Shown here: positions 1 to 33,070 of the stretch, piece after piece
How positions within the stretch are numbered: the stretch's first letter is position 1
Layout of the letters: the number at the start of each line of letters is the position of its first letter
DNA from: a virus
Taxonomy: Duplodnaviria; Heunggongvirae; Uroviricota; Caudoviricetes
DNA: 33,070 bases
Reading direction: 5' to 3' (one strand)
IMG/VR virus record: IMGVR_UViG_2698536341_000022
Location: 1-33,070 of that record
The notes under the pieces: generated by a model
Databases searched by the model: none
What the model saw: the letters and a program-made list of their open reading frames with translations, nothing else
What the model was told of the DNA's origin: nothing
Made by a program: the position numbers and the translations under genes

Positions 1-1053
1 TTACGGGGTAATGCCAACCGCTGCCGCCACTTTGTCGCCACTTGGCAGCGTTGCCAGAGGATTGAAACGGAGCGCCGTTTCCAGATGATCCGGTGCCAGA
101 TGTGCGTAACGCATAGTCATTTTTATATCGTGGTGTCCGAGAATTTTTTGTAAGGCCAGAATGTTTCCACCCGACATCATGAAGTGCGCCGCAAACGTAT
201 GGCGCAGAACGTGTGTGAGTTGACCGCGAGGGAGTACGATAGACGTTTTTTCCATCACGGATAAAAATTGAAAATAGCAGTCTGTGAAGAAATTGAACCC
301 ATCAAGCGCCATGATCTCTTCGTAAAGCTCTTTACTGATAGGGATGCTTCTGTTTTTCTTCCCCTTCGTTCTGACAAAGGTAATTCGGTATTTGGTCACC
401 TGTGAGCGGGTAAGATTTACGGCTTCACGCCAGCGTGCGCCTGTGCTTAAGCATATCTTAACTACCAGTGCCAGAATTGGGTCCTGACGTTTGCAATCAG
501 CCAGCAATTCAACAATCTGCTCATGGGTAAGCCATGCCATCTCTTTTTCTGCGATGGTGAATTTTCGCATGTTCTCCAGTGGGTTCGGATACGACCATTC
601 GCCCAGACGGGATAGTTCGCTAAAAACACTACTTAGATAGCTTTGCTCCAGGTTAATGGTGACCGGGCTTGCTCCTTTCTTCCATTTCTCGCTGAAGTAG
701 ATCTCGCCTGTCAGGCGTTTATCTCGATAGTGGGCAAACATTTTAGAGGTGAGATCGGTTGCAAGAGGATTGCCCAGAGCGTCAACCATCAACAGCAATT
801 TGTCATAGACATGCTGCCCAGCTGTCAGAGATTTACCATGTAGTTTGAACCATAGCTCAACCACGTCTTTCAGTGTTCGACGATCCACTGATTCACCCAG
901 CCAGGGCTTTGCTTCGGTTTCTTCCATCGTGTGGCGCTCAAAAGCCAGTGCTTCGCCTTTGGTGACGAATTGTTTACGCACACGACGCCCACTTCGTCCG
1001 GCGGGGTAACATTCGCAAAGCCATTTCCCAGTGGTGAGTTTTCGTACTGCCAT
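1..1053 (-). CDS. int: Tyrosine-type site-specific integrase, P2/186 family (350 aa); stop codon at window positions 1-3
   Basis: Track ORF 1..1209(-); N-terminus MAVRKLTTGKWLCECYPAGRSGRRVRKQF matches my recollection of P2/186 integrases, so start taken at ATG 1053 (Met53 of the ORF). C-terminal region HVLRHTFAAHFMMSGG...MRYAHL is typical of tyrosine recombinases. Confidence 0.9.
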   Translation of the reverse strand: MAVRKLTTGKWLCECYPAGRSGRRVRKQFVTKGEALAFERHTMEETEAKPWLGESVDRRTLKDVVELWFKLHGKSLTAGQHVYDKLLLMVDALGNPLATDLTSKMFAHYRDKRLTGEIYFSEKWKKGASPVTINLEQSYLSSVFSELSRLGEWSYPNPLENMRKFTIAEKEMAWLTHEQIVELLADCKRQDPILALVVKICLSTGARWREAVNLTRSQVTKYRITFVRTKGKKNRSIPISKELYEEIMALDGFNFFTDCYFQFLSVMEKTSIVLPRGQLTHVLRHTFAAHFMMSGGNILALQKILGHHDIKMTMRYAHLAPDHLETALRFNPLATLPSGDKVAAAVGITP

Positions 1054-1241
1054 AAAAAATGCCCTCCAGTAGAGAGCATTTTCACTGTATGTATAACCAG
1101 TGTCAATGTATGAAATCCTACGACCATACATCTCACTGAAGCCATAATTAAGTTGGCTATTCTTTTTGCTATGTGAGCATGTAACTTTTGCGGTTAACCT
1201 GCGGCTCATTTTTATTTTAGACGCAGATATAAAAGCAAAAG

Positions 1242-1433
1242 TTATCGTGAGTTTTTAGTACAGATTTTTTTGGATTTACTAATAGTTCCATCATTGCAAA
1301 CGAATTTGCCATCTGAGGTACAGTGAGAAACACCTCCCTTTTTCCCTGAGCAGGGATAATTTCTAGCATAGGTAGTTAGTGGGTTTAATAACAAAGAACA
1401 TGACAAAACCACAAAAAATACCTTACCAAGCAT
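1242..1433 (-). CDS. Small predicted secreted cysteine-containing protein (63 aa), encoded between cI and int
   Basis: Track ORF; strong RBS (GGAGGAAAC) upstream of ATG 1433; N-terminal hydrophobic signal-like segment [14 protein letters not shown] followed by a Cys/Lys/Gly-rich mature part; AT-rich relative to flanking phage genes. Confidence 0.55.
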
Positions 1434-1448
1434 AGTTTCCTCCCGGTA

Positions 1449-2018
1449 CTATTTAACATACTTGACTGTTAAACTTATAATTTTACCAATTATTTCAATG
1501 TCTTCTATCTTGCATTCGAAGGCTCTGTTTCCACCCTCGACGAAGATTCTTCCACCGGGTAAACGAGTAATGTCACGGATAGTTATTTCGCCATCAATAC
1601 TTATTACCCATTTACCATCACGTATATCATCAAATTCTTTATCACAAATAAATTCAGAATTGTTATCTGTGATGACAAAAGGTTTTTTAAACGTAGAGGG
1701 TAGAAATCCCTTATCAAAAATATAAAAACCGTCTTTCTGCAATGCTCCATCAGACAATAAATATTTTTCTACTTCTATAGTATTTGTATTTGCTGATGCT
1801 TGCTTTGAACCATGCCCTGTTGTTAGCCAATTAAGCGAGGTGCCCGTTTCAAGGGCGCACTGGATTACCCAATCTGCTGGAAAAATATCACGCATATAGC
1901 GCGTTGCCATGGTGCTCTTAGAAACACCTAAATGATCACATAGAGCCTGACGGGTACCGAACCCATATGCTTCAACTAAACGTTCTATGGCTTTCTTACC
2001 GCCGCTATTGAAATCCAC
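1449..2018 (-). CDS. cI: Immunity repressor CI (phage 186 type)
   Basis: Track ORF 1449..2105(-); segment RLVEAYGF...CALETGTSLNWLTTG resembles my recollection of the 186 CI N-terminal domain; position between int and apl. Start uncertain: GTG 2018 has a GGAGGA RBS; the maximal ORF starts at GTG 2105 with no RBS. Confidence 0.75.
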   Translation of the reverse strand: MDFNSGGKKAIERLVEAYGFGTRQALCDHLGVSKSTMATRYMRDIFPADWVIQCALETGTSLNWLTTGHGSKQASANTNTIEVEKYLLSDGALQKDGFYIFDKGFLPSTFKKPFVITDNNSEFICDKEFDDIRDGKWVISIDGEITIRDITRLPGGRIFVEGGNRAFECKIEDIEIIGKIISLTVKYVK

Positions 2019-2163
2019 AAGTCCTCCAAAGAAATCCAAAATTCGTTGACAGATTCCAAAAGCGATCTTAAAGTTGAACCAGAAGTGTTCTTTTGGAGCC
2101 TTCACTACTAATCACGACAAACAACGGCTCGCCACAAGCCATATCTAGAAGGAATGTTGCCTT

Positions 2164-2367
2164 ATGACACCTAACATTTCAATTACTCTGAATACACCAC
2201 ATGTCACAATCGAACGTTATAGCGAACTGACTGGCCTTTCTATTGATACGATTAACGACATGTTGGCTGATGGCCGACTACCTCGTCATCGTCTTCGTAA
2301 AGACAAAAAACGTGAAAAGGTAATGATTAACATGGCTGCTCTGACTGTTGATGCTTTGTCTGCTTAA
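2164..2367 (+). CDS. apl: Apl/Cox-like excisionase and lytic-switch regulator (67 aa)
   Basis: Small basic ORF divergent from cI and first gene of the rightward early operon; assignment is by position and size relative to 186 apl / P2 cox. Confidence 0.65.
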
Positions 2368-2431
2368 TAGACGTCTATTTTCGCAATAAGACGCTGAGTT
2401 CGATTTTGCGATAAGTTCGGAGTTGAAAACC

Positions 2432-2941
2432 ATGTTTGATTACCAAGTTTCCAAACATCCACATTTTGATGAAGCCTGTCGTGCATTCACACTGCGCCAC
2501 AATCTGGTGCAACTGGCAGAACGTGCGGGCATGAATGTGCAGATTCTGCGGAACAAGCTGAACCCAGCTCAACCTCATTTATTAACCGCACCAGAAATCT
2601 GGCTGCTTACCGATCTGACTGAAGATTCAACGTTGGTAGATGGTTTTCTGGCACAGATTCATTGTCTGCCATGTGTACCGATTAATGAGGTAGCAAAAGA
2701 GAAACTGCCGCATTACGTCATGAGCGCAACTGCAGAGATCGGGCGTGTTGCAGCAGGTGCGGTATCTGGTGATGTAAAAACTAGTGCCGGTCGTCGTGAT
2801 GCTATCAGCAGCATTAACTCTGTAACACGACTGATGGCGCTGGCTGCTGTTTCATTGCAGGCCCGTTTACAGGCTAATCCTGCGATGGCGAGTGCAGTTG
2901 ATACCGTGACTGGCCTCGGTGCTTCATTCGGTTTGCTGTGA
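2432..2941 (+). CDS. cII: CII lysogeny-establishment activator (phage 186 type, 169 aa)
   Basis: Protein from ATG 2432 ([19 protein letters not shown]...[25 protein letters not shown]...GASFGLL) closely matches my recollection of 186 CII; RBS GGAG upstream. The track ORF begins 9 nt earlier at a TTG. Confidence 0.85.
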
Positions 2942-2948
2942 GGTGCTT

Positions 2949-3245
2949 ATGCTGACGAAAGAACCATCATTTGCATCGCTGCTGGTAAAACAAAGCCCGG
3001 CAATGCACTACGGTCACGGCTGGATCACGGGTGAGGATGGAAAACGCTGGCATCCATGTCATTCACAAGATGAATTGCTGTCTGAATTGACCACGAGGAA
3101 ACGGAGAAAGTCCAAATGTATGCGGCAGAAAGTGAAGTGGTTTATCAGTTTCGTTACAGAGGGGAGAGTTATTCAGTACCTGAAGATGATTTGCTCTGTT
3201 GCTATCCGTCATTGTCGGGCGATGGCAGTTACTTTTTCACGTTAA
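2949..3245 (+). CDS. Hypothetical early protein (99 aa); overlaps next ORF in another frame
   Basis: Track ORF 2919..3245; ATG 2949 with GAGGTG RBS directly after the cII stop. The C-terminal third reads like the alternate frame of the next ORF, so the true extent is uncertain. Confidence 0.35.
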   Translation: MLTKEPSFASLLVKQSPAMHYGHGWITGEDGKRWHPCHSQDELLSELTTRKRRKSKCMRQKVKWFISFVTEGRVIQYLKMICSVAIRHCRAMAVTFSR

Positions 3246-3340
3246 AGGATGGGACGTTTTTACGGGGAGAGCAGGTTAAAGAGACGATACGAAAAAATGT
3301 ATCTCCTCTTGAGCGTTACCGTAAGAACAAAGAACGATAG
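3116..3340 (+). CDS. Hypothetical early protein (74 aa)
   Basis: Track ORF with GGAGAAAG RBS upstream of ATG 3116; compositionally protein-like; occupies the position of the fil/dhr-type small genes of 186-like phages (position only). Confidence 0.45.
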   Translation: MYAAESEVVYQFRYRGESYSVPEDDLLCCYPSLSGDGSYFFTLKDGTFLRGEQVKETIRKNVSPLERYRKNKER

Positions 3341-3362
3341 CTGCGTTTGGGGGATATGAAGT

Positions 3363-3704
3363 ATGGCAATTAATGGCGCTGCAGCAACTGTTCCATTAAG
3401 CCCCGGTGAACGCCTGAATGGACTTAATCACATTGCAGAGTTAAGGGCGAAAGTTTTTGGCCTGAATATTGAGTCAGAGCTTGAGCGGTTTATTAAAGAT
3501 ATGCGTGATCCACGGGATAGCAATAATGAACAAAATAAACGGGCACTGGCTGCCATATTCTTTATGGCAAAAATTCCAGCTGAACGTCATAGCATCAGCA
3601 TTAATGAGCTGACCACTGACGAAAAGCGGGAGCTGATTAAAGCAATGAATCATTTTCGTGCAGTGGTGAGCTTATTTCCCAGACGGCTAACCATGCCGAA
3701 TTAA
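3363..3704 (+). CDS. Hypothetical early protein (113 aa)
   Basis: Track ORF, ATG start, part of the co-directional early operon. Confidence 0.6.
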   Translation: MAINGAAATVPLSPGERLNGLNHIAELRAKVFGLNIESELERFIKDMRDPRDSNNEQNKRALAAIFFMAKIPAERHSISINELTTDEKRELIKAMNHFRAVVSLFPRRLTMPN

Positions 3705-3771
3705 CCAACTAATGAAATTAATGGCGTAAACCCGCCGGGCATCCCTTTATCTAAATTCAGGAGAATTGATT

Positions 3772-4005
3772 ATGCGTAATATTGAAACCCTCACGACTAA
3801 AACCGGACCGGATGACGCAGGGCTTAATATTTTACTGACAGAGGCTCGTCTGGAAGAACGCCGGGCAAGGGCTGAAGCAATGGCTGCTCGCCTTGATAGC
3901 CTGGCGTGTCATATCACATCCCGCCAGCTAACCCACGTGGAAGCGGCAGAACTGCTGCGCGTGACTGCTGAAGCAATCCAGAACGAAGCGCAGGAGATCC
4001 ACTAA
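3772..4005 (+). CDS. Hypothetical early protein (77 aa)
   Basis: Track ORF 3766..4005; ATG 3772 preceded by AGGAG; its stop overlaps the next start (TAATG). Confidence 0.55.
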   Translation: MRNIETLTTKTGPDDAGLNILLTEARLEERRARAEAMAARLDSLACHITSRQLTHVEAAELLRVTAEAIQNEAQEIH

Positions 4006-4232
4006 TGGCTGATGCAATGGATCTCGTACAGCAGCGCGTTGAAGAAGAACGCCAGCGCCATATCCGTGCAGCCCGTGCCAAATCACCGGGCGTGTCACGC
4101 GTACTTTGCATTGAATGTGAAGCGCCAATTCCGCCAGCACGACGCCGCGCCATTCCGGGAGTGCAGCTTTGCATTACCTGTCAGGAAATCGCAGAACTGA
4201 AAGGCAAACATTACAACGGAGGTGCTGTATGA
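4005..4232 (+). CDS. TraR/DksA-family C4 zinc-finger protein (75 aa)
   Basis: CxxC...CxxC arrangement (CIECEAPIPPARRRAIPGVQLCITCQ) typical of phage TraR/DksA-like zinc fingers; translationally coupled on both sides. Confidence 0.75.
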   Translation: MADAMDLVQQRVEEERQRHIRAARAKSPGVSRVLCIECEAPIPPARRRAIPGVQLCITCQEIAELKGKHYNGGAV

Positions 4233-5086
4233 GCACCATCCTGAAATGGGCGGGAAATAAAACCGCCATTATGCCAGAACTGAAAAAATACCTTCCTGCT
4301 GGCCCGCGACTGGTTGAACCTTTCGCGGGTTCCTGTGCTGTGATGATGGAAACGGATTATCCCAGCTATCTGGTTGCGGATATTAATCCTGATTTAATCA
4401 ACCTCTATAAAAAGGTTTCCGCTGATTGTGAATCGTTTATATCTCGCGCCAGAGTTTTATTTGAGATCGCAAACAGGGAGGTGGCTTATTACAACATAAG
4501 GCAGGAGTTTAACTGCTCAACTGAAATTACTGATTTCATGAAAGCGGTATATTTCCTGTATCTTAATCGTCACGGTTACCGTGGTTTATGTCGCTATAAC
4601 AAGAGCGGGCATTTCAACATCCCCTACGGTAATTATAAAAATCCGTATTTCCCTGAAAAAGAACTTCGCACATTTGCAGAAAAAGCCCAGCGAGCAACGT
4701 TTATCTGCGCCAGCTTTGATGAAACGCTGGCGATGTTGAAGGCGGGAGATGTGGTGTATTGCGATCCGCCGTATGACGGTACGTTTTCCGGCTATCACAC
4801 TGATGGTTTCACTGAAGATGACCAGTATCACCTGGCATCCGTTCTTGAACATCGGTCATCAGAAGGACATCCAGTCATTGTTTCTAACAGTGACACATCC
4901 CTGATCCGTTCGCTGTATCGCAATTTTACTCACCACTATATCAAGGTAAAACGCAGCATCGGTGTGGCAGCTGGCGAGGGTAAATCAGCAACAGAAATCA
5001 TTGCTGTTTCCGGGCCGCGCTGCTGGATGGGATTTGATTATTCGCGTGGCGTGGATAGTTCTGCCGTGTACGGAGTACGTGCATGA
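4229..5086 (+). CDS. dam: DNA adenine methyltransferase, Dam-like (285 aa)
   Basis: ATG 4229 with GGAGG RBS; motifs LKWAGNK, EPFAGS and the catalytic DPPY tetrad are hallmarks of N6-adenine (GATC-type) methylases; ATGA overlaps with flanking genes. Confidence 0.85.
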
Positions 5087-7497
5087 GTCATGCCGATATG
5101 AACAACTGCTGCGGCTTTAACGAGGCTGCTGCAGCATTCTCATGGAACAGCCCGAAAAAGGCCATTAACCCTTATCTGGACCCGGCGGAAGTTGCGCCGG
5201 TTTCTACGCTTTCAAACCTGATCACTCTGTACGCTGCCGATAACGAGCAGGAACAGTTGCGCCGCGAGGCACTGAGTGATCAGGTCTGGGAGCGTTATTT
5301 CTTTAATGAATCACGTGATCCTGTCCAGCGCGAAATGGAGCAGGATAAGCTCATTAGCCGGGCAAAGCTGGCGCATGAGCAGCAGCGTTTTAATTCAGAC
5401 ATGGTCATTCTGGCGGACGTCAACGCCCAGCCTTCCCATATCAGCAAGCCGCTGATGCAACGTATTGAATACTTCAGCAGCCTGGGCAAGCCAAAGGCTT
5501 ATTCCCGCTATTTACGTGAGACGATTAAGCCATGTCTGGAACGACTGGAGCATGTACGCGACAGTCAGCTATCTGCATCTTTTCGCTTTATGGCAAGCCA
5601 TGAAGGGCTGGACGGCCTGCTGATCCTGCCTGAAATGAGTCAGGATCAGGTGAAACGCCTGTCCACCCTGGTAGCTGCGCATATGAGTATGTGCCTTGAT
5701 GCAGCTTGTGGTGATTTGTATGCCACCGATGACGTTAAGCCAGAAGAAATCCGCAAGACATGGGAAAAGGTGGCAGCGGAAACCCTGCGTCTGGATGTCA
5801 TCCCACCTGCGTTTGAGCAACTCCGTCGGAAAAGAAACCGCCGTAAACCCGTGCCCTATGAACTCATTCCGGGTTCGTTGGCGCGTATGTTGTGTGCCGA
5901 CTGGTGGTATCGGAAATTATGGAAGATGCGTTGTGAATGGCGGGAAGAGCAGTTGCGTGCTGTCTGCCTGGTCAGCAAAAAAGCATCCCCCTATGTCAGC
6001 TATGAAGCCGTGATGCATAAACGTGAGCAGCGCCGTAAGTCGCTGGAGTTTTTCCGTTCTCATGAACTGGTGAACGAAGACGGCGACACGCTGGATATGG
6101 AAGATGTGGTAAACGCCAGCAGCAGCAACCCGGCGCATCGCCGCAATGAGATGATGGCCTGTGTTAAAGGTCTGGAGCTTATCGCGGAAATGCGCAGTGA
6201 CTGCGCCGTTTTCTACACTATCACCTGTCCGTCGCGTTTCCATTCCACGCTCAATAACGGCAGACCCAACCCGACCTGGACAAACTCGACGGTAAGACAA
6301 AGCAGCGACTATCTGGTCGGCATGTTTGCTGCATTTCGTAAGGCGATGCACAAAGCCGGATTGCGCTGGTATGGCGTGCGGGTGGCTGAGCCGCATCATG
6401 ACGGTACAGTTCACTGGCACCTGTTGTGTTTTATGCGCAAAAAAGACCGCCGCGCCATCACTGCATTACTGCGTAAGTTTGCCATCCGTGAAGACCGCGA
6501 GGAGCTGGGCAATAACACTGGGCCGCGCTTTAAGTCTGAGTTGATTAACCCGCGCAAAGGAACGCCGACAAGCTACATCGCGAAATATATCAGTAAGAAC
6601 ATTGACGGGCGTGGTCTGGCTGGCGAGATCAGCAAGGAAACGGGTAAATCTCTGCGTGATAACGCTGAATACGTTAATGTCTGGGCGTCTCTGCATCGTG
6701 TTCAGCAATTCCGCTTCTTTGGCATTCCGGGGCGTCAGGCTTACCGTGAACTGCGATTGCTGGCTGGTCAGGCGGCAAGGCAACAGGGTGACAAAAAAGC
6801 AGGTGCTCCGGTACTGGATAACCCGCGCCTTGATGCCATTCTGGCTGCTGCTGATGCTGGCTGTTTTGCCACCTACATTATGAAGCAGGGCGGCGTGTTG
6901 GTTCCCCGCAAATATCACTTGATCAGAACCGCTTATGAAATCAACGAAGAGCCGACAGCCTATGGCGATCACGGCATTCGTATTTATGGCATCTGGTCAC
7001 CCATTGCAGAGGGCAAGATCTGCACTCATGCAGTGAAGTGGAAAATGGTTCGTAAGGCCGTTGACGTTCAGGAGGCGGCAGCCGACCAGGGCGCTTGCGC
7101 CCCTTGGACTCGTGGCAATAACTGTCCCCTTGCTGAAAATTTGTACCAACAAGGGAAAGACAAATCAGCTGATGGAGATACCAGAACTGATATCACCCGT
7201 ATGGATGACAAGGAGTTGCACGATTACCTGCACAGTATGAGCAAAAAAGAGCGCCGGGAACTGGCAGCAAGGTTACGCCTGGTGAAACCGAAACGGCGTA
7301 AAGACTACAAACAGCGAATTACAGATCATCAGCGACAGCAGCTCGTGTATGAACTGAAGTCCAGGGGATTTGATGGCAGCGAGAAAGAGGTCGATTTACT
7401 CCTTCGCGGCGGCAGTATTCCGTCAGGAGCAGGCCTGCGTATCTTCTATCGGAACCAGCGTTTGCAGGAAGATGATAAGTGGCGGAACCTGTATTAA
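5083..7497 (+). CDS. A: Replication initiation protein A (rolling-circle nicking endonuclease, P2 gpA / 186 RepA family, 804 aa)
   Basis: Size, position after the early operon and the HxH-containing segment (VHWHLLCF) fit P2 A-type replication proteins. Confidence 0.85.
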
Positions 7498-7589
7498 TTA
7501 CGCGGGTTAACAATTCGTGCTCTTAATAATACCAGGCATTTCTGGCTGATGAACGTAAAAAAACGTTTTACATCAGTAAGATTATTATA

Positions 7590-7609
7590 TACTGTAAATA
7601 TAAACAGTG
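7590..7609 (+). promoter_or_regulatory. LexA operator (SOS box) upstream of the tum/dinI-like operon
   Basis: tACTGTaaatataaACAGtg is a perfect CTGT-N8-ACAG match with an AT-rich spacer, 41 bp upstream of ATG 7650; an adjacent half-site ATACAGTA lies at 7617-7624. Confidence 0.8.
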
Positions 7610-7649
7610 GTTATGTATACAGTATCGCTTTGGTGTCATAGGAGGAAAG

Positions 7650-7838
7650 ATGCAGGACTATTTTTTGGAGTCTTTGAAGCTCCAGCGCATTGATTTTTTT
7701 CTTAAGCTTGTAGCGGCTAGTGAGTGTAGTGATGAAGAGAAGGGGCTGGCTCTGCAGTGGGTTTCTGAATTGACTGATGAACTCATGGCAAAAATCAGAA
7801 CCCACGAATACAACCGCTCAATGGATGTCATCAGTTGA
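7650..7838 (+). CDS. Small SOS-operon protein (62 aa), possible Tum-like antirepressor N-terminal module
   Basis: GGAGG RBS, ATG start, directly downstream of the LexA box and upstream of the DinI-like gene; function inferred from position only. Confidence 0.5.
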   Translation: MQDYFLESLKLQRIDFFLKLVAASECSDEEKGLALQWVSELTDELMAKIRTHEYNRSMDVIS

Positions 7839-7848
7839 GGTGACTTTT

Positions 7849-8082
7849 ATGCGCATTGAAATAATGATCGATAAAGAGCAGAAGATTAGCCAGTCTACCC
7901 TGGACGCCCTTGAATCCGAGCTTTACCGCAATCTGCGCCCCCTGTATCCCAAAACGGTAATTCGTATCCGCAAAGGTAGCTCTAACGGTGTGGAACTGAC
8001 CGGACTGCAACTGGATGAAGAAAGAAAACAAGTGATGAAAATTATGCAGAAAGTGTGGGAAGACGACAGCTGGCTGCATTAA
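7849..8082 (+). CDS. DinI-family protein (77 aa), likely the C-terminal-like half of a split 186 Tum-type antirepressor
   Basis: MRIEIMIDKEQ...LDALESEL...KQVMKIMQKVWEDDSW aligns along its length with my recollection of E. coli DinI (MRIEVTIAK...IDALAGEL...KQRISEILQETWESADDW); GAGG RBS before ATG 7849. Confidence 0.8.
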   Translation: MRIEIMIDKEQKISQSTLDALESELYRNLRPLYPKTVIRIRKGSSNGVELTGLQLDEERKQVMKIMQKVWEDDSWLH

Positions 8083-8193
8083 GAAACGTTGCCTCCAGGA
8101 GGATTCATTCTGATGGGGGCTAGTTTGGGCAACGAGTGAAACGAGGCGTAAGGTGGGCGGGCATTTTGATAAGTGATCGTCCGCTTTGTGCTA

Positions 8194-8213
8194 GAAGCGG
8201 TCGTTACCGCTTC
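8194..8213. terminator. Stem-loop between convergent dinI-like and herA genes (possible bidirectional terminator)
   Basis: Perfect 8-bp inverted repeat GAAGCGGT / ACCGCTTC with a 4-nt loop; flanking T-run is weak. Confidence 0.4.
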
Positions 8214-8226
8214 AGCACTTTGTTAA

Positions 8227-10086
8227 TTAGTGAGGGCTGGTTATTACGTAGTCGCTCTGGTCATCCTCTCCCAGCCTCTCAGGTATTAAATCGTTGAAGG
8301 AAATAGTATTACTCTTAGGTTTTTCTTCAATTGGAAGTTCAGCTACCCTTAATTTGAGCGGCATGGGGCAGACGATACCACTAAAAATACAGGTTCCTGT
8401 AGATAGCGTTGGAATCGACTCTTCAGTCAGTCGATCTATATATGATACTGATTTTTCAATTGCGTACAGATCATTCTGATTAATAAGGCGATGAATAAAA
8501 TAATTGTGTGCTTGGGATATGATTGTCGACGATATATCATTAGGGCGTTGACTGGAAATTGTGATAAAAACTCCAAATTTTCTCCCCTCCTTTATGATTT
8601 CCTCAAAAGTTTCCAGACGATAATCTCTCCAACTTTCCGTTTCCCGAAAAGAAGTATTAGACAAAATATTGTGGGCTTCATCTATAATGATGTGCAGTGT
8701 AGATTTCTCTGTAGACATTTTCTTCATATTGTAAGCCCACTTGGCTATCAAAAGAGGAAGCGTTTTTTTCATGGTTATATTAACCATATTTAGATTCACA
8801 ACCGTGAAATTATGTTCACCCCAAAAGTCAGACTGTCCGGAAGTATCAAATATTTTGGCTATATCTTTACGGTTAGCACTCATTCTATTTATAACTGGTG
8901 AAATATGTTCAGGGTTAGACTTGTTAGATAAATATTCCTGTATTAACTGTAAGTACATAAAGTCCAACAGTTCTTCAATCATATCAGTTTTAAATAAAAA
9001 ATTGCTTGCAAGACTGAATAGATAGGAGCGCTCAGTATCAGCTTCTGTATTGAAAATACTACCACCCCTCAATTTCCATTTATATGCAGTTGAATGATAC
9101 TCAAGATCAGATATAAGTTCTGGGTCATCTTTGAAAATTGGGCTAAGAAACTGATTTATAGTATCGCATTTGGGTTTGTCGCTACTAAAGAGATTTTGTC
9201 TGACTTTTTTCTTCAGGATATTGCGCATAAACTCAAGAGGATTATCAGCAGTCATCACTTTCTTGCGAAACTCAAGAACTCTCTTCAGGAAAGGTTTCTG
9301 TGTTTTGTCTGTTGCATCGGTTAGAACTGAGAGCATATCATGCTCAAGTAGAACCTCTCTGGGTAGAGGAAGTTTGTCACCATTTGCATGGTGCGTGTTG
9401 AGATTATAAACCGTCTTCTCGTCAGTAATACAGCGTGGGGCAGTATATTCTCCATTAAAGTCGAATAGAATAAATTTGCATCTTTCACTAAAGTGGTTGC
9501 CGAGAATATGTTTAACTTGGGCAATACCTGCTTTGTATAGCGCGGCTAGGGTATTTGACTTTCCGCTGCCTGTATTACCGAAAATGGCAATGTGGGAATT
9601 AATAAGACCATTGATTGGTAGTGCAATTTCAATATCTTCAAGATCTGTACGAGTAAACCTCATTACAGTTTCGTCTGCATTAGCTATCTGATGAACCGTT
9701 TGTATCATCTCTTCAGTTACCACGAAGACTTCATTGCCGATGAGAGGTAGTTCACGCGAACCACCAATGAAGCAACCAGTACGATCAATGTAACCCGTAA
9801 GAGTAGAGGTCAGGTATCGCCGATATCGCCAGGCATCACTGCCGCTCCCAGCGAGATGTTTTTCCTCAATGATTCGTTCCGCTTCAACCTTGCCGATCAG
9901 GCTCATGAAACCTTTTTTGATCTCAATGAAGCTACCCACTGATACATTTCTTAGAACTTTTCCCTGATAAAACAAGTCACTGAGATTTTTGTTTTTATCG
10001 ACCAAAATTGTCACAGCGCGTCCAGAAACCTCACAGACTTCGCCTATACGGAGCACCGCTTCCTCTTCAGTAAAATGCCTGCTCAT
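8227..10086 (-). CDS. herA: HerA-like P-loop ATPase/helicase of the SIR2-HerA anti-phage system (619 aa)
   Basis: Walker A GNTGSGKSN and Walker B IIIDEAHN in a DUF87/HerA-FtsK-like arrangement; ATG 10086 overlaps the SIR2 stop (ATGA) with a GGGAGG RBS. The track ORF extends to GTG 10107. Confidence 0.85.
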   Translation of the reverse strand: MSRHFTEEEAVLRIGEVCEVSGRAVTILVDKNKNLSDLFYQGKVLRNVSVGSFIEIKKGFMSLIGKVEAERIIEEKHLAGSGSDAWRYRRYLTSTLTGYIDRTGCFIGGSRELPLIGNEVFVVTEEMIQTVHQIANADETVMRFTRTDLEDIEIALPINGLINSHIAIFGNTGSGKSNTLAALYKAGIAQVKHILGNHFSERCKFILFDFNGEYTAPRCITDEKTVYNLNTHHANGDKLPLPREVLLEHDMLSVLTDATDKTQKPFLKRVLEFRKKVMTADNPLEFMRNILKKKVRQNLFSSDKPKCDTINQFLSPIFKDDPELISDLEYHSTAYKWKLRGGSIFNTEADTERSYLFSLASNFLFKTDMIEELLDFMYLQLIQEYLSNKSNPEHISPVINRMSANRKDIAKIFDTSGQSDFWGEHNFTVVNLNMVNITMKKTLPLLIAKWAYNMKKMSTEKSTLHIIIDEAHNILSNTSFRETESWRDYRLETFEEIIKEGRKFGVFITISSQRPNDISSTIISQAHNYFIHRLINQNDLYAIEKSVSYIDRLTEESIPTLSTGTCIFSGIVCPMPLKLRVAELPIEEKPKSNTISFNDLIPERLGEDDQSDYVITSPH

Positions 10087-11126
10087 CTCGAGCCTCCCAG
10101 ATAGCACGTGATAATGTTATTCATTACCGGAAAATCAACATTTCTTCCCGGCCGATAAATAATCTCTACGTTTGAGTAATCCCGAAATTTCTCCATAAAG
10201 CCGTTAACACTGGCCTCATCGAAAGCAAAGATCAGTAGCTTCAGGGTGGCGTTGCGCAGGGCTTTTTTAGTTATCGTTTCAATGTGCTCATCAGCAAACG
10301 AGAACCCAAAGACAATTAGTAAAGTTGCTTCTTTATCAAGCTCGTTGGAATAGGTTCTCAGTAAATCATAATAAACGTTCTGTAGTAGAGTCTCTTTAAA
10401 CTTCTCCTTACGTGGAAGAATAAGTGCATGAGCAAGTACCCATCCTTTCATTTCGGCTAGGGTGGGAAAGTCAAGCGGCTTAATATCTGCAATACGATAA
10501 ATGATTTTCCCTTTAGAATGCTGCCAAGAGAGCGAACCATGAAGTTTTATAAGGTTAACAGTAGGAAGCTCAACTTTATAATTATACAGATTTCCGGTTG
10601 CACTTACAGAATGATTAAAGCTACCCGCATCAAATTCCGCATCTCCCAAAATACTTGCTCTTCTATTGAATCCATCATTAAAAAGAATATTGTTATTACG
10701 TGTGGCAGCTTCTTCGATGAATAAATCATAATTAGTTGTAAAAACGTTAATACGCCTCGGAAGTAGGCCAGTTCGGCGGCGGGTCAGTATCTTTTCCAGT
10801 GAAGACATAAATGCATCATAATTTGCACGGGTACATTCCAAATCGGTGATCACCTGAGGTGCGAAGGGGGTGCCGTAGCCGCGCTTCAACATGCATTCAT
10901 GAGGTAGCCAAACATCTGACAAAAAGTCAGCTGCCATCCTTAAGTATTCATCTTCCTGTTCATCATTAATAAGCTGCTGAAGATCCGTTTCGATTGTCCC
11001 CAGTACTTTAATCGCTGGGAGGGATGCACCTGATCCGATGAGAAAGTTAATGTTAGCTGACTGAAATATCCGCTCTAAGTAGTCTCGGTCACTATCGTTA
11101 CCGTAGTATGCGCGCTTGACTGCCAT
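10083..11126 (-). CDS. SIR2-like NAD-consuming domain protein of the SIR2-HerA anti-phage system (347 aa)
   Basis: Motifs FLIGSGAS, TTNYD and KLHGS are hallmarks of defence-type SIR2 domains; ATG 11126 with AAGGA RBS (track ORF starts at TTG 11141); directly upstream of and overlapping herA. Confidence 0.85.
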   Translation of the reverse strand: MAVKRAYYGNDSDRDYLERIFQSANINFLIGSGASLPAIKVLGTIETDLQQLINDEQEDEYLRMAADFLSDVWLPHECMLKRGYGTPFAPQVITDLECTRANYDAFMSSLEKILTRRRTGLLPRRINVFTTNYDLFIEEAATRNNNILFNDGFNRRASILGDAEFDAGSFNHSVSATGNLYNYKVELPTVNLIKLHGSLSWQHSKGKIIYRIADIKPLDFPTLAEMKGWVLAHALILPRKEKFKETLLQNVYYDLLRTYSNELDKEATLLIVFGFSFADEHIETITKKALRNATLKLLIFAFDEASVNGFMEKFRDYSNVEIIYRPGRNVDFPVMNNIITCYLGGSR

Positions 11127-11550
11127 CTTATCCTTCCACAAAACATTGGATTAGTCTGTAATTTATTTAATCTTAACGCCGAGCTCAATACTTTAACATC
11201 ACTTCTTCTGGCGATTGCTATGAGCCCTTCTTGATAAAAAGTTCGATCGGGAAACTGATCCTTTATGCCACAAGTTTTCTAGCTATCCTCAAAAAATTGG
11301 TGTTAAAACTGTGCCAACAAAGTTGCAAGGTTCGCTTCTCGCTCACAGCGAACTTTCATCTTTGTAAACCCGTATGATTCGCTTTTCAGCAGTCATTCAG
11401 ATACGGATTTACGCTTCCCTTGGCAGCGCATGACTATGACGCATGAGATCGCATGATCGTTTGAGGATCGTTTTTGCTGAAGTCAGCCAGAACTGGCGTG
11501 CTTTTGCTTATGTCATGCAGGTGCATGAAAACCACTACATAAAGCGGGCA

Positions 11551-11569
11551 GGCGTGGCGGGGATACGAG
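11551..11569. other. Candidate cos (cohesive end) site, 186/P2-like
   Basis: GGCGTGGCGGGGA matches the first 13 nt of the 19-nt cohesive end as I recall it for 186 (GGCGTGGCGGGGAAAGCAT); the last 6 nt diverge. It lies in a 580-bp non-coding stretch. Recalled from memory, not searched. Confidence 0.35.
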
Positions 11570-11721
11570 CGCGCGCTAAGTCATATAAGAGTTATATATT
11601 GATTTGATTGCTGGACATGCATACAGTATCGCTCTATCATCTAATAAATCTTAGAGTATTTGACAATGTTTGGATAAAATGGAACCTAACTTATTCATAA
11701 TCCGCTAAACAGGGATGTCAG

Positions 11722-12636
11722 ATGCCATACCAATTGGTAGAGCTTAGCCCCGTAGCTAACGATCTTGAACAGTTAGGAACCAAAGAGAAGTTTTGGTTCT
11801 ATTTCTCCGATGACACTGTAAATTTGCAGTTGTTTAAGTACTCTAGGCCAGGTACTGGCGAGCATTGGTCTGAAAAGTGTGCTGCTGAGTTATGTCATTT
11901 GCTTAACATTCCACATGCTAGCTATGATTTGGCGCGATACAATGGTCGATTCGGTGTGGTGACTCAGAATATCATTCCATCTGGTTTCCGGATGGTAATG
12001 GGAAATGAAGTGCTTCACAGTTCGACATTCGATTATCCTGGGTCTTTACAAGCCGGGGAAAAGCCGGTAAGGGTCAGAGAACACACTGTCACAAGGGTAT
12101 TGGGTTGTTTAGATAGGGAATCTATCAAGCCTCCTCCGAGTGTATATGATCTAACCGGGCTAAATGCAGCAGATGTATTTTGTGGATATTTGATGCTCGA
12201 TGCACTTGTGAGTAATCAAGATCGCCATCATGAAAATTGGGCGATCATGCTTAACAATGAAACTGGTGAGCAGTTTTTGTGTCCAACATACGATCATGCC
12301 GCTAGTTTAGGAAGGGAGATGTTAGATGATGAGCGTAACGAACGGCTTAATACTAAAGATAAAAATCGACAAATCCCATGTTTTGTAAGAAAAGCTCGCT
12401 CTGAGCTATTCAAAGCAAAAACTGATAAAAAGCCCTTGCTGACCGTTGAAGCATTTCAACATGCAGTTGAAGGGAGAGTTGCCGCTCGCGACCATTGGTT
12501 AGGTAAGTTGAGCGTTTTAACAGAAGATTCCATTACAGATGTGTTTAACCAAGTGCCTTCATCGTGTATATCCGACAGTGCACGTAGATTTGCAACGTTA
12601 ATGGTAATGGAAAATCGCAGAAGGTTACTAGAATGA
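11722..12636 (+). CDS. HipA/HipT-like Ser/Thr kinase-fold protein (304 aa); first gene of a candidate two-gene defence/toxin module
   Basis: P-loop-like LGTKEKFWF near the N-terminus, catalytic-loop-like SNQDRHHENW and a downstream PTYDH motif, in the order seen in HipA_C kinases; lacks the long HipA N-domain (HipT-like length). Stop overlaps the next start (ATGA). Confidence 0.6.
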   Translation: MPYQLVELSPVANDLEQLGTKEKFWFYFSDDTVNLQLFKYSRPGTGEHWSEKCAAELCHLLNIPHASYDLARYNGRFGVVTQNIIPSGFRMVMGNEVLHSSTFDYPGSLQAGEKPVRVREHTVTRVLGCLDRESIKPPPSVYDLTGLNAADVFCGYLMLDALVSNQDRHHENWAIMLNNETGEQFLCPTYDHAASLGREMLDDERNERLNTKDKNRQIPCFVRKARSELFKAKTDKKPLLTVEAFQHAVEGRVAARDHWLGKLSVLTEDSITDVFNQVPSSCISDSARRFATLMVMENRRRLLE

Positions 12637-13373
12637 CTAATACAAACTCCGTTTACGTCGCATGGCAGGCACCAGATACCAGAGACTGGCATGTTGTTGG
12701 TAACTTGCAAGAGCGCAAATCGGGGTATGTTTTCAGGTATACCAAAGGTGCTCTCAAATCTACTAAATTTACAAAGTTTAGCGGCATGAGTGATGTTCGT
12801 GAAACTTATGTTTCGGAAGAATTGTTTCCTCTTTTTAAAAATCGCCTTTTATCACCGAGACGTCCAGAGTATCCGAGTTTCATTAAATGGCTTGGATTTG
12901 AAGAAGATAAGGTAAATCCTATCGATATTCTTGCTCGCTCGGGAGGCTTACGAAGCACTGATCAGCTGCAGATTTTCAAAAAAATTGATGTTGATTCTGA
13001 TGGTAACTTTGAGCATTTTTTCTTCTTACATGGACTTGGTTACTTAAATAGCTTAGCTAATGCTCGTGTATCTGAATTGAAACCGGGGCAAATTTTGCGT
13101 CTTTGCTTGGATCTTCAAAATGAATACGATGGGGATGCTGTTGTCGTTCGTGCAGATAAACCAGCTGAAATCGTTGGTTACTGCCCTAGGTATTTAAGTA
13201 ATGATATCAAGAAGATGTTATTGGATGATCCAAAATCAATCACTTTAACGGTCGAAAAGATTAGCGATGATGCTCCTCATAACTATCGGTTATTATGTAA
13301 ATTATCAGGAGTACTAAGCCAAGCCTGTCAATCGACGCTGATTCCTCAGGATGAGTTTGAACCTATTGAGTAA
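12633..13373 (+). CDS. Protein with HipA-N/HipS-like N-terminal domain and C-terminal HIRAN-like domain (246 aa)
   Basis: N-terminal LFPLFKNRLLSPRRPEY resembles the HipA N-domain motif (F-x-N-L-L-P-E-G-x-x-R); C-terminal LKPGQILRLCLDLQNEYDGDAVVVRADKPAEIVGYCPRYLSNDIKKML matches the HIRAN signature (NPYD-x-NAI-x-V ... G-Y-x-P). Translationally coupled to the kinase gene. Confidence 0.55.
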   Translation: MTNTNSVYVAWQAPDTRDWHVVGNLQERKSGYVFRYTKGALKSTKFTKFSGMSDVRETYVSEELFPLFKNRLLSPRRPEYPSFIKWLGFEEDKVNPIDILARSGGLRSTDQLQIFKKIDVDSDGNFEHFFFLHGLGYLNSLANARVSELKPGQILRLCLDLQNEYDGDAVVVRADKPAEIVGYCPRYLSNDIKKMLLDDPKSITLTVEKISDDAPHNYRLLCKLSGVLSQACQSTLIPQDEFEPIE

Positions 13374-13379
13374 ATGAAG

Positions 13380-13403
13380 AAAAGCCACCAAACGGTGGCT
13401 TTT
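13380..13403. terminator. Bidirectional rho-independent terminator between the kinase-HIRAN operon and portal gene Q
   Basis: Inverted repeat AAAAGCCACC / GGTGGCTTTT with a short loop, flanked by T-runs on both strands, in the 34-bp gap between convergent stops. Confidence 0.7.
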
Positions 13404-13407
13404 CTTA

Positions 13408-14445
13408 TTATGGGACTATATCTAGCGAGTAGGTATTAAACTGTATCGCCTCCTTGCCAAGCCAATCATTCATCTCCTGTAATCGCTTTTGTAGTGGCAT
13501 TAGCTCATTTCGGACGAATACACGGCTTGCCTTCTCCACATCCCCAAACCCCCCAACATTATTCGGCATAATCCCCATCATTTGCGGCGGTACACGATGC
13601 GCCGCCATCATGTCGTCCCGGCTTACGTTCTTGATGTTCAGAAACTCATCCTTTGCCGCCACTTCTGACAGCGGGATGATCTGAAGCCCGTCCTTTTTGC
13701 CGTTAGGCGAGTACATAAACAGGTTGCGGAAGTTGCCCGGACCTTTGGCGCTTTTCATCGCGTTGCGGAGGTTGTTCACATCCTCCTGGTTCTGAGCGGC
13801 ATCGGTCATGTACATTATGAATCCTGCATGGCTGCCATTAATATAATATTTGCGTCGGAACAGCGTGGCGGACTCGTTGAGCAGGGCTGACGGAATGGCA
13901 GAAAGATAGCCGGGCAGGCCGTAGATCTCCTGGTTGATATCGGGTTCCATCAGATGAAAGATGCTGCCTTTCGTGAACTGATACGGCTGGGTTGTCATAC
14001 CGTATTGCACAAACCAGTAGGTATCCAGGTCTAACCCGCGTCGGGTGTATTTTGCCAGCGCAGGCTCAAGGGCGATAATTTCACCGAACCGGTTCGTGCG
14101 TTTCTCCAGGTAGGCGTTACCAAATACCAGATAGTCCTGCACAAAACGTGAAAAAGCCTGCTGGCTGAGCAGCGGGTGAGGGATGTAGGTGCTGGTCAGA
14201 ATGTTGCATTTCACCGCAATCGGTGAGCTATGATGCACGGCGGCGCGGAAGGTTCGCGCCAGTCCGTCGAAACTCACTGGTGGCTCATACCAGCGGTCCA
14301 TCTGTACGCATTCCACATAGTCCAGTAATTCGCGGCGGTCCAGAACAGGAACGGGATCGCCGAAGCTGAATGCTTCGGCTGAAGTCTGGCTTTTATGCTG
14401 GATCTGATTCATCGCCGCTGCGCGGTTTTTCTTACGCTTTCCCAT
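13408..14445 (-). CDS. Q: Portal protein (P2 gpQ family)
   Basis: Position downstream of P on the same strand, size of about 345 aa, P2 synteny; ATG 14445 overlaps the P stop. Confidence 0.85.
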   Translation of the reverse strand: MGKRKKNRAAAMNQIQHKSQTSAEAFSFGDPVPVLDRRELLDYVECVQMDRWYEPPVSFDGLARTFRAAVHHSSPIAVKCNILTSTYIPHPLLSQQAFSRFVQDYLVFGNAYLEKRTNRFGEIIALEPALAKYTRRGLDLDTYWFVQYGMTTQPYQFTKGSIFHLMEPDINQEIYGLPGYLSAIPSALLNESATLFRRKYYINGSHAGFIMYMTDAAQNQEDVNNLRNAMKSAKGPGNFRNLFMYSPNGKKDGLQIIPLSEVAAKDEFLNIKNVSRDDMMAAHRVPPQMMGIMPNNVGGFGDVEKASRVFVRNELMPLQKRLQEMNDWLGKEAIQFNTYSLDIVP

Positions 14446-16211
14446 CAAAAAATCTCCACAATATTACTGGTATTGGCGGACTCGCCTTGCAGTGGTTCGT
14501 TAAACAGTGCGTGCATTGTTGCCCAGGCCAGATCGGCGTGGCTGGCTTCTTCGCTGCGGCTGGCTTCATAGGTCGGGCGGTTGCCACTGGCGGTGGTGGC
14601 GCGACGGATTGCCATAAATGACTGCGCTATGTCGGTGTGTCCGGCGTCAAACTCCAGACGGCGGTGGCTGATAATGTCGTAGGCCTTGAGTACCAGAGCG
14701 TTTTTAACGTTGGGGTTGTAGACAAACTCCCGGACGGCAGGAAAGAACGCTTTCACGTTCTCATAAACCCCGTGACCGACGCCTGTCGAGTCAATGCCGA
14801 TATAGGTCACGTTGTACTGCTCGGTCAGTTTTTTGATGGCGTCAGCCTGGGCGCGGAAGTCCATTCCGCGCCACTGGTGACGCTCAAGAATGCGGAACTT
14901 ACCGCCCGGCACGGCTGGCGGTGCCACCACCACGCACCCGGCGCTGTCGCCGTTTTGCGTACCTTTTGCCGGGTCATAACCGATCCACACTTCGCGCCAG
15001 CCAAACGGGCGCAGCGCCAGTGCATGAAAGTCGGTCCAGACTTCCCAGCTGTCCACCATGCACCCCTGCAGCTCGCTGAGCGGGAACACGGACGCGAGAT
15101 CGTCCACGAACTCACACATCAGCAGGTTCTGGTATTCATCCGGGCTGTATTCCATGCGTAACTGGTCGAGGTCGAACAAGTTGCAGCCGCCGCGCACCGC
15201 ATCTTCCACAGTGACTATCTGGCGGTACTGCCCGTCTGCGCACAGCAGGCCGGGGGCCAGATTGCTGTGGGACAGGTCGATGTCCACCTTGTCGGCTTTG
15301 TTGCGTCCACGGTTGAACAGCGCACCGGACCAGAACGGATAAGCACTGTGGGTCAGGCTGGATGGCGTGGAAAAATAGGTTTGTCGCCATTTTTTGTGAA
15401 TAGCCATACCGGAAGCCACTTTGCGCAGCTCCTGGAATTTCGGTATCCAGAAATATTCATCCAGATACAGGTTACCGTGATAACTCTGGGCTGTGCGGGC
15501 ATTGGTGCCGAGGAAGTAAAGCGTGGCCCCGTTAGGAAGCACCATCGGATCGCCTTTCAGCTCCACCTCCACTTCTTTGGCGAAGTCGATGATGTACTGC
15601 TTAAAGACGTGGGCCTGTGCCTTACTGGCGGAAAGGAAAATCTGGTTACGTCCGGTCAGCAGGGCGTCAATCAGGGCTTCACGGGCAAAGTAAAAGGTCG
15701 CGCCGATCTGGCGTGACTTCAGCAGGTTGCGGATGCGGTTGGTTTTTCCGGCTTCCCACCAGTGGCGCTGGTAGTTGAACATGGAGGAGTGGAAGATTTC
15801 TTCCAGCTTCTCAATTTGTTCATCGGTGAAAACGTTCTTTTCCGGCTGACGGCGCGGGCCTTTGTTGCGGTTGGCGACGTTAGGGTTTAAGTCGGCTTCG
15901 TTACCGCCATTGTTAAACTTGCCGATGCGCGCGTGGCGCTCCGACTGGCGCGCCAGCAGGTCAATTTCTTTGAAATCTTTCCCTTCTTTGTGCTCCTTCA
16001 TAATGAGCTGGCAGTAGCGTGCGGCGGTGGTGAGCTGCATCTGATCCAGCGGCCCATAGTCACCCCACTTGTCGCGTTTTTTCCAGCTGTGAACGGTTGC
16101 AACTTTCTCGCCCAGCATTTCAGCAATGCGGGCTACGCGGTATCCCTGAAAGTACAGCAGCATGGCCTGCCGACGGGGATCGAGATCTGCGGGTGTCAGT
16201 GTGGTGTTCAT
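14445..16211 (-). CDS. P: Terminase large (ATPase) subunit (P2 gpP family, 588 aa)
   Basis: Size and position divergent from the O-N-M-L operon, as in P2. Confidence 0.85.
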   Translation of the reverse strand: MNTTLTPADLDPRRQAMLLYFQGYRVARIAEMLGEKVATVHSWKKRDKWGDYGPLDQMQLTTAARYCQLIMKEHKEGKDFKEIDLLARQSERHARIGKFNNGGNEADLNPNVANRNKGPRRQPEKNVFTDEQIEKLEEIFHSSMFNYQRHWWEAGKTNRIRNLLKSRQIGATFYFAREALIDALLTGRNQIFLSASKAQAHVFKQYIIDFAKEVEVELKGDPMVLPNGATLYFLGTNARTAQSYHGNLYLDEYFWIPKFQELRKVASGMAIHKKWRQTYFSTPSSLTHSAYPFWSGALFNRGRNKADKVDIDLSHSNLAPGLLCADGQYRQIVTVEDAVRGGCNLFDLDQLRMEYSPDEYQNLLMCEFVDDLASVFPLSELQGCMVDSWEVWTDFHALALRPFGWREVWIGYDPAKGTQNGDSAGCVVVAPPAVPGGKFRILERHQWRGMDFRAQADAIKKLTEQYNVTYIGIDSTGVGHGVYENVKAFFPAVREFVYNPNVKNALVLKAYDIISHRRLEFDAGHTDIAQSFMAIRRATTASGNRPTYEASRSEEASHADLAWATMHALFNEPLQGESANTSNIVEIF

Positions 16212-16257
16212 GGCACAAACCTACAGCCTTGAATGACGGCTTTCCCCGCCTGCGGTT

Positions 16258-16275
16258 TGTGTGGTTGTCGGTACA
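16258..16275. promoter_or_regulatory. Ogr/Delta-type late activator box (TGT-N12-ACA) in the divergent P / O promoter region
   Basis: TGTgtggttgtcggtACA in the 142-bp gap between the P and O start codons; P2 late promoters carry this dyad. Confidence 0.6.
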
Positions 16276-16353
16276 AATACCGCGCATTGTTTCACTGCCC
16301 CCATCACCGCAACCATAAGGCTCCAGTAAGTTTTTTCTAACGGAGCACGGCTC

Positions 16354-17166
16354 ATGACAGTGAAAACAAAACGTTTTCGCATCGGGGTGGAAGGTGCCAC
16401 CACCGACGGACGCGAAATCCAGCGTGAATGGCTGGAACAGATGGCAGCCAGCTACAACCCGGCGGTGTATACCGCGCTGATTAACCTTGAGCACATCAAG
16501 TCTTATCTGCCGGACAGCACCTTTAACCGCTACGGCAAGGTGACGGCGCTGTTTGCTGAAGAAATCACGGAAGGTCCGCTGGCAGGCAAGATGGCGCTGT
16601 ATGCCGACGTTGAGCCAACGGAGTCCCTGGTGGAACTGGTGAAAAAAGGCCAGAAATTATTCACCTCTATGGAAGTCAGCCCGAAGTTTGCTGATACGGG
16701 CAAAGCCTACCTGGTCGGCCTGGCTGCCACTGATGACCCTGCCAGTCTGGGTACGGAAATGCTGACATTCAGCGCCAGTGCAGCCCATAACCCGCTGGCA
16801 AACCGCAAGCAGAATCCCGCCAATCTTTTTACCGCTGCAGAGGAAACGGTGATCGAACTGGAAGAAATCCAGGAGGACAAACCGTCCCTGTTTGCCCGTG
16901 TCACGGCGCTGTTTACCAAAAAAGAGCAGTCCGATGACGCCCGGTTCTCTGATGTGCATAAGGCCGTGGAGCTGGTCGCCACTGAGCAGCAAAACCTGAG
17001 TGTGCGTACCGAAAAATCCCTGTCTGAGCTGGAGACTGCCCTGCAGGCACAGCAGACCGCCTTTAACGAACTGGTGAATAAGCTGAGTCATGAAGACAGC
17101 CGCCAGGACTACCGCCAACGTGCAACAGGCGGTAACGCCCCCGCTGACACTCTGACCAATTGCTGA
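16354..17166 (+). CDS. O: Capsid scaffolding protein (P2 gpO family)
   Basis: FRIGVEG...INLEH...YLVGLAATDDPASLGTE matches my recollection of P2 gpO; GGAG RBS. Confidence 0.85.
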   Translation: MTVKTKRFRIGVEGATTDGREIQREWLEQMAASYNPAVYTALINLEHIKSYLPDSTFNRYGKVTALFAEEITEGPLAGKMALYADVEPTESLVELVKKGQKLFTSMEVSPKFADTGKAYLVGLAATDDPASLGTEMLTFSASAAHNPLANRKQNPANLFTAAEETVIELEEIQEDKPSLFARVTALFTKKEQSDDARFSDVHKAVELVATEQQNLSVRTEKSLSELETALQAQQTAFNELVNKLSHEDSRQDYRQRATGGNAPADTLTNC

Positions 17167-17182
17167 TGGAGCACAAAACCTG

Positions 17183-18241
17183 ATGAAGAAGAATACCCGC
17201 TTTGCTTTTAACGCTTACCTGCAGCAGCTGGCGCGTCTGAACGGTGTGGCAGTTGAAGAACTGTCCAGCAAATTCACCGTAGAGCCGTCTGTACAGCAGA
17301 CGCTGGAAGACCAGATCCAGCAGTCCGCCGCATTCCTGACGCTGATTAACGTTACGCCAGTGACTGAGCAGTCCGGTCAGCTGCTTGGATTGGGTGTTGG
17401 CAGCACCATTGCCGGAACCACTGATACCACCGCGAAAGAGCGTGAGCCTGTCGATCCGACGCTGATGGTCGATGTGGAATATAAATGCGAGCAGACTAAC
17501 TTTGACACGGTGCTGACCTACGCGAAGCTGGACCTGTGGGCGAAGTTTCAGGATTTCCAGGTGCGTATCCGTAACGCCATCGTGAAACGTCAGGCACTGG
17601 ACCGCATCATGATCGGCTTTAACGGCGTGAAGCGTGCGAAAACCTCCAACCGTAGCGAAAACCCGCTGCTGCAGGATGTGAATAAAGGCTGGCTGCAGAA
17701 AATCCGTGAGGATGCACCGGATCACGTCATGGGCAGCACCACCACGGGCGGTGAAACCACACCGGGCGCGGTGAAAGTCGGTAAAGGTGGCGAATATGCC
17801 AACCTGGACGCCGTGGTGATGGATGCCGTTAATGAGCTTATCGACGTGGTCTACCAGGACGATGACGATCTGGTGGTGATTTGCGGTCGTGAACTGCTGT
17901 CTGACAAGTATTTCCCGCTGGTCAACAAAGAGCAGGAAAACAGTGAAAAACTCGCTGCCGATATGATCATCAGTCAGAAACGCATGGGTGGCCTGCAGGC
18001 CGTGCGTGCGCCGTTCTTCCCGCCGAATGCGTTGCTAATCACCCGTCTGGATAACCTGTCCATCTACTGGCAGGAAGACACCCGCCGCCGTTCAGTTATC
18101 GACAACCCGAAACGTGACCGGATTGAAAATTTTGAATCCGTTAACGAAGCCTATGTGGTTGAGGACTACCGCTGCGCCGCACTGGTGGAAAACATCCAGA
18201 TTGGCGACTTCAGCGCCGCCGCAGCAGAAACCGGAGCGTAA
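17183..18241 (+). CDS. N: Major capsid protein (P2 gpN family)
   Basis: TRFAFNAYL...KFTVEPSV...YASLDALVMDA... matches my recollection of P2 gpN; 352 aa. Confidence 0.9.
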   Translation: MKKNTRFAFNAYLQQLARLNGVAVEELSSKFTVEPSVQQTLEDQIQQSAAFLTLINVTPVTEQSGQLLGLGVGSTIAGTTDTTAKEREPVDPTLMVDVEYKCEQTNFDTVLTYAKLDLWAKFQDFQVRIRNAIVKRQALDRIMIGFNGVKRAKTSNRSENPLLQDVNKGWLQKIREDAPDHVMGSTTTGGETTPGAVKVGKGGEYANLDAVVMDAVNELIDVVYQDDDDLVVICGRELLSDKYFPLVNKEQENSEKLAADMIISQKRMGGLQAVRAPFFPPNALLITRLDNLSIYWQEDTRRRSVIDNPKRDRIENFESVNEAYVVEDYRCAALVENIQIGDFSAAAAETGA

Positions 18242-18244
18242 TCC

Positions 18245-18895
18245 ATGAGCCTGAGTCCCGCACGGCAGCATCGCCTGCGCGTTCAGGCTGAACAGGCCGC
18301 CCGTGAGGGCGGCAGTGTTCGCCACGCGTCGGGCTATGACCTGATGCTGCTGCAACTGGCGGAAGACCGCCGCCGTCTCAAGGGCGTTCAGTCCACGGTG
18401 AAAAAAGCGGAAATAAAGGTGGAGCTGCTGCCGAAATATGCCGCCTGGGCGGAGGGCGTTCTGGCTGCCGGAGGCGCTCAACAGGATGACGTGCTGATGT
18501 ACGTGATGCTGTGGCGCATTGATGCCGGAGATTATGCCGGGGCGCTGGAGATCGGGCGTCATGCCCTGCGTCATGGCTGGGTGATGCCGCTGGGTAACCG
18601 CAACGTGCAGACCGTGCTGGCAGAGGAAATGGCAGACGCGGCGCAGAGCGCAATGCTTGCTGCCACCGGCTTTGATGCCGATCTGTTGCTGCAGACGCTG
18701 GAGCTGACAGACGGTCTGGATATGCCGGATCAGTCACGGGCGCGTCTGCATAAAGCGATTGGCGCGGTCCTGAGTGAAGGCAATCCGGCGTCTGCCCTTA
18801 ATCATCTCAACCATGCGTTACAGCTCGATCCCCGCTGTGGCGTGAAAAAAGACAAACAGCAGCTGGAGCGCAGACTGCGCAATGACAGCCGCTGA
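18245..18895 (+). CDS. M: Terminase small (endonuclease) subunit (P2 gpM family)
   Basis: Position after N; GAQQDD...MLWRIDAGD.AGALEI segment resembles P2 gpM. Confidence 0.8.
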   Translation: MSLSPARQHRLRVQAEQAAREGGSVRHASGYDLMLLQLAEDRRRLKGVQSTVKKAEIKVELLPKYAAWAEGVLAAGGAQQDDVLMYVMLWRIDAGDYAGALEIGRHALRHGWVMPLGNRNVQTVLAEEMADAAQSAMLAATGFDADLLLQTLELTDGLDMPDQSRARLHKAIGAVLSEGNPASALNHLNHALQLDPRCGVKKDKQQLERRLRNDSR

Positions 18896-18990
18896 CAGAA
18901 CGTGCCCCCGCGCACGGGCGGCACGGGGTGGCGAAAGGCACTGCCACATCAAAACCCCGTCCACCGCCCTCTATTTCAGGAGAAAGCAGC

Positions 18991-19455
18991 ATGAAGTTTG
19001 TTGCGCCAGAACAGGCACCGGAACAGGCGGAAATCATCAGAAATACGCCGTTCTGGCCTGATGTGGACCTGTCGGAGTTTCGCAGTGTCATGCGCACTGA
19101 CGGCACGGTGACGCAGCCGCGTTTAAAGCAGGTTGCGCTGTCGGCAATTTCGGAGGTCAACGCAGAGCTGTATGAGTTTCGCAGACGCCAGCAGATGCTG
19201 GGGTATGCCTCGCTGGCAGAAGTCCCGGCGGAACAACTGGACGGCAAAAGCGAGCGCATTCAGCACTATTTCAACGCGGTTTACTGCTGGGCACGCGCCA
19301 TGCTCAACGAACGTTACCAGGACTATGACGCCACGGCATCCGGTGCGAAGCGAGGCGAGGAACTGGCGGAAGCAAGCGGTGATTTATGGCGTGACGCCCG
19401 CTGGGCCATCAGCCGGGTGCAGGATGCGCCGCACTGCACAGTGGAGCTTATCTGA
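18991..19455 (+). CDS. L: Head completion/stabilisation protein (P2 gpL family)
   Basis: Track ORF 18928..19455; start taken at ATG 18991 with AGGAG RBS; position after M. Confidence 0.75.
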   Translation: MKFVAPEQAPEQAEIIRNTPFWPDVDLSEFRSVMRTDGTVTQPRLKQVALSAISEVNAELYEFRRRQQMLGYASLAEVPAEQLDGKSERIQHYFNAVYCWARAMLNERYQDYDATASGAKRGEELAEASGDLWRDARWAISRVQDAPHCTVELI

Positions 19456-19658
19456 TGAAAGTGCGTGCGCATCAGTATGACACGGTGGACGCACTTTGCT
19501 GGCGTCATTACGGGCGCACGCAGGGTGTCACGGAGCAGGTACTGAAGGCAAATCCGGGGCTTGCCGAATACGGCCCCTTTTTACCTCACGGGCTGCAGGT
19601 GGAGCTGCCGGACATTCCGACCACCACCACCGTGCAGACCGTCCAGCTATGGGACTGA
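19455..19658 (+). CDS. X: Tail protein X (P2 gpX family, 67 aa)
   Basis: Small ORF overlapping the L stop (TGATG), immediately before the lysis cassette as in P2. Confidence 0.7.
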   Translation: MKVRAHQYDTVDALCWRHYGRTQGVTEQVLKANPGLAEYGPFLPHGLQVELPDIPTTTTVQTVQLWD

Positions 19659-19661
19659 ATT

Positions 19662-19877
19662 ATGACGCTTGAGCGAATCAGCGCCTTTATCACGTATTGC
19701 ATCGCCGTCGTGCTGGCCTGGCTGGGCGATTTGTCCATCAAGGATGCCTCAACGCTGGGCGGCCTGATGATTGGTGTGCTGATGCTGGCTATCAACTGGT
19801 ACTACAAACATAAAGCCTACCAGCTTCTGCGCGACGGGCAGATCTCGCGGGAGGACTATGAATCCATCAATCGTTAA
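19662..19877 (+). CDS. Holin, two predicted transmembrane segments (possible pinholin, 71 aa)
   Basis: Two hydrophobic stretches (ISAFITYCIAVVLAWLGDL, LGGLMIGVLMLAINWYY) and a charged C-terminus; immediately upstream of the endolysin. Confidence 0.7.
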   Translation: MTLERISAFITYCIAVVLAWLGDLSIKDASTLGGLMIGVLMLAINWYYKHKAYQLLRDGQISREDYESINR

Positions 19878-20370
19878 ACGCTGCCTTGTCGGGGCCGTGC
19901 TGGCTATTGCAGCTACGTTGCCGGGTTTTCAGCAGCTTCACACCTCCGTGGAGGGGCTGAAACTAATTGCCGATTACGAAGGCTGCCGTCTGCAGCCGTA
20001 TCAGTGCAGTGCAGGTGTCTGGACCGACGGCATTGGTAATACATCGGGCGTCATTCCCGGCAAAACAATCACGGAACGACAGGCAGCAGAAGGGCTGATT
20101 TCCAACGTGCTGCGTGTGGAGCGGGCACTGGAAAGGTGTGTGAAGCAACAGCCGCCGCAAAAGGTGTATGACGCGGTGGTGTCGTTTGCCTTCAACGTGG
20201 GAACGGGCAATGCCTGCAGTTCCACACTGGTGAAATTACTCAATCAGCGGCTCTGGGCGGATGCGTGCCGACAGTTGCCGCGCTGGGTTTATGTAAAAGG
20301 TGTGTTTAATCAGGGGCTGGATAACCGCCGTGCGCGGGAGATGGCCTGGTGTTTACAGGGAGCAAACTGA
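19858..20370 (+). CDS. Endolysin (lysozyme), probable signal-anchor-release type
   Basis: Position after the holin; N-terminal Gly/Ala-rich hydrophobic segment (VGAVLAIAATLPGF) as in SAR endolysins, followed by a lysozyme-like domain (GVWTDGIGNT). Confidence 0.75.
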   Translation: MNPSIVKRCLVGAVLAIAATLPGFQQLHTSVEGLKLIADYEGCRLQPYQCSAGVWTDGIGNTSGVIPGKTITERQAAEGLISNVLRVERALERCVKQQPPQKVYDAVVSFAFNVGTGNACSSTLVKLLNQRLWADACRQLPRWVYVKGVFNQGLDNRRAREMAWCLQGAN

Positions 20371-20371
20371 A

Positions 20372-20749
20372 ATGAAAAAGAAATTAATCAGCGGACTGTT
20401 TCTGATGTTATGGATGGCGCTGTTAATCGCAGCAATGGTGTATCCGCAGGGGATTTTTCCGGTACTGGCAGCGTCCGGCGTTTGGGTAGCCTGTTTGCTG
20501 ACATGGGCGGTAATTCCGGTAGCACTGGCTGCGTTAATTAAGAATGGCCCGCTCTGGCAGGAGTTAAGGGCATCTTTACTGAAGACAATTACCCGAAAAG
20601 AAAACGTATTTATCAGTTGGGTGATGCGATTGCTGATTGTTGTAAGTCTCGCCTGGACGGGGTGGGCTATTACCCTGGTCTTTTATCTACTGACCGTTAT
20701 TGCCTTCTGGATCACCCGTAATCAGATGGCGAAACAGGTAGCAGCATGA
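20372..20749 (+). CDS. lysA: Lysis-timing membrane protein (P2 LysA-like, four hydrophobic segments)
   Basis: Track ORF 20300..20749, start taken at ATG 20372; strongly hydrophobic; position between endolysin and spanin genes. Confidence 0.6.
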   Translation: MKKKLISGLFLMLWMALLIAAMVYPQGIFPVLAASGVWVACLLTWAVIPVALAALIKNGPLWQELRASLLKTITRKENVFISWVMRLLIVVSLAWTGWAITLVFYLLTVIAFWITRNQMAKQVAA

Positions 20750-21174
20750 ACCGGTTGCTGCTGGTTGTGCTGGCGTTATTACTGGCGGCGCTGGGCTGGC
20801 AGACGTGGCGGCTGGCTGATGCCAGCCAGACCATCAGCACGCAGGCAGACGAGCTGCAGAGCAAAAGCCAGGCACTGGCAAAGAGCAACAGCCAGCTTAT
20901 CAGCCTGTCCATTCTGACTGAAACCAATAACCGGGAGCAGGCGCGGCTCTATGCCGAAGCAGAACAGACCAGCACGCTGCTGAGACAACGACAACACCGG
21001 ATCGAGGAACTGAAACGTGAGAACGAGGATTTACGCCGCTGGGCTGATACTCCTTTGCCTGCTGACATTATCCGGCTGCGGAAACGTCCGGCACTCACCG
21101 GAGGTATGGCTTACCGTCAGTGGTTGTCCGCGAGTGACGCCGTGTCGGCTGGATCAGGCAACGCCGCGCACTAA
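20746..21174 (+). CDS. lysB: Spanin inner-membrane subunit (Rz-like, P2 LysB-like)
   Basis: N-terminal TM segment (LLLVVLALLLAALGW) followed by a charged, coiled-coil-like region; overlaps the next gene in another frame, as Rz/Rz1 pairs do. Confidence 0.7.
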   Translation: MNRLLLVVLALLLAALGWQTWRLADASQTISTQADELQSKSQALAKSNSQLISLSILTETNNREQARLYAEAEQTSTLLRQRQHRIEELKRENEDLRRWADTPLPADIIRLRKRPALTGGMAYRQWLSASDAVSAGSGNAAH

Positions 21175-21307
21175 CGGTGATCTGAACGCGTTGCTGGATG
21201 AAACGGAGGCCGCCTGGGCGGTCTGTGCAGACAAAGTGGACATGATTATTGCGTGTCAGGAGCGAAACAGTGAACAAACCACAATCCCTGCGCCACGCCC
21301 TCAATAA
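21017..21307 (+). CDS. lysC: Spanin outer-membrane lipoprotein subunit (Rz1-like, P2 LysC-like)
   Basis: Lipobox LTLSGC after a hydrophobic leader; begins inside lysB in a different frame; start codon uncertain (GTG 21017). Confidence 0.6.
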   Translation: MRTRIYAAGLILLCLLTLSGCGNVRHSPEVWLTVSGCPRVTPCRLDQATPRTNGDLNALLDETEAAWAVCADKVDMIIACQERNSEQTTIPAPRPQ

Positions 21308-21701
21308 AGCGGTGCCTTATGTCCGCAATAACCCGGACAAACTGCATCTGTTTGTGGATAACGGTTCGCTGGTTGCCACGGGGGCCAGCTCCATGTCGTG
21401 GGAGTACCGTTACACACTGAACGCGGTGATTGAGGATTTCAGCGGCGACCAGAATCTGCTGATGGCCCCGGTTTTGCTGTGGCTGAGGGATAACCAGCCC
21501 GATGCCATCAATAACCCGGCGTTACGGGAAAAGCTATTCACCTTTGAGGTGGATATTCTGCGCAACGATGTCTGTGATATCAGCCTGAACCTGCAACTGA
21601 CGGAACGTGTGCTGGTCAGCACTGACGGCAGTGTGTCGAGCGTTGAAGCTATAGCGGAACCTGATGCACCTGAAGAAATGTGGACGGTGAAACGTGGCTG
21701 A
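21270..21701 (+). CDS. R: Tail completion protein (P2 gpR family)
   Basis: Track ORF 21249..21701; start taken at GTG 21270 with AGGAG RBS; LFVDNGS...YTLNAVIEDF...LLWLRDNQPD resembles P2 gpR. Confidence 0.75.
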   Translation: MNKPQSLRHALNKAVPYVRNNPDKLHLFVDNGSLVATGASSMSWEYRYTLNAVIEDFSGDQNLLMAPVLLWLRDNQPDAINNPALREKLFTFEVDILRNDVCDISLNLQLTERVLVSTDGSVSSVEAIAEPDAPEEMWTVKRG

Positions 21702-22140
21702 ACTGCAGAAGGTGGACGACTGGCTGAGTGCCTTGCTGGCGAATCTGGAACCAGCCTCGAGAAGCCGCATGATGCGCCAGCTGGCGCAGGAACTTCGCCG
21801 GACACAGCAGCAGAATATCAGGATGCAGCGCAACCCTGACGGCAGCAGCTATGAACCGCGACGGGTAACAGCACGCAGTAAAAAAGGCCGTATCAAACGT
21901 CAGATGTTTGCAAAGCTGCGCACCACAAAATACCTGAAAACTGCCGCCAGCACCGACTCTGCCAGCGTGCAGTTTGAAGGCAAGGTGCAGCGCATTGCCC
22001 GCGTTCACCATTACGGCCTGCGAGATCGCGTCAGTCGTAAGGGACCGGAGGTGCGTTACGCAGAGCGTCGCCTTCTGGGTGTAAATGATGATGTTGAGGC
22101 AATGACCCGCGACATGATTCTGCAATGGCTGGCGGGGTGA
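21694..22140 (+). CDS. S: Tail completion protein (P2 gpS family)
   Basis: Position after R with overlapping stop/start (GTG 21694); size 148 aa. Confidence 0.7.
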   Translation: MAELQKVDDWLSALLANLEPASRSRMMRQLAQELRRTQQQNIRMQRNPDGSSYEPRRVTARSKKGRIKRQMFAKLRTTKYLKTAASTDSASVQFEGKVQRIARVHHYGLRDRVSRKGPEVRYAERRLLGVNDDVEAMTRDMILQWLAG

Positions 22141-22144
22141 TCTT

Positions 22145-22162
22145 TGTATCAGCACTGATACA
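22145..22162. promoter_or_regulatory. Ogr/Delta-type late activator box (TGT-N12-ACA) upstream of V
   Basis: TTGTATCAGcaCTGATACAA is a perfect 9-bp dyad containing TGT-N12-ACA, centred about 55 bp upstream of ATG 22209. Confidence 0.7.
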
Positions 22163-22208
22163 AGTTGCAGCACTGCCGCCTTTCTTCCCCTGATGGCAAC
22201 CTTTCCCT

Positions 22209-22787
22209 ATGAACGCACAATTAACCGAAATCATGCGCCTTATCACCAACCTGATCCGCACAGGGGTAGTCACCGAAGTGGACAGGGAAAACTGGCTTTG
22301 CCGGGTGAAAACGGGCGAGCTTGAAACCAACTGGATCAGCTGGCTGACGCTGCGTGCCGGGAATGCCCGTACATGGTGGCGACCATCGGAAGGTGAGCAG
22401 GTGGTGCTGCTGAGTCTGGGCGGCAATCTGGAAACCGCCTTTGCGCTGCCCGCTGTCTATTCGAATCAGTTCGCACCACCGTCGACGTCGGCGGACGCCT
22501 GCGTGACAGAACATCCTGACGGTGGCTGGTTTGAATACGAACCCGCCACCGGGCGCTGGTATGTCAGGGGCATCAAATCAATGGTCATTGAGGCTGCTGA
22601 CAACATCACCATGAAAACCAGTGAGTTTGTACTGGAGGCTGACCGCACGCGCATTAACAGCGAAGTGGTGATCAATGGTGGCGTTACCCAGGGCGGCGGA
22701 GCGATGAGTTCTAACGGGATCGTGGTTGATGCGCATCAGCATACTGGCGTCCTGAAAGGCGGCGATACAACCGGAGGCCCGGTATGA
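22209..22787 (+). CDS. V: Baseplate spike/assembly protein (P2 gpV family)
   Basis: Position and size (192 aa); first gene after the late promoter box. Confidence 0.8.
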   Translation: MNAQLTEIMRLITNLIRTGVVTEVDRENWLCRVKTGELETNWISWLTLRAGNARTWWRPSEGEQVVLLSLGGNLETAFALPAVYSNQFAPPSTSADACVTEHPDGGWFEYEPATGRWYVRGIKSMVIEAADNITMKTSEFVLEADRTRINSEVVINGGVTQGGGAMSSNGIVVDAHQHTGVLKGGDTTGGPV

Positions 22788-23143
22788 CGCTTTATAGCGG
22801 GATGAACAATACCAGCGGCAAAGTCATTACTGATATTGATCATCTGCGCCAGTCGGTGCGGGACATTCTGCTGACACCGCAGGGTAGCCGTATTGCCCGC
22901 CGGGAATATGGTTCCCTGCTGTCGGCACTGATAGATCAGCCACAAAATCCGGCATTACGCCTGCAGGTCATGTCGGCAGTGTATGTGGCGCTGAGTCGCT
23001 GGGAGCCACGGTTGACGCTGGATTCCATCACCATCAACAGCAATTTTGACGGTTCAATGGTGGTGGAGCTGACCGGGCGGCGGAATAACGGTGTGCCTGT
23101 GTCCCTTTCCGTATCAACAGGAGCAGAGAATGGCAGTGATTGA
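22784..23143 (+). CDS. W: Baseplate wedge protein (P2 gpW family)
   Basis: 119 aa; overlaps the V stop (ATGA); P2 synteny. Confidence 0.8.
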   Translation: MTLYSGMNNTSGKVITDIDHLRQSVRDILLTPQGSRIARREYGSLLSALIDQPQNPALRLQVMSAVYVALSRWEPRLTLDSITINSNFDGSMVVELTGRRNNGVPVSLSVSTGAENGSD

Positions 23144-24038
23144 CCTTTCGCAGTTGCCTGCACCGCAGATTGTGGATGTGCCGGACTTTGAGACGCTGCT
23201 TGCCGAACGCAAGGCAGAATTTGTGGCGCTTCATCCGAAAGATGAGCAGGAAGCAGTGATCCGCACGCTGGAACTGGAATCTGAACCCGCCACTAAATTG
23301 TTGCAGGAGAATGCTTACCGTGAGTTGCTTCTGCGCCAGCGCATTAACGAAGCCGCGCAGGCGGTGATGGTGGCTTACGCGATGGGCGGCGATCTTGACC
23401 AGCTCGCTGCCAACTACAACGTGACACGCCTGACGGTGACGCCTGCTGATAATGATGCTGTGCCGCCCGTTGCAGCTGTGATGGAAAGCGATGAAGCGTT
23501 ACGCCTGCGTGTGCCTGCAGCCTTTGAAGGGCTTTCTGTTGCGGGGCCAACTGCAGCTTATGAATTTCATGCCCGAAGCGCCGACGGTCGGGTGGCGGAT
23601 GCCAGTGCAACCAGCCCGGCACCTGCAGAGGTGGTGCTGACTGTCCTTAGCCGCGAAGGCGATGGAACTGCAGAAAAAGACCTGCTGGACGTGGTGGAAA
23701 AAGCTCTGAACAGTGAGAACGTCCGCCCGGTGGCTGACCGTCTTACGGTTTGCAGCGCAGAAATCATCCCGTATCGCGTGGAAGCCACCATTTTTCTCTA
23801 TCCTGGACCGGAAGCAGAGCCGGTAATGGCAGCGGCAAAAGCCAGCCTGCAGAAGTACATCGCCAGTCAGACGCGTCTTGGTCGGGATATTCGCCGTAGC
23901 GCCATCTTTGCCGCCCTGCATGTTGAGGGGGTGCAGCGTGTGGAGCTGGCTTCTCCTCTGGCGGATGTGGTCCTGAACAAAACACAGGCGGCATCATGTA
24001 CGCAGTGGAGCGTAACCAACGGAGGAACGGATGAATAG
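23130..24038 (+). CDS. J: Baseplate protein J (P2 gpJ family, 302 aa)
   Basis: Track ORF 23091..24038; start taken at ATG 23130 with AGGAG RBS; size equals P2 gpJ. Confidence 0.8.
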   Translation: MAVIDLSQLPAPQIVDVPDFETLLAERKAEFVALHPKDEQEAVIRTLELESEPATKLLQENAYRELLLRQRINEAAQAVMVAYAMGGDLDQLAANYNVTRLTVTPADNDAVPPVAAVMESDEALRLRVPAAFEGLSVAGPTAAYEFHARSADGRVADASATSPAPAEVVLTVLSREGDGTAEKDLLDVVEKALNSENVRPVADRLTVCSAEIIPYRVEATIFLYPGPEAEPVMAAAKASLQKYIASQTRLGRDIRRSAIFAALHVEGVQRVELASPLADVVLNKTQAASCTQWSVTNGGTDE

Positions 24039-24636
24039 TTTGCTGCCACCGGGTTCAACACCACTGGAGCGCCGACTGGCGCAAACCTGCAGCGGGATTT
24101 CTGATCTGCAGGTGCCGCTTCGTGACTTGTGGAATCCGGCAACCTGTCCGGTCAGTTTCCTGCCTTATCTCGCCTGGGCGTTCTCTGTGGATCGCTGGGA
24201 CGAGGGCTGGACAGAAAGCGTCAAGCGCCAGGTGGTGAAGGATGCTTTTTATATTCATCAGCATAAAGGGACCACCAGTGCCGTGCGGCGGGTGGTGGAG
24301 CCGTTCGGATTCCTGATCCGCATTATTGAGTGGTGGCAGACCGGAGAAACACCGGGCACGTTTCGCCTGGATATCGGCGTGCAGGACCAGGGCATCACTG
24401 AAGATACCTATCTGGAACTTGAGCGACTGATAAGCGATGCCAAACCATGTAGCCGCCACATGATCGGCATGTCCATCAATCTGCAGACCAGCGGCCCGCA
24501 TTGGGTGGGAGCCGCCAGCTATCTTGGCGAAGAAATCACGATCTATCCGTATATCAACGAAACGATTATTTCCGGTGGCACCGCGCATGAAGGCGGGGCG
24601 GTCCATGTTATTGACACAATGAGAGTGAATCCATGA
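24031..24636 (+). CDS. I: Baseplate protein I (P2 gpI family)
   Basis: Overlaps the J stop; position before tail-fibre gene H. Confidence 0.8.
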   Translation: MNSLLPPGSTPLERRLAQTCSGISDLQVPLRDLWNPATCPVSFLPYLAWAFSVDRWDEGWTESVKRQVVKDAFYIHQHKGTTSAVRRVVEPFGFLIRIIEWWQTGETPGTFRLDIGVQDQGITEDTYLELERLISDAKPCSRHMIGMSINLQTSGPHWVGAASYLGEEITIYPYINETIISGGTAHEGGAVHVIDTMRVNP

Positions 24637-26138
24637 GCACAAAATTTTATACCCTGCTGACGGATATTGGCGCGGCGAAACTTGCCAGCGCCGCCGCGCT
24701 CGGTGTGCCGCTAAAAATTACCCATATGGCGGTGGGCGATGGCGGTGGAGTATTGCCAACGCCGGACGCAAAGCAGACGGCACTGGTAAATGAGAAACGC
24801 CGGGCTGCGCTGAATATGCTTTATATCGACCCGCAGAACAGCAGCCAGATTATTGCCGAACAGGTGATCCCTGAAAACGAGGGCGGTTGGTGGATACGTG
24901 AAGTGGGCTTGTTTGATGAGTCCGGGGCATTGATTGCCGTGGGCAACTGCCCGGAAAGCTATAAGCCGCAACTGGCTGAAGGTAGCGGGCGCACTCAGAC
25001 CGTGCGCATGGTGCTGATTACCAGCAGCACGGACAATATCACCCTGAAAATCGACCCTGCTGTAGTGCTGGCAACCCGCAAGTATGTGGATGACAAGGCA
25101 CTGGAGCTGAAGGTGTACGCGGATGATCAGATGGCAAAACATCTTGCCGCACCGGACCCGCATTCACAGTACGCGCCAAAAGCCAGCCCGACATTTACCG
25201 GAACCCCCAAAGCGCCAACGCCAGCGGCGGGGAATAATACCACGCAGGTTGCGACCACTGCGTTTGTACAGGCGGCACTGACGGCCCTTATTAATGGTGC
25301 GCCAGCCACGCTGGACACGCTGAAAGAAATAGCCGCAGCCATTAACAATGATCCGAATTTCAGTACCACCATTAACAATGCGCTGGCACTAAAAGCACCG
25401 TTGTCGAGTCCGGCACTCACCGGAACGCCAACAGCCCCCACGGCGGCGCAGTCGGTCAACAATACACAGATTGCCACTACGGCTTTTGTGAAATCGGCGA
25501 TTGCAGGAATGGTGGGTTCTGCACCTGCTGCACTGGATACACTGAACGAACTGGCGGCGGCACTGGGGAATGATCCGAACTTTGCCACGACAATGCTTAA
25601 TGCGCTGGCAGGTAAACAACCGCTGGACAATACGCTTACCAATTTGAGTGGAAAGGATGTAGCTGGTCTTCTCACATACCTTGGTTTGGGAGAAGGTGCT
25701 CCAGCTATTGGCGTTCCGTTCTTCTGGCCGTCCGCTGCAATGCCAAATACTGTAATCGACAGCTGGTCCAGTATGGTGTTTTTGAAGTTCAACGGCGCGA
25801 AATTCTCTGCCACTGATTATCCTGTGCTGGCGAAAGTATTTCCTTCGCTGGTATTACCTGAAGCCCGCGGTGATTTCATTCGTATCTGGGATGACGGGCG
25901 AGGTGCAGACGGTGGTCGCGAATTATTAAGCTGGCAGGAAGCTACAAACTTTTCTCAGTTTGCCGGGAATATAGGCGGAGGTGCGGGACACGCAATTAAC
26001 TTTCATGATGGCATCGCCGGAAATCAGCCAGGATTTTCACGATTTAATTTCACCAGTAACTCTGTGGGTGATGGTGTGAATTTTGTTGCTGTCAGACCGC
26101 GAAATATTGCATTTAACTTTCTGGTGAGGGCTAAATAA
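24633..26138 (+). CDS. H: Tail fibre protein (P2 gpH family) with a Mu/P1 S-type variable C-terminal domain (501 aa)
   Basis: N-terminal MSTKFYTLLTDIGAAKLA... is typical of P2-like H; repeated TTAFV motifs; C-terminal IRIWDDGRGADGGRE-type motif as in invertible-segment tail fibres. Confidence 0.85.
   Translation: MSTKFYTLLTDIGAAKLASAAALGVPLKITHMAVGDGGGVLPTPDAKQTALVNEKRRAALNMLYIDPQNSSQIIAEQVIPENEGGWWIREVGLFDESGALIAVGNCPESYKPQLAEGSGRTQTVRMVLITSSTDNITLKIDPAVVLATRKYVDDKALELKVYADDQMAKHLAAPDPHSQYAPKASPTFTGTPKAPTPAAGNNTTQVATTAFVQAALTALINGAPATLDTLKEIAAAINNDPNFSTTINNALALKAPLSSPALTGTPTAPTAAQSVNNTQIATTAFVKSAIAGMVGSAPAALDTLNELAAALGNDPNFATTMLNALAGKQPLDNTLTNLSGKDVAGLLTYLGLGEGAPAIGVPFFWPSAAMPNTVIDSWSSMVFLKFNGAKFSATDYPVLAKVFPSLVLPEARGDFIRIWDDGRGADGGRELLSWQEATNFSQFAGNIGGGAGHAINFHDGIAGNQPGFSRFNFTSNSVGDGVNFVAVRPRNIAFNFLVRAK
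25669..25694. other. Gin/Hin-type crossover-like site inside H at the constant/variable junction
   Basis: TTCTCACATACC-TT-GGTTTGGGAGAA: two 12-bp half-sites in inverted orientation (10 of 12 positions complementary) around a 2-bp core; identity with the second copy at 32742 begins exactly at the core. Confidence 0.55.
25681..26009 (+). repeat. 329-bp segment of H (3' coding region) duplicated 100% in direct orientation at 32742-33070
   Basis: Compared base by base in the sequence; the second copy runs to the window edge, so the repeat may be longer. Confidence 0.95.
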
Positions 26139-26224
26139 TGAAACCTGTTTTTGATGAAAATGGGCTGGCATGATGCTGAATGCCGGAGTTTTGTTGCTTT
26201 TGTTAAGCAGTTCAGAGCTGAAAT

Positions 26225-26710
26225 TCACGACAGCAGCCCTCCCACCGTTTTACTGATATCGCTTAAGGCAGACGTTGCCGTTTCCTGCAGATTATTCAGT
26301 TGCGCACTGAGATCACCGAACATATCGGACAGGGATTCATCCACCCGTTTGAGCGACAGGGTGAACTCAATCCGGCGCGGCATACCGTCGCGGAAAAACT
26401 CCGTTTTAGTCTGATTCAGTCCCTCAATCACATACATGCCATAAATCGTGCCGCTGCCTTCAATCAGGGGCCATGCTTTCCCCTGTTCTGCCATCTGCTC
26501 CAGTGCCAGCAACGACAGCCTGCCACCTGTTATCTCCGGCATAAGAACACCGGAAAGCGTCAGCATGTCGTTGTCCGGTCCCAGAAACTGCGTGGACGGA
26601 CGTCGGTTTACCCGGCTGTTTGCCGCATGTCGCCAGCTGCGTTGATACTGCAGCTCCTGATACGGCACGGTGCGCAGCATAAACACGTACAATCCCAGCA
26701 CCATCATCAT
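26225..26710 (-). CDS. U: Tail protein U (P2 gpU family, 161 aa)
   Basis: Position immediately downstream of T on the minus strand with overlapping stop/start; size; P2 synteny. Confidence 0.8.
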   Translation of the reverse strand: MMMVLGLYVFMLRTVPYQELQYQRSWRHAANSRVNRRPSTQFLGPDNDMLTLSGVLMPEITGGRLSLLALEQMAEQGKAWPLIEGSGTIYGMYVIEGLNQTKTEFFRDGMPRRIEFTLSLKRVDESLSDMFGDLSAQLNNLQETATSALSDISKTVGGLLS

Positions 26711-29700
26711 GCGTCGTATCCCCCCTGATCGCTGTAGTTACTCCTGGCTTTTGCCTTCAGCCTACGTTCACGTTCATCAAGCTGGCGGGCCACCTCCCGC
26801 GCAATATCCTGCGCACTTTGTCCTGGCTGCGTCTGAATGATGATCTGCATCGGTGCCTCAATCCGTTGAACGGGCGGCACAGTGGCTGCACGACTCACCA
26901 TCGCTTCGCCGCCTTTCGCGGGAAGTGCCAAAGGGTGCAACGGTGGAAGCTCTGCAGGCGCGGCAGCAACGCCCATCATTCCGGCAACAACGGCAGCCAG
27001 TGCAGCTGTATTTCTCCGGCTGGTCACATTTGCCGGGCCGTTAACAATTTCCGGCCCGTTTTCACCGACGATGCCAAACTGCCCGCGCGGGATATAGCCG
27101 CCGCTGTCATACATCCCCGCAAAGCCATATCCCCATGACGGAAAACCACCCGATGGCATCATCACTTTACCGTCTGCATTCACCGTCGCAGGTTGCTGAC
27201 GCGTCACGCTTTCCGGCAGTTTCGCCTTTGCAGCCTCTTTACTGACAATGCCGAGTTTATCCAGCAACCAGGAAACGCCAGATTTCAGGGAGTCCAGCGG
27301 ATGCATAACCATATTCAGCCCTTCCGCCAGTGCCTCCCCGAATCGTCGCCCCATTGCCGCTGCGCTCTGCAGTTCGGCAGAAGTCGACTTAACGGGCGTC
27401 AGCAGATCAGTAAACCAGCCCCACAGCGCCTGCACTTTGTCACCAATCCACTGGAACACAGGCTTAAGCGGTTCGAACGCTGCACTGATGGGACCTGCCG
27501 CCGCTTTGAATCCTTCCACCACGCCACCGAGAAATGCGGTGATGGGTTGCCAGTATTTCCAGACAACCAGTGCCACACCCGCCAGTGCAGTAACCACAAG
27601 ACCTATCGGACTGAGCAGAGCACCTAACAGACCAGATACGGCATACAGGGCAACGCGCAACATCGCCAGTGGACCAGATGCCAGTACTCGCAGCACCGTG
27701 CCTGCGGCAGCCAGCCCGCCGCGTAGTGCTGCCAGTGGATTCATAAACATCACAGCAACCGCACGTAAACCGGATAATCCAGACCGCAAAAGTGCAACCG
27801 GCGCACCTGCTACAGTTTTCAGGACATTTCCCGTCAGTGATGCCGTGCGGCGCAAAGACGACAACGGCGCAGTAAGTAAACCTGCGGCGTTGCCCGATGA
27901 AGCAAGCCCGCGTCGCAGCAGTGCCAGTGGTGCGCCAGCCAGCCAGGACAACGCGCTGCTGGTTCGAGTTACTGCTGCCGTAACGGAAGATAACGTTTTG
28001 ATACCCAACACAGAGAATCCCAGACGGATCACTGCCAGCGGCCCCAGCACTGCAGCCAGCGCCACCGCTAAGGTGCCGAGGCCGACGGTAACCGCAGCCA
28101 CAACAGCCGATGCTTTCATCAGTGTGCCTGTCAGTTCCGGGTTAGCTTCCACCCAGCGACGCAACGCCCCCGTGACGCTTTTCACCGTGTACAGAATATC
28201 CATCAGCGGCTGGCGCAGCGTTTCGCCCAGGCTGCTGAAGGTGTTCTGCGCTCCGGTTTTGACCAGCAACCACTGCGCAGAAAGTGAATCCTTGTTAATG
28301 TCGGATTCTTTCTGCATGGAGCCGAGCGCATCATTGCCCGCTGTCAGTTTTAACTGACGCTGCAGTTCCGGCAGGTTGTTTGCCAGTTTCGCCGCGTCAT
28401 CGCCAAACTCTTTACCAAACAACATAGTCATGGCAGACAGGCGCTTGTCCTGCGGCAGCGCGTTTACCTTCTCCAGCACGCGCTGGATGGTTCCCATCGC
28501 ATCCTTCGTCATCTGCTTTTCAATCACTTCAGGATTGAGTTTCAGCAGATTCATCCCTTCAAAGAAACTCTTGCTTTGCATGGTGGCAATGGACAATTCA
28601 CGCACCATCGCGTTTGCTGCACTGGCTGCAACCTCTGGCGCAGCGCCCAGTGTCAGGAAGGTGGAACCCAGCGCCGCCGCTTTACGATAATCCAGACGGT
28701 CAGCCACACCGCCCAGACGTTGCATCACATCAATGATGTCTGCCCCTTTCGACATGGCGTTATCATCCAGATAGTTCAGCGCATCACCGAGCTGTTCAAT
28801 ATTGCGGGTGGGGATTTTGTAGAGCTGGGCGATTTTCCCCAGACTTTCTGACAGTTCATCCGCTGGCAGCTCAAAGGCTGTTGCCGCCTTTGCTGCCGTA
28901 CTGGCGAAGGCCAGCAGGTCACGTTTCTGATCTTCCCAGCTGTCGTCAGGGTTTGCGACGTTCATGCGCGCACCACCTTCAACCAGTGCAGCGAAGTCCA
29001 CCGCACCGTTTTCCATCGGCAACTGTTCGCTGGCAGCCTTGATGGCATCCTGCATTTCATAAAAACGTGCAGTGCGGTTGCCATTATCGTCACGCAGACC
29101 ATTGACCTGCTTTGCCACACCTTTCATGGCATCTTCCATGCTGGTATAGCTTTTTACTGCCGCCATCACTGGCGCACCCATTGCCAGCCCTGCAGCCGTG
29201 GTGGTGGCTCCGGCACCTGCAATACGATCACGCACCTCCAGCGAACGGGCATAACTGGCACGCGCTGCATTCATCCTGCGCTGAGCTTCCCCCAGTCGCT
29301 TCAGCCGCGCCTCCTGTTTCGAAAGTTCCTGGTTATAACGTGATGTTTCACGGGCTAAACGGGCAGTTGCTCCCGCATCGTCTTTCGCAGAAATTCCCGC
29401 CCGGTACAGTTCAGCACGCACAAGCGCCGTCTGCTGCTGCAGCTTTTTCTGGCGTTCTTCCAGGCGCTGAACAGCCAGCCGTTGACGGCCCAGAGCAACA
29501 ACCTGACGTTGCGAAGGCGGCCCCATCGCTCCCAGTTCCTGACTGAGCAAATTTGCACGCTGGCGGGCATAGTTCAGCCTGTCGCCTAATTTCTGATTTT
29601 CTGCCTGCAGCTTTCGGAAGCTGTCCAGACTGCTCCCGGCCTGATCAAGCTGCTTTATTGCATCGCGGGATTTTTTGACAGCAGCAGCCAGTTCTCTTGA

Positions 29701-29784
29701 ACTGGCCTGCGCAGATCGAAATGGACGGGTGAGCTTGTCAACCGCATTAAGAATGACCTGCAGACGCAGGTTGTTATCACTCAT
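26707..29784 (-). CDS. T: Tail tape measure protein (P2 gpT family, 1025 aa)
   Basis: Very long, Ala-rich protein with coiled-coil N-terminal region and hydrophobic central segments; follows E/E'. Confidence 0.85.
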   Translation of the reverse strand: MSDNNLRLQVILNAVDKLTRPFRSAQASSRELAAAVKKSRDAIKQLDQAGSSLDSFRKLQAENQKLGDRLNYARQRANLLSQELGAMGPPSQRQVVALGRQRLAVQRLEERQKKLQQQTALVRAELYRAGISAKDDAGATARLARETSRYNQELSKQEARLKRLGEAQRRMNAARASYARSLEVRDRIAGAGATTTAAGLAMGAPVMAAVKSYTSMEDAMKGVAKQVNGLRDDNGNRTARFYEMQDAIKAASEQLPMENGAVDFAALVEGGARMNVANPDDSWEDQKRDLLAFASTAAKAATAFELPADELSESLGKIAQLYKIPTRNIEQLGDALNYLDDNAMSKGADIIDVMQRLGGVADRLDYRKAAALGSTFLTLGAAPEVAASAANAMVRELSIATMQSKSFFEGMNLLKLNPEVIEKQMTKDAMGTIQRVLEKVNALPQDKRLSAMTMLFGKEFGDDAAKLANNLPELQRQLKLTAGNDALGSMQKESDINKDSLSAQWLLVKTGAQNTFSSLGETLRQPLMDILYTVKSVTGALRRWVEANPELTGTLMKASAVVAAVTVGLGTLAVALAAVLGPLAVIRLGFSVLGIKTLSSVTAAVTRTSSALSWLAGAPLALLRRGLASSGNAAGLLTAPLSSLRRTASLTGNVLKTVAGAPVALLRSGLSGLRAVAVMFMNPLAALRGGLAAAGTVLRVLASGPLAMLRVALYAVSGLLGALLSPIGLVVTALAGVALVVWKYWQPITAFLGGVVEGFKAAAGPISAAFEPLKPVFQWIGDKVQALWGWFTDLLTPVKSTSAELQSAAAMGRRFGEALAEGLNMVMHPLDSLKSGVSWLLDKLGIVSKEAAKAKLPESVTRQQPATVNADGKVMMPSGGFPSWGYGFAGMYDSGGYIPRGQFGIVGENGPEIVNGPANVTSRRNTAALAAVVAGMMGVAAAPAELPPLHPLALPAKGGEAMVSRAATVPPVQRIEAPMQIIIQTQPGQSAQDIAREVARQLDERERRLKAKARSNYSDQGGYDA

Positions 29785-30213
29785 CGTTGGCCCCGCTTCT
29801 CTGAATCGCTTTATACCGCCATTCCAGCACTTCGGTCAGCGGCATAACGTCAGTAACGGATGGCGGCCAGTGAAAAATGGTGGCGATATCTGCCACCAGA
29901 TCGTCAACCGTCAGGCTGTCGGTAAACCGGCAAGCACCGACTTCTTCAACAAAAAAGTGACAACCTCAACCGACATGGCAGTGAGATCTGCCGGGTCCAT
30001 CTCTGCAATTTCCTGTGCAGTCAGTGCCGGACTGGAGATGCGGGGGATCACGGTCATCATCGCGTTTACATCCATATCCATAATGGCCTGCAGGCGTGTA
30101 CCGCGCAGCGCACCGGACTGCGGTTTACGCAGCACAATTTCGGTGATTTCTGTTTTACCGCGCTTGATGGGGGTATCCAGTTGAATGGTCTTTTCAGTCT
30201 GCTTATCGCTCAT
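29777..30213 (-). CDS. E': Tail assembly chaperone E+E' made by programmed -1 ribosomal frameshift (about 141 aa)
   Basis: Slippery heptamer T_TTT_TTG on the minus strand (window 29950-29956); the -1 frame stays open for 53 codons to a TGA at 29777-29779, overlapping the T start. Same architecture as P2 E/E'. Confidence 0.7.
29911..30213 (-). CDS. E: Tail assembly chaperone E (P2 gpE family, 100 aa)
   Basis: Small ORF between tail tube and tape measure; ends ...VVTFLLKKSVLAGLPTA with the slippery heptamer inside. Confidence 0.8.
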   Translation of the reverse strand: MSDKQTEKTIQLDTPIKRGKTEITEIVLRKPQSGALRGTRLQAIMDMDVNAMMTVIPRISSPALTAQEIAEMDPADLTAMSVEVVTFLLKKSVLAGLPTA

Positions 30214-30267
30214 TTTGCTGTCCTGTCAATTGGGTTCTGGCGCGGTATCCCGCGCCGTTCAGATATA

Positions 30268-30783
30268 TCAGAGGCCGAGGGCGTTGCGGTGCGCTTCCAT
30301 CAGGTCCACACCGTCCACAATTTCCACCATGTTGATAAGGTCCACTTCATAGAGCACCTCACCATTGATGGTCAGCTTCGCGTAGCTGTTGGTACTGGTC
30401 ACTTTGGTGGTGTTGCTTTCGCCCGTCTTCCACTCGCCGGAATCCACTTCTTTGTGACGTCCACGCACGACAAGCTCCACGGCCTGCACTTCCCCGGTAT
30501 CGTCACGCTGAATAGAGCCGGTAAAGCGCAGCTGGATGCCATCCACCGTGGCTTTACCCATCTGTTTAAACAGCAGCAATTCAGTACCACCAATGGAAAA
30601 TTCTGTGTCCAGCGCACTGTCATCAAGCCCCAGATCCACATCCACCGCACCCGGCATTCCGCCGCCGCGATACTTCTCATATTTGCGGGTAAATTTCGGC
30701 AGCGTCAGCGACTCAACGATCCCCTGCCAGTTGTTCCCGTCGTTAAACAGGTTCAGGTGTTTTAATTTGCGTGGTAATGCCAT
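30268..30783 (-). CDS. FII: Tail tube protein (P2 gpFII family, 171 aa)
   Basis: Size and position downstream of FI; P2 synteny. Confidence 0.85.
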   Translation of the reverse strand: MALPRKLKHLNLFNDGNNWQGIVESLTLPKFTRKYEKYRGGGMPGAVDVDLGLDDSALDTEFSIGGTELLLFKQMGKATVDGIQLRFTGSIQRDDTGEVQAVELVVRGRHKEVDSGEWKTGESNTTKVTSTNSYAKLTINGEVLYEVDLINMVEIVDGVDLMEAHRNALGL

Positions 30784-30792
30784 GTTGTCCCC

Positions 30793-31965
30793 TTACGCGC
30801 TGACCTGGCTGGCGAAATTCACCAGGTACTGATCGGTGATGCGCTGACGCAGCATCAGGTTTTCAAGTGGCGGCACTGGCGTGTAGTCGTAGTCGATGGT
30901 GAGTTTTCCGGCTTTCAGCGTGTCTTTGTCGTTCACCGACTCATCCAGCCAGCAATCACCACCAATGAGATAGCCCTGACTGACCAGGCTGCGCATTTTG
31001 GCGCGGATACCTTCGATAATGTCGCGGGCCAGCGACGGGTTAAGCGGTTTATCCACCGCCCACATGTGTGCTTCTGCCATCGTGTCCATCAGCACCTGCG
31101 CCGTGCGGGTGTAGTTTTCGAAGGCAAAGAGCGGGTCATCACTCAGGCAGCGGGAACCCCAGAAGCGGAAACCGTCTTTACGCACAAGCGTGGTGACGTC
31201 GTTCTGGTTCAGCAGACCTGCATCGGTTGCCGGGTCCTGCAGATCCCAGAACACATCTGCAGAAATTCCGGTGACACCGTTCACGCCCACGTTGGACAGG
31301 CTTTTGTGCCATCCGGTCTGCTCGTCAATTTTGGCGCGCAGACCAAGCGCACGGGCGGTGGCATATGCCGTTGCTTCGGCATTCAGCACCGTGTCCCAAC
31401 CAGTAAAGTCAGGCCAGATCAGCATCCCTTCGCGCTGGCTGAAGTTTTCGCGGTAAGTGATCGCCTCCTGCACTGTCTTGCAGCCATACGCTGACAGGTA
31501 AGCAAATCCACGCAGGCGTTGCGCCACGCTCAGCAACTCAGTAGCTACCGCCTTGGTGTCGTGGCCTGGCACGCCGAGAATGCGCGGTTTAACGCCGAGC
31601 TGTGACTGGGCAGATAACAGGGCTTTCATACCTGTTTTTTTACCTTCAGCAGTCACTGCGCCGATGATATTGGTCGTGGTTTCGTCTTCCGTTTCACCCT
31701 GCGGCACACGCACAACAATGGTCACGGGTTTTGCCTGGTCAGCGATGGCATCCAGCGAACGGGCCAGAGTACCTGACTCACCCGCTTTACCGCTGGCAGT
31801 CAGCACATCAGTGATCAGCACGGGTTTATTAAGAGGAAACATTTTTGCATCGGCATCATCGCCCGTGCAGACCATACCCACGATGGCGGTGCTCACCGTG
31901 GTAATAGATCGGGTGCCTTCGTTGACTTCAACAACGCGCACCCCGTGGTGGTAATCCTGAGCCAT
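30793..31965 (-). CDS. FI: Contractile tail sheath protein (P2 gpFI family, 390 aa)
   Basis: Size, AGGAGG RBS, first gene of the FI-FII-E-T-U operon. Confidence 0.9.
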
Positions 31966-32041
31966 AGTGGCGAACCTCCTGATTGGATTAGGCTTCGCCC
32001 TATGTTGAAGTGATTGTGCCTGACAAACAGCTAAGCGCAGT

Positions 32042-32059
32042 TGTGTCGTTATTCACACA
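32042..32059. promoter_or_regulatory. Ogr/Delta-type late activator box (TGT-N12-ACA) upstream of FI
   Basis: TGTGTcgttattcACACA dyad about 85 bp upstream of the FI start codon on the minus strand. Confidence 0.6.
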
Positions 32060-32107
32060 AAATAACGGTATTTGTCTGCTTGCAGGGATAATCAACATAA
32101 TGCTGAT

Positions 32108-32674
32108 TCAGGGGGATTCATTGATCTTATTTGCCGGAAATTTTCTATAAATGGTAGAAACGCCTACATCAAAAATCAGTGCAATACGCTGTATTGATTC
32201 TCCGGCCTCGAGTAAACGCCCAATCTGTGCCCACTGTTCGGTGGTCAACTTAGGACGGCGTCCACCTACTCTGCCTTTGGCACGAGCTGCAGCCAGCCCT
32301 GCCCTGGTACGTTCAACTATCAGTTCGCGTTCCATTTCAGCCAGGGCACCCATGACATGAAAAAAGAAACGGCCCATTGGGGTACTGGTATCAATACTGT
32401 CAGTCAGGCTTCTGAAATTCACACCACGCTGGCGCAACTCTTCTATCAGCGTAACAAGATGCCGCATACTGCGCCCCAACCTGTCCAGCTTCCAGACAAC
32501 CAGCGTGTCTCCTGCCGATAGTGTCCTGAGTAGTTTTTTCAGCCCCGGTCTGTCGGACTTAGTGCCACTGATTTTGTCCTCAAAAATCCGCTCACATCCC
32601 GCGCAGTTCAGTGCATTACGTTGCAAATCGGTGTTCTGGTCATTTGTTGACACGCGTACATAGCCAATAAGCAT
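32108..32674 (-). CDS. Serine recombinase, DNA invertase of the Gin/Cin/Pin/Hin family (188 aa)
   Basis: MLIGYVRVSTNDQNTDLQRNAL...LVVWKLDRLGRSM...GRFFFHVMGALAEMERELI... is near-colinear with my recollection of Mu Gin; start taken at ATG 32674 (track ORF starts two codons earlier). Confidence 0.9.
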   Translation of the reverse strand: MLIGYVRVSTNDQNTDLQRNALNCAGCERIFEDKISGTKSDRPGLKKLLRTLSAGDTLVVWKLDRLGRSMRHLVTLIEELRQRGVNFRSLTDSIDTSTPMGRFFFHVMGALAEMERELIVERTRAGLAAARAKGRVGGRRPKLTTEQWAQIGRLLEAGESIQRIALIFDVGVSTIYRKFPANKINESP

Positions 32675-32729
32675 GATCATCCCCCTGAATAAAAACCGGA
32701 GATGATGCCAGTTAGCTGGTACCTCTGCA

Positions 32730-32755
32730 TTTTCTTAAACGTTGGTTTGGGAGAA
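32730..32755. other. Gin/Hin-type crossover-like site upstream of the invertase gene
   Basis: TTTTCTTAAACG-TT-GGTTTGGGAGAA; right half-site and core identical to the site in H; AAAC..GTTT dyad reminiscent of hix/gix sites. Confidence 0.55.
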
Positions 32756-33070
32756 GGTGCTCCAGCTATTGGCGTTCCGTTCTTCTGGCCGTCCGCTGCA
32801 ATGCCAAATACTGTAATCGACAGCTGGTCCAGTATGGTGTTTTTGAAGTTCAACGGCGCGAAATTCTCTGCCACTGATTATCCTGTGCTGGCGAAAGTAT
32901 TTCCTTCGCTGGTATTACCTGAAGCCCGCGGTGATTTCATTCGTATCTGGGATGACGGGCGAGGTGCAGACGGTGGTCGCGAATTATTAAGCTGGCAGGA
33001 AGCTACAAACTTTTCTCAGTTTGCCGGGAATATAGGCGGAGGTGCGGGACACGCAATTAACTTTCATGAT
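32742..33070 (+). pseudogene. Second copy of the tail-fibre variable C-terminal coding segment, lacking the H constant region; runs off the window
   Basis: 100% identical to 25681-26009; reading frame preserved (VGLGEGAPAIGVPFFWPS...); an in-frame ATG at 32705 exists but there is no H N-terminal region. Confidence 0.6.

What the first reader, a model, noticed from the sequence alone, without database searches (positions are those of the whole stretch)
1242..1433. Small secreted cysteine-rich ORF inside the lysogenic cI-int transcript (possible lysogenic-conversion gene)
A 63-aa ORF with a strong RBS, signal-peptide-like N-terminus and Cys-rich mature part lies between cI and int on the same strand. 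It is AT-rich. Genes here are expressed in the lysogen, the usual place for morons that change host surface or phage-resistance phenotypes.
Basis: inference. Interest (0 to 1): 0.4.

Follow-up and report, generated by a model that had tools for sequence, protein, structure and literature searches.

The report
Prophage copy of periplasmic YdcA protein
The 63-codon ORF is a real, strongly conserved gene just behind the repressor gene of a 186-like E. coli prophage; it encodes a tiny exported, disulfide-bonded, positively charged protein of the YdcA family, which is already annotated in databases and common in prophages but has no known function.

Summary
Window 1242-1433 (minus strand) is a 63-aa ORF. 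A GGAGG Shine-Dalgarno lies 5 nt before its ATG, and the ATG lies 15 nt after the cI stop. It has a Sec-type signal peptide (predicted cut A23|R24) and a 40-aa mature part with four invariant Cys, net charge +7 and 35% GC.

It is a true gene. It passes the curated NCBIfam YdcA model NF007463, carries Pfam PF27300, and shows pN/pS of 0.03-0.10. About 12% of complete E. coli genomes have it.

Phage 186 has nothing between cI and int. Relatives carry other cargo there (PD-Lambda-1, KAP NTPase). The YdcA gene itself recurs directly after cI in E. coli, Klebsiella, Enterobacter and Hafnia prophages, and, unannotated, in Haemophilus phage HP2. "Accessory gene of the lysogenic operon" is therefore supported, but no phenotype is shown.

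Two leads:
- The domain matches the lobes of Legionella Dot/Icm Dis2.
- Elsewhere it is fused, after a signal peptide, to three unrelated secreted nuclease families.

My best guess is a periplasmic binding module for DNA or an envelope polyanion.

A terminator-like hairpin that also sequesters the int Shine-Dalgarno sits just before int. The cI transcript may therefore stop after this gene.

Overall this is ordinary to moderately interesting.

The parts
1242..1433 (-). YdcA-family gene, 63 codons plus TAA stop
   Evidence: ORF list. NCBIfam NF007463 115.8 bits against cut-off 93. phrog_6000. Precomputed PF27300 on homologues. pN/pS 0.03-0.10.
1365..1433 (-). Predicted Sec/SPase I signal peptide (residues 1-23, [23 protein letters not shown])
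   Evidence: Has n-, h- and c-region features. Ala at -1 is invariant and the residue at -3 is small in 29 homologues, while the rest of the leader varies. Hydropathy profile. Prediction only; no SignalP was run.
1245..1364 (-). Mature 40-aa cationic domain, [40 protein letters not shown], with four invariant Cys
   Evidence: Alignments A1, A3 and A4. pI 9.7, net charge +7. AF2 core pLDDT 83-91. Matches the Dis2 lobes.
1439..1443 (-). Shine-Dalgarno GGAGG, 5 nt before the ATG
   Evidence: Read directly from the sequence.
1449..2018 (-). cI repressor (186 type). The identical gene is annotated with the GTG start at 2018 in RefSeq; the mechanical ORF runs to 2105
   Evidence: Pfam Phage_CI_repr and Phage_CI_C. 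RefSeq annotation of the identical gene. Its stop lies 15 nt before the ydcA ATG.
1..1053 (-). Integrase (350 aa; true start at 1053, not 1209)
   Evidence: Pfam and PHROG matches begin at residue 53 of the long ORF. RefSeq annotates 1053-nt int genes in identical prophages.
1055..1083 (-). 13-bp hairpin with a U-run ending 1 nt before the int ATG. Its 3' arm contains the int Shine-Dalgarno GGAGGG (1067-1062). It is both terminator-like and SD-sequestering
   Evidence: Fold of the 192-nt spacer: -59.8 kcal/mol, z = -5.4. Conserved upstream of different int genes, and replaced by a different hairpin of the same kind in vB_EcoM-813R9. Function is inferred.
1078..1106 (-). Sigma-70-like promoter TTGACA-17-GAAAAT upstream of int, overlapping the 5' arm of the hairpin
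   Evidence: Consensus scan, 10 of 12 matches. Conserved in all six aligned sequences. A consensus match only.
1182..1244 (-). Long imperfect stem-loop that starts at the ydcA stop codon
   Evidence: MFE structure. Only partly preserved in E. coli variants and not part of the alifold consensus. Significance unknown.

Best explanation
The ORF is an accessory gene of the lysogenic operon of a 186-like (Peduoviridae) prophage.

Expression (inferred from anatomy): it is transcribed with cI from the lysogenic promoter and translated from its own strong Shine-Dalgarno.

Processing (inferred from sequence, by analogy with Dis2): it is exported by Sec, cut after Ala23, and oxidised in the periplasm to a 4.3-kDa domain with two disulfides and net charge +7.

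Family (shown): it is a bona fide member of the YdcA family (PF27300 / NF007463).

Mechanism (inferred): the domain is non-enzymatic and works as a stand-alone binding or tethering module for a conserved polyanionic or outer-membrane-proximal ligand. Candidates are DNA, LPS/phospholipid, or a peptidoglycan-associated complex. In other bacteria the same module follows the signal peptide of secreted nucleases, and it forms the two lobes of Dis2 under the outer membrane in the Legionella Dot/Icm core complex.

In the lysogen it would add a constitutively made copy to the host's own YdcA, whose mature part is 70% identical. I expect an envelope-level, housekeeping-type benefit, such as the acid or organic-acid tolerance reported for chromosomal ydcA, rather than an arms-race defence.

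My confidence by step:
- real, exported, lysogen-expressed YdcA-family protein: about 0.85
- non-essential accessory role: about 0.7
- binding-module mechanism: about 0.5
- ligand is DNA: about 0.35; an envelope component: about 0.35
For: Gene reality and family:
- NF007463 is above its curated cut-off; phrog_6000; PF27300 on homologues.
- 11 synonymous against 1 non-synonymous change.
- The exact protein occurs on at least 1000 contigs and in 628 of 5426 complete E. coli genomes.

Coupling to cI:
- A 15-nt gap with a strong Shine-Dalgarno, and no promoter or terminator between the two genes.
- In HP2 the homologue's ATG overlaps the cI stop.
- The 186 annotation shows that pL and pE drive cI and the downstream genes.

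Accessory status:
- 186 has no gene between cI and int, and HP1 has orf4-orf1 there.
- Relatives hold PD-Lambda-1, KAP NTPase/PDC-S20, ClbS plus an IS, or a 349-aa ORF in the same slot.
- The integrase-primase interval is a reported minor defence hotspot of P2-like phages (PMC13586616).

Recurrence directly after cI: E. coli, Enterobacter, Klebsiella and Hafnia prophages, and across cI immunity types.

Export: invariant -1 Ala with a variable leader. Chromosomal YdcA is annotated as a periplasmic protein and described as predicted periplasmic (bioRxiv 10.1101/2024.02.12.579971).

Binding-module idea:
- Of 40 long family representatives, 3 carry Endonuclease_NS, 1 SNase, 1 PLD/NucT-like and 1 VasL, always C-terminal to the YdcA domain.
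- Tandem 2-3x repeats occur.
- Domain net charge averages +3.8 over 190 domains.

Dis2 link:
- Profile against PDB: E = 1.8e-5 full length, 6e-3 for the mature part only.
- Foldseek top hit with both AF2 models, probability 0.92-0.96 and 38% identity.
- hhalign probability 80%.
- Both Dis2 lobes match by BLASTP, and a Dis2 homologue carries a precomputed PF27300 hit.
- Dis2 is disulfide-pinned and contacts DotK, DotC and DotD near the outer membrane (PMC8486379; PMC12716638).

Fitness lead: an E. coli W ydcA deletion is sensitive to 300 mM 3-hydroxypropionate, and ydcA is said to be acid-induced (PMC7642389).
Against: - No expression, localisation or phenotype data exist for this gene.
- No SignalP run was possible.
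- The ligand is inferred only from domain fusions, charge and the Dis2 analogy. The fusion partners are not all nucleases, and Dis2 itself is not known to bind DNA.
- The mature-only profile hit to Dis2 (E = 6e-3) sits just above unrelated Cys-rich LDL-receptor repeats.
- The stress phenotype of chromosomal ydcA rests on one growth experiment in one paper.
- No sequenced enterobacterial phage in the 50,697-record phage collection carries the gene. Its carriers may often be poorly inducible or defective prophages, such as those in CE10 and the E. coli B lineage.
- There is no PADLOC match.
Confidence: 0.55

Rival explanations
1. DNA-entry exclusion. The periplasmic cationic domain binds incoming DNA, or docks on a DNA-translocating envelope machine. 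It thereby lowers superinfection, conjugative entry or natural transformation, protecting the resident element from competitors or from being cured.
For: - It sits in the lysogenic operon, in a slot otherwise filled by defence genes (PMC13586616).
- It is carried by unrelated temperate phages of Haemophilus, Moraxella, Acinetobacter and Pseudomonas, and by Acinetobacter and Rhizobium plasmids, including a 3.9-kb MOBQ plasmid.
- The domain is fused to three secreted nuclease families.
- A homologous domain is a T4SS core-complex subunit.
Against: - Strong purifying selection and about 70-75% identity across orders are unlike arms-race exclusion factors.
- Core-like chromosomal copies lie in housekeeping contexts.
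- There is no PADLOC hit.
- The gene co-occurs with the variable defence cargo rather than alternating with it.
- E. coli and its relatives are not naturally transformable in the usual sense (background knowledge).
Confidence: 0.2
2. It is a component or adaptor of a defence cassette with the gene downstream of it, for example the KAP NTPase/PDC-S20, and is not an independent function.
For: A KAP NTPase starts 12 nt after the ydcA homologue in E. coli and Klebsiella prophages and matches PADLOC PDC-S20 over its full length.
Against: - In the window, in Enterobacter and in many E. coli genomes the gene stands alone between cI and int.
- PDC-S20 is catalogued as a single-gene candidate.
- The YdcA protein is periplasmic, whereas KAP NTPases are cytoplasmic or membrane proteins.
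Confidence: 0.05
3. It is a secreted antimicrobial peptide or bacteriocin: a cationic, disulfide-bonded, defensin-like 40-mer.
For: Size, net charge of +7 and two predicted disulfides.
Against: - A Sec leader delivers it only to the periplasm of a Gram-negative cell.
- There is no adjacent immunity or export gene.
- Chromosomal single-copy homologues are common.
- The domain occurs as an N-terminal module of larger enzymes.
Confidence: 0.03
4. It is not a functional protein gene: a chance ORF, a decaying remnant, or merely a spacer for int expression.
For: It is short and AT-rich, older RefSeq annotations call it 'hypothetical protein', and it is unannotated in HP2 and in Acinetobacter phage Ab11510-phi.
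Against: - pN/pS of 0.03-0.10.
- 16 invariant columns across 29 homologues from several orders.
- A curated HMM is passed.
- 457 family representatives at 50% clustering.
Confidence: 0.02
5. It is a lipoprotein anchored through Cys12 (VVLSC).
For: The leader contains V-L-S-C, which loosely resembles a lipobox.
Against: - Cys12 lies only 8 residues after the single Lys.
- It is not conserved: most homologues have no Cys in the leader, whereas the AxA-type site at -3/-1 is invariant.
- Cleavage at Cys12 would leave a hydrophobic stretch on the mature protein.
Confidence: 0.02

Closest known systems
E. coli K-12-type YdcA (57 aa, between cybB and hokB; NCBIfam NF007462, Pfam PF27300)
   Same: Same architecture: signal peptide plus a single domain of about 37 aa with the [22 protein letters not shown] motif. 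The mature part is 26/37 identical, or 26 of the 40 aligned columns. Function is unknown; it is predicted to be periplasmic.
   Different: - The prophage copy belongs to a separate NCBIfam equivalog, NF007463. It scores 68.5 bits against NF007462, below that model's cut-off of 118.
- Its leader is unrelated.
- It has a 3-residue C-terminal extension.
- It is expressed from a phage repressor operon rather than from the acid/YdcI-linked chromosomal locus.
Legionella pneumophila Dis2 (Lpg0823), subunit of the Dot/Icm T4SS outer-membrane core complex (PDB 7MUC/7MUD chain AN)
   Same: Each of the two Dis2 lobes carries the GG...C...G..VCN[DN]G..S motif. Dis2 is the best PDB hit by profile, by Foldseek and by hhalign, and a Dis2 homologue carries PF27300. 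It is periplasmic and disulfide-pinned (PMC8486379).
   Different: - Dis2 is a two-lobe protein with five disulfides, built into a 13-fold T4SS ring and contacting DotK, DotC and DotD.
- The prophage protein is a single lobe with no T4SS nearby.
- The Dis2 papers describe it as Legionellales-specific with no structural neighbours. The link is therefore not in the literature I could read.
Classical prophage morons and lysogenic-conversion genes (lambda bor/lom, P2 old/tin/fun; named from background knowledge)
   Same: Dispensable relative to the reference phage 186, AT-rich, placed where it is expressed in the lysogen, and encoding an envelope-targeted product.
   Different: - It has no promoter or terminator of its own, being embedded in the cI operon.
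- It shares its composition with cI.
- It has widespread chromosomal homologues.
- No phenotype is known.
Cargo of the cI-int (integrase-primase) slot in P2/186-like prophages: PD-Lambda-1 and KAP NTPase (PDC-S20)
   Same: Same slot, same strand, downstream of cI. The interval is reported as a minor defence hotspot (PMC13586616).
   Different: Those are large cytoplasmic ATPase or nuclease-type defence proteins that vary between prophages. The YdcA gene is small and periplasmic, stays fixed next to cI, and co-occurs with that cargo.
Periplasmic or outer-membrane superinfection-exclusion proteins (T4 Sp, phi80/N15 Cor, T5 Llp; named from background knowledge)
   Same: Small envelope-located phage products made in the immune cell.
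   Different: No sequence or family similarity was found (Pfam, PHROGs and PADLOC). Cor and Llp are lipoproteins. The YdcA family evolves under strong constraint.

Membership tests
YdcA family (Pfam PF27300; NCBIfam NF007463 / PRK10040.1-2) | Whole-protein HMM score above the curated cut-off | tested here: met
   NF007463 scores 115.8 bits against a cut-off of 93, E = 5.3e-34, covering residues 5-63. Close homologues carry a precomputed PF27300 hit. The local Pfam copy lacks PF27300.
YdcA family (Pfam PF27300; NCBIfam NF007463 / PRK10040.1-2) | Conserved motif P-C-S-G-x-K-G-G-x-x-x-C...F-V-C-x-D-G-x-x-S-x-S-K-x-x-C with four Cys | tested here: met
   All 16 invariant columns of alignment A1 are present in the window protein.
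YdcA family (Pfam PF27300; NCBIfam NF007463 / PRK10040.1-2) | N-terminal cleavable Sec signal peptide (periplasmic product) | tested here: inconclusive
   The sequence features and the invariant -1 Ala fit. No signal-peptide predictor or experiment was available.
Phage moron / lysogenic-conversion gene | Accessory: absent from close relatives of the phage | tested here: met
   186 has abutting cI and int. Phages with 97%-identical int carry other genes in the slot. HP1 and HP2 differ in the same way.
Phage moron / lysogenic-conversion gene | Own promoter and terminator flanking the insert | tested here: not met
   There is no promoter-like site in the 15-nt gap to cI and no terminator directly after the gene. 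The nearest terminator-like hairpin is the one just before int.
Phage moron / lysogenic-conversion gene | Base composition distinct from the neighbouring phage genes | tested here: inconclusive
   35% GC against 51% for the window, but the cI C-terminal half is 33%.
Phage moron / lysogenic-conversion gene | Expressed in the lysogen and changes a host phenotype | not testable with these tools
   Co-transcription with cI is inferred from anatomy only. No expression or phenotype data were available.
Dis2 (Lpg0823)-type domain | Sequence and profile similarity to the Dis2 lobes | tested here: met
   hmmsearch E = 1.8e-5 full length and 6e-3 for the mature part only. hhalign probability 80%. BLASTP matches both lobes at 4e-5 and 2e-4. 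A Dis2 homologue, P0228, carries PF27300.
Dis2 (Lpg0823)-type domain | Same fold as a Dis2 lobe | tested here: inconclusive
Dis2 (Lpg0823)-type domain | Two tandem lobes and membership of a T4SS core complex | tested here: not met
   The protein is a single lobe, and no T4SS genes lie in the window.
Bacterial lipoprotein | Conserved lipobox with Cys at +1 | tested here: not met
   Cys12 is not conserved and lies too close to the N-terminus.
Known anti-phage defence proteins (PADLOC-DB v2) | Match to any defence-protein model | tested here: not met
   0 families at E <= 0.01, whereas neighbouring-slot cargo in relatives matches PD-Lambda-1 and PDC-S20.

The most novel reading that the evidence does not exclude
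The YdcA domain is a periplasmic DNA-binding or DNA-traffic-associated mini-domain. Temperate phages place it in the repressor operon, and plasmids carry it, so that it is expressed constitutively and intercepts foreign DNA or interferes with DNA-translocating envelope machines. That would be a new, widely distributed class of entry, superinfection or transformation exclusion factor. The same fold would serve as a substrate or anchor module in secreted nucleases, and as Dis2 in the Dot/Icm T4SS.
Probability: 0.15. Interest if true: 0.65.

Novelty: new member of a known kind. Interest (0 to 1): 0.35.

Why it matters
About one in eight complete E. coli genomes, and prophages of Klebsiella, Enterobacter, Hafnia, Salmonella Typhi and Haemophilus, express or could express this mini-protein together with the phage repressor. 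Yet the whole YdcA family, including the core E. coli gene, has no known function.

The two leads found here give concrete, cheap experiments for a family that so far is only a name:
- Homology with the lobes of Legionella Dis2, which its describers treat as Legionellales-specific.
- Recurrent fusion to three secreted nuclease families.

If the domain binds DNA or an envelope polymer, that would explain a common prophage accessory gene. It would also annotate a T4SS subunit and several nuclease architectures at once. If it only duplicates a host stress protein, it is an ordinary fitness moron.

Tried and rejected
- Local Pfam-A has no model for the ORF. The only hit was a sub-threshold GULLO2 match at E = 0.075, which I ignored.
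- PADLOC gave no match. Rfam found nothing anywhere in the window.
I repeated it without them.
- The weak NCBIfam hit to lpg1681_fam (E = 0.11) was not pursued and is not significant.
- Name coincidences rejected: 'ydcA' of plasmid pS88 is a DNA methylase, 'ydcA' of the gonococcal genetic island is a toxin-antitoxin component, and B. subtilis YdcA is a rhomboid protease.
- The UniRef name 'Conjugal transfer protein' for the exact protein has no support in this locus.
- The lipoprotein reading was rejected.
- The terminator-like site on the + strand at 1188-1204 depends on G-T pairs, does not form on the coding strand, and was judged irrelevant.
- The overlapping 50-aa ORF at 1217-1369 in another frame is not supported, because substitutions are synonymous in the 63-aa frame.
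- The long stem-loop right after the stop codon (1182-1244) is not well preserved among variants.
- A DNA search could not recover chromosomal ydcA in most genomes because it is too divergent. I therefore did not establish how universal the chromosomal copy is.

Full report
**1. What is there**

The window opens with the 3' end of a tyrosine integrase on the minus strand. It continues with a 186-type immunity region: int (1-1053), a 188-bp spacer, the 63-aa ORF (1242-1433), cI (1449-2018), then divergently apl, cII and fil-like genes, a DNA methylase and gpA.

On the coding (minus) strand the cI stop TAG is followed by TACCGGGAGGAAACT and then the ATG. That gives a GGAGG Shine-Dalgarno with a 5-nt spacer, only 15 nt after cI.

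The product is [23 protein letters not shown]|[40 protein letters not shown]. The mature part is 40 aa with four Cys, 9 K/R against 2 D/E, and pI 9.7. GC content is 35.4% against 51.2% for the window, but the cI C-terminal half (33.2%) and the spacer (36.7%) are equally AT-rich.

**2. Is it a gene?**

Yes, on several independent grounds.

- It passes the curated NCBIfam equivalog NF007463 (115.8 bits against a cut-off of 93). It matches the K-12 YdcA model NF007462 below that model's threshold.
- It matches phrog_6000 at E = 1.9e-34.
- Its homologues carry precomputed Pfam PF27300 'YdcA'.
- The exact sequence is on at least 1000 contigs from E. coli, Salmonella Typhi and Klebsiella. Newer RefSeq annotations call it 'YdcA family protein'.
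- 628 of 5426 complete E. coli genomes carry it at 90% DNA identity or more.
- Against a 93.8%-identical allele there are 11 synonymous and 1 non-synonymous differences (pN/pS 0.03). Against a third allele the ratio is 0.09.
- An exhaustive profile search finds 457 representatives at 50% clustering, 270 of them at E <= 1e-10.

In a 29-sequence alignment the leader is free to vary apart from an invariant Ala at -1 and a small residue at -3. The mature domain has 16 invariant columns, including all four Cys. This is the signature of a cleaved Sec signal peptide followed by a constrained folded domain. The Cys in the leader is not conserved, so a lipoprotein is rejected.

**3. Genomic logic**

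In phage 186 the cI stop and the int start overlap. The annotated lysogenic operon (pL/pE) runs cI-int-orf69 to a terminator beyond attP. Relative to 186, the window therefore has an extra gene plus a 188-bp spacer.

Phages whose int is 96-97% identical to the window's carry different genes between cI and int:
- a 558-aa protein annotated 'chromosome segregation ATPase', which is PD-Lambda-1 by PADLOC;
- a 349-aa ORF.

In E. coli genomes the same cI-ydcA pair is followed by one of three arrangements:
- int directly;
- a KAP NTPase, which is PADLOC candidate PDC-S20;
- ClbS plus an ISL3 element.

A recent survey lists the integrase-primase interval as a minor defence hotspot of P2-like prophages, holding 8% of their systems (PMC13586616).

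The YdcA gene itself stays glued to cI. Homologues with unrelated leaders and 61-81% identity lie directly after cI in prophages of E. coli, Enterobacter, Klebsiella and Hafnia. In Hafnia one extra ORF intervenes. Across E. coli the block 'cI C-terminal domain + ydcA + spacer' is conserved at about 89-94% next to divergent cI DNA-binding domains and different integrases.

In Haemophilus phage HP2/S2 the cI is only 32% identical. Even so, an unannotated 60-aa homologue starts on the last base of the cI stop codon and is followed by orf1(S) and int. HP1 has four other small ORFs in that slot.

The domain also occurs:
- in the late regions of Moraxella and Acinetobacter temperate phages and in a Pseudomonas phage;
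- on Acinetobacter and Rhizobium plasmids, including a 3.9-kb MOBQ plasmid;
- as a stand-alone chromosomal gene, such as E. coli ydcA between cybB and hokB, and in housekeeping contexts elsewhere.

No enterobacterial phage isolate in the 50,697-record collection has it.

**4. What the protein may do**

The literature held here says only three things about E. coli YdcA:
- it is a 57-aa predicted periplasmic protein of unknown function;
- deleting it makes E. coli W sensitive to 300 mM 3-hydroxypropionate, and it is reportedly acid-induced through YdcI (PMC7642389);
- its mRNA rises 10.7-fold in a pnp mutant.

Two new leads came from the searches.

*First lead: Legionella Dis2.* The family profile's best PDB match is Dis2 (Lpg0823) of the Legionella Dot/Icm T4SS, at E = 1.8e-5. 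With the leader removed it is still first, at E = 6e-3, although unrelated Cys-rich LDL-receptor repeats follow closely.
- Dis2 homologues fetched with a Dis2 fragment show two lobes. Each carries GG...C/-...G..V/L-C-N-D/N-G-x-x-S. One of these homologues has a precomputed PF27300 hit. hhalign gives 80% probability, and BLASTP aligns both lobes.

I rate the homology at about 0.8. It supports a two-disulfide fold for each YdcA domain.

*Second lead: fusions.* Among 40 long family representatives the YdcA domain, always right after the signal peptide and followed by a Ser/Gly/Pro-rich linker, is fused to:
- Endonuclease_NS (3 representatives);
- SNase (1);
- a PLD/NucT-like nuclease (1);
- a VasL-like domain (1);
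- several unknown domains.

Tandem 2-3x repeats also exist. Net charge is positive in almost all of 190 domains, with a mean of +3.8.

The simplest reading is a small, non-enzymatic binding or tethering module for a conserved polyanionic ligand. The ligand could be DNA, as the nuclease substrate, or an envelope component, as an anchor. Very strong purifying selection, and about 70-75% mature-domain identity between phages of different orders, point to a conserved ligand. They argue against an arms race with particular phages.

**5. Transcript structure: a correction to the finding**

The 192-nt spacer RNA folds far better than shuffled controls (-59.8 against -37 +/- 4.2 kcal/mol, z = -5.4).

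Its last element is a 13-bp hairpin at 1083-1055. The 3' arm contains the int Shine-Dalgarno (GGAGGG) and ends in a U-run 1 nt before the int ATG. A sigma-70-like promoter, TTGACA-17-GAAAAT (1106-1078), overlaps its 5' arm.

This element is conserved upstream of several different int genes. In vB_EcoM-813R9 it is replaced by a different hairpin of the same design, AGCCCUC-loop-GAGGGCUUUUU.

My inference is that read-through from cI-ydcA is terminated, or int translation is masked. A transcript starting at the local promoter would lack the 5' arm and so free the Shine-Dalgarno. Co-expression of ydcA with cI is therefore very likely, but 'cI-int transcript' is uncertain.

**6. Verdict**

- The interpretation, a possible lysogenic-conversion gene, is partly supported. 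The gene is accessory and exported, and is likely made in the lysogen alongside the repressor. However, it belongs to an already catalogued family with chromosomal paralogues, it lacks moron-type signals of its own, and no phenotype is known.
- The best mechanism is a periplasmic binding module, either supplementing host YdcA (a fitness function) or, less likely, acting in DNA-entry exclusion.
- Novelty: a new member, and a newly documented context, of a known but uncharacterised family.
- Interest is moderate to low (0.35). It is raised somewhat by the Dis2 link and the nuclease-fusion leads, which make the family's function testable.

Noticed in passing
window 1055-1106 (minus strand): A 13-bp hairpin with a U-run ends 1 nt before the int ATG and contains the int Shine-Dalgarno. 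A sigma-70-like promoter overlaps it. The element is conserved upstream of different int genes, and vB_EcoM-813R9 has a different hairpin of the same design. It suggests that int is uncoupled from the cI transcript.
   Followed up: partly
L002 3420-3602 (Haemophilus phage HP2, NC_003315 2487-2669 minus strand); L004 3917-4102 (Acinetobacter phage Ab11510-phi): Clear YdcA-family genes are not annotated in these phage records. In HP2 the start codon overlaps the cI stop.
   Followed up: yes
PDB 7MUC/7MUD chain AN (Legionella Dis2); proteins P0228 and P0229: Dis2 is described in the literature as Legionellales-specific with no structural neighbours. It appears to consist of two YdcA-type lobes, and a Dis2 homologue carries a precomputed PF27300 hit.
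   Followed up: yes
proteins P0184, P0167, P0111, P0180 (family representatives): The YdcA domain is fused N-terminally, after a signal peptide and a linker, to three unrelated nuclease families: Endonuclease_NS, SNase and PLD/NucT-like. The genomic contexts could not be looked up.
   Followed up: partly
L007 1791-3467 (Escherichia phage vB_EcoM-813R9): The gene annotated 'chromosome segregation ATPase' in the cI-int slot is a full-length PD-Lambda-1 defence protein, E = 3e-120.
   Followed up: yes
L011 5198-6529 and equivalents in L009, L022: A KAP-family NTPase starts 12 nt after the ydcA homologue. It matches PADLOC candidate PDC-S20 over its full length and matches PifA weakly.
   Followed up: partly
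window 8227-13373: The gpA-portal hotspot of this prophage carries a complete SIR2-HerA defence pair (10083-11141 and 8227-10107, minus strand) and the two-gene PADLOC candidate PDC-M03, a HipA_C-like protein (11722-12636) plus a HIRAN-domain protein (12633-13373).
   Followed up: partly
window 1-1209 and 1449-2105: The mechanical ORFs over-extend both neighbours. The int start is at 1053 (350 aa). The identical cI is annotated from the GTG at 2018 (189 aa) in RefSeq.
   Followed up: yes
L001 (E. coli CE10) 4094-5851; L031 (E. coli B derivative): In CE10 the spacer between ydcA and int has taken up ClbS/DfsB and an ISL3 element, and the prophage is degraded. E. coli B-lineage genomes keep cI-ydcA-int in a defective prophage. 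These strains would be useful for expression data.
   Followed up: no
cluster of the exact 63-aa protein; L028 728-904: UniRef names the exact protein 'Conjugal transfer protein' with no visible basis. A 3.9-kb Acinetobacter MOBQ plasmid has a homologue immediately after a gene annotated TraD.
   Followed up: partly

Follow-up and report, generated by a model that had tools for sequence, protein, structure and literature searches.

The DNA analysed here (the window, 33,070 nucleotides) carries a LexA-type box followed by two small open reading frames, and the question raised by this locus is whether it is a prophage SOS-induction device of the type known from phage 186, with the two halves of the 186 Tum protein encoded by separate genes. 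An earlier note on the sequence had proposed this, together with inducibility of the prophage by UV or SOS. We conclude with considerable confidence that the locus is an SOS-induction operon of a Fels-2/186-type (Peduoviridae) E. coli prophage. What the present analysis shows is the layout of the locus, its homologies, a conserved operator and a CI target in the same window; LexA control and antirepression are taken from published work on the close relatives 186, PSP3 and Fels-2.

The window is a P2-like (Peduoviridae) prophage with a 186-type regulatory region. On the minus strand there are an integrase gene (1-1209) and the gene for a 186-type CI immunity repressor (1449..2105; Pfam Phage_CI_repr, E 3.3e-31, and Phage_CI_C, E 4.7e-29), the true start codon of which is uncertain. 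The Peptidase_S24 match of CI lay under the cut-off (16.1 vs 23.3 bits), and by Pfam the cognate 186-type CI is without a functional autocleavage domain. These genes are accompanied by a small apl/cox-like ORF (2164-2367) and by CII (2423-2941; Pfam Phage_CP76). Pfam found no P2-type C repressor in the window; its place is taken by CI and CII of the 186 type, and CI is the presumed target of the antirepressor. The replication gene A (gpA) occupies 5083-7497 and the module of interest, at 7567-8082, lies directly downstream of it, an order kept in Fels-2, 186, PSP3 and eight further loci. Convergent SIR2-HerA and PDC-M03 defence genes lie downstream of the module in the window. PADLOC gave no defence-family match for ORF1 or ORF2, and an Rfam scan of the window matched nothing.

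The LexA box was read correctly in the earlier note as a perfect CTGT-N8-ACAG with an AT-rich spacer: CTGTAAATATAAACAG at 7592..7607 (distal box 1, no strand assigned) is the sole exact match to this pattern in the window, and its spacer, AAATATAA, is A/T throughout. The 20-mer at 7590-7609 agrees with the consensus TACTGTATATATATACAGTA at 17 of 20 positions. Box 1 lies 42 nt upstream of the ATG of ORF1. A proximal box 2, GTGGTTATGTATACAG (7607..7622, no strand assigned), follows it with a 1-bp overlap, so that the last G of box 1 is common to both boxes. Box 2 agrees with the consensus at 15 of 20 positions, having a weak left arm (GTGG) and a good right arm (ACAG).

The boxes accompany a candidate tum-type (p95-like) promoter on the plus strand, with a −35 hexamer TTTACA at 7567..7572 (5/6 to TTGACA) and a −10 hexamer TACTGT at 7590..7595, the latter assigned by analogy with 186 p95 and overlapping box 1. 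The distance between the two hexamers is 17 bp, the same as in the annotated 186 p95 promoter. The promoter would thus read TTTACA, 17 nt, TACTGT, by comparison with 186; an alternative −10 candidate is TATACT at 7588-7593. A generic sigma-70 scan of 7400-8400 reported no promoter, because the −10 hexamer is embedded in the LexA box and has only a 3/6 match.

The two ORFs behind the operator, also on the plus strand, are those described in the earlier note. ORF1 (7650..7838, 62 aa) is a tumA-like gene by profile homology, predicted to encode an antirepressor that corresponds to the N-terminal part of Tum in 186, and is preceded by a Shine-Dalgarno sequence AGGAGG (7640..7645) that was read from the sequence and is conserved in a seven-locus alignment. 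ORF2 (7849..8082, 77 aa) is a tumB/dinI-like gene, by its Pfam DinI and phrog_189 matches, with its own Shine-Dalgarno sequence GAGGTGA (7837..7843), likewise read from the sequence, which overlaps the ORF1 stop codon. The ORFs had been described as separated by a stop and a 10-bp gap. Both are present (TGA at 7836-7838, gap at 7839-7848), but this is not the whole of the separation, as the two ORFs also lie in different reading frames (+1). A hairpin at 7827-7844 was considered as an attenuator or as a means of translational coupling at this junction and was set aside, being not significant (z −1.26) and not conserved in sequence.

The presence of a LexA box in the window is by itself not significant, because about 0.45 matches to CTGT-N8-ACAG are expected by chance: at least one match was found in 38 of 100 shuffles, compared with the single match observed in 33 kb. 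The case for the box therefore rests on its position and conservation. We collected related loci from Fels-2, 186, PSP3, ESSI2_ev015, Cronobacter ESSI-2, Yersinia YenM_324, Erwinia ENT90 and three metagenomic or genomic contigs. The 11 related loci belong to different Peduoviridae genera, and in 10 of them the start of the homologous TumA-like gene has a box 17-43 bp ahead of it. The boxes in those 10 loci agree with 17-19 of the 20 consensus positions, and the remaining intergenic DNA is unalignable. Each locus has just one CTGT-N8-ACAG except PSP3, which has two. In the eleventh locus, ENT90, the single box appears to lie inside an over-called 5′ end of the annotated ORF, judging from the translated N-terminus LYICTV.

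A fine alignment was made of seven Fels-2-type loci with ORF1 identities of 84-100%. Mean pairwise identity among these loci is 83% over the A-tract and −35 hexamer (7560-7572), falls to 54% in the promoter spacer (15-17 nt) and rises again to 87% over TATACTGT and box 1 and to 87.5% over box 2. Just downstream of box 2 it drops to 41%, before reaching 81% in the Shine-Dalgarno region. The TTTACA −35 hexamer and TATACTGT are invariant across the seven loci.

The identity of ORF2 is clear. Pfam DinI (PF06183) matches it at E 6.6e-23 with 81.3 bits against a cut-off of 24.2, covering profile positions 1-63 of 63, and its PHROG family is phrog_189, 'RecA filament binding protein DinI' (E 1.5e-29). 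ORF2 is 78% identical to PSP3 TumB, is 41% identical to residues 71-145 of 186 Tum (E 3e-24) and matches E. coli DinI (PDB 1GHH) over the full length, residues 1-75 (E 2.7e-6). The statement that the LexA-controlled Tum of 186 has a DinI-like C-terminal half is borne out both by the annotation of the 186 record and by this alignment. By homology, the ORF2 protein is expected to bind RecA filaments and modulate their co-protease activity; it would presumably tune filament activity.

For ORF1, pairwise comparison was uninformative. BLASTP gave no alignment of ORF1 to 186 Tum or to PSP3 TumA and none between PSP3 TumA and 186 Tum, so profile methods were needed. A search for ORF1 relatives among 1.84 billion representatives returned just 66 clusters, nearly all of 50-100 aa, and a profile was built from 31 diverse relatives. 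This profile aligned collinearly with 186 Tum, residues 3-44 to 3-44 (hhalign probability 94.6%, E 7e-8), and matched PSP3 TumA alone only weakly (probability 7%). The pattern common to the ORF1 family and Tum is E-x5-R-[IV]-x4-R-L-x-A-x3-C-x3-D-[KR]-x-[LI]-A-x5-E-[LI]. The PHROG families form a link between the three proteins: ORF1 belongs to phrog_698 (E 3.6e-38) and also cross-hits the families of the Tum N-terminal half, PSP3 TumA to phrog_1993, and the N-terminal half of 186 Tum hits phrog_1993, 8554 and 698, all three of which are labelled 'unknown function'. These results support homology of ORF1 to the N-terminal half of 186 Tum. The alignment to 186 Tum and E. coli DinI that had been suggested as a check thus came out positive for ORF2 with both proteins and for ORF1 with Tum by profile, not by BLASTP.

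AlphaFold2 models ORF1 as a hairpin of two helices (2-23 and 28-61; pLDDT 86.9), and the conserved cysteine sits at the turn. Foldseek comparison of this model with viral structures gave insignificant helical-hairpin matches only (all E >0.4), a PDB sequence search with the ORF1 profile matched nothing, and ORF1 has no Pfam family. ORF1 is 98.4% identical to Fels-2 STM2728, from which it differs by one residue. In essentially all records it is named 'hypothetical' or 'levan regulatory protein', and Pfam gave nothing for the 'levan' name. The 62-aa gene can reasonably be named a TumA-type antirepressor, and the result mainly serves annotation.

The split form of the module is the common one. 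Of 5426 complete E. coli genomes, 1125 contain it, most of them at 95-99% identity (100% in four strains, with E189 and E148 as examples), whereas the fused 186-type tum is present in just 42. Among the matches listed from the 66 clusters, none had the size and match location that a fusion of an ORF1-type N-terminal half to DinI would show. A TumA-like gene alone, with no dinI, occurs in ESSI2_ev015, ESSI-2, YenM_324, ENT90 and three contigs that carry 34-40% identical ORF1 homologues; these stand-alone genes lie between gpA and convergent ogr/portal genes. Because TumA-like genes stand alone in distant relatives, the N-terminal module seems self-sufficient and DinI looks like an add-on to a LexA-controlled antirepressor gene; the fusion in 186 looks to be a derived, rare form. 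Among relatives, the gap between ORF1 and ORF2 varies from 3 to 13 bp and the relative frame may be 0, +1 or +2, each ORF2 keeping its own purine-rich Shine-Dalgarno sequence and ATG. This variation in gap length and frame speaks for two independent cistrons rather than a frameshift fusion.

We compared the antirepressor with its presumed target across related phages. Where phages carry the same ORF1, or nearly the same, their CI proteins are just 39-57% identical overall to the window CI. Most of the differences fall in the linker and the C-terminal domain (26-41% identity), while the helix-turn-helix N-terminal domain retains 70-83%. For Cartapus and Kp phi14.1, CI identity is 70-75% in the N-terminal domain and 26-30% in the C-terminal domain. 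Over 11 phages, the similarity of TumA correlates with that of the CI N-terminal domain (Mantel rho 0.71, p 0.0008) and not with that of the C-terminal domain (rho 0.15, p 0.17). The antirepressor probably targets the CI N-terminal domain, to which the covariation is an indirect pointer. The correlation could also come from co-inheritance of a block running from the N-terminal domain to tum, and not from physical interaction or co-evolution, because the end of cI that codes for the N-terminal domain faces the early operon. The notion of 'one antirepressor, many immunities' was tempered by the finding that the CI partners of one and the same TumA vary above all in their C-terminal domains.

The operator is double, comprising boxes 1 and 2 (7592-7622): two 16-bp boxes share one base pair, their half-sites are recognisable and both are conserved in the seven loci. 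A single box is present in 186, PSP3 and the stand-alone TumA loci. A 51-nt query over the Fels-2 version of the site matched approximately 1100 plasmids, mostly mobilizable; in the two plasmids that we examined, the match lay just upstream of a colicin-like pore-former gene (Col plasmids). The 34-nt double site aligns base for base with its plasmid counterpart and is nearly identical to it (CTGTATATAAAACCAGTGGTTATATATACAGTAT vs CTGTAAATATAAACAGTGGTTATGTATACAGTAT). Colicin operators bind two LexA dimers, preventing untimely expression of a lethal function, and the resulting repression is very tight, with expression in <1% of cells (PMC2994835). By analogy, the double box of the Fels-2 type would give tighter repression and a later or threshold-dependent induction. 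No paper among those searched mentions the double operator or its tighter repression for Fels-2.

The following sequence of events is proposed. In an undamaged cell, LexA would sit on the double operator (7592-7622) over the −10 region, occluding the promoter and keeping transcription off. DNA damage would activate RecA and trigger LexA self-cleavage, upon which the promoter would fire and two separately translated proteins would be made. The 62-aa TumA-like helical hairpin would bind the 186-type CI, probably at its N-terminal DNA-binding domain, and CI would leave its operators. The lytic promoter would then open, leading to prophage excision and replication, while the 77-aa DinI homologue would bind RecA filaments and adjust how strong or how long-lasting the SOS signal is. 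CI binding or prophage induction by the antirepressor is known for 186 Tum and has been reported for PSP3 TumA and the Fels-2 tum homologue, and we predict that this prophage is likewise inducible by DNA damage in a RecA/LexA-dependent manner.

A different outcome would be an SOS-regulated module that is an inefficient inducer, serving the host mainly as a DinI/RecA modulator. Derepression by TumA would then be weak or threshold-dependent, and in standard tests the lysogen would seem not to respond to UV or mitomycin C. The prophages of LT2 are reportedly not strongly UV-inducible, a finding that is said to come from Bunny et al. 2002, and strong inducibility should for that reason not be assumed. 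The double colicin-type operator points the same way, given the tight repression and <1% of expressing cells seen for colicin genes (PMC2994835), as does the fact that DinI homologues are common SOS-regulated prophage cargo (PMC3121763). However, two sources, both citing Bunny 2002, attribute the lethality of a lexA-null mutation in Salmonella LT2 to induction of Fels-2 (PMC8072944, PMC12626290), which indicates that full derepression is enough for induction. Many relatives, moreover, have TumA-like genes behind LexA boxes without dinI, so that the conserved core is the antirepressor. We regard the inefficient outcome as improbable, though it deserves more weight than either of the two readings considered below.

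It might instead be that ORF1 is not an antirepressor at all but a remnant of a broken fused tum, or a protein with some other role ('levan regulatory protein'), leaving only DinI functional. Such a reading could draw on the missing Pfam family, the 'unknown function' labels of the PHROG families, the negative pairwise comparison with Tum and the 'levan regulatory' name in some records. It is difficult to reconcile with the conservation of ORF1, which behaves like coding sequence over seven diverged loci (mean pairwise DNA identity 86%, vs 41-58% in the neighbouring non-coding DNA), with its strong Shine-Dalgarno sequence, or with a stand-alone family found across genera, always after gpA and behind a LexA box. 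The fused form is the rare one (42 vs 1125 E. coli genomes), the profile match to the Tum N-terminal half is collinear, and nothing supports the 'levan' name; we consider this reading very unlikely. Less credible still, to the point of being nearly dismissible, is that a fused 186-like Tum is produced from the two ORFs by a programmed +1 frameshift or read-through at their junction, helped by the hairpin at 7827-7844. The ORF2 frame is indeed open for 75 nt upstream of its ATG, overlapping the 3′ end of ORF1, and the hairpin spans the stop codon and the Shine-Dalgarno sequence. This upstream open stretch is, however, not conserved, gap length and frame differ even among close relatives, the hairpin is not significant (z −1.26) and not conserved in sequence, there is no evident slippery motif, and ORF2 has its own Shine-Dalgarno sequence and ATG in every relative. 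The module is thus best read as an operon of two separately translated genes, an antirepressor of the TumA type and a DinI homologue, under SOS control.

If this reading is right, it predicts that this common class of P2-like prophages of E. coli, Klebsiella and Salmonella responds to DNA-damaging antibiotics, and the predicted response extends to the defence islands that they carry, here SIR2-HerA and PDC-M03. We offer a further suggestion more tentatively, as one that may well prove wrong. Fels-2-type prophages, present in ∼20% of complete E. coli genomes, would use the colicin-style double operator to hold the antirepressor off until late, severe SOS, with the single-box 186 and PSP3 firing earlier. 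Their one TumA allele, which hardly varies, would have the conserved N-terminal domain of CI as its target, and it could therefore cross-induce co-resident relatives with widely different CI C-terminal domains.

How, then, does the module compare with known systems? P2 itself is the prototype of a non-inducible phage (PMC5322425). The view that this is the same device as in 186 with the halves as separate genes is upheld by the profile alignment (E 7e-8), the PHROG links, the tumA/tumB pair of PSP3 and the report by Lemire et al. 2011 (PMC3121763) that tum is split in two in Fels-2 and PSP3. The module has thus already been described and is not a new kind of system. Neither this precedent nor the doubling of the operator featured in the earlier note. 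What the analysis adds is a more apt name for a small gene that is widely mis-annotated, the resemblance of the double operator to that of colicin genes and a hint at the CI N-terminal domain as target; the operator and the covariation of TumA with this domain are small refinements.

Fels-2 is the closest counterpart. Its pair, STM2728 and STM2726.1 (DinI family), shares 97.5% DNA identity with the window over the promoter and both genes, as well as the position after gpA, the double LexA operator, the 10-bp gap and the +1 frame offset. The differences lie outside the module: Fels-2 has a same-strand orf97-like gene downstream, whereas the window has the convergent SIR2-HerA and PDC-M03, and the CI partner is another one, no CI in the phage collection being >57% identical to the window CI. 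PSP3 also keeps the two genes separate, downstream of gene A and of a LexA box. Its record describes tumA as 'similar to 5' end 186 tum; UV induction of prophage' and tumB as 'similar to dinI and 3' end of 186 tum', and the upstream gene is the antirepressor according to a personal communication that Lemire et al. 2011 (PMC3121763) cite. In contrast to the window, PSP3 has a TumA of the 186-like subfamily (phrog_1993) with marginal similarity to ORF1, a single-box operator, a 3-bp gap with both genes in the same frame, and a CI with a duplicated N-terminal domain.

In 186, the LexA-repressed promoter p95 likewise follows gene A, with its −10 hexamer TACTGT forming the left arm of the LexA site, and the record describes tum as 'repressed by LexA; inhibits CI DNA binding'. 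The N-terminal half of Tum is homologous to ORF1 and the C-terminal half is DinI-like; a free DinI-like product is also made from an internal GTG with its own Shine-Dalgarno sequence, the record stating that shorter DinI-like products from internal starts 'modulate SOS induction'. The 186 system differs in that a single 146-aa protein contains both halves, that there is just one LexA box and that orf97 comes next in the operon. Beyond the P2-like phages, the LexA-controlled dinI-gfoA and gftA operons of the Gifsy type pair a DinI homologue with a small antirepressor that acts against a non-cleavable repressor (PMC3121763). They belong to lambdoid prophages, however, have dinI as the first gene, and use unrelated antirepressor and repressor families. 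Finally, the double SOS box of colicin operons has the same two 16-bp LexA boxes with a 1-bp overlap as the operator described here; the colicin version drives a toxin/lysis operon, whereas the predicted operator of the window would drive a prophage antirepressor.

Homologues of ORF1 (7650–7838, + strand), which encodes the predicted TumA-like antirepressor, go by two names: a number of Klebsiella phage and UniRef entries call them 'levan regulatory (domain) protein', and other entries 'hypothetical'. A Pfam search of window ORF1 returned no family, and the present analysis gave no grounds for the term 'levan'. Several gene callers run the 5′ end of ORF1 homologues upstream through the LexA box, and the resulting over-extended N-termini read, for example, ...YTVYKH... 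or ...LYKYTVNE.... In Escherichia phage 500465-1, the ORF1 homologue (positions 599–889 of its locus, L023) carries a 1-nt deletion followed ∼20 nt later by a 1-nt insertion; this compensating pair of frameshifts keeps the overall frame, with protein identity down to 90%.

Where the phage has no dinI partner, the stand-alone TumA-like protein carries an extra Gly-rich C-terminal tail that ends in (L/F)Q (e.g. ...GGISGGGSRFQ). Genes for tailed proteins of this kind lie at 4049–4270 in L004, 4001–4207 in L006, 1201–1413 in L015, 1201–1422 in L016 and 1201–1398 in L017, all loci of phages lacking dinI. The tail is missing from window ORF1 and from the other dinI-linked TumA versions.

The best identity of the window CI repressor (1449–2105, − strand), the presumed target of ORF1, to any CI in a phage collection of 50,697 records was ≤57%. 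Judged from this comparison, its C-terminal domain and linker therefore seem to represent a rare variant. The first ATG in the CI reading frame does not occur before residue 65, and the putative start is thus GTG, TTG or another non-ATG codon. The 286-aa PSP3 CI (L003, 3219–4079, − strand) has its helix–turn–helix (HTH) N-terminal domain in two tandem copies, and in Klebsiella phage Kp4872-2 (L011) a further N-terminal-domain-like fragment lies upstream of cI; the comparison with the phage collection accordingly gave matches at two places in these records.

On the 3′ side, the tum module adjoins a SIR2–HerA pair (8227–11141, − strand; PADLOC: HerA 6.7e-267, SIR2 6.3e-211) that is convergent with the tum operon. 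RNA folding of the spacer between ORF2 and HerA gave an unusually stable + strand fold (8140–8215; −60.7 kcal/mol, z −4.1, 161 nt), which includes a GC hairpin of 8 bp and a long stem with G·U pairs. Because the fold is without a U-run, it is not a textbook terminator. An Rfam scan of the window gave zero matches. If the fold fails to terminate transcription, SOS-induced transcripts that start at the tum promoter would read on through HerA and SIR2 in antisense orientation.

Next to the SIR2–HerA pair is the candidate system PDC-M03A/B (11722–13373, + strand), which comprises HipA_C-like and HIRAN proteins. This defence cargo as a whole (SIR2–HerA and PDC-M03A/B), in its position after the tum module and in the way the content of the site varies among relatives, fits the variable defence-gene hotspot of P2. 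Homology between the window and Fels-2 ends at ∼8080, and at the corresponding site Fels-2 carries an orf97-like gene and phage 500465-1 a TIR-domain protein, whereas the window carries SIR2–HerA and PDC-M03A/B.

Follow-up and report, generated by a model that had tools for sequence, protein, structure and literature searches.

The window, by which we mean the whole 33,070-nucleotide stretch of DNA that was analysed, belongs to a P2/186-like E. coli prophage, in which replication gene A is followed in order by a LexA-boxed DinI module, a SIR2-HerA gene pair, the cos site, a hipIN-like kinase/HIRAN pair and the portal gene Q. Two of these genes are the anchors of the old-tin/gpA-gpQ (TO) hotspot of P2, which Odegrip reportedly described in 2006: gene A on the left (5083..7497, plus strand; Pfam Phage_GPA, 1e-125) and gene Q on the right (13408..14448, minus strand; Pfam Phage_portal, 4.7e-19, together with the RefSeq annotation of a near-identical locus). 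The SOS module of the backbone occupies 7592..8082 on the plus strand and is made up of a LexA box (CTGTAAATATAAACAG, 7592-7607), a 62-aa ORF (7650-7838) and a DinI-like gene (7849-8082). It parallels the annotated LexA-controlled p95/tum operon of phage 186 and, with the CI/CII region, marks the backbone as 186-like, not P2 proper. The cargo of the gene A-to-cos slot extends over 8093..11424, a segment missing from relatives in which the DinI module stands just 68 nt from the cos block, such as phage vB_EcoM-813R9. A scan of the whole window against Rfam returned no RNA family, and no inverted repeats were found that could explain the apparent tail-module inversion at the right end of the window. 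The junction of this inversion is at 26170/26171 and there is a terminal repeat of 329 nt; the inversion may be genuine and linked to an invertase, or it may reflect a misassembly.

The effector gene of the pair, SIR2, lies at 10083..11126 on the minus strand, starts with an ATG at 11126 and encodes a protein of 347 aa; ORF, profiles and motifs all support it. The protein matches Pfam SIR2_2 (E 1.4e-12, 48.3 bits against a gathering cut-off of 24.5) and, from end to end, the PADLOC SIR2 model PDLC04080 (E 6.3e-211). It contains the Rossmann motif FLIGSGAS at aa 28-35, TTNYD at aa 130-134 and KLHGS at aa 194-198. Asn132 of TTNYD and His196 of KLHGS form the putative catalytic dyad and align with N226 and H287 of S. 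aureus SaSir2, the latter being essential for NADase activity (PMC11514289). Both residues, as well as G31, G33 and S35, are invariant across 41 homologues. An AF2 model of the protein (pLDDT 84.8, pTM 0.86) was compared with the PDB by Foldseek. The best 38 hits (E 3.5e-16 to 5e-10) are without exception SIR2 chains from SIR2-HerA complexes of the Sa, Ec and Ps systems; KomBC, ThsA and DSR2 rank below them, from E about 1e-6. In its predicted fold, the protein is nearest to HerA-associated SIR2, not to ThsA, DSR or pAgo-associated SIR2. All SIR2 proteins of solved structure are nonetheless distant kin, with an identity of ~18-20% and lengths of 381-428 aa as compared with 347 aa here.

The second gene, at 8227..10086 on the minus strand, encodes a HerA-like ATPase of 619 aa with its ATG at 10086, and is likewise supported by ORF, profiles and motifs. 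Its Walker A motif is GNTGSGKSN (aa 170-178, with Lys176) and its Walker B motif IIIDEAHN (aa 466-473, with Asp469/Glu470). Pfam DUF87/HerA is matched at 3.7e-19 (70.1 bits, cut-off 23.2) and the PADLOC HerA model PDLC04097 at 6.7e-267, in an alignment that takes in positions 3-616 of the 618-position profile; among PDB sequences, the matches are the HerA chains of anti-phage complexes (E 1e-18 to 3e-28). The TGA stop of SIR2 and the ATG of HerA share a 4-nt overlap, ATGA, with a GGGAGG Shine-Dalgarno-like element just 5' of it, and the two genes are translationally coupled. The earlier note on this DNA had described a SIR2 protein followed by an overlapping HerA-like ATPase, quoting five motifs, and had called the pair a SIR2-HerA defence system; both minus-strand ORFs are where it had put them, all five motifs could be located, and the profile matches go beyond chance, with Pfam SIR2_2 and DUF87 above cut-off and the PADLOC models matched over their full length. 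Both genes are also called by RefSeq, in an E. coli locus that is 99.6-99.8% identical. The product names there are the generic ‘SIR2 family protein’ and ‘ATP-binding protein’, so that defence-aware tools are needed to recognise the pair for what it is.

The note's remark that the genes are more AT-rich than their surroundings is also borne out: the GC content is 40.0% in the SIR2-HerA module, 52.7% in gene A and 56.2% in the structural genes. A slightly longer stretch, 8187..11357, is 91% identical to a non-P2 chromosomal island of E. coli 873.10 and can be regarded as the portable SIR2-HerA module. It takes in about 230 nt 5' of SIR2, presumed to hold the module's own promoter. A promoter consensus scan upstream of SIR2 gave none at threshold, and the overall counts were no better than in shuffles. 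A weak TTGAGC-17-TAAATT can be spotted by eye 5' of the SIR2 ATG; a promoter role for it is a guess only.

The cos cohesive-end site, GGCGTGGCGGGGATACGAG, was found at 11551..11569 (plus strand), inside a conserved cos block (11425-11584) that is shared by 85 phage records. It was recognised by eye and by alignment to the ends of 186 and P2. The junction in the window reads CATAAAGCGGGCA, GGCGTGGCGGGGATACGAG and CGCGCGC, and aligns with the junction of 186, CATAAAGTGGGCA, GGCGTGGCGGGGAAAGCAT and TGCGCGC, in whose record cos is annotated. The site is 186-like and has five mismatches to that of P2; with up to three mismatches allowed, the 19-mer of P2 cos had no match anywhere in the window. The pair accordingly stands between the DinI module and cos, as the earlier note had it, and the comparison with the tin/old position of P2 holds as well. 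Like the old-tin operon of P2, SIR2-HerA fills the gene A-cos slot and points leftward, so that its upstream end (the presumed promoter) is near cos, and the two share the presumed role of excluding other phages. By family assignment, the proteins of the two operons differ: in P2, Old bears the annotation of an AAA-family ATPase/exonuclease, and Tin is annotated with no family.

On the other side of cos, the cos-to-Q slot holds a second cargo (11722..13373, plus strand), consisting of a HipA-like kinase (11722-12636) and a HIRAN-domain protein (12633-13373). PADLOC assigns them to PDC-M03, a candidate system in its collection, with PDC-M03A at 2e-122 for the kinase and PDC-M03B at 3.4e-93 for the HIRAN protein. 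Pfam HIRAN is matched at 1.1e-13 (51.3 bits, cut-off 24.7), whereas HipA_C scores 20.7 bits on the kinase, under its cut-off of 30.5. In the hipIN architecture, as described by Gerdes et al. (2021), the gene for a HipA-like core kinase comes first and that for a HipS-like/HIRAN protein second. We treat the pair as hipIN-type, and its HipS-like N-terminal domain is assumed by analogy with that description. Rousset et al. scored the hipIN-type pair as a separate system (system 20 of Table S5B; PMC9122126), and our literature search for a validated defence role of the HipA-like/HIRAN pair found no report.

How SIR2-HerA is distributed can be judged from the backbone flanks of the prophage: of 5426 complete E. 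coli genomes, 1279 match them. Most of SIR2-HerA is present in 16 of the 1279, and a 75%-identical copy in two more; at least 13 E. coli genomes have undisrupted copies at 99.7-99.9% identity. Relatives have retron St85, a Hypoth_Ymh protein or no cargo at all, and the pair is absent from P2, 186, Klebsiella phage 4LV2017 and vB_EcoM-813R9. Homologous pairs are also seen in chromosomal, integrative-element-like and plasmid-like settings. A SIR2-then-DUF87 pair with overlapping gene ends recurs at 44-91% identity, in E. coli islands, in Klebsiella (62%) and in Steroidobacter (44%), and the short-SIR2 lineage is widespread in Enterobacterales. SIR2-HerA is thus variable prophage cargo, as the earlier note had proposed; comparison of the locus across relatives shows that it is not conserved core.

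Taken together, we consider it very probable that an intact two-gene SIR2-HerA anti-phage system is the lysogenic-conversion cargo of this P2/186-like E. coli prophage, housed in the gene A-cos interval in the position and orientation of P2 old-tin. How it might work can be sketched by analogy with the E. coli Nezha, S. aureus, Paenibacillus and type III systems. Garb et al. found that SIR2-HerA depletes NAD+ and that its phenotype is one of abortive infection; supramolecular complexes of a HerA hexamer and a SIR2 dodecamer are known for the Ec, Sa and Ps systems, with a NADase that is activated by assembly and inhibited by ATP (PMC11514289; PMC11472057); and gating via phage SSB and DNA ends has been described (PMC13434337). 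In a lysogen, the prophage would express SIR2-HerA from its own promoter, the HerA hexamer would dock onto the SIR2 dodecamer, and cellular ATP bound to HerA would keep the NADase inactive. When another phage infects the cell, the NADase would be released, possibly joined by ATPase activity and by nicking or nuclease activity on DNA; likely cues are phage proteins, a drop in ATP or DNA ends that become exposed. The NAD+ collapse would then arrest the infected cell before the invader matures, and in this way protect the lysogen population together with the resident prophage. NAD+ depletion by the present pair is what we infer from relatives that have been characterised but share only about 19% identity with it. 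The trigger and the gating cannot be transferred to it with confidence, since the characterised subtypes are not alike, either in their activities, which may be helicase/nuclease or nickase, or in the details of their oligomers.

A very different role can be imagined for a gene pair that adjoins cos. Relatives of HerA act in archaeal DNA-end resection, and there are weak NCBIfam matches to those families, so that the HerA translocase could conceivably serve a core or housekeeping phage function such as DNA-end processing or packaging. This idea has next to no probability left, and the distribution of the pair refutes it: SIR2-HerA is missing from about 99% of the flank-sharing E. coli genomes as well as from the four phages named above, the module also lives outside prophages, and its base composition sets it apart from the backbone. 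Could the two gene pairs on either side of cos make up a single composite four-gene system? They adjoin in one hotspot, both are AT-rich, and they occur together in three E. coli genomes, but they are transcribed divergently and cos lies between them. At least 8 of the 10 other near-identical SIR2-HerA copies lose homology 7 nt beyond cos, and the one that was examined there carries retron Ec67 instead. The hipIN pair, for its part, is found with other partners, e.g., DarT/Macro, and SIR2-HerA is found alone on other elements. The two pairs assort independently, and the composite system was therefore rejected as largely refuted and highly improbable.

It is somewhat less far-fetched, if still improbable, that SIR2-HerA is an inactive remnant, either with intact ORFs that have lost their function or silent in the lysogen. 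The lack of a consensus promoter at threshold upstream of SIR2 would suit a silent locus, and in a recent survey of E. coli Sir2-HerA, robust activity was seen only for Nezha and types I-III among representatives of eight clusters (Zhang et al., NAR 2026; PMC13434337). However, both ORFs are full length relative to their family profiles, the catalytic motifs are all intact, and the undisrupted copies in E. coli tell against decay. The conservation of the 4-nt coupled pair from Enterobacterales to Steroidobacter moreover implies purifying selection. A more serious contender, which we regard as possible without favouring it, is a SIR2-HerA system that is wired unlike the Nezha-type model: one in which, as in type III, a HerA nickase released by the trigger acts ahead of the NADase together with an ATP checkpoint, one that responds to another trigger, or one in which the loss of NAD+ is secondary to DNA damage. 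The subtype is divergent, given its low identity to the solved SIR2s, its scores under the NCBIfam cut-offs and a SIR2 protein that is shorter than any of those solved. The E. coli subtypes, at 13-22% identity, also differ in their spectra and in their enzymatic repertoire, and their HerA partners are incompatible (PMC13434337). Yet conservation of the SIR2 dyad and of the Walker motifs in HerA is strict, which argues that the pair has probably kept its NADase and ATPase outputs, and nothing among the features examined suggests a specific alternative activity.

As a discovery, a defence system carried as prophage cargo is minor. Both the system and its location were known: Rousset et al. (2022), whose set comprises 18,150 gpA-gpQ loci, described the gpA-gpQ hotspot with SIR2+HerA among the systems in it, and listed the exact SIR2 protein under the accession WP_028985770 (PMC9122126); the hotspot also appears in Vassallo 2022 (PMC9519451). 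The locus is better seen as a textbook case of a prophage that earns its keep with an abortive-infection system in a known P2 defence hotspot. What may be new is a broader proposal, which we put forward tentatively: that the lineage with the short SIR2 (347 aa) is an experimentally uncharacterised Sir2-HerA subtype with a trigger and gating of its own, and that the gpA-gpQ hotspot consists of two independently reassorting slots, A-to-cos and cos-to-Q. The break in homology about 7 nt past the cos 19-mer suggests that the cos block, or the DNA ends cut at cos, could act as a recombination anchor by which defence cargo is shuffled among P2-like phages. If there are indeed two slots flanking cos, cargo censuses and models of defence-gene exchange in P2-like phages could be made sharper.

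A SIR2+HerA defence system was reportedly described by Gao and colleagues in 2020. The two genes here are arranged as in that system, the SIR2_2 effector first and the DUF87/HerA ATPase second, and the full-length PADLOC matches, the dyad and the Walker motifs all fit. Its place within the family is that of a distinct sub-cluster, with weaker matches to the older PADLOC models (PDLC02186, 1.7e-28; PDLC02185, 3.4e-42). The NCBIfam equivalogs are missed by a wide gap, with 99.8 bits against a cut-off of 500 for SIR2_antiphage (NF042942) and 137.5 against 800 for HerA_antiphage (NF042943); a pair that lies outside these equivalogs, and yet is homologous to them, is consistent with the generic names in RefSeq. 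A search by phmmer for close kinship to Nezha (E. coli Sir2-HerA cluster 1, PDB 8J4U) did not find it, the matches being 1.5e-11 for SIR2 and 2.4e-20 for HerA. Nezha (PDB 8J4U, 8SU9, 8SUB) does share the fold class of the SIR2 protein here (Foldseek E about 1e-14, TM 0.6-0.65), but its SIR2 has 415 aa against 347 aa and ~18-20% identity in the structural alignment. Nezha, too, occurs in the P2 gpA-gpQ hotspot, as system 14 of Table S5B in Rousset et al., with 188 occurrences (PMC9122126); we regard system 14 as Nezha-type because its HerA matches 8j4u_M at 1.2e-202.

Among solved structures, the best match is S. aureus SaSir2-HerA (PDB 8YHX/8YHO; sequence 3.5e-21, Foldseek 3.5e-16), although SaSir2 has 428 aa, extra N-terminal elements and about 20% identity to the SIR2 protein described here. 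Judged by its sequence, the pair is a non-Nezha SIR2-HerA subtype, at about 19% identity. We know of no experiment on this subtype, of which the pair can serve as a representative. Non-Nezha Sir2-HerA lineages, also from E. coli, were brought together by Zhang et al. (PMC13434337), and the present pair is presumably one of their eight E. coli clusters. When compared by residue numbering alone, type III has its catalytic Asn at N238 in Sir2, and in HerA the Walker A Lys at K188 and the nickase Asp at D218; in the present pair, the catalytic Asn is N132 and the Walker A Lys K176. An offset of ~106 residues between the Sir2 proteins speaks against the pair being type III.

In the window, a P2/186-like E. 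coli prophage, the SIR2-HerA pair sits between an SOS module and cos, as the earlier note had proposed. On the 3' side of gene A (5083-7497, plus strand; Phage_GPA, 1e-125) there is a near-consensus LexA box, CTGTAAATATAAACAG, at 7592-7607 on the plus strand, which opens a module (7592-8082) that continues with a 62-aa ORF and a DinI-like gene of 77 aa (7849-8082), both on the plus strand. The module resembles the p95/tum operon of phage 186, which is annotated as LexA-controlled, although 186 has a single tum gene with nested starts instead of two separate ORFs. The record annotation of 186 describes the tum products as DinI-like RecA-filament-binding proteins. The annotated ends of 186 and P2 were used to locate the cos site: since window positions 11538-11576 (CATAAAGCGGGCA/GGCGTGGCGGGGATACGAG/CGCGCGC) correspond to the circularised 186 junction (CATAAAGTGGGCA/GGCGTGGCGGGGAAAGCAT/TGCGCGC), the cohesive-end site falls at 11551-11569 on the plus strand, within a block (11425-11584) that is conserved in 85 phage records. 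Transcription of the pair runs from the cos side toward gene A. The old-tin operon of P2 has the same place and orientation, with an mRNA that starts about 150 nt from cosR.

The two minus-strand genes were called as ORFs where the earlier note had drawn them. The SIR2 gene (347 aa) runs from an ATG at 11126 to a stop at 10083-10085, and the HerA gene (619 aa) from an ATG at 10086 to a stop at 8227-8229; the overlap is the tetranucleotide ATGA, common to the SIR2 TGA and the HerA ATG, with a GGGAGG a few bases 5' of it, an arrangement typical of translationally coupled genes. All five of the motifs quoted for the pair are there: FLIGSGAS, TTNYD and KLHGS at residues 28-35, 130-134 and 194-198 of SIR2, and GNTGSGKSN and IIIDEAHN at residues 170-178 and 466-473 of HerA. 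RefSeq annotates the same two genes in the locus of E. coli 89-3156, 99.6-99.8% identical to the window.

The family assignment rests on profiles and on a structural model. SIR2 matches Pfam SIR2_2 (1.4e-12) and HerA matches DUF87, "Helicase HerA central domain" (3.7e-19), and each score exceeds its gathering threshold; the PADLOC profiles are matched end to end by SIR2 (PDLC04080, 6.3e-211, profile positions 1-347 of 347) and by HerA (PDLC04097, 6.7e-267, positions 3-616 of 618). Solved structures are matched only distantly in sequence. SIR2 comes closest to S. aureus SaSir2 (8yhx_G, 3.5e-21), then to the Sir2 of Nezha, an E. coli SIR2-HerA (8j4u_A, 1.5e-11), and HerA hits the HerA chains of anti-phage complexes with E-values between 1e-18 and 3e-28. 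In the SaSir2 alignment, N132 and H196 of the window protein stand opposite N226 and H287, the catalytic dyad in which H287 was found essential by mutation (PMC11514289). Together with the glycine motif, N132 and H196 are invariant in 41 homologues of 40-100% identity. An AlphaFold2 model of SIR2 built on the alignment of these homologues (pLDDT 84.8, pTM 0.86) served as the query for a Foldseek search of the PDB. The first 38 hits are without exception SIR2 subunits of SIR2-HerA complexes from S. aureus, E. coli or Paenibacillus (E 3.5e-16 to 5e-10, TM about 0.55-0.65) at only 17-21% identity, and matches to KomBC, ThsA, DSR2 and SPARSA start only at about 1e-6; on its predicted fold the protein is therefore specifically a HerA-type SIR2, of a divergent lineage. 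The NCBIfam equivalog scores agree with such divergence, with 99.8 bits for SIR2 on SIR2_antiphage (NF042942) and 137.5 bits for HerA on HerA_antiphage (NF042943), far under the cut-offs of 500 and 800. Because both proteins miss these cut-offs, their RefSeq names are generic ("SIR2 family protein", "ATP-binding protein"), and the subtype is invisible to annotation that relies on the two models.

This lineage is well populated. A search of a large protein collection returned 1954 SIR2 relatives at E <= 1e-5; among the closest roughly 80, nearly all are 338-361 aa long, and those with a named source come from Serratia, Citrobacter, Photorhabdus, Hafnia, Pantoea, Enterobacter, Erwinia, Salmonella, Proteus, Yersinia, Klebsiella and Xenorhabdus. 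The pairing is kept well beyond E. coli: in Steroidobacter (44% identity) and Klebsiella (62% identity) the next gene after SIR2 again encodes a DUF87 protein (602-620 aa), and the start of that gene overlaps the end of the SIR2 gene. The neighbours point to an integrative mobilisable element in Steroidobacter (integrase and relaxase) and to a plasmid-like contig in Klebsiella (Rep3 replicase and IS1).

Could the two genes nevertheless be conserved core functions of P2-like phages? The module does stand apart in composition, as had been noticed, with a GC content of 40.0%, whereas gene A has 52.7% and the structural genes 56.2%. When window 8100-11700 was searched by megablast against 5426 complete E. 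coli genomes, the backbone flanks were matched in 1279, at least 80% of the query was present in 16, and two further genomes hold a 75%-identical SIR2-HerA copy, one of them amid chromosomal metabolic genes. Relatives with about 96-97% identical backbones hold other cargo: Klebsiella phage 4LV2017 carries a retron St85 system and Escherichia phage vB_EcoM-813R9 a Hypoth_Ymh protein, the latter with an empty slot between gene A and cos, because its DinI gene lies only 68 nt from the cos block. A non-P2 island near ypjA holds a 91%-identical copy of window 8187-11357, beside a restriction endonuclease and an IS3 element, and these limits can be taken as those of a portable unit. Relatives thus differ in cargo and copies occur outside the P2 backbone, so the pair is not a conserved core function, and neither protein lacks a hit to its family profiles; the SIR2-HerA observation is confirmed, and its interpretation as a defence cargo is supported. 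Where the DinI-like and HerA genes converge there is a perfect 8-bp hairpin, GAAGCGGT-CGTT-ACCGCTTC, at 8194-8213, a few bases within the left edge of the portable module (8187). The hairpin has no clear U-tract on either strand; it could be a terminator that both genes share, or what is left of a junction.

Here the hotspot consists of two slots parted by cos, which is an addition to the literature that we read. The A-to-cos slot (8093-11424) contains SIR2-HerA. The cos-to-Q interval, only about 170-190 bp in P2 and 186, contains in the window a 1.65-kb hipIN-type pair (11722-13373), the PADLOC candidate PDC-M03: a HipA-like kinase of 304 aa (11722-12636, plus strand; PDC-M03A, 2e-122) and a HIRAN-domain protein of 246 aa (12633-13373, plus strand; PDC-M03B, 3.4e-93), whose N-terminal domain we assume to be HipS-like from the hipIN description. 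The pair is system 20 in Table S5B of Rousset et al. (150 occurrences; PMC9122126), and our literature search found no experimental validation of it as a defence system. SIR2-HerA occurs together with hipIN in three E. coli genomes, and one might read the four genes as a composite system. In the ten other near-identical SIR2-HerA copies, however, the match stops at window 11575-11576, 6-7 nt beyond the cos 19-mer, in all but one (H31), where it continues about 110 nt further to a locally repeated tetranucleotide; in the sole copy examined past the breakpoint (H29) a retron Ec67 gene lies beyond. The St85 and Hypoth_Ymh cargos also occupy the cos-to-Q slot, and the hipIN pair has other partners too, among them DarT and Macro domains in one arrangement. 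The two slots thus appear to assort independently, which, with the other hipIN partners, argues against a composite four-gene system. Slot assortment and match ends suggest that recombination may be anchored by the conserved cos block. A LexA-like CTG-N10-CAG motif (CTGGACATGCATACAG) at 11611-11626 overlaps the only consensus-like promoter 5' of the hipIN-like pair (TGGACA-17-TATCAT, 11612-11640). It is weak evidence, since chance alone would give about 0.15 such motifs in that stretch; if real, it would place the hipIN-type cargo under SOS control.

The right end of the window is arranged differently from the near-identical prophage in 89-3156. Segment 26171-32756, with gpU, tape measure, E, tube, sheath and a serine recombinase/invertase of 190 aa (32108-32680), is inverted relative to that prophage. 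The stretch 25681-26009, which includes the tail-fibre C-terminus and what we take, by resemblance, to be a candidate invertase crossover site (...TTGGTTTGGGAGAA), is repeated exactly in direct orientation at 32742-33070 (329 nt, 0 mismatches), where the window ends. The ATGAAACC... before junction 26170/26171 looks like a truncated 32-nt start of the tail-fibre assembly gene G, and gpD and ogr are absent from the window. The arrangement reflects either a rearrangement linked to the invertase or, at a repeat, a break or chimera in the assembly. The tape-measure copy of 89-3156 may be disrupted, because it is annotated there as two genes, a hypothetical protein and a tape measure protein (10650-13726 of the comparison locus), versus one intact 1025-aa ORF in the window (26707-29784, minus strand).

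Placement of SIR2-HerA as prophage cargo, which was the point of the earlier note, is already published. Rousset et al. (2022, PMC9122126) describe the cos-proximal gpA-gpQ interval as a defence hotspot (18,150 loci, 1,650 arrangements); the hotspot is also described by Odegrip et al. (2006) and Vassallo et al. (2022). Table S5A of Rousset et al. includes WP_028985770, the exact SIR2 accession annotated in loci near-identical to the window, with HerA WP_029364119 and various partner genes alongside. System 14 of Table S5B, "SIR2 | DUF87 = SIR2 + HerA (Gao et al., 2020)", has 188 occurrences; the HerA listed there hits 8j4u_M of Nezha at 1.2e-202, which makes the common P2-borne SIR2-HerA Nezha-type and not the subtype of the window. 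What remains of interest is this non-Nezha subtype and the two-slot organisation around cos.

For the window pair itself, what is demonstrated is an intact, coupled and conserved SIR2 and HerA with catalytic motifs only. Upon infection SIR2-HerA systems deplete NAD+ and show abortive infection (Garb et al.). In the characterised complexes a SIR2 dodecamer, or a tetradecamer in Paenibacillus, is docked by a HerA hexamer, and this assembly switches on the NADase; some systems also have nuclease, ATPase and helicase activities (PMC11514289, PMC11472057); HerA-bound ATP inhibits the NADase (PMC11514289). By analogy, a HerA hexamer of the window pair would dock a SIR2 multimer and so activate the NADase, HerA-bound ATP would keep it inhibited, and infection would lead to NAD+ depletion, growth arrest and abortive infection. 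In the E. coli type III system of Zhang et al. (PMC13434337), phage SSB (T7 Gp2.5) and Gp5.9 trigger a HerA nickase, and the DNA ends that it makes stimulate the ATPase, which in turn lifts the ATP checkpoint that holds back the NADase. The same study shows that E. coli subtypes, at 13-22% identity, are unlike in their phage spectrum and activities. The window pair is unlikely to be type III, because the residue numbers of that system (Sir2 N238, HerA K188) do not fit its own N132 and K176. The general output known from the other systems, NAD+ depletion leading to growth arrest, is likely to hold for this subtype as well.

What the first reader, a model, noticed from the sequence alone, without database searches (positions are those of the whole stretch)
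11142..11721. Long non-coding stretch containing a cos-like sequence; cargo operon lies between cos and the portal gene
580 bp without any ORF of 60 codons or more separates the SIR2 and kinase genes. It contains GGCGTGGCGGGGA, identical to the first 13 nt of the 186 cohesive end as I recall it. If this is cos, the kinase-HIRAN operon (about 1.65 kb) lies between cos and Q, where P2 has under 200 bp. That would make it a second cargo insertion point on the packaging side of cos.
Basis: inference. Interest (0 to 1): 0.4.

Follow-up and report, generated by a model that had tools for sequence, protein, structure and literature searches.

The report
Prophage cos site flanked by defence cargo
The non-coding stretch holds the DNA-packaging (cos) site of a P2/186-like prophage of E. 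coli, and the kinase-HIRAN operon does lie between cos and the portal gene. That position has been a recognised cargo slot since 1996, so the finding is correct but ordinary.

Summary
No ORF of 60 or more codons lies in 11142-11721. GGCGTGGCGGGGA occurs once, at 11551-11563 (about 0.001 expected by chance), and equals the first 13 nt of the 186/PSP3 cohesive end.

The 13-mer sits in a 149-bp conserved island (11428-11576, positions -123 to +26 around the predicted nick). The island aligns with the cos regions of P2, 186, PSP3 and P4. Identity stays mostly above 75% (90-100% near the nick) across 129 distinct relatives and falls to random on both sides. The predicted cohesive end is GGCGTGGCGGGGATACGAG, which phage SEN8 annotates as its putative cos.

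The kinase-HIRAN operon (hipIN-like, PADLOC candidate PDC-M03) fills the 1857-bp cos-to-portal interval, where P2 has 186 bp. This is not a new insertion point:
- Retrons Ec86/Ec67 (Dodd & Egan 1996) and ctx of phiCTX occupy the same slot.
- The slot lies inside the gpA-gpQ defence hotspot of Rousset 2022.

In two samples of relatives about 90% carry cargo here (median about 1.6 kb, 70 gene arrangements). Nearly all of it reads from cos towards Q.

Virion ends were not mapped, so cos function rests on homology. Verdict: real, correctly read, already known.

The parts
8227..10107 (-). HerA-type ATPase. Second gene of the SIR2-HerA defence cargo in the left slot (between the DinI/tum-like gene and cos).
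   Evidence: PADLOC HerA PDLC04097, E 6.7e-267; Pfam DUF87. GC 0.40 against 0.53-0.55 in the backbone.
10083..11126 (-). SIR2 protein of the SIR2-HerA system. The ORF finder extends it to a TTG at 11141; the annotated start of the identical gene is the ATG at 11126.
   Evidence: PADLOC SIR2 PDLC04080, E 6.3e-211; Pfam SIR2_2. RefSeq annotation in E. coli E189.
11127..11427 (-). Leader and presumed promoter region that belongs to the left (SIR2-HerA) cassette. It is not part of cos.
   Evidence: 100% identical in prophages that share SIR2-HerA (H62-H70). Unrelated in other relatives: identity about 25-35% left of -123. GC 0.40. No sigma-70 consensus was found by the simple scan.
11428..11576 (+). 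The conserved cos island, 149 bp, spanning -123 to +26 relative to the predicted top-strand nick. This is the terminase recognition and cleavage region.
   Evidence: Per-column identity is mostly above 75% (90-100% near the nick) over 129 distinct relatives and drops to random outside. Aligns with P2/186/PSP3/P4 cos junctions. blastn matches in phages and E. coli stop at these edges. GC 0.53, like the backbone.
11427..11456 (+). Three direct CGCATGA repeats (11427, 11440, 11450). Candidate terminase (small subunit) binding sites; their function is inferred.
   Evidence: the repeat finder family D2. GCAT cores are 96-100% conserved. They occur at equivalent distances in P2, 186, PSP3 and P4.
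11513..11528 (+). Inverted repeat TCATGCA/TGCATGA, 23-38 bp left of the nick, at the left edge of the about 58-bp core shared with P4.
   Evidence: the repeat finder pair I3. 93-100% conserved. Part of the P2/P4 core alignment.
11551..11569 (+). Predicted 19-nt 5' cohesive end GGCGTGGCGGGGATACGAG. Nicks are predicted between 11550/11551 (top strand) and 11569/11570 (bottom strand), by analogy with P2 and 186.
   Evidence: Exact 13-mer. 15 of 19 nt identical to 186/PSP3 and 14 of 19 to P2/P4. The identical 19-mer recurs in most of the 146 relatives. It is annotated as putative cos at nt 1-19 of phage SEN8. Cleavage was not tested.
11577..11721 (+). AT-rich leader of the right-hand cassette, with a promoter-like site (TGGACA-17-TATCAT, 11612-11640).
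   Evidence: GC 0.32. Promoter scan. Identity to relatives with other cargo is random from +27 onward.
11722..12636 (+). Small HipA-homologous Ser/Thr kinase (HipI-like). First gene of the cargo between cos and the portal gene.
   Evidence: PADLOC PDC-M03A, E 2e-122, full length. Pfam HipA_C, E 3.6e-4, below the curated cut-off. RefSeq name 'HipA domain-containing protein'.
12633..13373 (+). HipN-like protein: a weak HipA N-terminal (HipS-like) domain plus a C-terminal HIRAN domain. Its start overlaps the kinase stop by 4 nt (ATGA).
   Evidence: PADLOC PDC-M03B, E 3.4e-93. Pfam HIRAN, E 1.1e-13. Couple_hipA, E 0.0037, below threshold, on residues 20-72. The architecture matches hipIN of Gerdes 2021.
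13377..13406 (.). Perfect 13-bp hairpin flanked by A and T runs. Probably a bidirectional terminator that closes both the cargo operon and the convergent P-Q late operon.
   Evidence: Inverted repeat I1. dG -21.0 and -20.4 kcal/mol on the two strands, z -8.0 and -6.9. Most alternative cassettes end in a hairpin of their own at this place.
13408..14448 (-). Portal gene (P2 Q / 186 W homologue). Its last 140 nt or so travel with the cassette.
   Evidence: Pfam Phage_portal. In 100-nt bins, identity to relatives with other cargo falls from about 0.9 to 0.75 and then 0.5 at the 3' end. It stays 0.92-1.0 in relatives with the same cargo.

Best explanation
**What it is.** The 580-bp gap is three things laid end to end:
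- 11127-11427: the leader of the leftward SIR2-HerA defence operon.
- 11428-11576: a 149-bp cos island.
- 11577-11721: the AT-rich promoter and leader of a rightward hipIN-like kinase-HIRAN operon.

**How cos most likely works (inferred).** The island is the packaging site of a P2/186-like (Fels-2/SEN8-type) prophage. The phage terminase is inferred to bind the repeated GCATGA motifs on the left arm. It would then cut 19 nt apart at 11550/11551 and 11569/11570, giving 5' cohesive ends GGCGTGGCGGGGATACGAG. In virion DNA the kinase-HIRAN operon would then sit at the extreme left end and SIR2-HerA at the extreme right end.

**Why cargo sits here.** Only -123..+26 is constrained. The DNA between +27 and the 3' end of the portal gene is therefore free, and it serves as a replaceable cassette slot. 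Each cassette brings its own promoter, its genes reading from cos towards Q, and in most cases a hairpin terminator that abuts the convergent portal gene.

**How cassettes are most likely exchanged (inferred).** Exchange is probably by homologous recombination between the cos island and the portal gene, independently of the classical tin/old slot to the left of cos.

**Shown versus inferred.** Shown: the homology, the boundaries, the variability, the orientation bias and the cargo identities. Inferred: cleavage, the protein binding sites, the recombination mechanism and the function of the cargo.
For: **cos identity**
- Exact 13-mer, expected 0.001 by chance.
- Alignment with the annotated cos junctions of P2, 186, PSP3 and P4 from about -123 to +26, in the same orientation relative to Q.
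- 44-46 of 58 core positions identical.
- Conservation island -123..+26 with random identity outside, over 129 distinct sequences.
- The identical 19-mer is annotated as putative cos at the start of the genome of plaque-forming phage SEN8.
- The 13-mer search found only one exact copy in the window.

**Cargo slot**
- Of 1276 E. coli genomes that match the query holding the island (mostly over the island alone), only 21 have kinase-HIRAN.
- E. coli E189 has the same SIR2-HerA left side but an AIPR gene between cos and portal.
- In 146 portal-selected relatives the cos-to-Q interval is 120-3518 bp, with a median of 1.54-1.67 kb. Only 14 are 300 bp or less.
- In 86 relatives selected by the 19-mer alone the median is 1627 bp, and 9 are 330 bp or less.
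- Only 44 of 1236 E. coli genomes have the empty junction that was tested.
- 70 arrangements and 122 protein clusters occupy the slot. They include PD-T4-9, ShosTA, IetAS, bSEFIR, AbiU/AIPR, PD-T7-1, retron I-C, a type II methylase and an Old-like protein.
- GC is 0.41 in the cargo, 0.53 in the island and 0.55 in Q-P.

**Orientation and ends**
- 222 ORFs read from cos towards Q and 8 read the other way (114 against 8 protein clusters).
- Most cassettes end in a hairpin of their own.

**Independent assortment**
- Carriers of kinase-HIRAN have different or empty left slots.
- The left/right occupancy table shows all four combinations.

**Precedents**
- phiCTX ctx.
- Retrons Ec86 and Ec67.
- A hotspot statement in the phiRSY1 paper.
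Against: - Nobody has mapped virion DNA ends for this cos variant. SEN8's cos is labelled 'putative' and was assigned during annotation, so the nick positions rest on analogy.
- Positions 14-19 of the cohesive end (TACGAG) differ from 186 (AAGCAT).
- It is not shown that this particular prophage is inducible.
- The promoter assignment is a single consensus match in a scan that found fewer sites than the shuffled controls.
- Both samples of relatives are biased towards close kin, and many share ancestry. The occupancy and orientation counts therefore overstate the number of independent events.
- The empty-junction count in E. coli tests only one filler variant.
- The defence function of PDC-M03/hipIN is unvalidated.
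Confidence: 0.87

Rival explanations
1. The cos-like sequence is a relic or a chance match. The prophage is defective, or it packages from another site.
For: No experimental ends exist for this variant. 4 of the last 6 cohesive-end positions differ from 186. Two 2-mismatch copies of the 13-mer exist at 5043 and 27114.
Against: The exact 13-mer has a chance expectation of 0.001. A 149-bp island is held mostly above 75% identity (90-100% near the nick) between unrelated flanks in 129 distinct sequences from many enterobacterial genera. This indicates ongoing selection. The two 2-mismatch copies lie at 5043 and 27114, within long ORFs far from the cos-Q region, and the number of hits at 2 or fewer mismatches is reached in 5 of 100 shuffles. 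Portal and large terminase are full length. The ORFs at the positions of the scaffold, capsid and small-terminase genes have the expected lengths but were not checked by homology.
Confidence: 0.05
2. The cargo arrived by insertion of a mobile element (a transposon, or a site-specific insertion at a defined point next to cos). It was not a cassette replacement by recombination between the cos island and the portal gene.
For: The left junction is sharp and the same (+26/+27) for all cassettes. A target-site-specific mechanism could also produce that pattern. Dodd & Egan describe a replacement of a fixed stretch of about 180 bp, and the mechanism is not established.
Against: No transposase or integrase is present, and no direct or inverted repeats flank the cassette. 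The right junction is not a point: it is a gradient inside the portal gene, whose last 140 nt or so co-vary with the cargo. That is what recombination within flanking homology predicts. The same cassette is found with different left slots, and the reverse.
Confidence: 0.12
3. The kinase-HIRAN pair is a phage function, for example one that acts on DNA ends during packaging or replication, and is not accessory cargo. Its place beside cos would then be functional.
For: HIRAN domains bind DNA 3' ends (Gerdes 2021 and references cited there). The operon directly abuts cos.
Against: Of 1276 E. coli genomes that match the query holding the island, only 21 carry the operon. 70 unrelated arrangements, or nothing at all, occupy the slot in relatives. 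P2, 186 and PSP3 lack it. Its GC is 0.41 against 0.55 in the backbone. It matches a defence-candidate family, and Rousset 2022 lists a HIRAN-kinase pair among the unknown systems of a Vibrio crassostreae strain.
Confidence: 0.03

Closest known systems
Retron Ec86/Ec67 locus of a 186-related prophage (Dodd & Egan 1996, Virology 219:115; summarised in PMC6868368)
   Same: [quoted passage not shown] That is the same slot, the same kind of phage and the same kind of replacement. A retron (type I-C RT-Toprim) also appears in this slot in the survey.
   Different: The cargo here is a hipIN-like kinase-HIRAN pair, not a retron. I could not read the 1996 paper itself, only later summaries of it.
ctx gene of Pseudomonas phage phiCTX (NC_003278)
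   Same: A lysogenic-conversion gene with its own promoter and terminators lies between cosL (1-21) and the portal gene Q (1417-2469, minus strand). It reads from cos towards Q.
   Different: The host and genus differ (Citexvirus), the cohesive ends are 21 nt, and the cargo is a toxin, not a defence candidate.
gpA-gpQ (tin/old) defence hotspot of P2-like phages (Rousset 2022 PMC9122126; Vassallo 2022 PMC9519451; NAR 2026 PMC13586616)
   Same: The window's two systems lie between gpA and gpQ, the interval those papers define as one hotspot 'adjacent to the cos site'. HipA_C + HIRAN arrangements are already listed in Rousset's table of these loci.
   Different: Those papers delimit the locus by protein genes only. 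In the passages I searched they do not place cos inside it. Here cos divides it into two slots that assort independently. P2's own old/tin genes lie in the left slot only.
cos-adjacent hotspot of satellite P4 (gop-beta-cII position)
   Same: Variable cargo starts just after cos +26 on the same side and reads away from cos (gop at 247-648, plus strand). The P4 cos core aligns with the window from about -32 to +26, together with the upstream GCATG repeats.
   Different: P4 has no portal gene, and the far boundary of its slot lies towards the integrase. No cassette shared between P4 and this slot was looked for.
Salmonella phage SEN8 (Felsduovirus, NC_047753)
   Same: It has the identical 19-mer and the following GCGCGC at the genome start. 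2.2 kb holding two genes separates cos from the portal gene in a phage that forms plaques.
   Different: The cargo differs (a hypothetical protein plus an HNH endonuclease, the latter on the opposite strand). Its cos is also only 'putative'.
hipIN toxin-antitoxin-like modules (Gerdes et al. 2021, PMC8262856) / PADLOC candidate PDC-M03
   Same: [quoted passage not shown]
   Different: Neither kinase toxicity, nor neutralisation by the HIRAN protein, nor phage defence has been shown for this family. The Pfam matches to HipA_C and Couple_hipA fall below the curated thresholds.

Membership tests
P2-family cos site | GC-rich 19-nt cohesive-end sequence of the form GGCG(A/T)GGCGGGG... | tested here: met
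   11551-11569 is GGCGTGGCGGGGATACGAG. 15 of 19 nt are identical to 186/PSP3 and 14 of 19 to P2/P4.
P2-family cos site | The about 55-bp core shared by P2-family phages and satellite P4 (Ziermann & Calendar 1990, as cited in PMC5694545 and PMC9594776) | tested here: met
   Positions -32..+26 are 44-46/58 identical to P4, P2, 186 and PSP3. Homology ends at +26 in all five.
P2-family cos site | Position and polarity: between the replication/conversion region and the leftward portal-terminase operon, with the cohesive-end sequence reading towards the portal gene | tested here: met
   The gene order is gpA, DinI-like gene, left cargo, cos, right cargo, Q(-), P(-). The layout is the same as in P2, 186 and PSP3. 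The portal is on the minus strand in 87 of 87 19-mer-selected loci.
P2-family cos site | Sequence under selection relative to its flanks | tested here: met
   The island -123..+26 is conserved, with about 25-35% identity outside, over 129 distinct sequences.
P2-family cos site | Terminase cleavage in vivo that gives 5' 19-nt overhangs, and sufficiency for packaging | not testable with these tools
   This needs virion end mapping or cosmid transduction. The literature offers only assignments by analogy for this variant.
Cargo (moron/defence) cassette in the cos-to-portal slot | Presence or absence and replacement among otherwise collinear relatives | tested here: met
   Of 1276 E. coli genomes that match the query holding the island, only 21 carry the operon. 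AIPR takes its place in E189. There are 70 arrangements, and 14 of 146 relatives have an interval of 300 bp or less with no ORF of 70 aa or more.
Cargo (moron/defence) cassette in the cos-to-portal slot | Own transcription signals and a base composition that differs from the backbone | tested here: inconclusive
   The composition criterion is met: GC 0.41 and 0.32 against 0.55. The terminator hairpin is strong. The promoter rests on a single consensus match. There are no expression data.
hipIN / PDC-M03 | HipA-homologous kinase core | tested here: inconclusive
   The PADLOC PDC-M03A profile matches at full length, E 2e-122. The Pfam HipA_C match is 20.7 bits, below the 30.5-bit cut-off. There is no significant match to solved structures by sequence. 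Catalytic motifs were not inspected.
hipIN / PDC-M03 | Downstream partner with a HipS-like N-terminal domain plus a C-terminal HIRAN domain | tested here: inconclusive
   HIRAN is met (E 1.1e-13). The HipS-like part is only a sub-threshold Couple_hipA match (E 0.0037). PDC-M03B matches at full length, E 3.4e-93.
hipIN / PDC-M03 | Toxin-antitoxin or anti-phage activity | not testable with these tools
   Both are described as putative or candidate only. Rousset lists a 'HIRAN-kinase' among the unknown systems.

The most novel reading that the evidence does not exclude
The gpA-gpQ 'hotspot' of P2-like phages may really be two slots that assort independently. They are separated by a 149-bp cos island and follow different rules.
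- Occupancy: the cos-to-portal slot is filled in about 90% of the Fels-2/SEN8-type relatives sampled, so P2 and 186 would be atypical.
- Orientation: its genes almost always read from cos towards Q (222 ORFs against 8, or 114 protein clusters against 8). The left slot shows no bias (51 against 43).
- Cassette ends: most cassettes supply their own hairpin terminator next to the portal gene, and each carries its own variant of the last 25-45 codons of the portal gene.
- Size: left and right cargo lengths trade off (r = -0.44), as a capsid-capacity budget would predict.
- Position: the right slot is equivalent to the P4 satellite hotspot. The shared cos core could therefore mediate cassette traffic between helper and satellite.

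If true, the 1,650 'arrangements' reported for this locus would be combinations of two smaller repertoires.
Probability: 0.55. Interest if true: 0.4.

Novelty: already known. Interest (0 to 1): 0.2.

Why it matters
The value is mainly in annotation. Placing cos at 11551-11569 shows that the two defence operons are separate cassettes at opposite ends of the packaged genome. They are not one multi-gene system, and that matters when defence systems are inferred from neighbouring genes in the gpA-gpQ locus.

The survey suggests that published arrangement counts for this hotspot mix two independent slots. It also suggests that the cos-to-portal slot, empty in the textbook phages P2 and 186, is the more commonly filled one in this clade. 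It holds validated systems (PD-T4-9/CmdTAC, ShosTA, IetAS, bSEFIR, retrons) alongside many uncharacterised cassettes, including the hipIN-like PDC-M03 pair seen here. Those cassettes are reasonable candidates for testing.

None of this changes how cos sites or phage morons are understood.

Tried and rejected
- **Rfam scan of 10900-13600 at E <= 1.** It gave only two hits far below threshold. One (BSnc120, 32 bits against a gathering score of 114) is just the terminator hairpin. No known RNA family was detected in the gap.
- **Small ORFs in the gap.** The longest is 54 aa and runs across the cos island. It was not treated as a gene.
- **Promoter scan.** It found one + strand site, fewer than in the shuffled controls, and nothing for the SIR2 operon. 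Promoters therefore remain unassigned.
- **Repeats flanking the cassette, as a sign of transposition.** None were found.
- **Ungapped comparison anchored at the portal stop codon.** It suggested no conservation anywhere in the 3' 150 nt of Q. Global alignment showed that this was partly misregistration and partly a real gradient. Only the latter is reported.
- **Search for satellites carrying the same 19-mer without a portal gene.** The loci without a portal nearly all had right flanks that were too short, so nothing could be concluded.
- **Literature search for experimental end mapping of the TACGAG variant.** Only assignments by analogy were found.
- **Original papers.** Ziermann & Calendar 1990, Dodd & Egan 1996 and Nakayama 1999 are not in the library, so they are cited only through later papers.
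- **Not attempted.** Structure prediction and deep homology searches on the kinase and HIRAN proteins were left out, because the question was about cos and the slot, not the mechanism of the cargo.
Full report
**1. Check of the observation**

The window is a P2/186-like prophage. Its relevant genes, in order, are:
- the replication gene gpA, 5083-7497 (+);
- a DinI/tum-like gene, 7777-8082 (+);
- HerA, 8227-10107 (-), and SIR2, 10083-11141 (-);
- a small HipA-like kinase, 11722-12636 (+), and a HIRAN protein, 12633-13373 (+);
- the portal gene, 13408-14448 (-), and the large terminase, 14445-16211 (-).

No ORF of 60 or more codons lies in 11142-11721. The longest inside is 54 aa. With the start annotated for the identical SIR2 gene in RefSeq (ATG at 11126), the gap is 595 bp.

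GGCGTGGCGGGGA occurs once, at 11551-11563. About 0.001 exact hits are expected by chance. It equals nt 1-13 of the annotated cohesive ends of 186 and PSP3, GGCGTGGCGGGGAAAGCAT.

**2. Is it cos?**

I joined the right and left ends of P2, 186, PSP3 and P4 into circular junctions and aligned them with the window. Homology runs from about -123 to +26 relative to the top-strand nick:
- The 58-bp core (-32..+26) is 44-46/58 identical to each of the four. This corresponds to the '55-bp core' of Ziermann & Calendar cited in PMC5694545 and PMC9594776.
- Further left, GCAT(G) motifs sit at equivalent distances in all five. In the window these are three CGCATGA repeats (11427, 11440, 11450) and an inverted TCATGCA/TGCATGA (11513-11528).
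- Homology ends at +26, after GCGCGC, in every one of them, including P4.

The predicted cohesive end is GGCGTGGCGGGGATACGAG (11551-11569). It differs from 186 at 4 of the last 6 positions (15 of 19 identical overall). The same 19-mer is annotated as 'putative cos' at nt 1-19 of the plaque-forming Salmonella phage SEN8. It recurs exactly in most relatives. For this variant I found only assignments by analogy, with no mapped ends. The cleavage positions are therefore inferred.

**3. Boundaries**

I fetched 160 loci encoding relatives of the portal protein: 80 from species-representative genomes and 80 from IMG/VR. A cos motif lay within 4.5 kb downstream of the portal stop in 146 of them.

Per-column identity was computed over the 129 distinct cos regions that carry GGCGTGGCGGGG. 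It is about 25-35% up to -124. From -123 to +26 it stays mostly above 75% and reaches 90-100% from about -30 to +26. From +27 onward it is random again. blastn against phage records and E. coli genomes breaks at the same places.

The 580-bp stretch is therefore three units:
- 11127-11427, which belongs to the SIR2-HerA cassette. It is 100% identical in prophages sharing that cassette (H62-H70).
- 11428-11576, the cos island, with GC 0.53, like the backbone.
- 11577-11721, the AT-rich (GC 0.32) leader of the kinase operon, with one promoter-like site at 11612-11640.

**4. Is the kinase-HIRAN operon cargo between cos and Q?**

Yes. The distance from cos +1 to the portal stop is 1857 bp, against 186 bp in P2, 195 bp in 186 and 197 bp in PSP3. 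The other evidence:
- 1276 of 5426 complete E. coli genomes match the query that holds the island, most of them over the island alone. Only 21 have the operon, always next to a portal gene.
- E. coli E189 has the identical SIR2-HerA side up to window 11576, and then an AIPR gene in place of kinase-HIRAN.
- The five kinase-HIRAN carriers among the fetched loci have different left sides. In one (L089) the left slot is empty: 207 bp from DinI to cos.
- GC is 0.41 in the operon and 0.55 in Q-P.
- The two genes overlap by 4 nt.
- A perfect 13-bp hairpin (13377-13406) follows the operon. Its dG is about -21 kcal/mol on either strand. It lies 1 nt from the portal stop codon and probably terminates both convergent transcripts.
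- No repeats or recombinase genes flank the cassette.

**5. How general is the slot?**

In the portal-selected sample the cos-to-Q interval ranges from 120 to 3518 bp. The median is 1544 bp in genomes and 1673 bp in viral contigs. Only 14 of 146 intervals are 300 bp or less.

An independent sample chosen only by the 19-mer gives a median of 1627 bp. Nine of 86 are 330 bp or less, and the portal is on the minus strand in 87 of 87.

In complete E. coli genomes, only 44 of 1236 with a match have the empty junction that I tested. This tests one filler variant only.

The slot holds 70 gene arrangements and 122 protein clusters. Representatives match:
- PD-T4-9 (CmdTAC), ShosTA, IetAS, bSEFIR and AbiU/AIPR;
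- PD-T7-1, PD-T7-4-like, retron type I-C, a type II methyltransferase and an Old-like protein;
- the candidates PDC-S49, PDC-S59 and PDC-M01, plus PIN and DUF4062 proteins.

Of the ORFs of 70 or more aa, 222 read from cos towards Q and 8 read the other way (114 against 8 clusters). In the left slot the split is 51 against 43. Most cassettes end in a hairpin of their own just before the portal stop.

These counts are inflated by shared ancestry, and both samples lean towards close relatives.

**6. The right-hand junction lies inside the portal gene**

Global alignment of portal genes shows about 0.9 identity over the first 900 nt, whatever the cargo. The last two bins fall to about 0.75 and about 0.5 in loci with other cargo. 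They stay at 0.92-1.0 in loci with kinase-HIRAN.

The C-terminal 25-30 residues keep a pattern (L-x-E-x-N-x-W ... I-x-F-x-x-Y) but differ between cassettes. They are shared within a cassette type. This fits exchange by recombination between the cos island and the portal gene, with the portal tail linked to the cassette. That mechanism is inferred.

**7. What the cargo is**

The pair matches PADLOC candidate PDC-M03 at full length (E 2e-122 and 3.4e-93). Its architecture is that of the hipIN modules of Gerdes et al. 2021. [quoted passage not shown]

The Pfam support is mixed:
- HIRAN is clear (E 1.1e-13).
- HipA_C (E 3.6e-4) and Couple_hipA (E 0.0037) fall below the curated cut-offs.
- No solved structure matches the kinase by sequence.

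The activity of the pair is untested. Rousset 2022 already lists 'HipA_C + HIRAN' inside gpA-gpQ arrangements and a 'HIRAN-kinase' among unknown systems.

**8. Comparison with what is known**

The position has several precedents:
- In phiCTX the ctx gene, with its own promoter and terminators, lies between cosL (1-21) and Q (1417-2469, minus strand).
- SEN8 carries 2.2 kb there.

[quoted passage not shown] P4's own hotspot (the gop-beta position) starts just right of its cos, on the same side and in the same orientation as this slot.

**9. Verdict**

The cos variant and the cargo family are both already recorded. I therefore rate it as already known, with low interest.

The survey adds four things:
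- sharp limits for the cos island;
- the high occupancy and strong orientation bias of the right slot;
- the linkage of the portal tail to the cassette;
- a negative correlation between left and right cargo lengths (r = -0.44, n = 122).

These are modest refinements that would need phylogenetically corrected re-analysis. Mapping the virion ends remains the one decisive experiment for the cos assignment.

Noticed in passing
window 13408-13550 (3' end of the portal gene); loci L089-L168: The last 25-45 codons of the portal gene are far more divergent than the rest (identity about 0.5-0.75 against about 0.9). They co-vary with the cassette next to them, so each cassette type carries its own portal C-terminal tail. 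A residue pattern (L-x-E-x-N-x-W...I-x-F-x-x-Y) is kept.
   Followed up: partly
cos-to-portal intervals of 146 loci (L009-L168) compared with their DinI-to-cos intervals: The orientation bias is strong in the right slot only: 222 ORFs read from cos towards Q against 8 the other way. The left slot shows 51 against 43. One possible reason is that cargo placed in the same direction as Q would be read through from the late P-Q operon and across cos. This was not tested.
   Followed up: partly
122 loci with both slots measurable; window 8083-11550 and 11551-13407: Left and right cargo lengths are negatively correlated (r = -0.44). Their sum never exceeds 5047 bp in the sample. The window's sum (3469 + 1857 = 5326 bp) is above that maximum. 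This fits a capsid-capacity budget. It was not corrected for phylogeny or for total genome length, and the left-slot length is approximate where DinI was absent.
   Followed up: no
L008 (E. coli E189, NZ_AP024521.1), 6512-8254: A prophage with the same SIR2-HerA cassette and the same cos island carries a 580-aa AIPR-family (abortive-infection-like) gene in place of kinase-HIRAN. This is a direct example of the two slots assorting independently.
   Followed up: yes
L290/L291 (satellite P4, NC_001609): P4's cos-adjacent variable region (gop at 247-648, plus strand, then beta) begins just after +26, on the same side of cos and in the same orientation as the cos-to-portal slot of the prophage. I did not check whether cassettes are shared between the two slots.
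   Followed up: no
L243 (IMGVR_UViG_3300011853_000021), 3447-3465 (-) and 6704-6722 (+): One viral contig holds two exact copies of the 19-mer in opposite orientation, 3.2 kb apart. This could reflect adjacent elements or a misassembly. It was not examined.
   Followed up: no
window 13359-13437 (-): A sub-threshold Rfam match to Brucella sRNA BSnc120 (32 bits; gathering score 114) coincides with the terminator hairpin at 13377-13406. It is most likely an artefact of the hairpin.
   Followed up: yes
window 7777-8082 (+): A DinI/Tum-like gene lies directly after gpA, as in 186 and PSP3. This suggests SOS-inducible, 186-type control, combined with a Fels-2/SEN8-type cos. In 24 of 87 relatives cos follows this gene after only about 207 bp, which means an empty left slot.
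   Followed up: partly

Follow-up and report, generated by a model that had tools for sequence, protein, structure and literature searches.

The closest described system to the locus considered here is hipIN, which as defined by Gerdes, Baerentsen and Brodersen (2021, mBio; PMC8262856) consists of a short kinase, HipI, followed by HipN, a protein that combines a HipS-like domain with a HIRAN domain. These authors suggested that neutralisation of the kinase is due to the HipS-like domain, as it is in hipBST, and proposed that HIRAN, on recognising the ends of DNA brought in by phages, activates the kinase and so leads to abortive infection. Their set contains just 14 hipIN modules, placed in clade XI, one of the four HipI subclades includes Proteobacteria, and 'None' is listed under the analysed modules of the clade. 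PADLOC, in turn, holds a computational candidate defence system, PDC-M03 (HipA + HIRAN), which comes without a stated mechanism or validation. Furthermore, Rousset et al. (2022; PMC9122126) have defined a defence hotspot that, in P2-like phages, corresponds to the gpA-gpQ region, and their Table S5A pairs WP_001146828 or WP_023568565 ('hypothetical') with WP_000185757 or WP_000185756 (HIRAN), while their Table S6 contains a Vibrio 'HIRAN-kinase' system.

The window analysed here is a stretch of 33,070 nucleotides from a virus of the Caudoviricetes (IMG/VR record IMGVR_UViG_2698536341_000022, positions 1 to 33,070). A first-pass annotation of this DNA had pointed to two translationally coupled genes with an ATGA overlap and presented them as a candidate undescribed module. 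Both open reading frames and the overlap are indeed present in the sequence (Table 1). The description as a new module fails, since the pair has been named or listed before on three occasions, namely as hipIN (2021), as PADLOC PDC-M03 and in the P2-hotspot entries of Rousset et al. (2022).

Table 1. Features of the hipIN locus and its cargo neighbours (positions in the window)
Feature	Position	Strand	Basis and remarks
HerA gene	8227..10107	-	
SIR2 gene	10083..11141	-	
Candidate operon promoter (weak), TGGACA-17 nt-TATCAT	11612..11640	+	Consensus scan, 10/12 matches
hipI (gene 1)	11722..12636	+	ORF, ATG start, 304 aa; PADLOC PDC-M03A
Gly-rich (P-loop-like) motif G19-T-K-E-K23	11776..11790	+	Invariant in 24 homologues
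Catalytic loop N165-Q-D167-R-H-H-E-N172	12214..12237	+	Invariant in 24-homologue alignment
Y190-D191-H192, predicted Mg-binding Asp motif	12289..12297	+	Invariant in 24 homologues
ATGA stop/start overlap hipI/hipN	12633..12636	+	Sequence read directly; translational coupling
hipN (gene 2)	12633..13373	+	ORF, ATG start, 246 aa; PADLOC PDC-M03B
HipS-like N-terminal domain (predicted)	12633..12947	+	ca residues 1-105
HIRAN domain	13011..13316	+	Residues 127-228; N163-x-Y-D166-x-x-A169 and G182-Y motifs
13-bp perfect hairpin, hipN/portal gap	13377..13406	.	RNA fold -21 kcal/mol, z -6.8

In the PADLOC comparison, the two adjacent genes, with their 4-nt overlap, match PDC-M03A (E = 2e-122, residues 2-304 of 304 covered) and PDC-M03B (E = 3.4e-93, residues 1-244 of 246 covered) near end to end, and no difference between the pair and PDC-M03 was seen. 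The accessions of Table S5A are those annotated in near-identical E. coli loci. With hipIN as defined by Gerdes et al., the window pair shares the order of the genes, with the kinase first and the partner downstream, and the build of the partner, which is HipS-like plus HIRAN in both cases. The length of gene 1 (304 aa) falls inside the 279-321 aa span given there for the short Hip families, and HipI and gene 1 both lack N-subdomain-1 and have a Thr-bearing Gly-rich loop near the N-terminus. The core Hip kinase motifs are also kept; three are mapped in gene 1, while the paper counts four. No architectural difference from hipIN was found. The difference lies in the setting, as the window copy is borne by a P2 prophage, of which the available text of that paper makes no mention. 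We thus regard the identity of the pair as hipIN/PDC-M03 as almost certain, and the genes are called hipI and hipN in the following.

All the ordered motifs of HipA_C type that had been read in gene 1 are found in its translation, with GTKEKF at residues 19-24, NQDRHHEN at 165-172 and PTYDH at 188-192. The quoted motifs of both genes are invariant or nearly so across 24 homologues, the members of this alignment being 54-93% identical to the window proteins. Among 51 paired kinases from other phyla, the catalytic loop is kept in 49, the pattern [FY]D[HNQ][AGS] occurs in 50 and G[TS][KR]xK in 43. The gene had also been described as short and devoid of the HipA N-domain, and this is correct: the protein begins essentially at the Gly-rich loop (residues 19-23), and it therefore lacks N-subdomain-1.

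On the level of sequence searches, gene 1 is sub-threshold for Pfam HipA_C (E = 3.6e-4, 20.7 bits, cut-off 30.5), and the NCBIfam search gave no significant family. Among the PDB chain sequences, Helicobacter pylori CtkA was matched with E = 0.43 using the single sequence and E = 0.0018 using a profile, and apart from CtkA there is no match to gene 1 below E = 0.01. The AlphaFold2 model of gene 1 (pLDDT 83.4, pTM 0.85) was also submitted to Foldseek, and here CtkA (PDB 3akj) is the best structural match (E = 8e-10, TM 0.68/0.74), with E. coli HipA at E of ca 1e-6 and HipT of the Legionella HipBST at ca 1e-4. Structure prediction and fold search thus confirm a kinase fold of CtkA/HipA/HipT type, in agreement with the HipA-like kinase core read in the first-pass annotation. 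Gene 1 and CtkA have the catalytic loop in common, that of gene 1 aligning with NFDRHNGNW of CtkA. The identity is only 13-15%, however, and CtkA is a stand-alone protein, called 'proinflammatory' in the PDB entry, with no HipS or HIRAN partner in 3akj. Judged from sequence and model, gene 1 encodes the core of a Ser/Thr kinase of the HipA family that is short and lacks N-subdomain-1, in which the catalytic motifs are intact and which is apparently catalytically competent.

The reading of gene 2 as a HipS-like domain with a C-terminal HIRAN domain also stands, for HIRAN by Pfam (E = 1.1e-13, 51.3 bits, over the cut-off of 24.7) and for the HipS-like part by the predicted structure (AlphaFold2, pLDDT 88.2). 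The previously quoted HipA-N/HipS-like motif, LFPLFKNRLLSPRRPEY, occupies residues 64-80. Pfam Couple_hipA remains sub-threshold (E = 0.018), and the PDB chain sequence searches returned no useful match for gene 2. The model suggests that the N-terminal part is HipS-like, and the support for this at the sequence level is weak. As to the Pfam profiles expected for the pair, HIRAN is thus over its threshold, whereas HipA_C and Couple_hipA both fall short of theirs. In the predicted structures, gene 2 supplies the HipS/HipA-N-like domain that is missing from gene 1, fused to HIRAN. Within the latter domain, the motif N163-x-Y-D166-x-x-A169 can be aligned with NNPYDKNAI of HLTF. In structural work on HLTF, this stretch is reported to contribute to the pocket that binds 3' ends.

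Gene 1 is preceded by 580 nt of intergenic DNA and then by the divergent SIR2 gene, and gene 2 is followed by the convergent portal gene. The promoter-like site lies ca 80 nt 5' of gene 1 and is the sole match of the consensus scan in the region, but as the scan gave fewer matches than expected by chance, this is weak evidence. The region upstream of gene 1 was also inspected for operator-like or inverted repeats, and none that is convincing was found there. The hairpin in the gap between hipN and the convergent portal gene, the stability of which was equalled in none of 200 shuffles, is likely a bidirectional terminator.

The gene order of an E. coli locus that is 99.9% identical shows that the module is set in a P2-like prophage. 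The order is integrase, CI, ..., replication endonuclease (gpA), hypothetical, DinI, HerA-type ATPase and SIR2, followed by HipA domain-containing, HIRAN domain-containing, portal, terminase and capsid genes, with WP_001146828 and WP_000185757 as the annotated proteins. The module and its SIR2-HerA neighbours have a GC content of 0.39-0.43, compared to 0.52-0.59 in the phage structural genes, which agrees with the earlier notion of AT-rich cargo DNA. The placement given in the first-pass annotation was right in that SIR2-HerA lies on one side and portal gene Q and terminase on the other. The cos-like site named there calls for a caveat, since the P2 cos 19-mer is absent even when 3 mismatches are allowed. 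What is present instead is a segment of 150-160 nt (ca 11425-11584) that is conserved among P2-like phages and that may represent cos.

The module is present at at least 98% identity in 21 of 5,426 complete E. coli genomes. Just the top few E. coli matches have the SIR2-HerA flank in common; other arrangements are DinI-hipIN-Q and DinI-hypothetical-hipIN-Q, and in the table of Rousset et al. (2022) the pair is found beside DarT/Macro or Mrr_cat cargo in P2-like prophages. We have also considered SIR2-HerA and hipIN as a single system. This option was rejected because near-identical copies of hipIN occur without SIR2-HerA and because gpA and portal genes are the nearest called neighbours of hipIN in the distant loci L002 and L003, and the two are therefore independent cargo. 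Thus hipIN is swappable cargo, carried by the P2-like E. coli prophage in its variable gpA-gpQ region.

To follow the pair beyond E. coli, a pattern derived from the HipN alignment was scanned over 185,579 species genomes, giving 63 loci from Gamma- and Zetaproteobacteria, Cyanobacteria, Planctomycetota, Acidobacteriota, Bacteroidota, Actinomycetota, Chloroflexota and others. In 53 of them, hipN is immediately preceded by a kinase homologue in the same orientation. Of these 53 paired loci, 23 share the overlap of exactly 4 nt, and in most others the genes are at most ca 20 nt apart. The hipI-hipN pair is thus conserved as a tightly coupled unit across many phyla. Among the unpaired loci, an IS insertion separates hipI and hipN in L046, the kinase is frameshifted in L034 and L039, and L036 and L037 lie too near a contig end for the presence of a kinase to be judged. 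At five further loci (L015, L026, L040, L047 and L055), all with enough upstream sequence, HipN has no kinase in the flank; the copy in L047 is N-terminally truncated. Because of these five homologues without an adjacent kinase, HipN may also have a separate function. An exhaustive profile search gave 305 clusters (50% identity) at E of at most 1e-30, and the best 150 of the matches are mostly ca 240-270 aa long.

The neighbourhoods were compared for 48 loci, and no conserved third gene is found among the commonest neighbour families. A DEDD exonuclease/diDNase has been reported to adjoin HipA+HIRAN in Gram-positive bacteria, and it is absent from the commonest neighbour families of the same 48 hipIN loci. 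Two distant loci lie between gpA and portal genes, which in L002 and L003 are the nearest called neighbours of hipIN, and three or four others are beside DUF1156 methylase/PLD-helicase defence genes. The context of the module is thus of the defence type, both in the window, with the P2 gpA-gpQ hotspot and the adjoining SIR2-HerA, and at those distant loci that carry DUF1156 methylase/PLD-helicase genes.

The pair can be distinguished from the better known Hip systems in several respects. Compared to HipBST of E. coli O127 and Legionella, it lacks the third gene, HipB with its HTH, and the gene order is reversed, with the kinase preceding the HipS-like gene. Furthermore, the HipS-like domain is fused to HIRAN, whereas HipS of HipBST is a stand-alone protein of ca 100 aa, and in the Foldseek ranking CtkA and HipA come before HipT as structural matches of the window kinase. 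In HipBA, the kinase has ca 440 aa, contains N-subdomain-1 and comes after HipB, while the window kinase has 304 aa and no HTH neighbour. HipL has the kinase core, the HipS-like domain and HIRAN in the same order as the window pair, but it is a monocistronic single polypeptide, whereas here there are two open reading frames with a stop between them, a split that is kept in 53 loci.

Two further systems come from Rousset et al. (2022). The Vibrio 'HIRAN-kinase' of their Table S6 is likewise a two-gene system, HipA_C plus Couple_hipA/HIRAN, in a prophage hotspot, and over the full length its kinase and gene 1 share 34% identity (E = 4e-58). It differs in its prophage slot, which in a K139-like phage is flanked by cI and integrase, and it is a table entry without a reported test. 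The 'Exonuclease + HipA' system cloned as pFR108 has the three domains in the same order and also comes from the P2 hotspot. In this case, however, protein 2 is a single fused polypeptide and there is an additional gene for a DEDD-type exonuclease. Over 51 residues surrounding the catalytic loop, the kinase of pFR108 shares just 37% identity with gene 1 (E = 9e-9). pFR108 was outside the three P2-hotspot systems reported to be protective against eight phages (Rousset et al. 2022, PMC9122126), and given this low identity it counts as a weak negative for hipIN. Its use as a direct test of hipIN was considered and rejected, as it is fused and distantly related.

As to function, the best explanation as a whole, which we hold to be somewhat probable by analogy with HipBST, is that hipIN is a cargo module with a HIRAN-triggered abortive-infection kinase. 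[quoted passage not shown] HIRAN would bind the free DNA 3' ends that arise as a phage injects or replicates linear DNA, and this binding would relieve the inhibition. According to the precedent in the family, the freed kinase could then phosphorylate an essential host factor, which would be an aminoacyl-tRNA synthetase or a different part of the translation machinery. Growth would halt and the infection would abort, such that the lysogen population, and hence the prophage, would be protected. Taken by themselves, the chances that the module is an anti-phage system are about even, and HIRAN binding to DNA ends as the trigger is a tentative and rather doubtful element. The mechanistic idea of the first-pass annotation is reasonable, and its inference of DNA ends and abortive infection had previously been published by Gerdes et al. 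In the literature searched, we found no experimental support for toxicity, neutralisation or phage defence by hipIN.

A different option is that the pair, instead of defending against phages, keeps the prophage or the cargo stable as an addiction module that works by post-segregational killing, with HipN as a labile antitoxin and with HIRAN replacing the HTH of HipB in autoregulation. hipIN has no HTH partner and HIRAN is, from the sequence, the sole predicted DNA-binding domain of the module, which would fit such a role, as would the 580 nt of intergenic DNA with the divergent SIR2 gene upstream of gene 1. Moreover, the gene pair is mobile as a self-contained unit, and maintenance functions, for example partitioning systems, are found in about a quarter of the P2 hotspots. 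However, characterised HIRAN domains bind DNA 3' ends and not specific duplex operators, the inspection of the upstream region gave neither an operator nor an inverted repeat that would be convincing, and an integrated prophage would gain little from addiction of the plasmid style. We therefore consider this option unlikely. Even less likely, in our view, is that HipN acts as an obligate activating or targeting subunit. In such a scenario, the kinase core and the HipS-like domain would together rebuild a HipA-like enzyme, which HIRAN would recruit to 3' ends, where DNA-bound replication, recombination or packaging proteins of phage or host would be phosphorylated; the effect would be direct rather than abortive. 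The fused HipL and pFR108 show that both parts are workable as one polypeptide. On the other hand, according to Gerdes et al. (2021) HipS is the antitoxin in HipBST, the sole case studied, and the Hip kinases with identified targets in their Table 1 phosphorylate aminoacyl-tRNA synthetases.

We have also considered that the module senses DNA damage or prophage induction. HIRAN would in that case detect 3' ends at host forks or associated with the SOS response, and the kinase would tune dormancy or P2 lysogeny independently of superinfection. That eukaryotic HIRAN domains work at stalled forks and that HipA-family kinases are tied to persistence, both as stated by Gerdes et al. (2021), is consistent with this, and the module is near dinI-like genes in these P2-like prophages. 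DinI, however, is constant in this phage group and present also with other cargo, so it is no partner of hipIN, and it is absent among the common neighbour families of the hipIN loci outside the P2-like phages. Since the defence-hotspot placement and the patchy, mobile distribution also fit conflict systems better, we find a damage sensor improbable.

The location of the module in the phage genome may matter. In this phage group it occupies a separate slot, with the conserved segment near cos on one side and portal gene Q on the other, and it would thus be at one physical end of the packaged DNA. One can speculate, at a low probability, that HipN reads 3'-recessed cohesive ends, either those of a competitor or the phage's own, during entry or packaging, and that the kinase acts on phage proteins bound to DNA ends and not on an aminoacyl-tRNA synthetase. 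If this end-reading were true, the module would be a DNA-end-targeted protein kinase for competition between phages, and not an abortive toxin.

The architecture, the name hipIN, the listing as PDC-M03 and the proposal of DNA-end sensing have all been published previously, and little is added here as discovery. The window copy is nevertheless a convenient model, being from E. coli and a P2-like prophage, compact (1.65 kb plus promoter) and with clear catalytic and HIRAN-pocket residues. It could be used to address whether HIRAN can be a bacterial sensor of foreign DNA ends that is coupled to a Hip kinase.

The conserved stretch of the window between the SIR2-HerA genes and hipIN (the HipA-family kinase gene hipI together with hipN, which encodes a HipS-like and HIRAN protein) is kept at 80-93% identity in 85 records of P2-like phages of Klebsiella, Yersinia, Salmonella and Escherichia. 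The segment, which we infer to be close to cos, contains GGCGTGGCGGGGA, while the canonical P2 cos 19-mer was not found in it with up to three mismatches allowed. The 54-aa open reading frame overlapping it is probably not a gene. In phage 500465-1, DinI stands before the conserved segment, and after it come a cargo gene with a TIR domain and the portal gene. From the placement of the segment in this phage and in the window, there therefore seem to be two cargo slots in this phage group, one on either side of the segment. In the window, hipIN occupies the slot proximal to the portal gene Q, and SIR2-HerA the one proximal to gene A.

The SIR2 and HerA genes, which overlap each other, match their PADLOC models with E-values of 6.3e-211 and 6.7e-267, respectively. 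This pair is the known SIR2-HerA defence system and is cargo separate from hipIN, lying across the conserved segment from it. On the other side of hipIN, the hairpin between hipN and Q is likely a bidirectional terminator; a consensus terminator scan did not pick it up.

Features of the window and of the HipN homologue loci (L-numbers)
Feature	Location	Strand	Remarks
SIR2-HerA pair, complete	window 8227-11141	-	PADLOC models
SIR2	window 10083..11141	-	
HerA	window 8227..10107	-	
Conserved segment, 150-160 nt	window ~11425-11584		basis: identity in P2-like phage records
54-aa ORF	window 11443-11607	+	overlaps conserved non-coding segment
Perfect 13-bp hairpin, GC-rich	window 13377-13406		between convergent hipN and Q
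HipN without flanking kinase	L015 ~6001		
HipN without flanking kinase	L026 ~5824		
HipN without flanking kinase	L040 ~1516		
HipN without flanking kinase	L055 ~6001		
303-aa ORF	L026 4872-5783		upstream of HipN
313-aa ORF	L046 4933-5874	- (opposite)	between kinase and HipN genes

At some of the HipN loci the kinase and HipN genes are not directly paired. In L046, from a Pirellulales MAG, the operon is split, with the kinase and HipN genes ca 1.06 kb apart and an open reading frame between them that is taken to be a putative IS transposase. At four loci (see the table), no kinase gene was found beside HipN in the flanking DNA. The 303-aa product in L026 is not a Hip kinase and is read as PIN-like, judged from its 'VVDTNVV' stretch. 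A large gene lies downstream of HipN in both L040 and L037, and its start in L037, where the contig end is too near to judge the presence of a kinase, looked helicase/PLD-like. Other effectors may partner HipN.

Finally, DEDD-type exonuclease genes (diDNase or DUF5051) recurrently adjoin HipA and HIRAN genes in Gram-positive bacteria (PMC11706625), and some E. coli P2 hotspots, the gpA-gpQ variable regions, carry 'DUF5051 + HipA_C + HIRAN' (Rousset et al. 2022, Table S5A, PMC9122126). No such gene lies alongside hipIN in the window, and the genes that most often neighbour the 63 HipN loci include none either. A three-gene variant of the system, composed of a DEDD exonuclease, HipA and HIRAN, may exist.

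Follow-up and report, generated by a model that had tools for sequence, protein, structure and literature searches.

How can two crossover sites of a tail-fibre switch, both joined to the same variable fibre sequence, come to lie in direct orientation in one prophage? The question is raised by a stretch of 33,070 nucleotides of DNA (the window), in which a 329-bp sequence to the right of the core of one site (copy 1, 25681-26009, plus strand) recurs to the right of the core of another (copy 2, 32742-33070, plus strand). In the window as given, a repeat finder reported the copies as a direct repeat, 7061 bp apart. The first-pass annotation had taken this orientation to be real on one molecule and to call for a non-standard explanation.

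Prophage and gene order

The window corresponds to positions 30512-63581 of CYFK01000034.1 (63,583 bp; L006), a scaffold of the E. coli draft assembly GCA_001286445.1. It is a prophage of the P2-like type (Peduoviridae), inserted between ybjK and ybjL in E. coli. At its left end lies the integrase gene, followed by replication gene A, an accessory region and, on the minus strand, genes Q and P. Capsid, lysis and baseplate genes come next and lead to the tail-fibre gene H (24633-26138, plus strand), taken from the list of open reading frames, whose 501-aa product matches the Pfam family Phage_tail_fib (E=2.7e-65).

In relatives, the genes are ordered H, G, [G' and Hv' on the minus strand], invertase, FI, FII, E, E', T, U, D and ogr, and the tail module is on the same strand as H. 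This normal order was found in Escherichia phage 500465-1, in strains SA31-1 and C2 and in four contigs with the exact H protein, which occurs in the prophages L004, L005, L016 and L017. All of the ten long contigs that encode an identical tape-measure protein likewise had the normal same-strand order.

Near-identical tail modules (99.8-99.9%) are found in P2-like prophages at two chromosomal sites. One adjoins ssrA and has a reverse-transcriptase gene as neighbour of ogr (L003, L009, L012, L015), and the other is between ybjK and ybjL (L010, L013, L014, L016). A strain with prophages at both sites would hold a 6.6-kb repeat. Such a repeat may explain that the longest contig carrying the tape-measure protein is only 5-10 kb long in 60 of the 237 collection blocks in which this protein occurs.

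Crossover sites and invertase

Two 26-bp sites with imperfect 12-bp inverted half-sites around a TT core had been described in the annotation, and both are present. The left site, s1 (25669-25694, plus strand; core TT 25681-25682), has the sequence TTCTCACATACC TT GGTTTGGGAGAA; it lies within H, in frame, and encodes LLTYLGLGE. The right site, s2 (32730-32755, plus strand; core TT 32742-32743), has the sequence TTTTCTTAAACG TT GGTTTGGGAGAA and lies 67 bp upstream of the invertase start codon. On the complementary strand, s1 reads TTCTCCCAAACC AA GGTATGTGAGAA and s2 reads TTCTCCCAAACC AA CGTTTAAGAAAA. The pix sites in the published table of hix, gix, cix and pix sequences are TTCTCCCAAACC AA GGTTTTCGAGAG and TTCTCCCAAACC AA CGTTTATGAAAA. 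We re-read the pix sites of e14 from the K-12 genome for comparison and found s1 and s2 to be nearly identical to pixL and pixR; the reverse complement of s2 differs from pixR at one of 26 bases.

The 33 kb window was also searched with the Din-family consensus TTCNNNNAAACNNANGTTTNNNNGAA, allowing up to two mismatches. Only s1 and s2 were detected, each with a single mismatch on the better strand; 0.09 matches were expected by chance, and the observed count was reached in none of 100 shuffles. Alignment to the gix/cix/hix consensus, which the annotation had suggested, matched both 26-bp elements to the Hin/Gin/Cin/Pin family. By sequence, s1 and s2 are crossover sites of a Gin/Pin-type serine invertase.

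The invertase gene (32108-32674, minus strand) encodes a Pin-like serine DNA invertase of 188 aa, as judged from Pfam, PDB and protein identity. Its product contains the Pfam domains Resolvase (E=2.8e-53) and HTH_7 (E=6.3e-16), and residues 1-184 align with the Gin crystal structure PDB 3UJ3 (E=1.4e-91), with the catalytic Ser9 in YVRVSTNDQ. The protein is 85% identical to PinE of e14 and 73% identical to Mu Gin, and it has the N-terminal catalytic serine and the C-terminal helix-turn-helix of the small serine recombinases of the Din family. Because of the homology of the invertase and the near-identity of the sites to the published pix sequences, we assign the system to the Hin/Gin/Cin/Pin (Din) family as a Pin-type member.

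The 5' part of the invertase gene includes two conserved 15-mers of the form G-N13-C (32590-32653, minus strand). Their centres are 96 and 145 bp away from the core of s2, a spacing of 49 bp, and the DNA is conserved with pinE and gin. Their position agrees with that of the Hin enhancer, which is ~100 bp from hix and in which the Fis sites are spaced by 48 bp. By this analogy, 32590-32653 is a candidate for a Fis-type recombinational enhancer.

Two orientations of the segment in relatives

The tail-fibre gene consists of a constant part, Hc, which extends to about 25680, and a variable part, Hv_a (25683-26138). In relatives with the same flanks, a segment of ~1.75 kb is present in both orientations and differs by a clean inversion (L016 and L017 versus L013 and L014); s1 is the boundary of the inversion in these relatives too. 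The segment is composed of two convergent cassettes, each with its own assembly gene, from which the fibre C-termini fuse in frame to the constant N-terminal part. In state 1 (L004, L005, L016, L017), Hc is followed by GGTTTGGGAGAA-Hv_a, and GGTTTTGGAGAA-Hv_b adjoins the invertase side; its product in relatives is an H protein of 501 aa with a Caudo_TAP gene of 197 aa. In state 2 (L002, L013, L014), the joints are swapped, and the product is an H protein of 447 aa with a Caudo_TAP gene of 142 aa. The variable cassettes themselves encode 152 aa (Hv_a) and 97 aa (Hv_b).

The segment-side half-sites GGTTTGGGAGAA and GGTTTTGGAGAA differ by one base, and this difference moves with the segment; the exchange is therefore confined to the 7 bases TT GGTTT. 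With both orientations found in relatives and the swap narrowed to these bases, the proposal that H is a phase-variable tail fibre was borne out. In all relatives for which we read the sites, L014 among them, the two were inverted and flanked the segment beside the invertase.

We propose that the order in the phage itself is Hc - s1 - [Hv_a G_a G_b(-) Hv_b(-)] - s2 (inverted) - invertase - FI FII E E' T U D ogr. If the enzyme works as Hin and Gin do, its dimers would bind both 26-bp sites, and an enhancer occupied by Fis, within the 5' part of the invertase gene itself, would activate them. Ser9 would cut both sites, in a staggered fashion, at the central TT/AA dinucleotide; one pair of subunits would rotate by 180 degrees, and religation of the DNA would leave the 1.75-kb segment flipped. 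Hc would thus become fused either to Hv_a, giving the 501-aa fibre with chaperone G_a, or to Hv_b, giving the 447-aa fibre with chaperone G_b. As in analogous fibre switches, the swap would be predicted to change receptor specificity.

Two copies of the same cassette in the window

In the window, Hv_a is present on both sides and Hv_b is lacking altogether; of the switch, it contains Hc, Hv_a twice and only 31 nt of G_a. Copy 1 comprises the core, the segment-side half-site and the first 108 codons of Hv_a, and with Hc it forms the joint of state 1. Copy 2 is Hv_a joined to the invertase side, which is the joint of state 2, and its contig ends 2 nt past the window. The annotation had described a common right half-site, 329 identical base pairs and unrelated left flanks, and our base-by-base comparison agrees: the copies are 100% identical over the 329 bp from the TT core to the end of the window, and the sequences to the left of s1 and s2 are unrelated. 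The boundary of identity likewise falls at the core, as had been noted, since the last mismatch (C versus G, half-site position 12) directly adjoins TT and identity starts at 25681 and 32742.

Each of the joints is common on its own. Among complete E. coli genomes, 48 have the Hc-Hv_a joint and 256 have the invertase-Hv_a joint, and the invertase-s2-Hv_a joint is also present in L002, L013 and L014. In the assembly studied here, both joints occur together.

A probable scaffold junction at 26170

Alignment of window positions 14633-33070 with CYFK01000034.1 revealed one difference in 18,438 bases. It lies at 26170, a scaffold gap at which the record has N and the window shows A. Ambiguous bases were apparently replaced in the window, so scaffold gaps are masked in the raw sequence.

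To the left of the gap, the sequence ends with the start of the tail-fibre assembly gene G_a (26139-26169, plus strand), of which the first 31 nt are present; the gene has 197 codons in relatives. We refer to this left part as contig A and to the right part, up to the end of the window, as contig B. Contig B is reversed and carries the tail module between 26171 and 32729 on the minus strand: the first 19 codons of D (26171-26228), U (26225-26710), the tape-measure gene T (26707-29784), E/E' between T and FII, the tube gene FII (30268-30783), the sheath gene FI (30793-31965) and the invertase gene, all 100% identical to L014. At the junction, codon 11 of G_a meets codon 19 of D head to head, without homology or microhomology, and the junction as drawn would cut short two essential genes.

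Both sides of the junction have uninterrupted counterparts. Over 11,537 bp, the left side has a single mismatch to L008, in which G_a, G_b and Hv_b follow in the normal way; L004 likewise runs on normally past the end of contig A. The right side (26171-33070) matches L014, a contig of 2.17 Mb with normal gene order, in reverse and without a mismatch in 6,900 bp. The junction itself was found in none of 5,426 complete E. coli genomes, and no exact match was obtained in the viral, genome (two patterns) and metagenome contig collections. A 63-aa D'-fusion reading frame that spans the junction in the window is not on record, as expected with N at this position. Sister assemblies have ybjK-int to the left of the prophage, and L014 and L016 have ogr-ybjL to its right; contigs A and B therefore fit one prophage.

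Because the junction is a one-base gap between contigs, the adjacency and orientation of the two parts have no continuous sequence behind them. We conclude that the window very probably consists of two draft contigs joined through a single N, the second of which (26171-33070) was placed backwards, and that the direct orientation of the copies is a scaffolding artefact. The premise that the direct repeat lies on one molecule and needs a special explanation is accordingly not upheld: the second copy belongs to a separate, reversed contig behind the N. With contig B turned round, s1 and s2 are inverted, as in the relatives whose sites were read. The annotation had also expected the rest of the segment past the right edge of the window, where CYFK01000034.1 ends after another 2 nt; the remaining parts of G_a and D as well as G_b, Hv_b and ogr are simply absent from the scaffold.

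Could the layout nevertheless be real? An illegitimate rearrangement (inverted or tandem duplication plus deletion) might have left the tail module backwards after codon 11 of G_a and two copies of Hv_a behind sites in direct orientation, with the N being merely an uncalled base. A scaffolder needs some link between the two contig ends, and CYFK01000034.1 is recorded in two samples and in one further similar place, both of which would suit such a rearrangement. The junction, however, falls exactly on the only N in 18.4 kb, is devoid of microhomology and is absent from all genomes and contig collections searched, and L014, the relative with 100% identity, has the normal order. Moreover, no single inversion reproduces the window, for which an extra duplication of Hv_a and the 5' part of G_a would be required. 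We therefore regard a real rearrangement as unlikely. The recurrence of the layout would fit either a pipeline artefact in related isolates or, less likely, a real clonal rearrangement.

Other rearrangements were considered and rejected. A single inversion between G_a codon 11 and D codon 19 that starts from state 1 predicts Hv_b at s2, and one that starts from state 2 predicts junctions of the 5' part of G_a with the 3' part of D and of the 3' part of G_a with the 5' part of D; neither is seen in the window. An invertase event at pseudo-sites was discarded as well, as the breakpoints in G_a and D do not resemble the site consensus.

A further proposal is that the invertase recombined direct sites, or acted between molecules, and thereby generated a circle or tandem unit of 7,061 bp with the invertase and tail genes on it; the identity boundary at the core would be its scar. 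Such a unit, measured from core to core, gives exactly the observed joint of invertase, left half of s2, TT and Hv_a. It also presupposes that the 5' parts of G_a and D truly adjoin, which is improbable, and the invertase-s2-Hv_a joint that it was meant to explain is the ordinary joint of state 2, found in the 256 complete genomes mentioned above. Wild-type Fis-dependent invertases such as Hin and Gin strongly disfavour deletion between direct sites. We consider this proposal barely credible.

If the head-to-head join of G_a and D were real in the clone, which strikes us as improbable, two functional pix-like sites, each with an identical Hv_a, would point the same way at a distance of 7 kb and would enclose the invertase gene and its putative enhancer. 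Such a locus would offer a natural test of whether wild-type invertases of the Fis-dependent kind ever cut out or amplify a circle of 7,061 bp with their own gene on it.

SSPACE and ABySS write a single 'n' between linked contigs with a non-positive gap estimate, and the minimum gap in GapFiller can be one N; a single N written by such a tool would fit the record CYFK01000034.1. Against the scaffolding artefact, our preferred reading, a de Bruijn assembler normally does not output an identical 329 bp twice, and we assume that contig extension or gap filling after assembly lies behind the doubled stretch. Nor would short-insert read pairs from a flipping 1.75-kb segment obviously link the end of G_a to the end of D.

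We also asked whether contig B ends where the ybjL- and ssrA-type prophages diverge, as it would at a repeat boundary. Their nearest difference lies 11 bp beyond the end of the contig, and no clear boundary was apparent. A 17-nt imperfect inverted repeat between Hv_a and Hv_b coincides with the contig end at the right of the window (CAATTAACTTTCATGAT versus CAATTAACTGGAATGAT; window 33054-33070; L004 11361-11377 and 12639-12655). As a cause of the contig break it is too short and too imperfect, and its position there is probably a coincidence.

Joints of both states in one assembly

Read as two contigs, the window would contain the Hc-s1-Hv_a joint of state 1 in contig A and the invertase-s2-Hv_a joint of state 2 in contig B. 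A normal single molecule cannot hold both joints, and the simplest reading is therefore a culture with both states, of which the assembly kept one joint each. Most probably, then, the two copies of Hv_a represent the same DNA in both flip states of a mixed culture. In clonal cultures of E. coli, the tail-fibre segments of P2-like prophages have been shown experimentally to invert all the time, which gives rise to mixed read populations (PMC4272514).

Alternatively, contig B could stem from a second P2-like prophage, elsewhere in the genome, that likewise has Hv_a as its silent cassette, so that two real loci were mis-scaffolded. In many E. coli genomes there are several P2-like prophages whose tail modules are nearly identical; those of the ssrA type, L003, L009, L012 and L015, are 99.8-99.9% identical to window 26171-32756, and the 60 collection blocks whose longest contig with the tape-measure protein is short would suit this idea as well. 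Against it, contig B is 100% identical over 6,900 bp, with the s2-Hv_a joint included, to the prophage between ybjK and ybjL in L014, whose Hc region is in turn 99.97% identical to contig A. The ssrA-type prophages examined have other cassettes and differ at no fewer than nine positions, and the two Hv_a copies show no difference in 329 bp. A second prophage as the source of contig B thus appears very doubtful. In the mixed-culture reading that we favour, the presence of two joints in one assembly speaks indirectly for an active switch in the culture that was sequenced.

Relation to known switches

The Pin system of e14 with its P segment (K-12; pinE, stfP/ycfK, tfaP, tfaE, stfE) resembles the present switch in more than its invertase, which has the 85% identity given above. 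Its pix sites have the same TT/AA core and the same segment-side half-site, GGTTTGGGAGAA, and the layout also agrees: a constant fibre part, a site, two convergent cassettes with assembly genes, an inverted site and the invertase gene. Unlike e14, which is a lambdoid remnant, the window has its switch between the tail sheath gene and H of a P2-like prophage that looks intact, and the Hv_a and Hv_b cassettes are different sequences from those of e14.

For the Gin system of Mu (G segment), the match of the invertase to the Gin structures 3UJ3 and 4M6F is full-length, in addition to the 73% protein identity, and gin DNA is ~80% conserved with the window over the aligned region from the site to the 5' coding sequence. 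Mu Gin and P1 Cin (C segment) have 26-bp sites of the same consensus as the window; as here, a site lies just upstream of the invertase gene and S/U-type pairs of fibre and chaperone are switched. By contrast, the gix core is GA/TC instead of TT/AA, the segment in Mu and P1 is 3 kb rather than 1.75 kb long, and the host phage belongs to another family. The Hin system of Salmonella (H segment) is of the same family and has 26-bp AA/TT-core sites; its enhancer lies ~100 bp from one site inside the recombinase gene, as the candidate enhancer does here, but Hin flips a promoter for flagellin genes whereas the present switch flips a coding cassette.

The segments of P2-like E. coli prophages (EPEC E2348/69; Goldberg et al. 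2014, PMC4272514) are elements of the same kind in the same phage family. Nothing essential distinguishes them from the window, only the layout of the pieces in the draft assembly. In Escherichia phage 500465-1 (Wadgaonvirus), the tail module is 99.1% identical and the sites are the same. The closest relatives of the element are thus e14 Pin and the sequenced P2-like Wadgaonvirus phages, and the inversion of tail-fibre cassettes by Pin/Gin-type invertases in P2-like E. coli prophages is already known; the locus holds no new biology.

The window does illustrate how such a locus can mislead. A single N, here shown as A, can conceal a scaffold join, and when an invertible segment flips in the growing culture, both of its joints can end up in one draft record and look like an odd duplication. 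Anyone who scans draft genomes for unusual repeats should look out for hidden joins and for the joints of flipped segments.

Further variation among close relatives

Among the prophages with an identical 1025-aa tape-measure protein (L009-L018), H occurs in at least seven lengths (447, 465, 500, 501, 504, 513 and 519 aa), and the cassette pairs differ. The variable segment is therefore exchanged between phages that are otherwise near-identical.

The accessory region of the window contains an anti-phage defence pair, SIR2-HerA, on the minus strand (8227-11141), in the hotspot between gene A/DinI and the portal gene Q. SIR2 (10083-11141) was identified by PADLOC (E=6e-211) and belongs to Pfam SIR2_2 in relatives; HerA (8227-10107; PADLOC E=7e-267) belongs to DUF87 in relatives. 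A candidate two-gene defence system follows on the plus strand (11722-13373). It comprises PDC-M03A (304 aa; PADLOC E=2e-122), which is without a Pfam family, and PDC-M03B (246 aa; PADLOC E=3e-93), which has a HIRAN domain. In the close relatives L025, L027 and L028, a single PIN_12 gene occupies the place of PDC-M03A/B, and the slot at 11722-13373 is therefore exchangeable.

Follow-up and report, generated by a model that had tools for sequence, protein, structure and literature searches.

A single-N scaffold join most probably explains the apparent inversion of the tail module in a P2-like prophage of Escherichia coli

The closest described systems for the prophage studied here are the gene order of phage P2, the invertible tail-fibre segments of the Din family, and the false joins that are made when draft genomes are scaffolded. 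In P2 the late genes run V W J I H G ... FI FII E T U D ogr, and the slot between H and FI is occupied by G and Z/fun. Invertases of the Din family (Gin, Hin, Cin) show a strong bias against recombination between direct repeats. In P2-like prophages, tail-fibre segments of this kind have been observed in coexisting orientations within clonal E. coli cultures (PMC4272514), and a phase-variable tail-fibre cassette in a P2-like prophage is real and already known biology. Scaffolders and gap fillers work greedily and can produce false joins, and the joins made in scaffolding are written as N (PMC5320598). In the GapFiller paper we found no statement on the notation used for gaps that could not be closed.

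In this study we analyzed a stretch of 33,070 nt, referred to as the window, which is a P2-like prophage in the E. coli draft assembly GCA_001286445.1, at approximately 30512-63581 of contig CYFK01000034.1 (63,583 bp). The contig was found by an exact-protein look-up of the tail-fibre protein H, which located the exact protein on 10 public contigs; the gene order of CYFK01000034.1 is the same as that of the window, and the contig ends 2 nt past the window's last base. The same look-up recorded CYFK01000034.1 in 2 samples and listed one further 'similar place', and our literature search returned no paper on the origin or the assembly pipeline of CYFK01. The window begins exactly on the stop codon of the integrase (positions 1-3) and ends at a codon boundary (33070), with attL, attR, ogr and most of D lying outside; it looks like a provirus call on a draft contig that has been trimmed to gene boundaries. 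After the integrase come replication and cargo genes and then the late genes Q to H in P2 order. The genes that matter for the following are:

1-1209, minus strand: integrase (Pfam Int_N and Phage_integrase)
8227-11141, minus strand: SIR2-HerA two-gene anti-phage defence system (HerA, 626 aa, PADLOC E = 6.7e-267; SIR2, 352 aa, E = 6.3e-211)
11722-13373, plus strand: gene pair of the PADLOC candidate system PDC-M03, directly upstream of Q
13408-14448, minus strand: Q, start of the late genes, in P2 order
24633-26138, plus strand: tail-fibre gene H, 501 aa, constant part plus variable end Hv, flip state A (Pfam Phage_tail_fib, E = 2.7e-65)
26225-26710, minus strand: tail gene U (Pfam Phage_P2_GpU, E = 1.9e-44)
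26707-29784, minus strand: tape-measure gene T, 1025 aa (Pfam PhageMin_Tail)
29777-29896, minus strand: tail assembly chaperone E', an ORF (GpE/E', Phage_P2_GpE, called in the relative L004 and not in the source contig, L006)
29911-30213, minus strand: tail assembly chaperone E, an ORF (Pfam Phage_TAC_7 in L006)
30268-30783, minus strand: tail tube gene FII (Pfam Phage_tube)
30793-31965, minus strand: tail sheath gene FI (Pfam Phage_sheath_1)
32108-32680, minus strand: serine DNA invertase of the Gin/Cin/Pin/Hin type (Pfam Resolvase, E = 2.9e-53; HTH_7, E = 6.4e-16)

The invertase shares about 90% DNA identity with regions annotated as pinE in O157 genomes. As for the cargo, the SIR2-HerA pair occupies the variable slot between the replication genes and Q, and in the PDC-M03 pair the A component (304 aa) has a weak similarity to HipA_C kinases while the B component (246 aa) carries a HIRAN domain. 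Some ssrA-adjacent relatives carry an RVT_1 reverse transcriptase (257 aa) together with a small ORF after ogr, at the end of the prophage (6472-7387 in L002 and 15228-16143 in L012), which looks like retron-type cargo.

The region immediately behind H had been singled out in a sequence-only reading, in which a short ORF was noted in the place of the tail-fibre assembly gene and the tail module beyond it was found to be inverted. Is this break a property of the prophage or of its assembly? The features at the join itself are the ends of what we call piece A (up to 26169) and piece B (26171-33070):

26138-26169, plus strand: first 32 nt of the tail-fibre assembly gene tfa, collinear with relatives; end of contig piece A
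26170, no strand: scaffold gap, 'N' in CYFK01000034.1 and 'A' in the window
26171-26228, minus strand: first 58 nt of gene D, 100% identical to 13557-13614 of the relative L014; end of piece B

When window positions 14633-33070 were aligned with the deposited CYFK01000034.1 (18,438 nt aligned), the sole mismatch was the base at 26170, which is 'A' in the window and 'N' in the deposit (L006 position 11539). Hence the breakpoint is a scaffold gap, and the sequence across it was never determined. The 'A' fits neither of its flanks: the tfa of relatives has 'C' or 'T' at this place (...GGGCTGGC-C/T-ACAGTGCC), and D, read on the window's plus strand, has 'C' (...CTCAATAC-TGATGCTG). There is no microhomology at the join, where the parental tfa and D sequences are without any shared base. 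We also compared positions 25400-26900 by megablast with the complete genomes of E. coli (5,426) and with 50,697 phage records. The matches fell into two sets, one of H and tfa (up to 98.7% identity) that stopped at 26169, and one of D, U and T (up to 99.9% identity) that began at 26171 on the opposite strand; records spanning the junction numbered 0 of 5,426 genomes and 0 of 50,697 phage records. An exact 31-mer over the junction likewise had 0 occurrences in the IMG/VR viral contigs and the GTDB representative genomes, a count that is uninformative by itself since the deposit has an N at that base, and the 63-aa ORF that would fuse the start of D to the sequence beyond the gap (26037-26228, minus strand) was absent from the record in an exact look-up. 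We estimate a probability of about 90% that the junction after H is an assembly artefact, namely a single-N scaffold join between two pieces of one prophage with piece B placed back to front. As such we do not regard the breakpoint as a real feature of the prophage.

This reading accounts for each of the peculiarities that had been noted, as the single-N join produces both the 11-codon ORF with its TGA stop and the apparent inversion of the tail module and loss of D. The short ORF (MKPVFDENGLA, with TGA at 26171) is indeed present behind H, its ATG at 26138 overlapping the H stop as TAATG, and the H and tfa genes of relatives overlap by 1 nt in the same way. It consists of 32 bases of tfa, the N and a TGA contributed by the next piece, so that without the abutting contig ends there would be neither its last codon (GC-N) nor its stop. 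The expectation of a tail-fibre assembly gene in this slot was borne out: nt 1-32 of tfa are there, and relatives (L004, L005, L007 and L008) read on from this point into a tfa of 197 aa. It was also correct that U follows soon after on the opposite strand, with the qualification that the first 58 nt of D lie between the stub and U. The start codon of D, a GTG at 26228, overlaps the U stop, and D has 366 aa at full size in L014. Thus D, which had been taken to be absent, is truncated instead, and the break that had been placed between U and D lies inside D, at approximately codon 19.

A different hypothesis would be that the inversion is real, a 7-kb event with breakpoints at codon 11 of tfa and codon 19 of D that runs across an unsequenced stretch and leaves a defective prophage. 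The scaffolding software presumably had read pairs linking both ends, which would speak for such an event; the join itself consists of an N in the deposit with no sequence across it, neither breakpoint shows microhomology or resembles a crossover site, and the inversion junction is absent from the E. coli genomes, the phage records, IMG/VR and the GTDB representative genomes named above. We consider a real inversion very improbable, and the duplicated Hv end described below adds to the case against it. An inversion mediated by the invertase at a secondary (quasi) site was considered as well and rejected, neither breakpoint being site-like: near 26170, in D or in U we found no site match with up to 3 mismatches and no half-site match with up to 2. 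The start of tfa contains TGTTTTTGATGA (window 26146-26157), 12 nt upstream of the gap, which agrees with the Salmonella hix right half-site (GGTTTTTGATAA) in 10 of 12 bases. It agrees with the phage's own half-site in only 7 of 12 bases and has no partner half, and this hix-like sequence is probably due to chance.

The same prophage can be followed through the break in other assemblies. In relatives the canonical layout opens with H and tfa, has tfa' and Hv' next on the other strand, and goes on with the invertase, FI, FII, E, E', T, U, D and ogr; the reverse complement of window positions 26171-33070 has exactly this order from the invertase to nt 58 of D. The relative L014 (a contig of 2.17 Mb in GCA_054888575.1) matches window 26171-33070 at 100.000% identity over 6,900 nt and is 100% identical over Hv and nt 1-32 of tfa, with 1 mismatch in the 5,315 nt upstream; its tfa of 197 aa, its D of 366 aa and its ogr are intact and stand in canonical order. 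Two further relatives, L016 and L017, are 99.9% identical to the window's prophage and canonical in order, so that both flanks of the break are 99.9-100% identical to three prophages (L014, L016, L017), each of them collinear with the uninterrupted canonical order. In L008, with 1 mismatch in 11.5 kb, H continues directly into tfa, tfa' and Hv', and among the matches listed for the exact T protein all 10 long contigs have the canonical layout. Judged from these relatives, the prophage of the sequenced isolate was most likely canonical in reality. The proposal of a defective prophage is not supported, as tfa, D and ogr are intact where the 99.9-100% identical prophage occurs in larger assemblies. 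That FI, FII, E, T, U and the invertase are inverted relative to P2 holds for the window, where all of them lie on the minus strand, and does not hold as biology, since it is piece B that has been reversed.

One property of the window that the sequence-only reading had missed is a direct repeat of 329 nt (25681-26009 and 32742-33070). It belongs to an invertible tail-fibre segment, the parts of which are:

25669-25694, plus strand: 26-bp Din-type crossover site inside H, TTCTCACATACC-TT-GGTTTGGGAGAA
25681-26009, plus strand: repeat copy 1, start of Hv from the central TT, 329-nt perfect repeat
32730-32755, plus strand: crossover site in state B beside the invertase, TTTTCTTAAACG-TT-GGTTTGGGAGAA, the same as the Hv-invertase junction of L014
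32742-33070, plus strand: repeat copy 2, start of Hv, 329-nt perfect repeat that runs to the window end

Apart from these two sites the window contains no further crossover site. The repeat is 100% identical from the central TT onwards, while the outer half-sites differ (TTCTCACATACC versus TTTTCTTAAACG). In the state-B relative L014 the outer half of the H site is joined to the other inner half, that of Hv', and a comparison of L004 (state A) with L014 (state B) shows a reciprocal exchange at the central dinucleotide. The inner half-site of Hv' differs from that of Hv by one base and the two sequences diverge 6 nt past the site, which identifies repeat copy 2 as Hv, in state B, and not Hv'. 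State A is found in L004, L016 and L017, and state B in L014, L003 and 224 complete E. coli genomes, where the invertase is joined to Hv. The window holds both junctions at once, i.e. constant H to Hv (state A) and invertase to Hv (state B). Since an Hv end can adjoin only one of these partners in any single molecule, the culture would have held both orientations unless Hv were duplicated. The two Hv copies represent both flip states of an invertible tail-fibre segment of the Gin/Cin/Pin type, which implies that the invertase would have been switching in the sequenced culture. Here the third explanation that had been offered, a chimeric assembly of the two orientations, came closest: the arrangement is an assembly product and both orientations are present, but the join was not made at a crossover site.

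These observations bear on the other explanations too. Had the canonical prophage undergone one inversion, the invertase would have Hv' as its neighbour, and the window has Hv there; with Hv present both beside constant H and beside the invertase, a real inversion would demand that one end of Hv adjoin two partners in one molecule. A long inverted repeat common to Hv and Hv', as in P1, that might rescue a single inversion was considered and rejected, Hv' diverging 6 nt past the site. In canonical relatives the two 26-bp crossover sites are inverted and flank the segment, one of them within H; in the window their direct orientation is due only to the reversal of piece B. If an inversion had really brought the sites into direct orientation, the invertase might then excise or tandemly duplicate a unit of 7,061 bp (Hv, tfa stub, D', U ... 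invertase), and the window could hold a duplication or a circular by-product. Both sites do lie on the plus strand, the path from Hv across the gap and from U through the invertase back to Hv is a formal loop with a period of 7,061 nt, and such a duplication would yield both the junction of constant H with Hv and that of the invertase with Hv. However, it requires the junction of tfa with D, which is unsupported as it is an N, and it requires the direct-repeat recombination that Din-family invertases disfavour; the loop arises equally from an assembly graph of mixed orientations, and the same prophage is canonical in other assemblies. We regard a duplication as extremely improbable. Piece B might also have come from another, related P2-like prophage of this genome that was in state B, and the scaffolder would then have misplaced it. 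Many E. coli genomes do have 2-9 places that match this region, and the junction would still be an artefact, merely with another source for piece B. Against a second prophage, a single prophage in L014 is 100% identical to piece B as well as to the tail of piece A, and the Hv copies do not differ from each other, so that one prophage suffices; we hold this origin of piece B to be very unlikely.

How could the scaffold join have come about? In our proposal piece A, up to 26169, would hold the int-to-tfa part of a normal P2-like prophage, ending with nt 32 of tfa, and piece B, from 26171 to 33070, would be the reversed continuation of the same prophage with the Hv end, the invertase, FI, FII, E, T, U and nt 1-58 of D. 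The scaffolding software would have joined the two with one N, which would have become 'A' on its way into the window. As a root cause we infer an invertible tail-fibre segment that was present in both orientations in the sequenced culture: Hv would have been assembled beside constant H in piece A and beside the invertase in piece B, creating a repeat or branch in the assembly graph. In sister assemblies, L007, L008 and four similar contigs end no more than tens of bases away from the crossover site on the invertase side, and such breaks are expected if the reads held both orientations. The read-pair geometry that follows from a mixture of flip states predicts no link between nt 32 of tfa and nt 58 of D in the observed orientation, so that other read pairs must have backed the join. 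It is conceivable that the scaffolder's link reflects real molecules, from a sub-population of lysogens in which an illegitimate inversion or inverted duplication joined tfa and D by their 5' ends, but we give this very little credence. If it were true, the crossover sites would be placed in direct orientation, trapping or excising a tail-gene module of 7 kb.

For the prophage itself, the breakpoint matters only as a caution on draft scaffolds and converted Ns. An N that is rewritten as a base can simulate an ORF, a stop codon and a rearrangement that do not exist, and invertible tail-fibre segments of phages are predictable trouble spots in short-read assembly and scaffolding. Surveys of prophages that score completeness or synteny on draft contigs would miscall the window's prophage as defective.

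In comparison with known systems, the junction resembles a misjoin of the SSPACE/GapFiller type: the window's lone N stands exactly where parentage and strand switch, the flanks match the canonical arrangement perfectly and the contig ends in a repeat. It differs from such cases in that we found no consistent read-pair geometry for the CYFK01 join. With regard to P2 synteny, all genes from Q to U are present and follow P2 order within each piece, whereas the family to which the window's prophage belongs has an invertible cassette (tfa, tfa', Hv') and the invertase between H and FI. The cassette in turn shares the hallmarks of Mu G/Gin, P1 C/Cin, e14 P/Pin and the inversions of P2-like prophages (PMC4272514): a serine invertase (Resolvase plus HTH_7) adjoins the segment, there are two imperfectly palindromic crossover sites of 26 bp with one of them in the tail-fibre gene, the alternative fibre C-termini Hv and Hv' each have their own tail-fibre assembly gene, and the exchange between L004 and L014 is reciprocal at the central dinucleotide. 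Measured against these Din-family segments, the prophage in the window shows nothing unusual.
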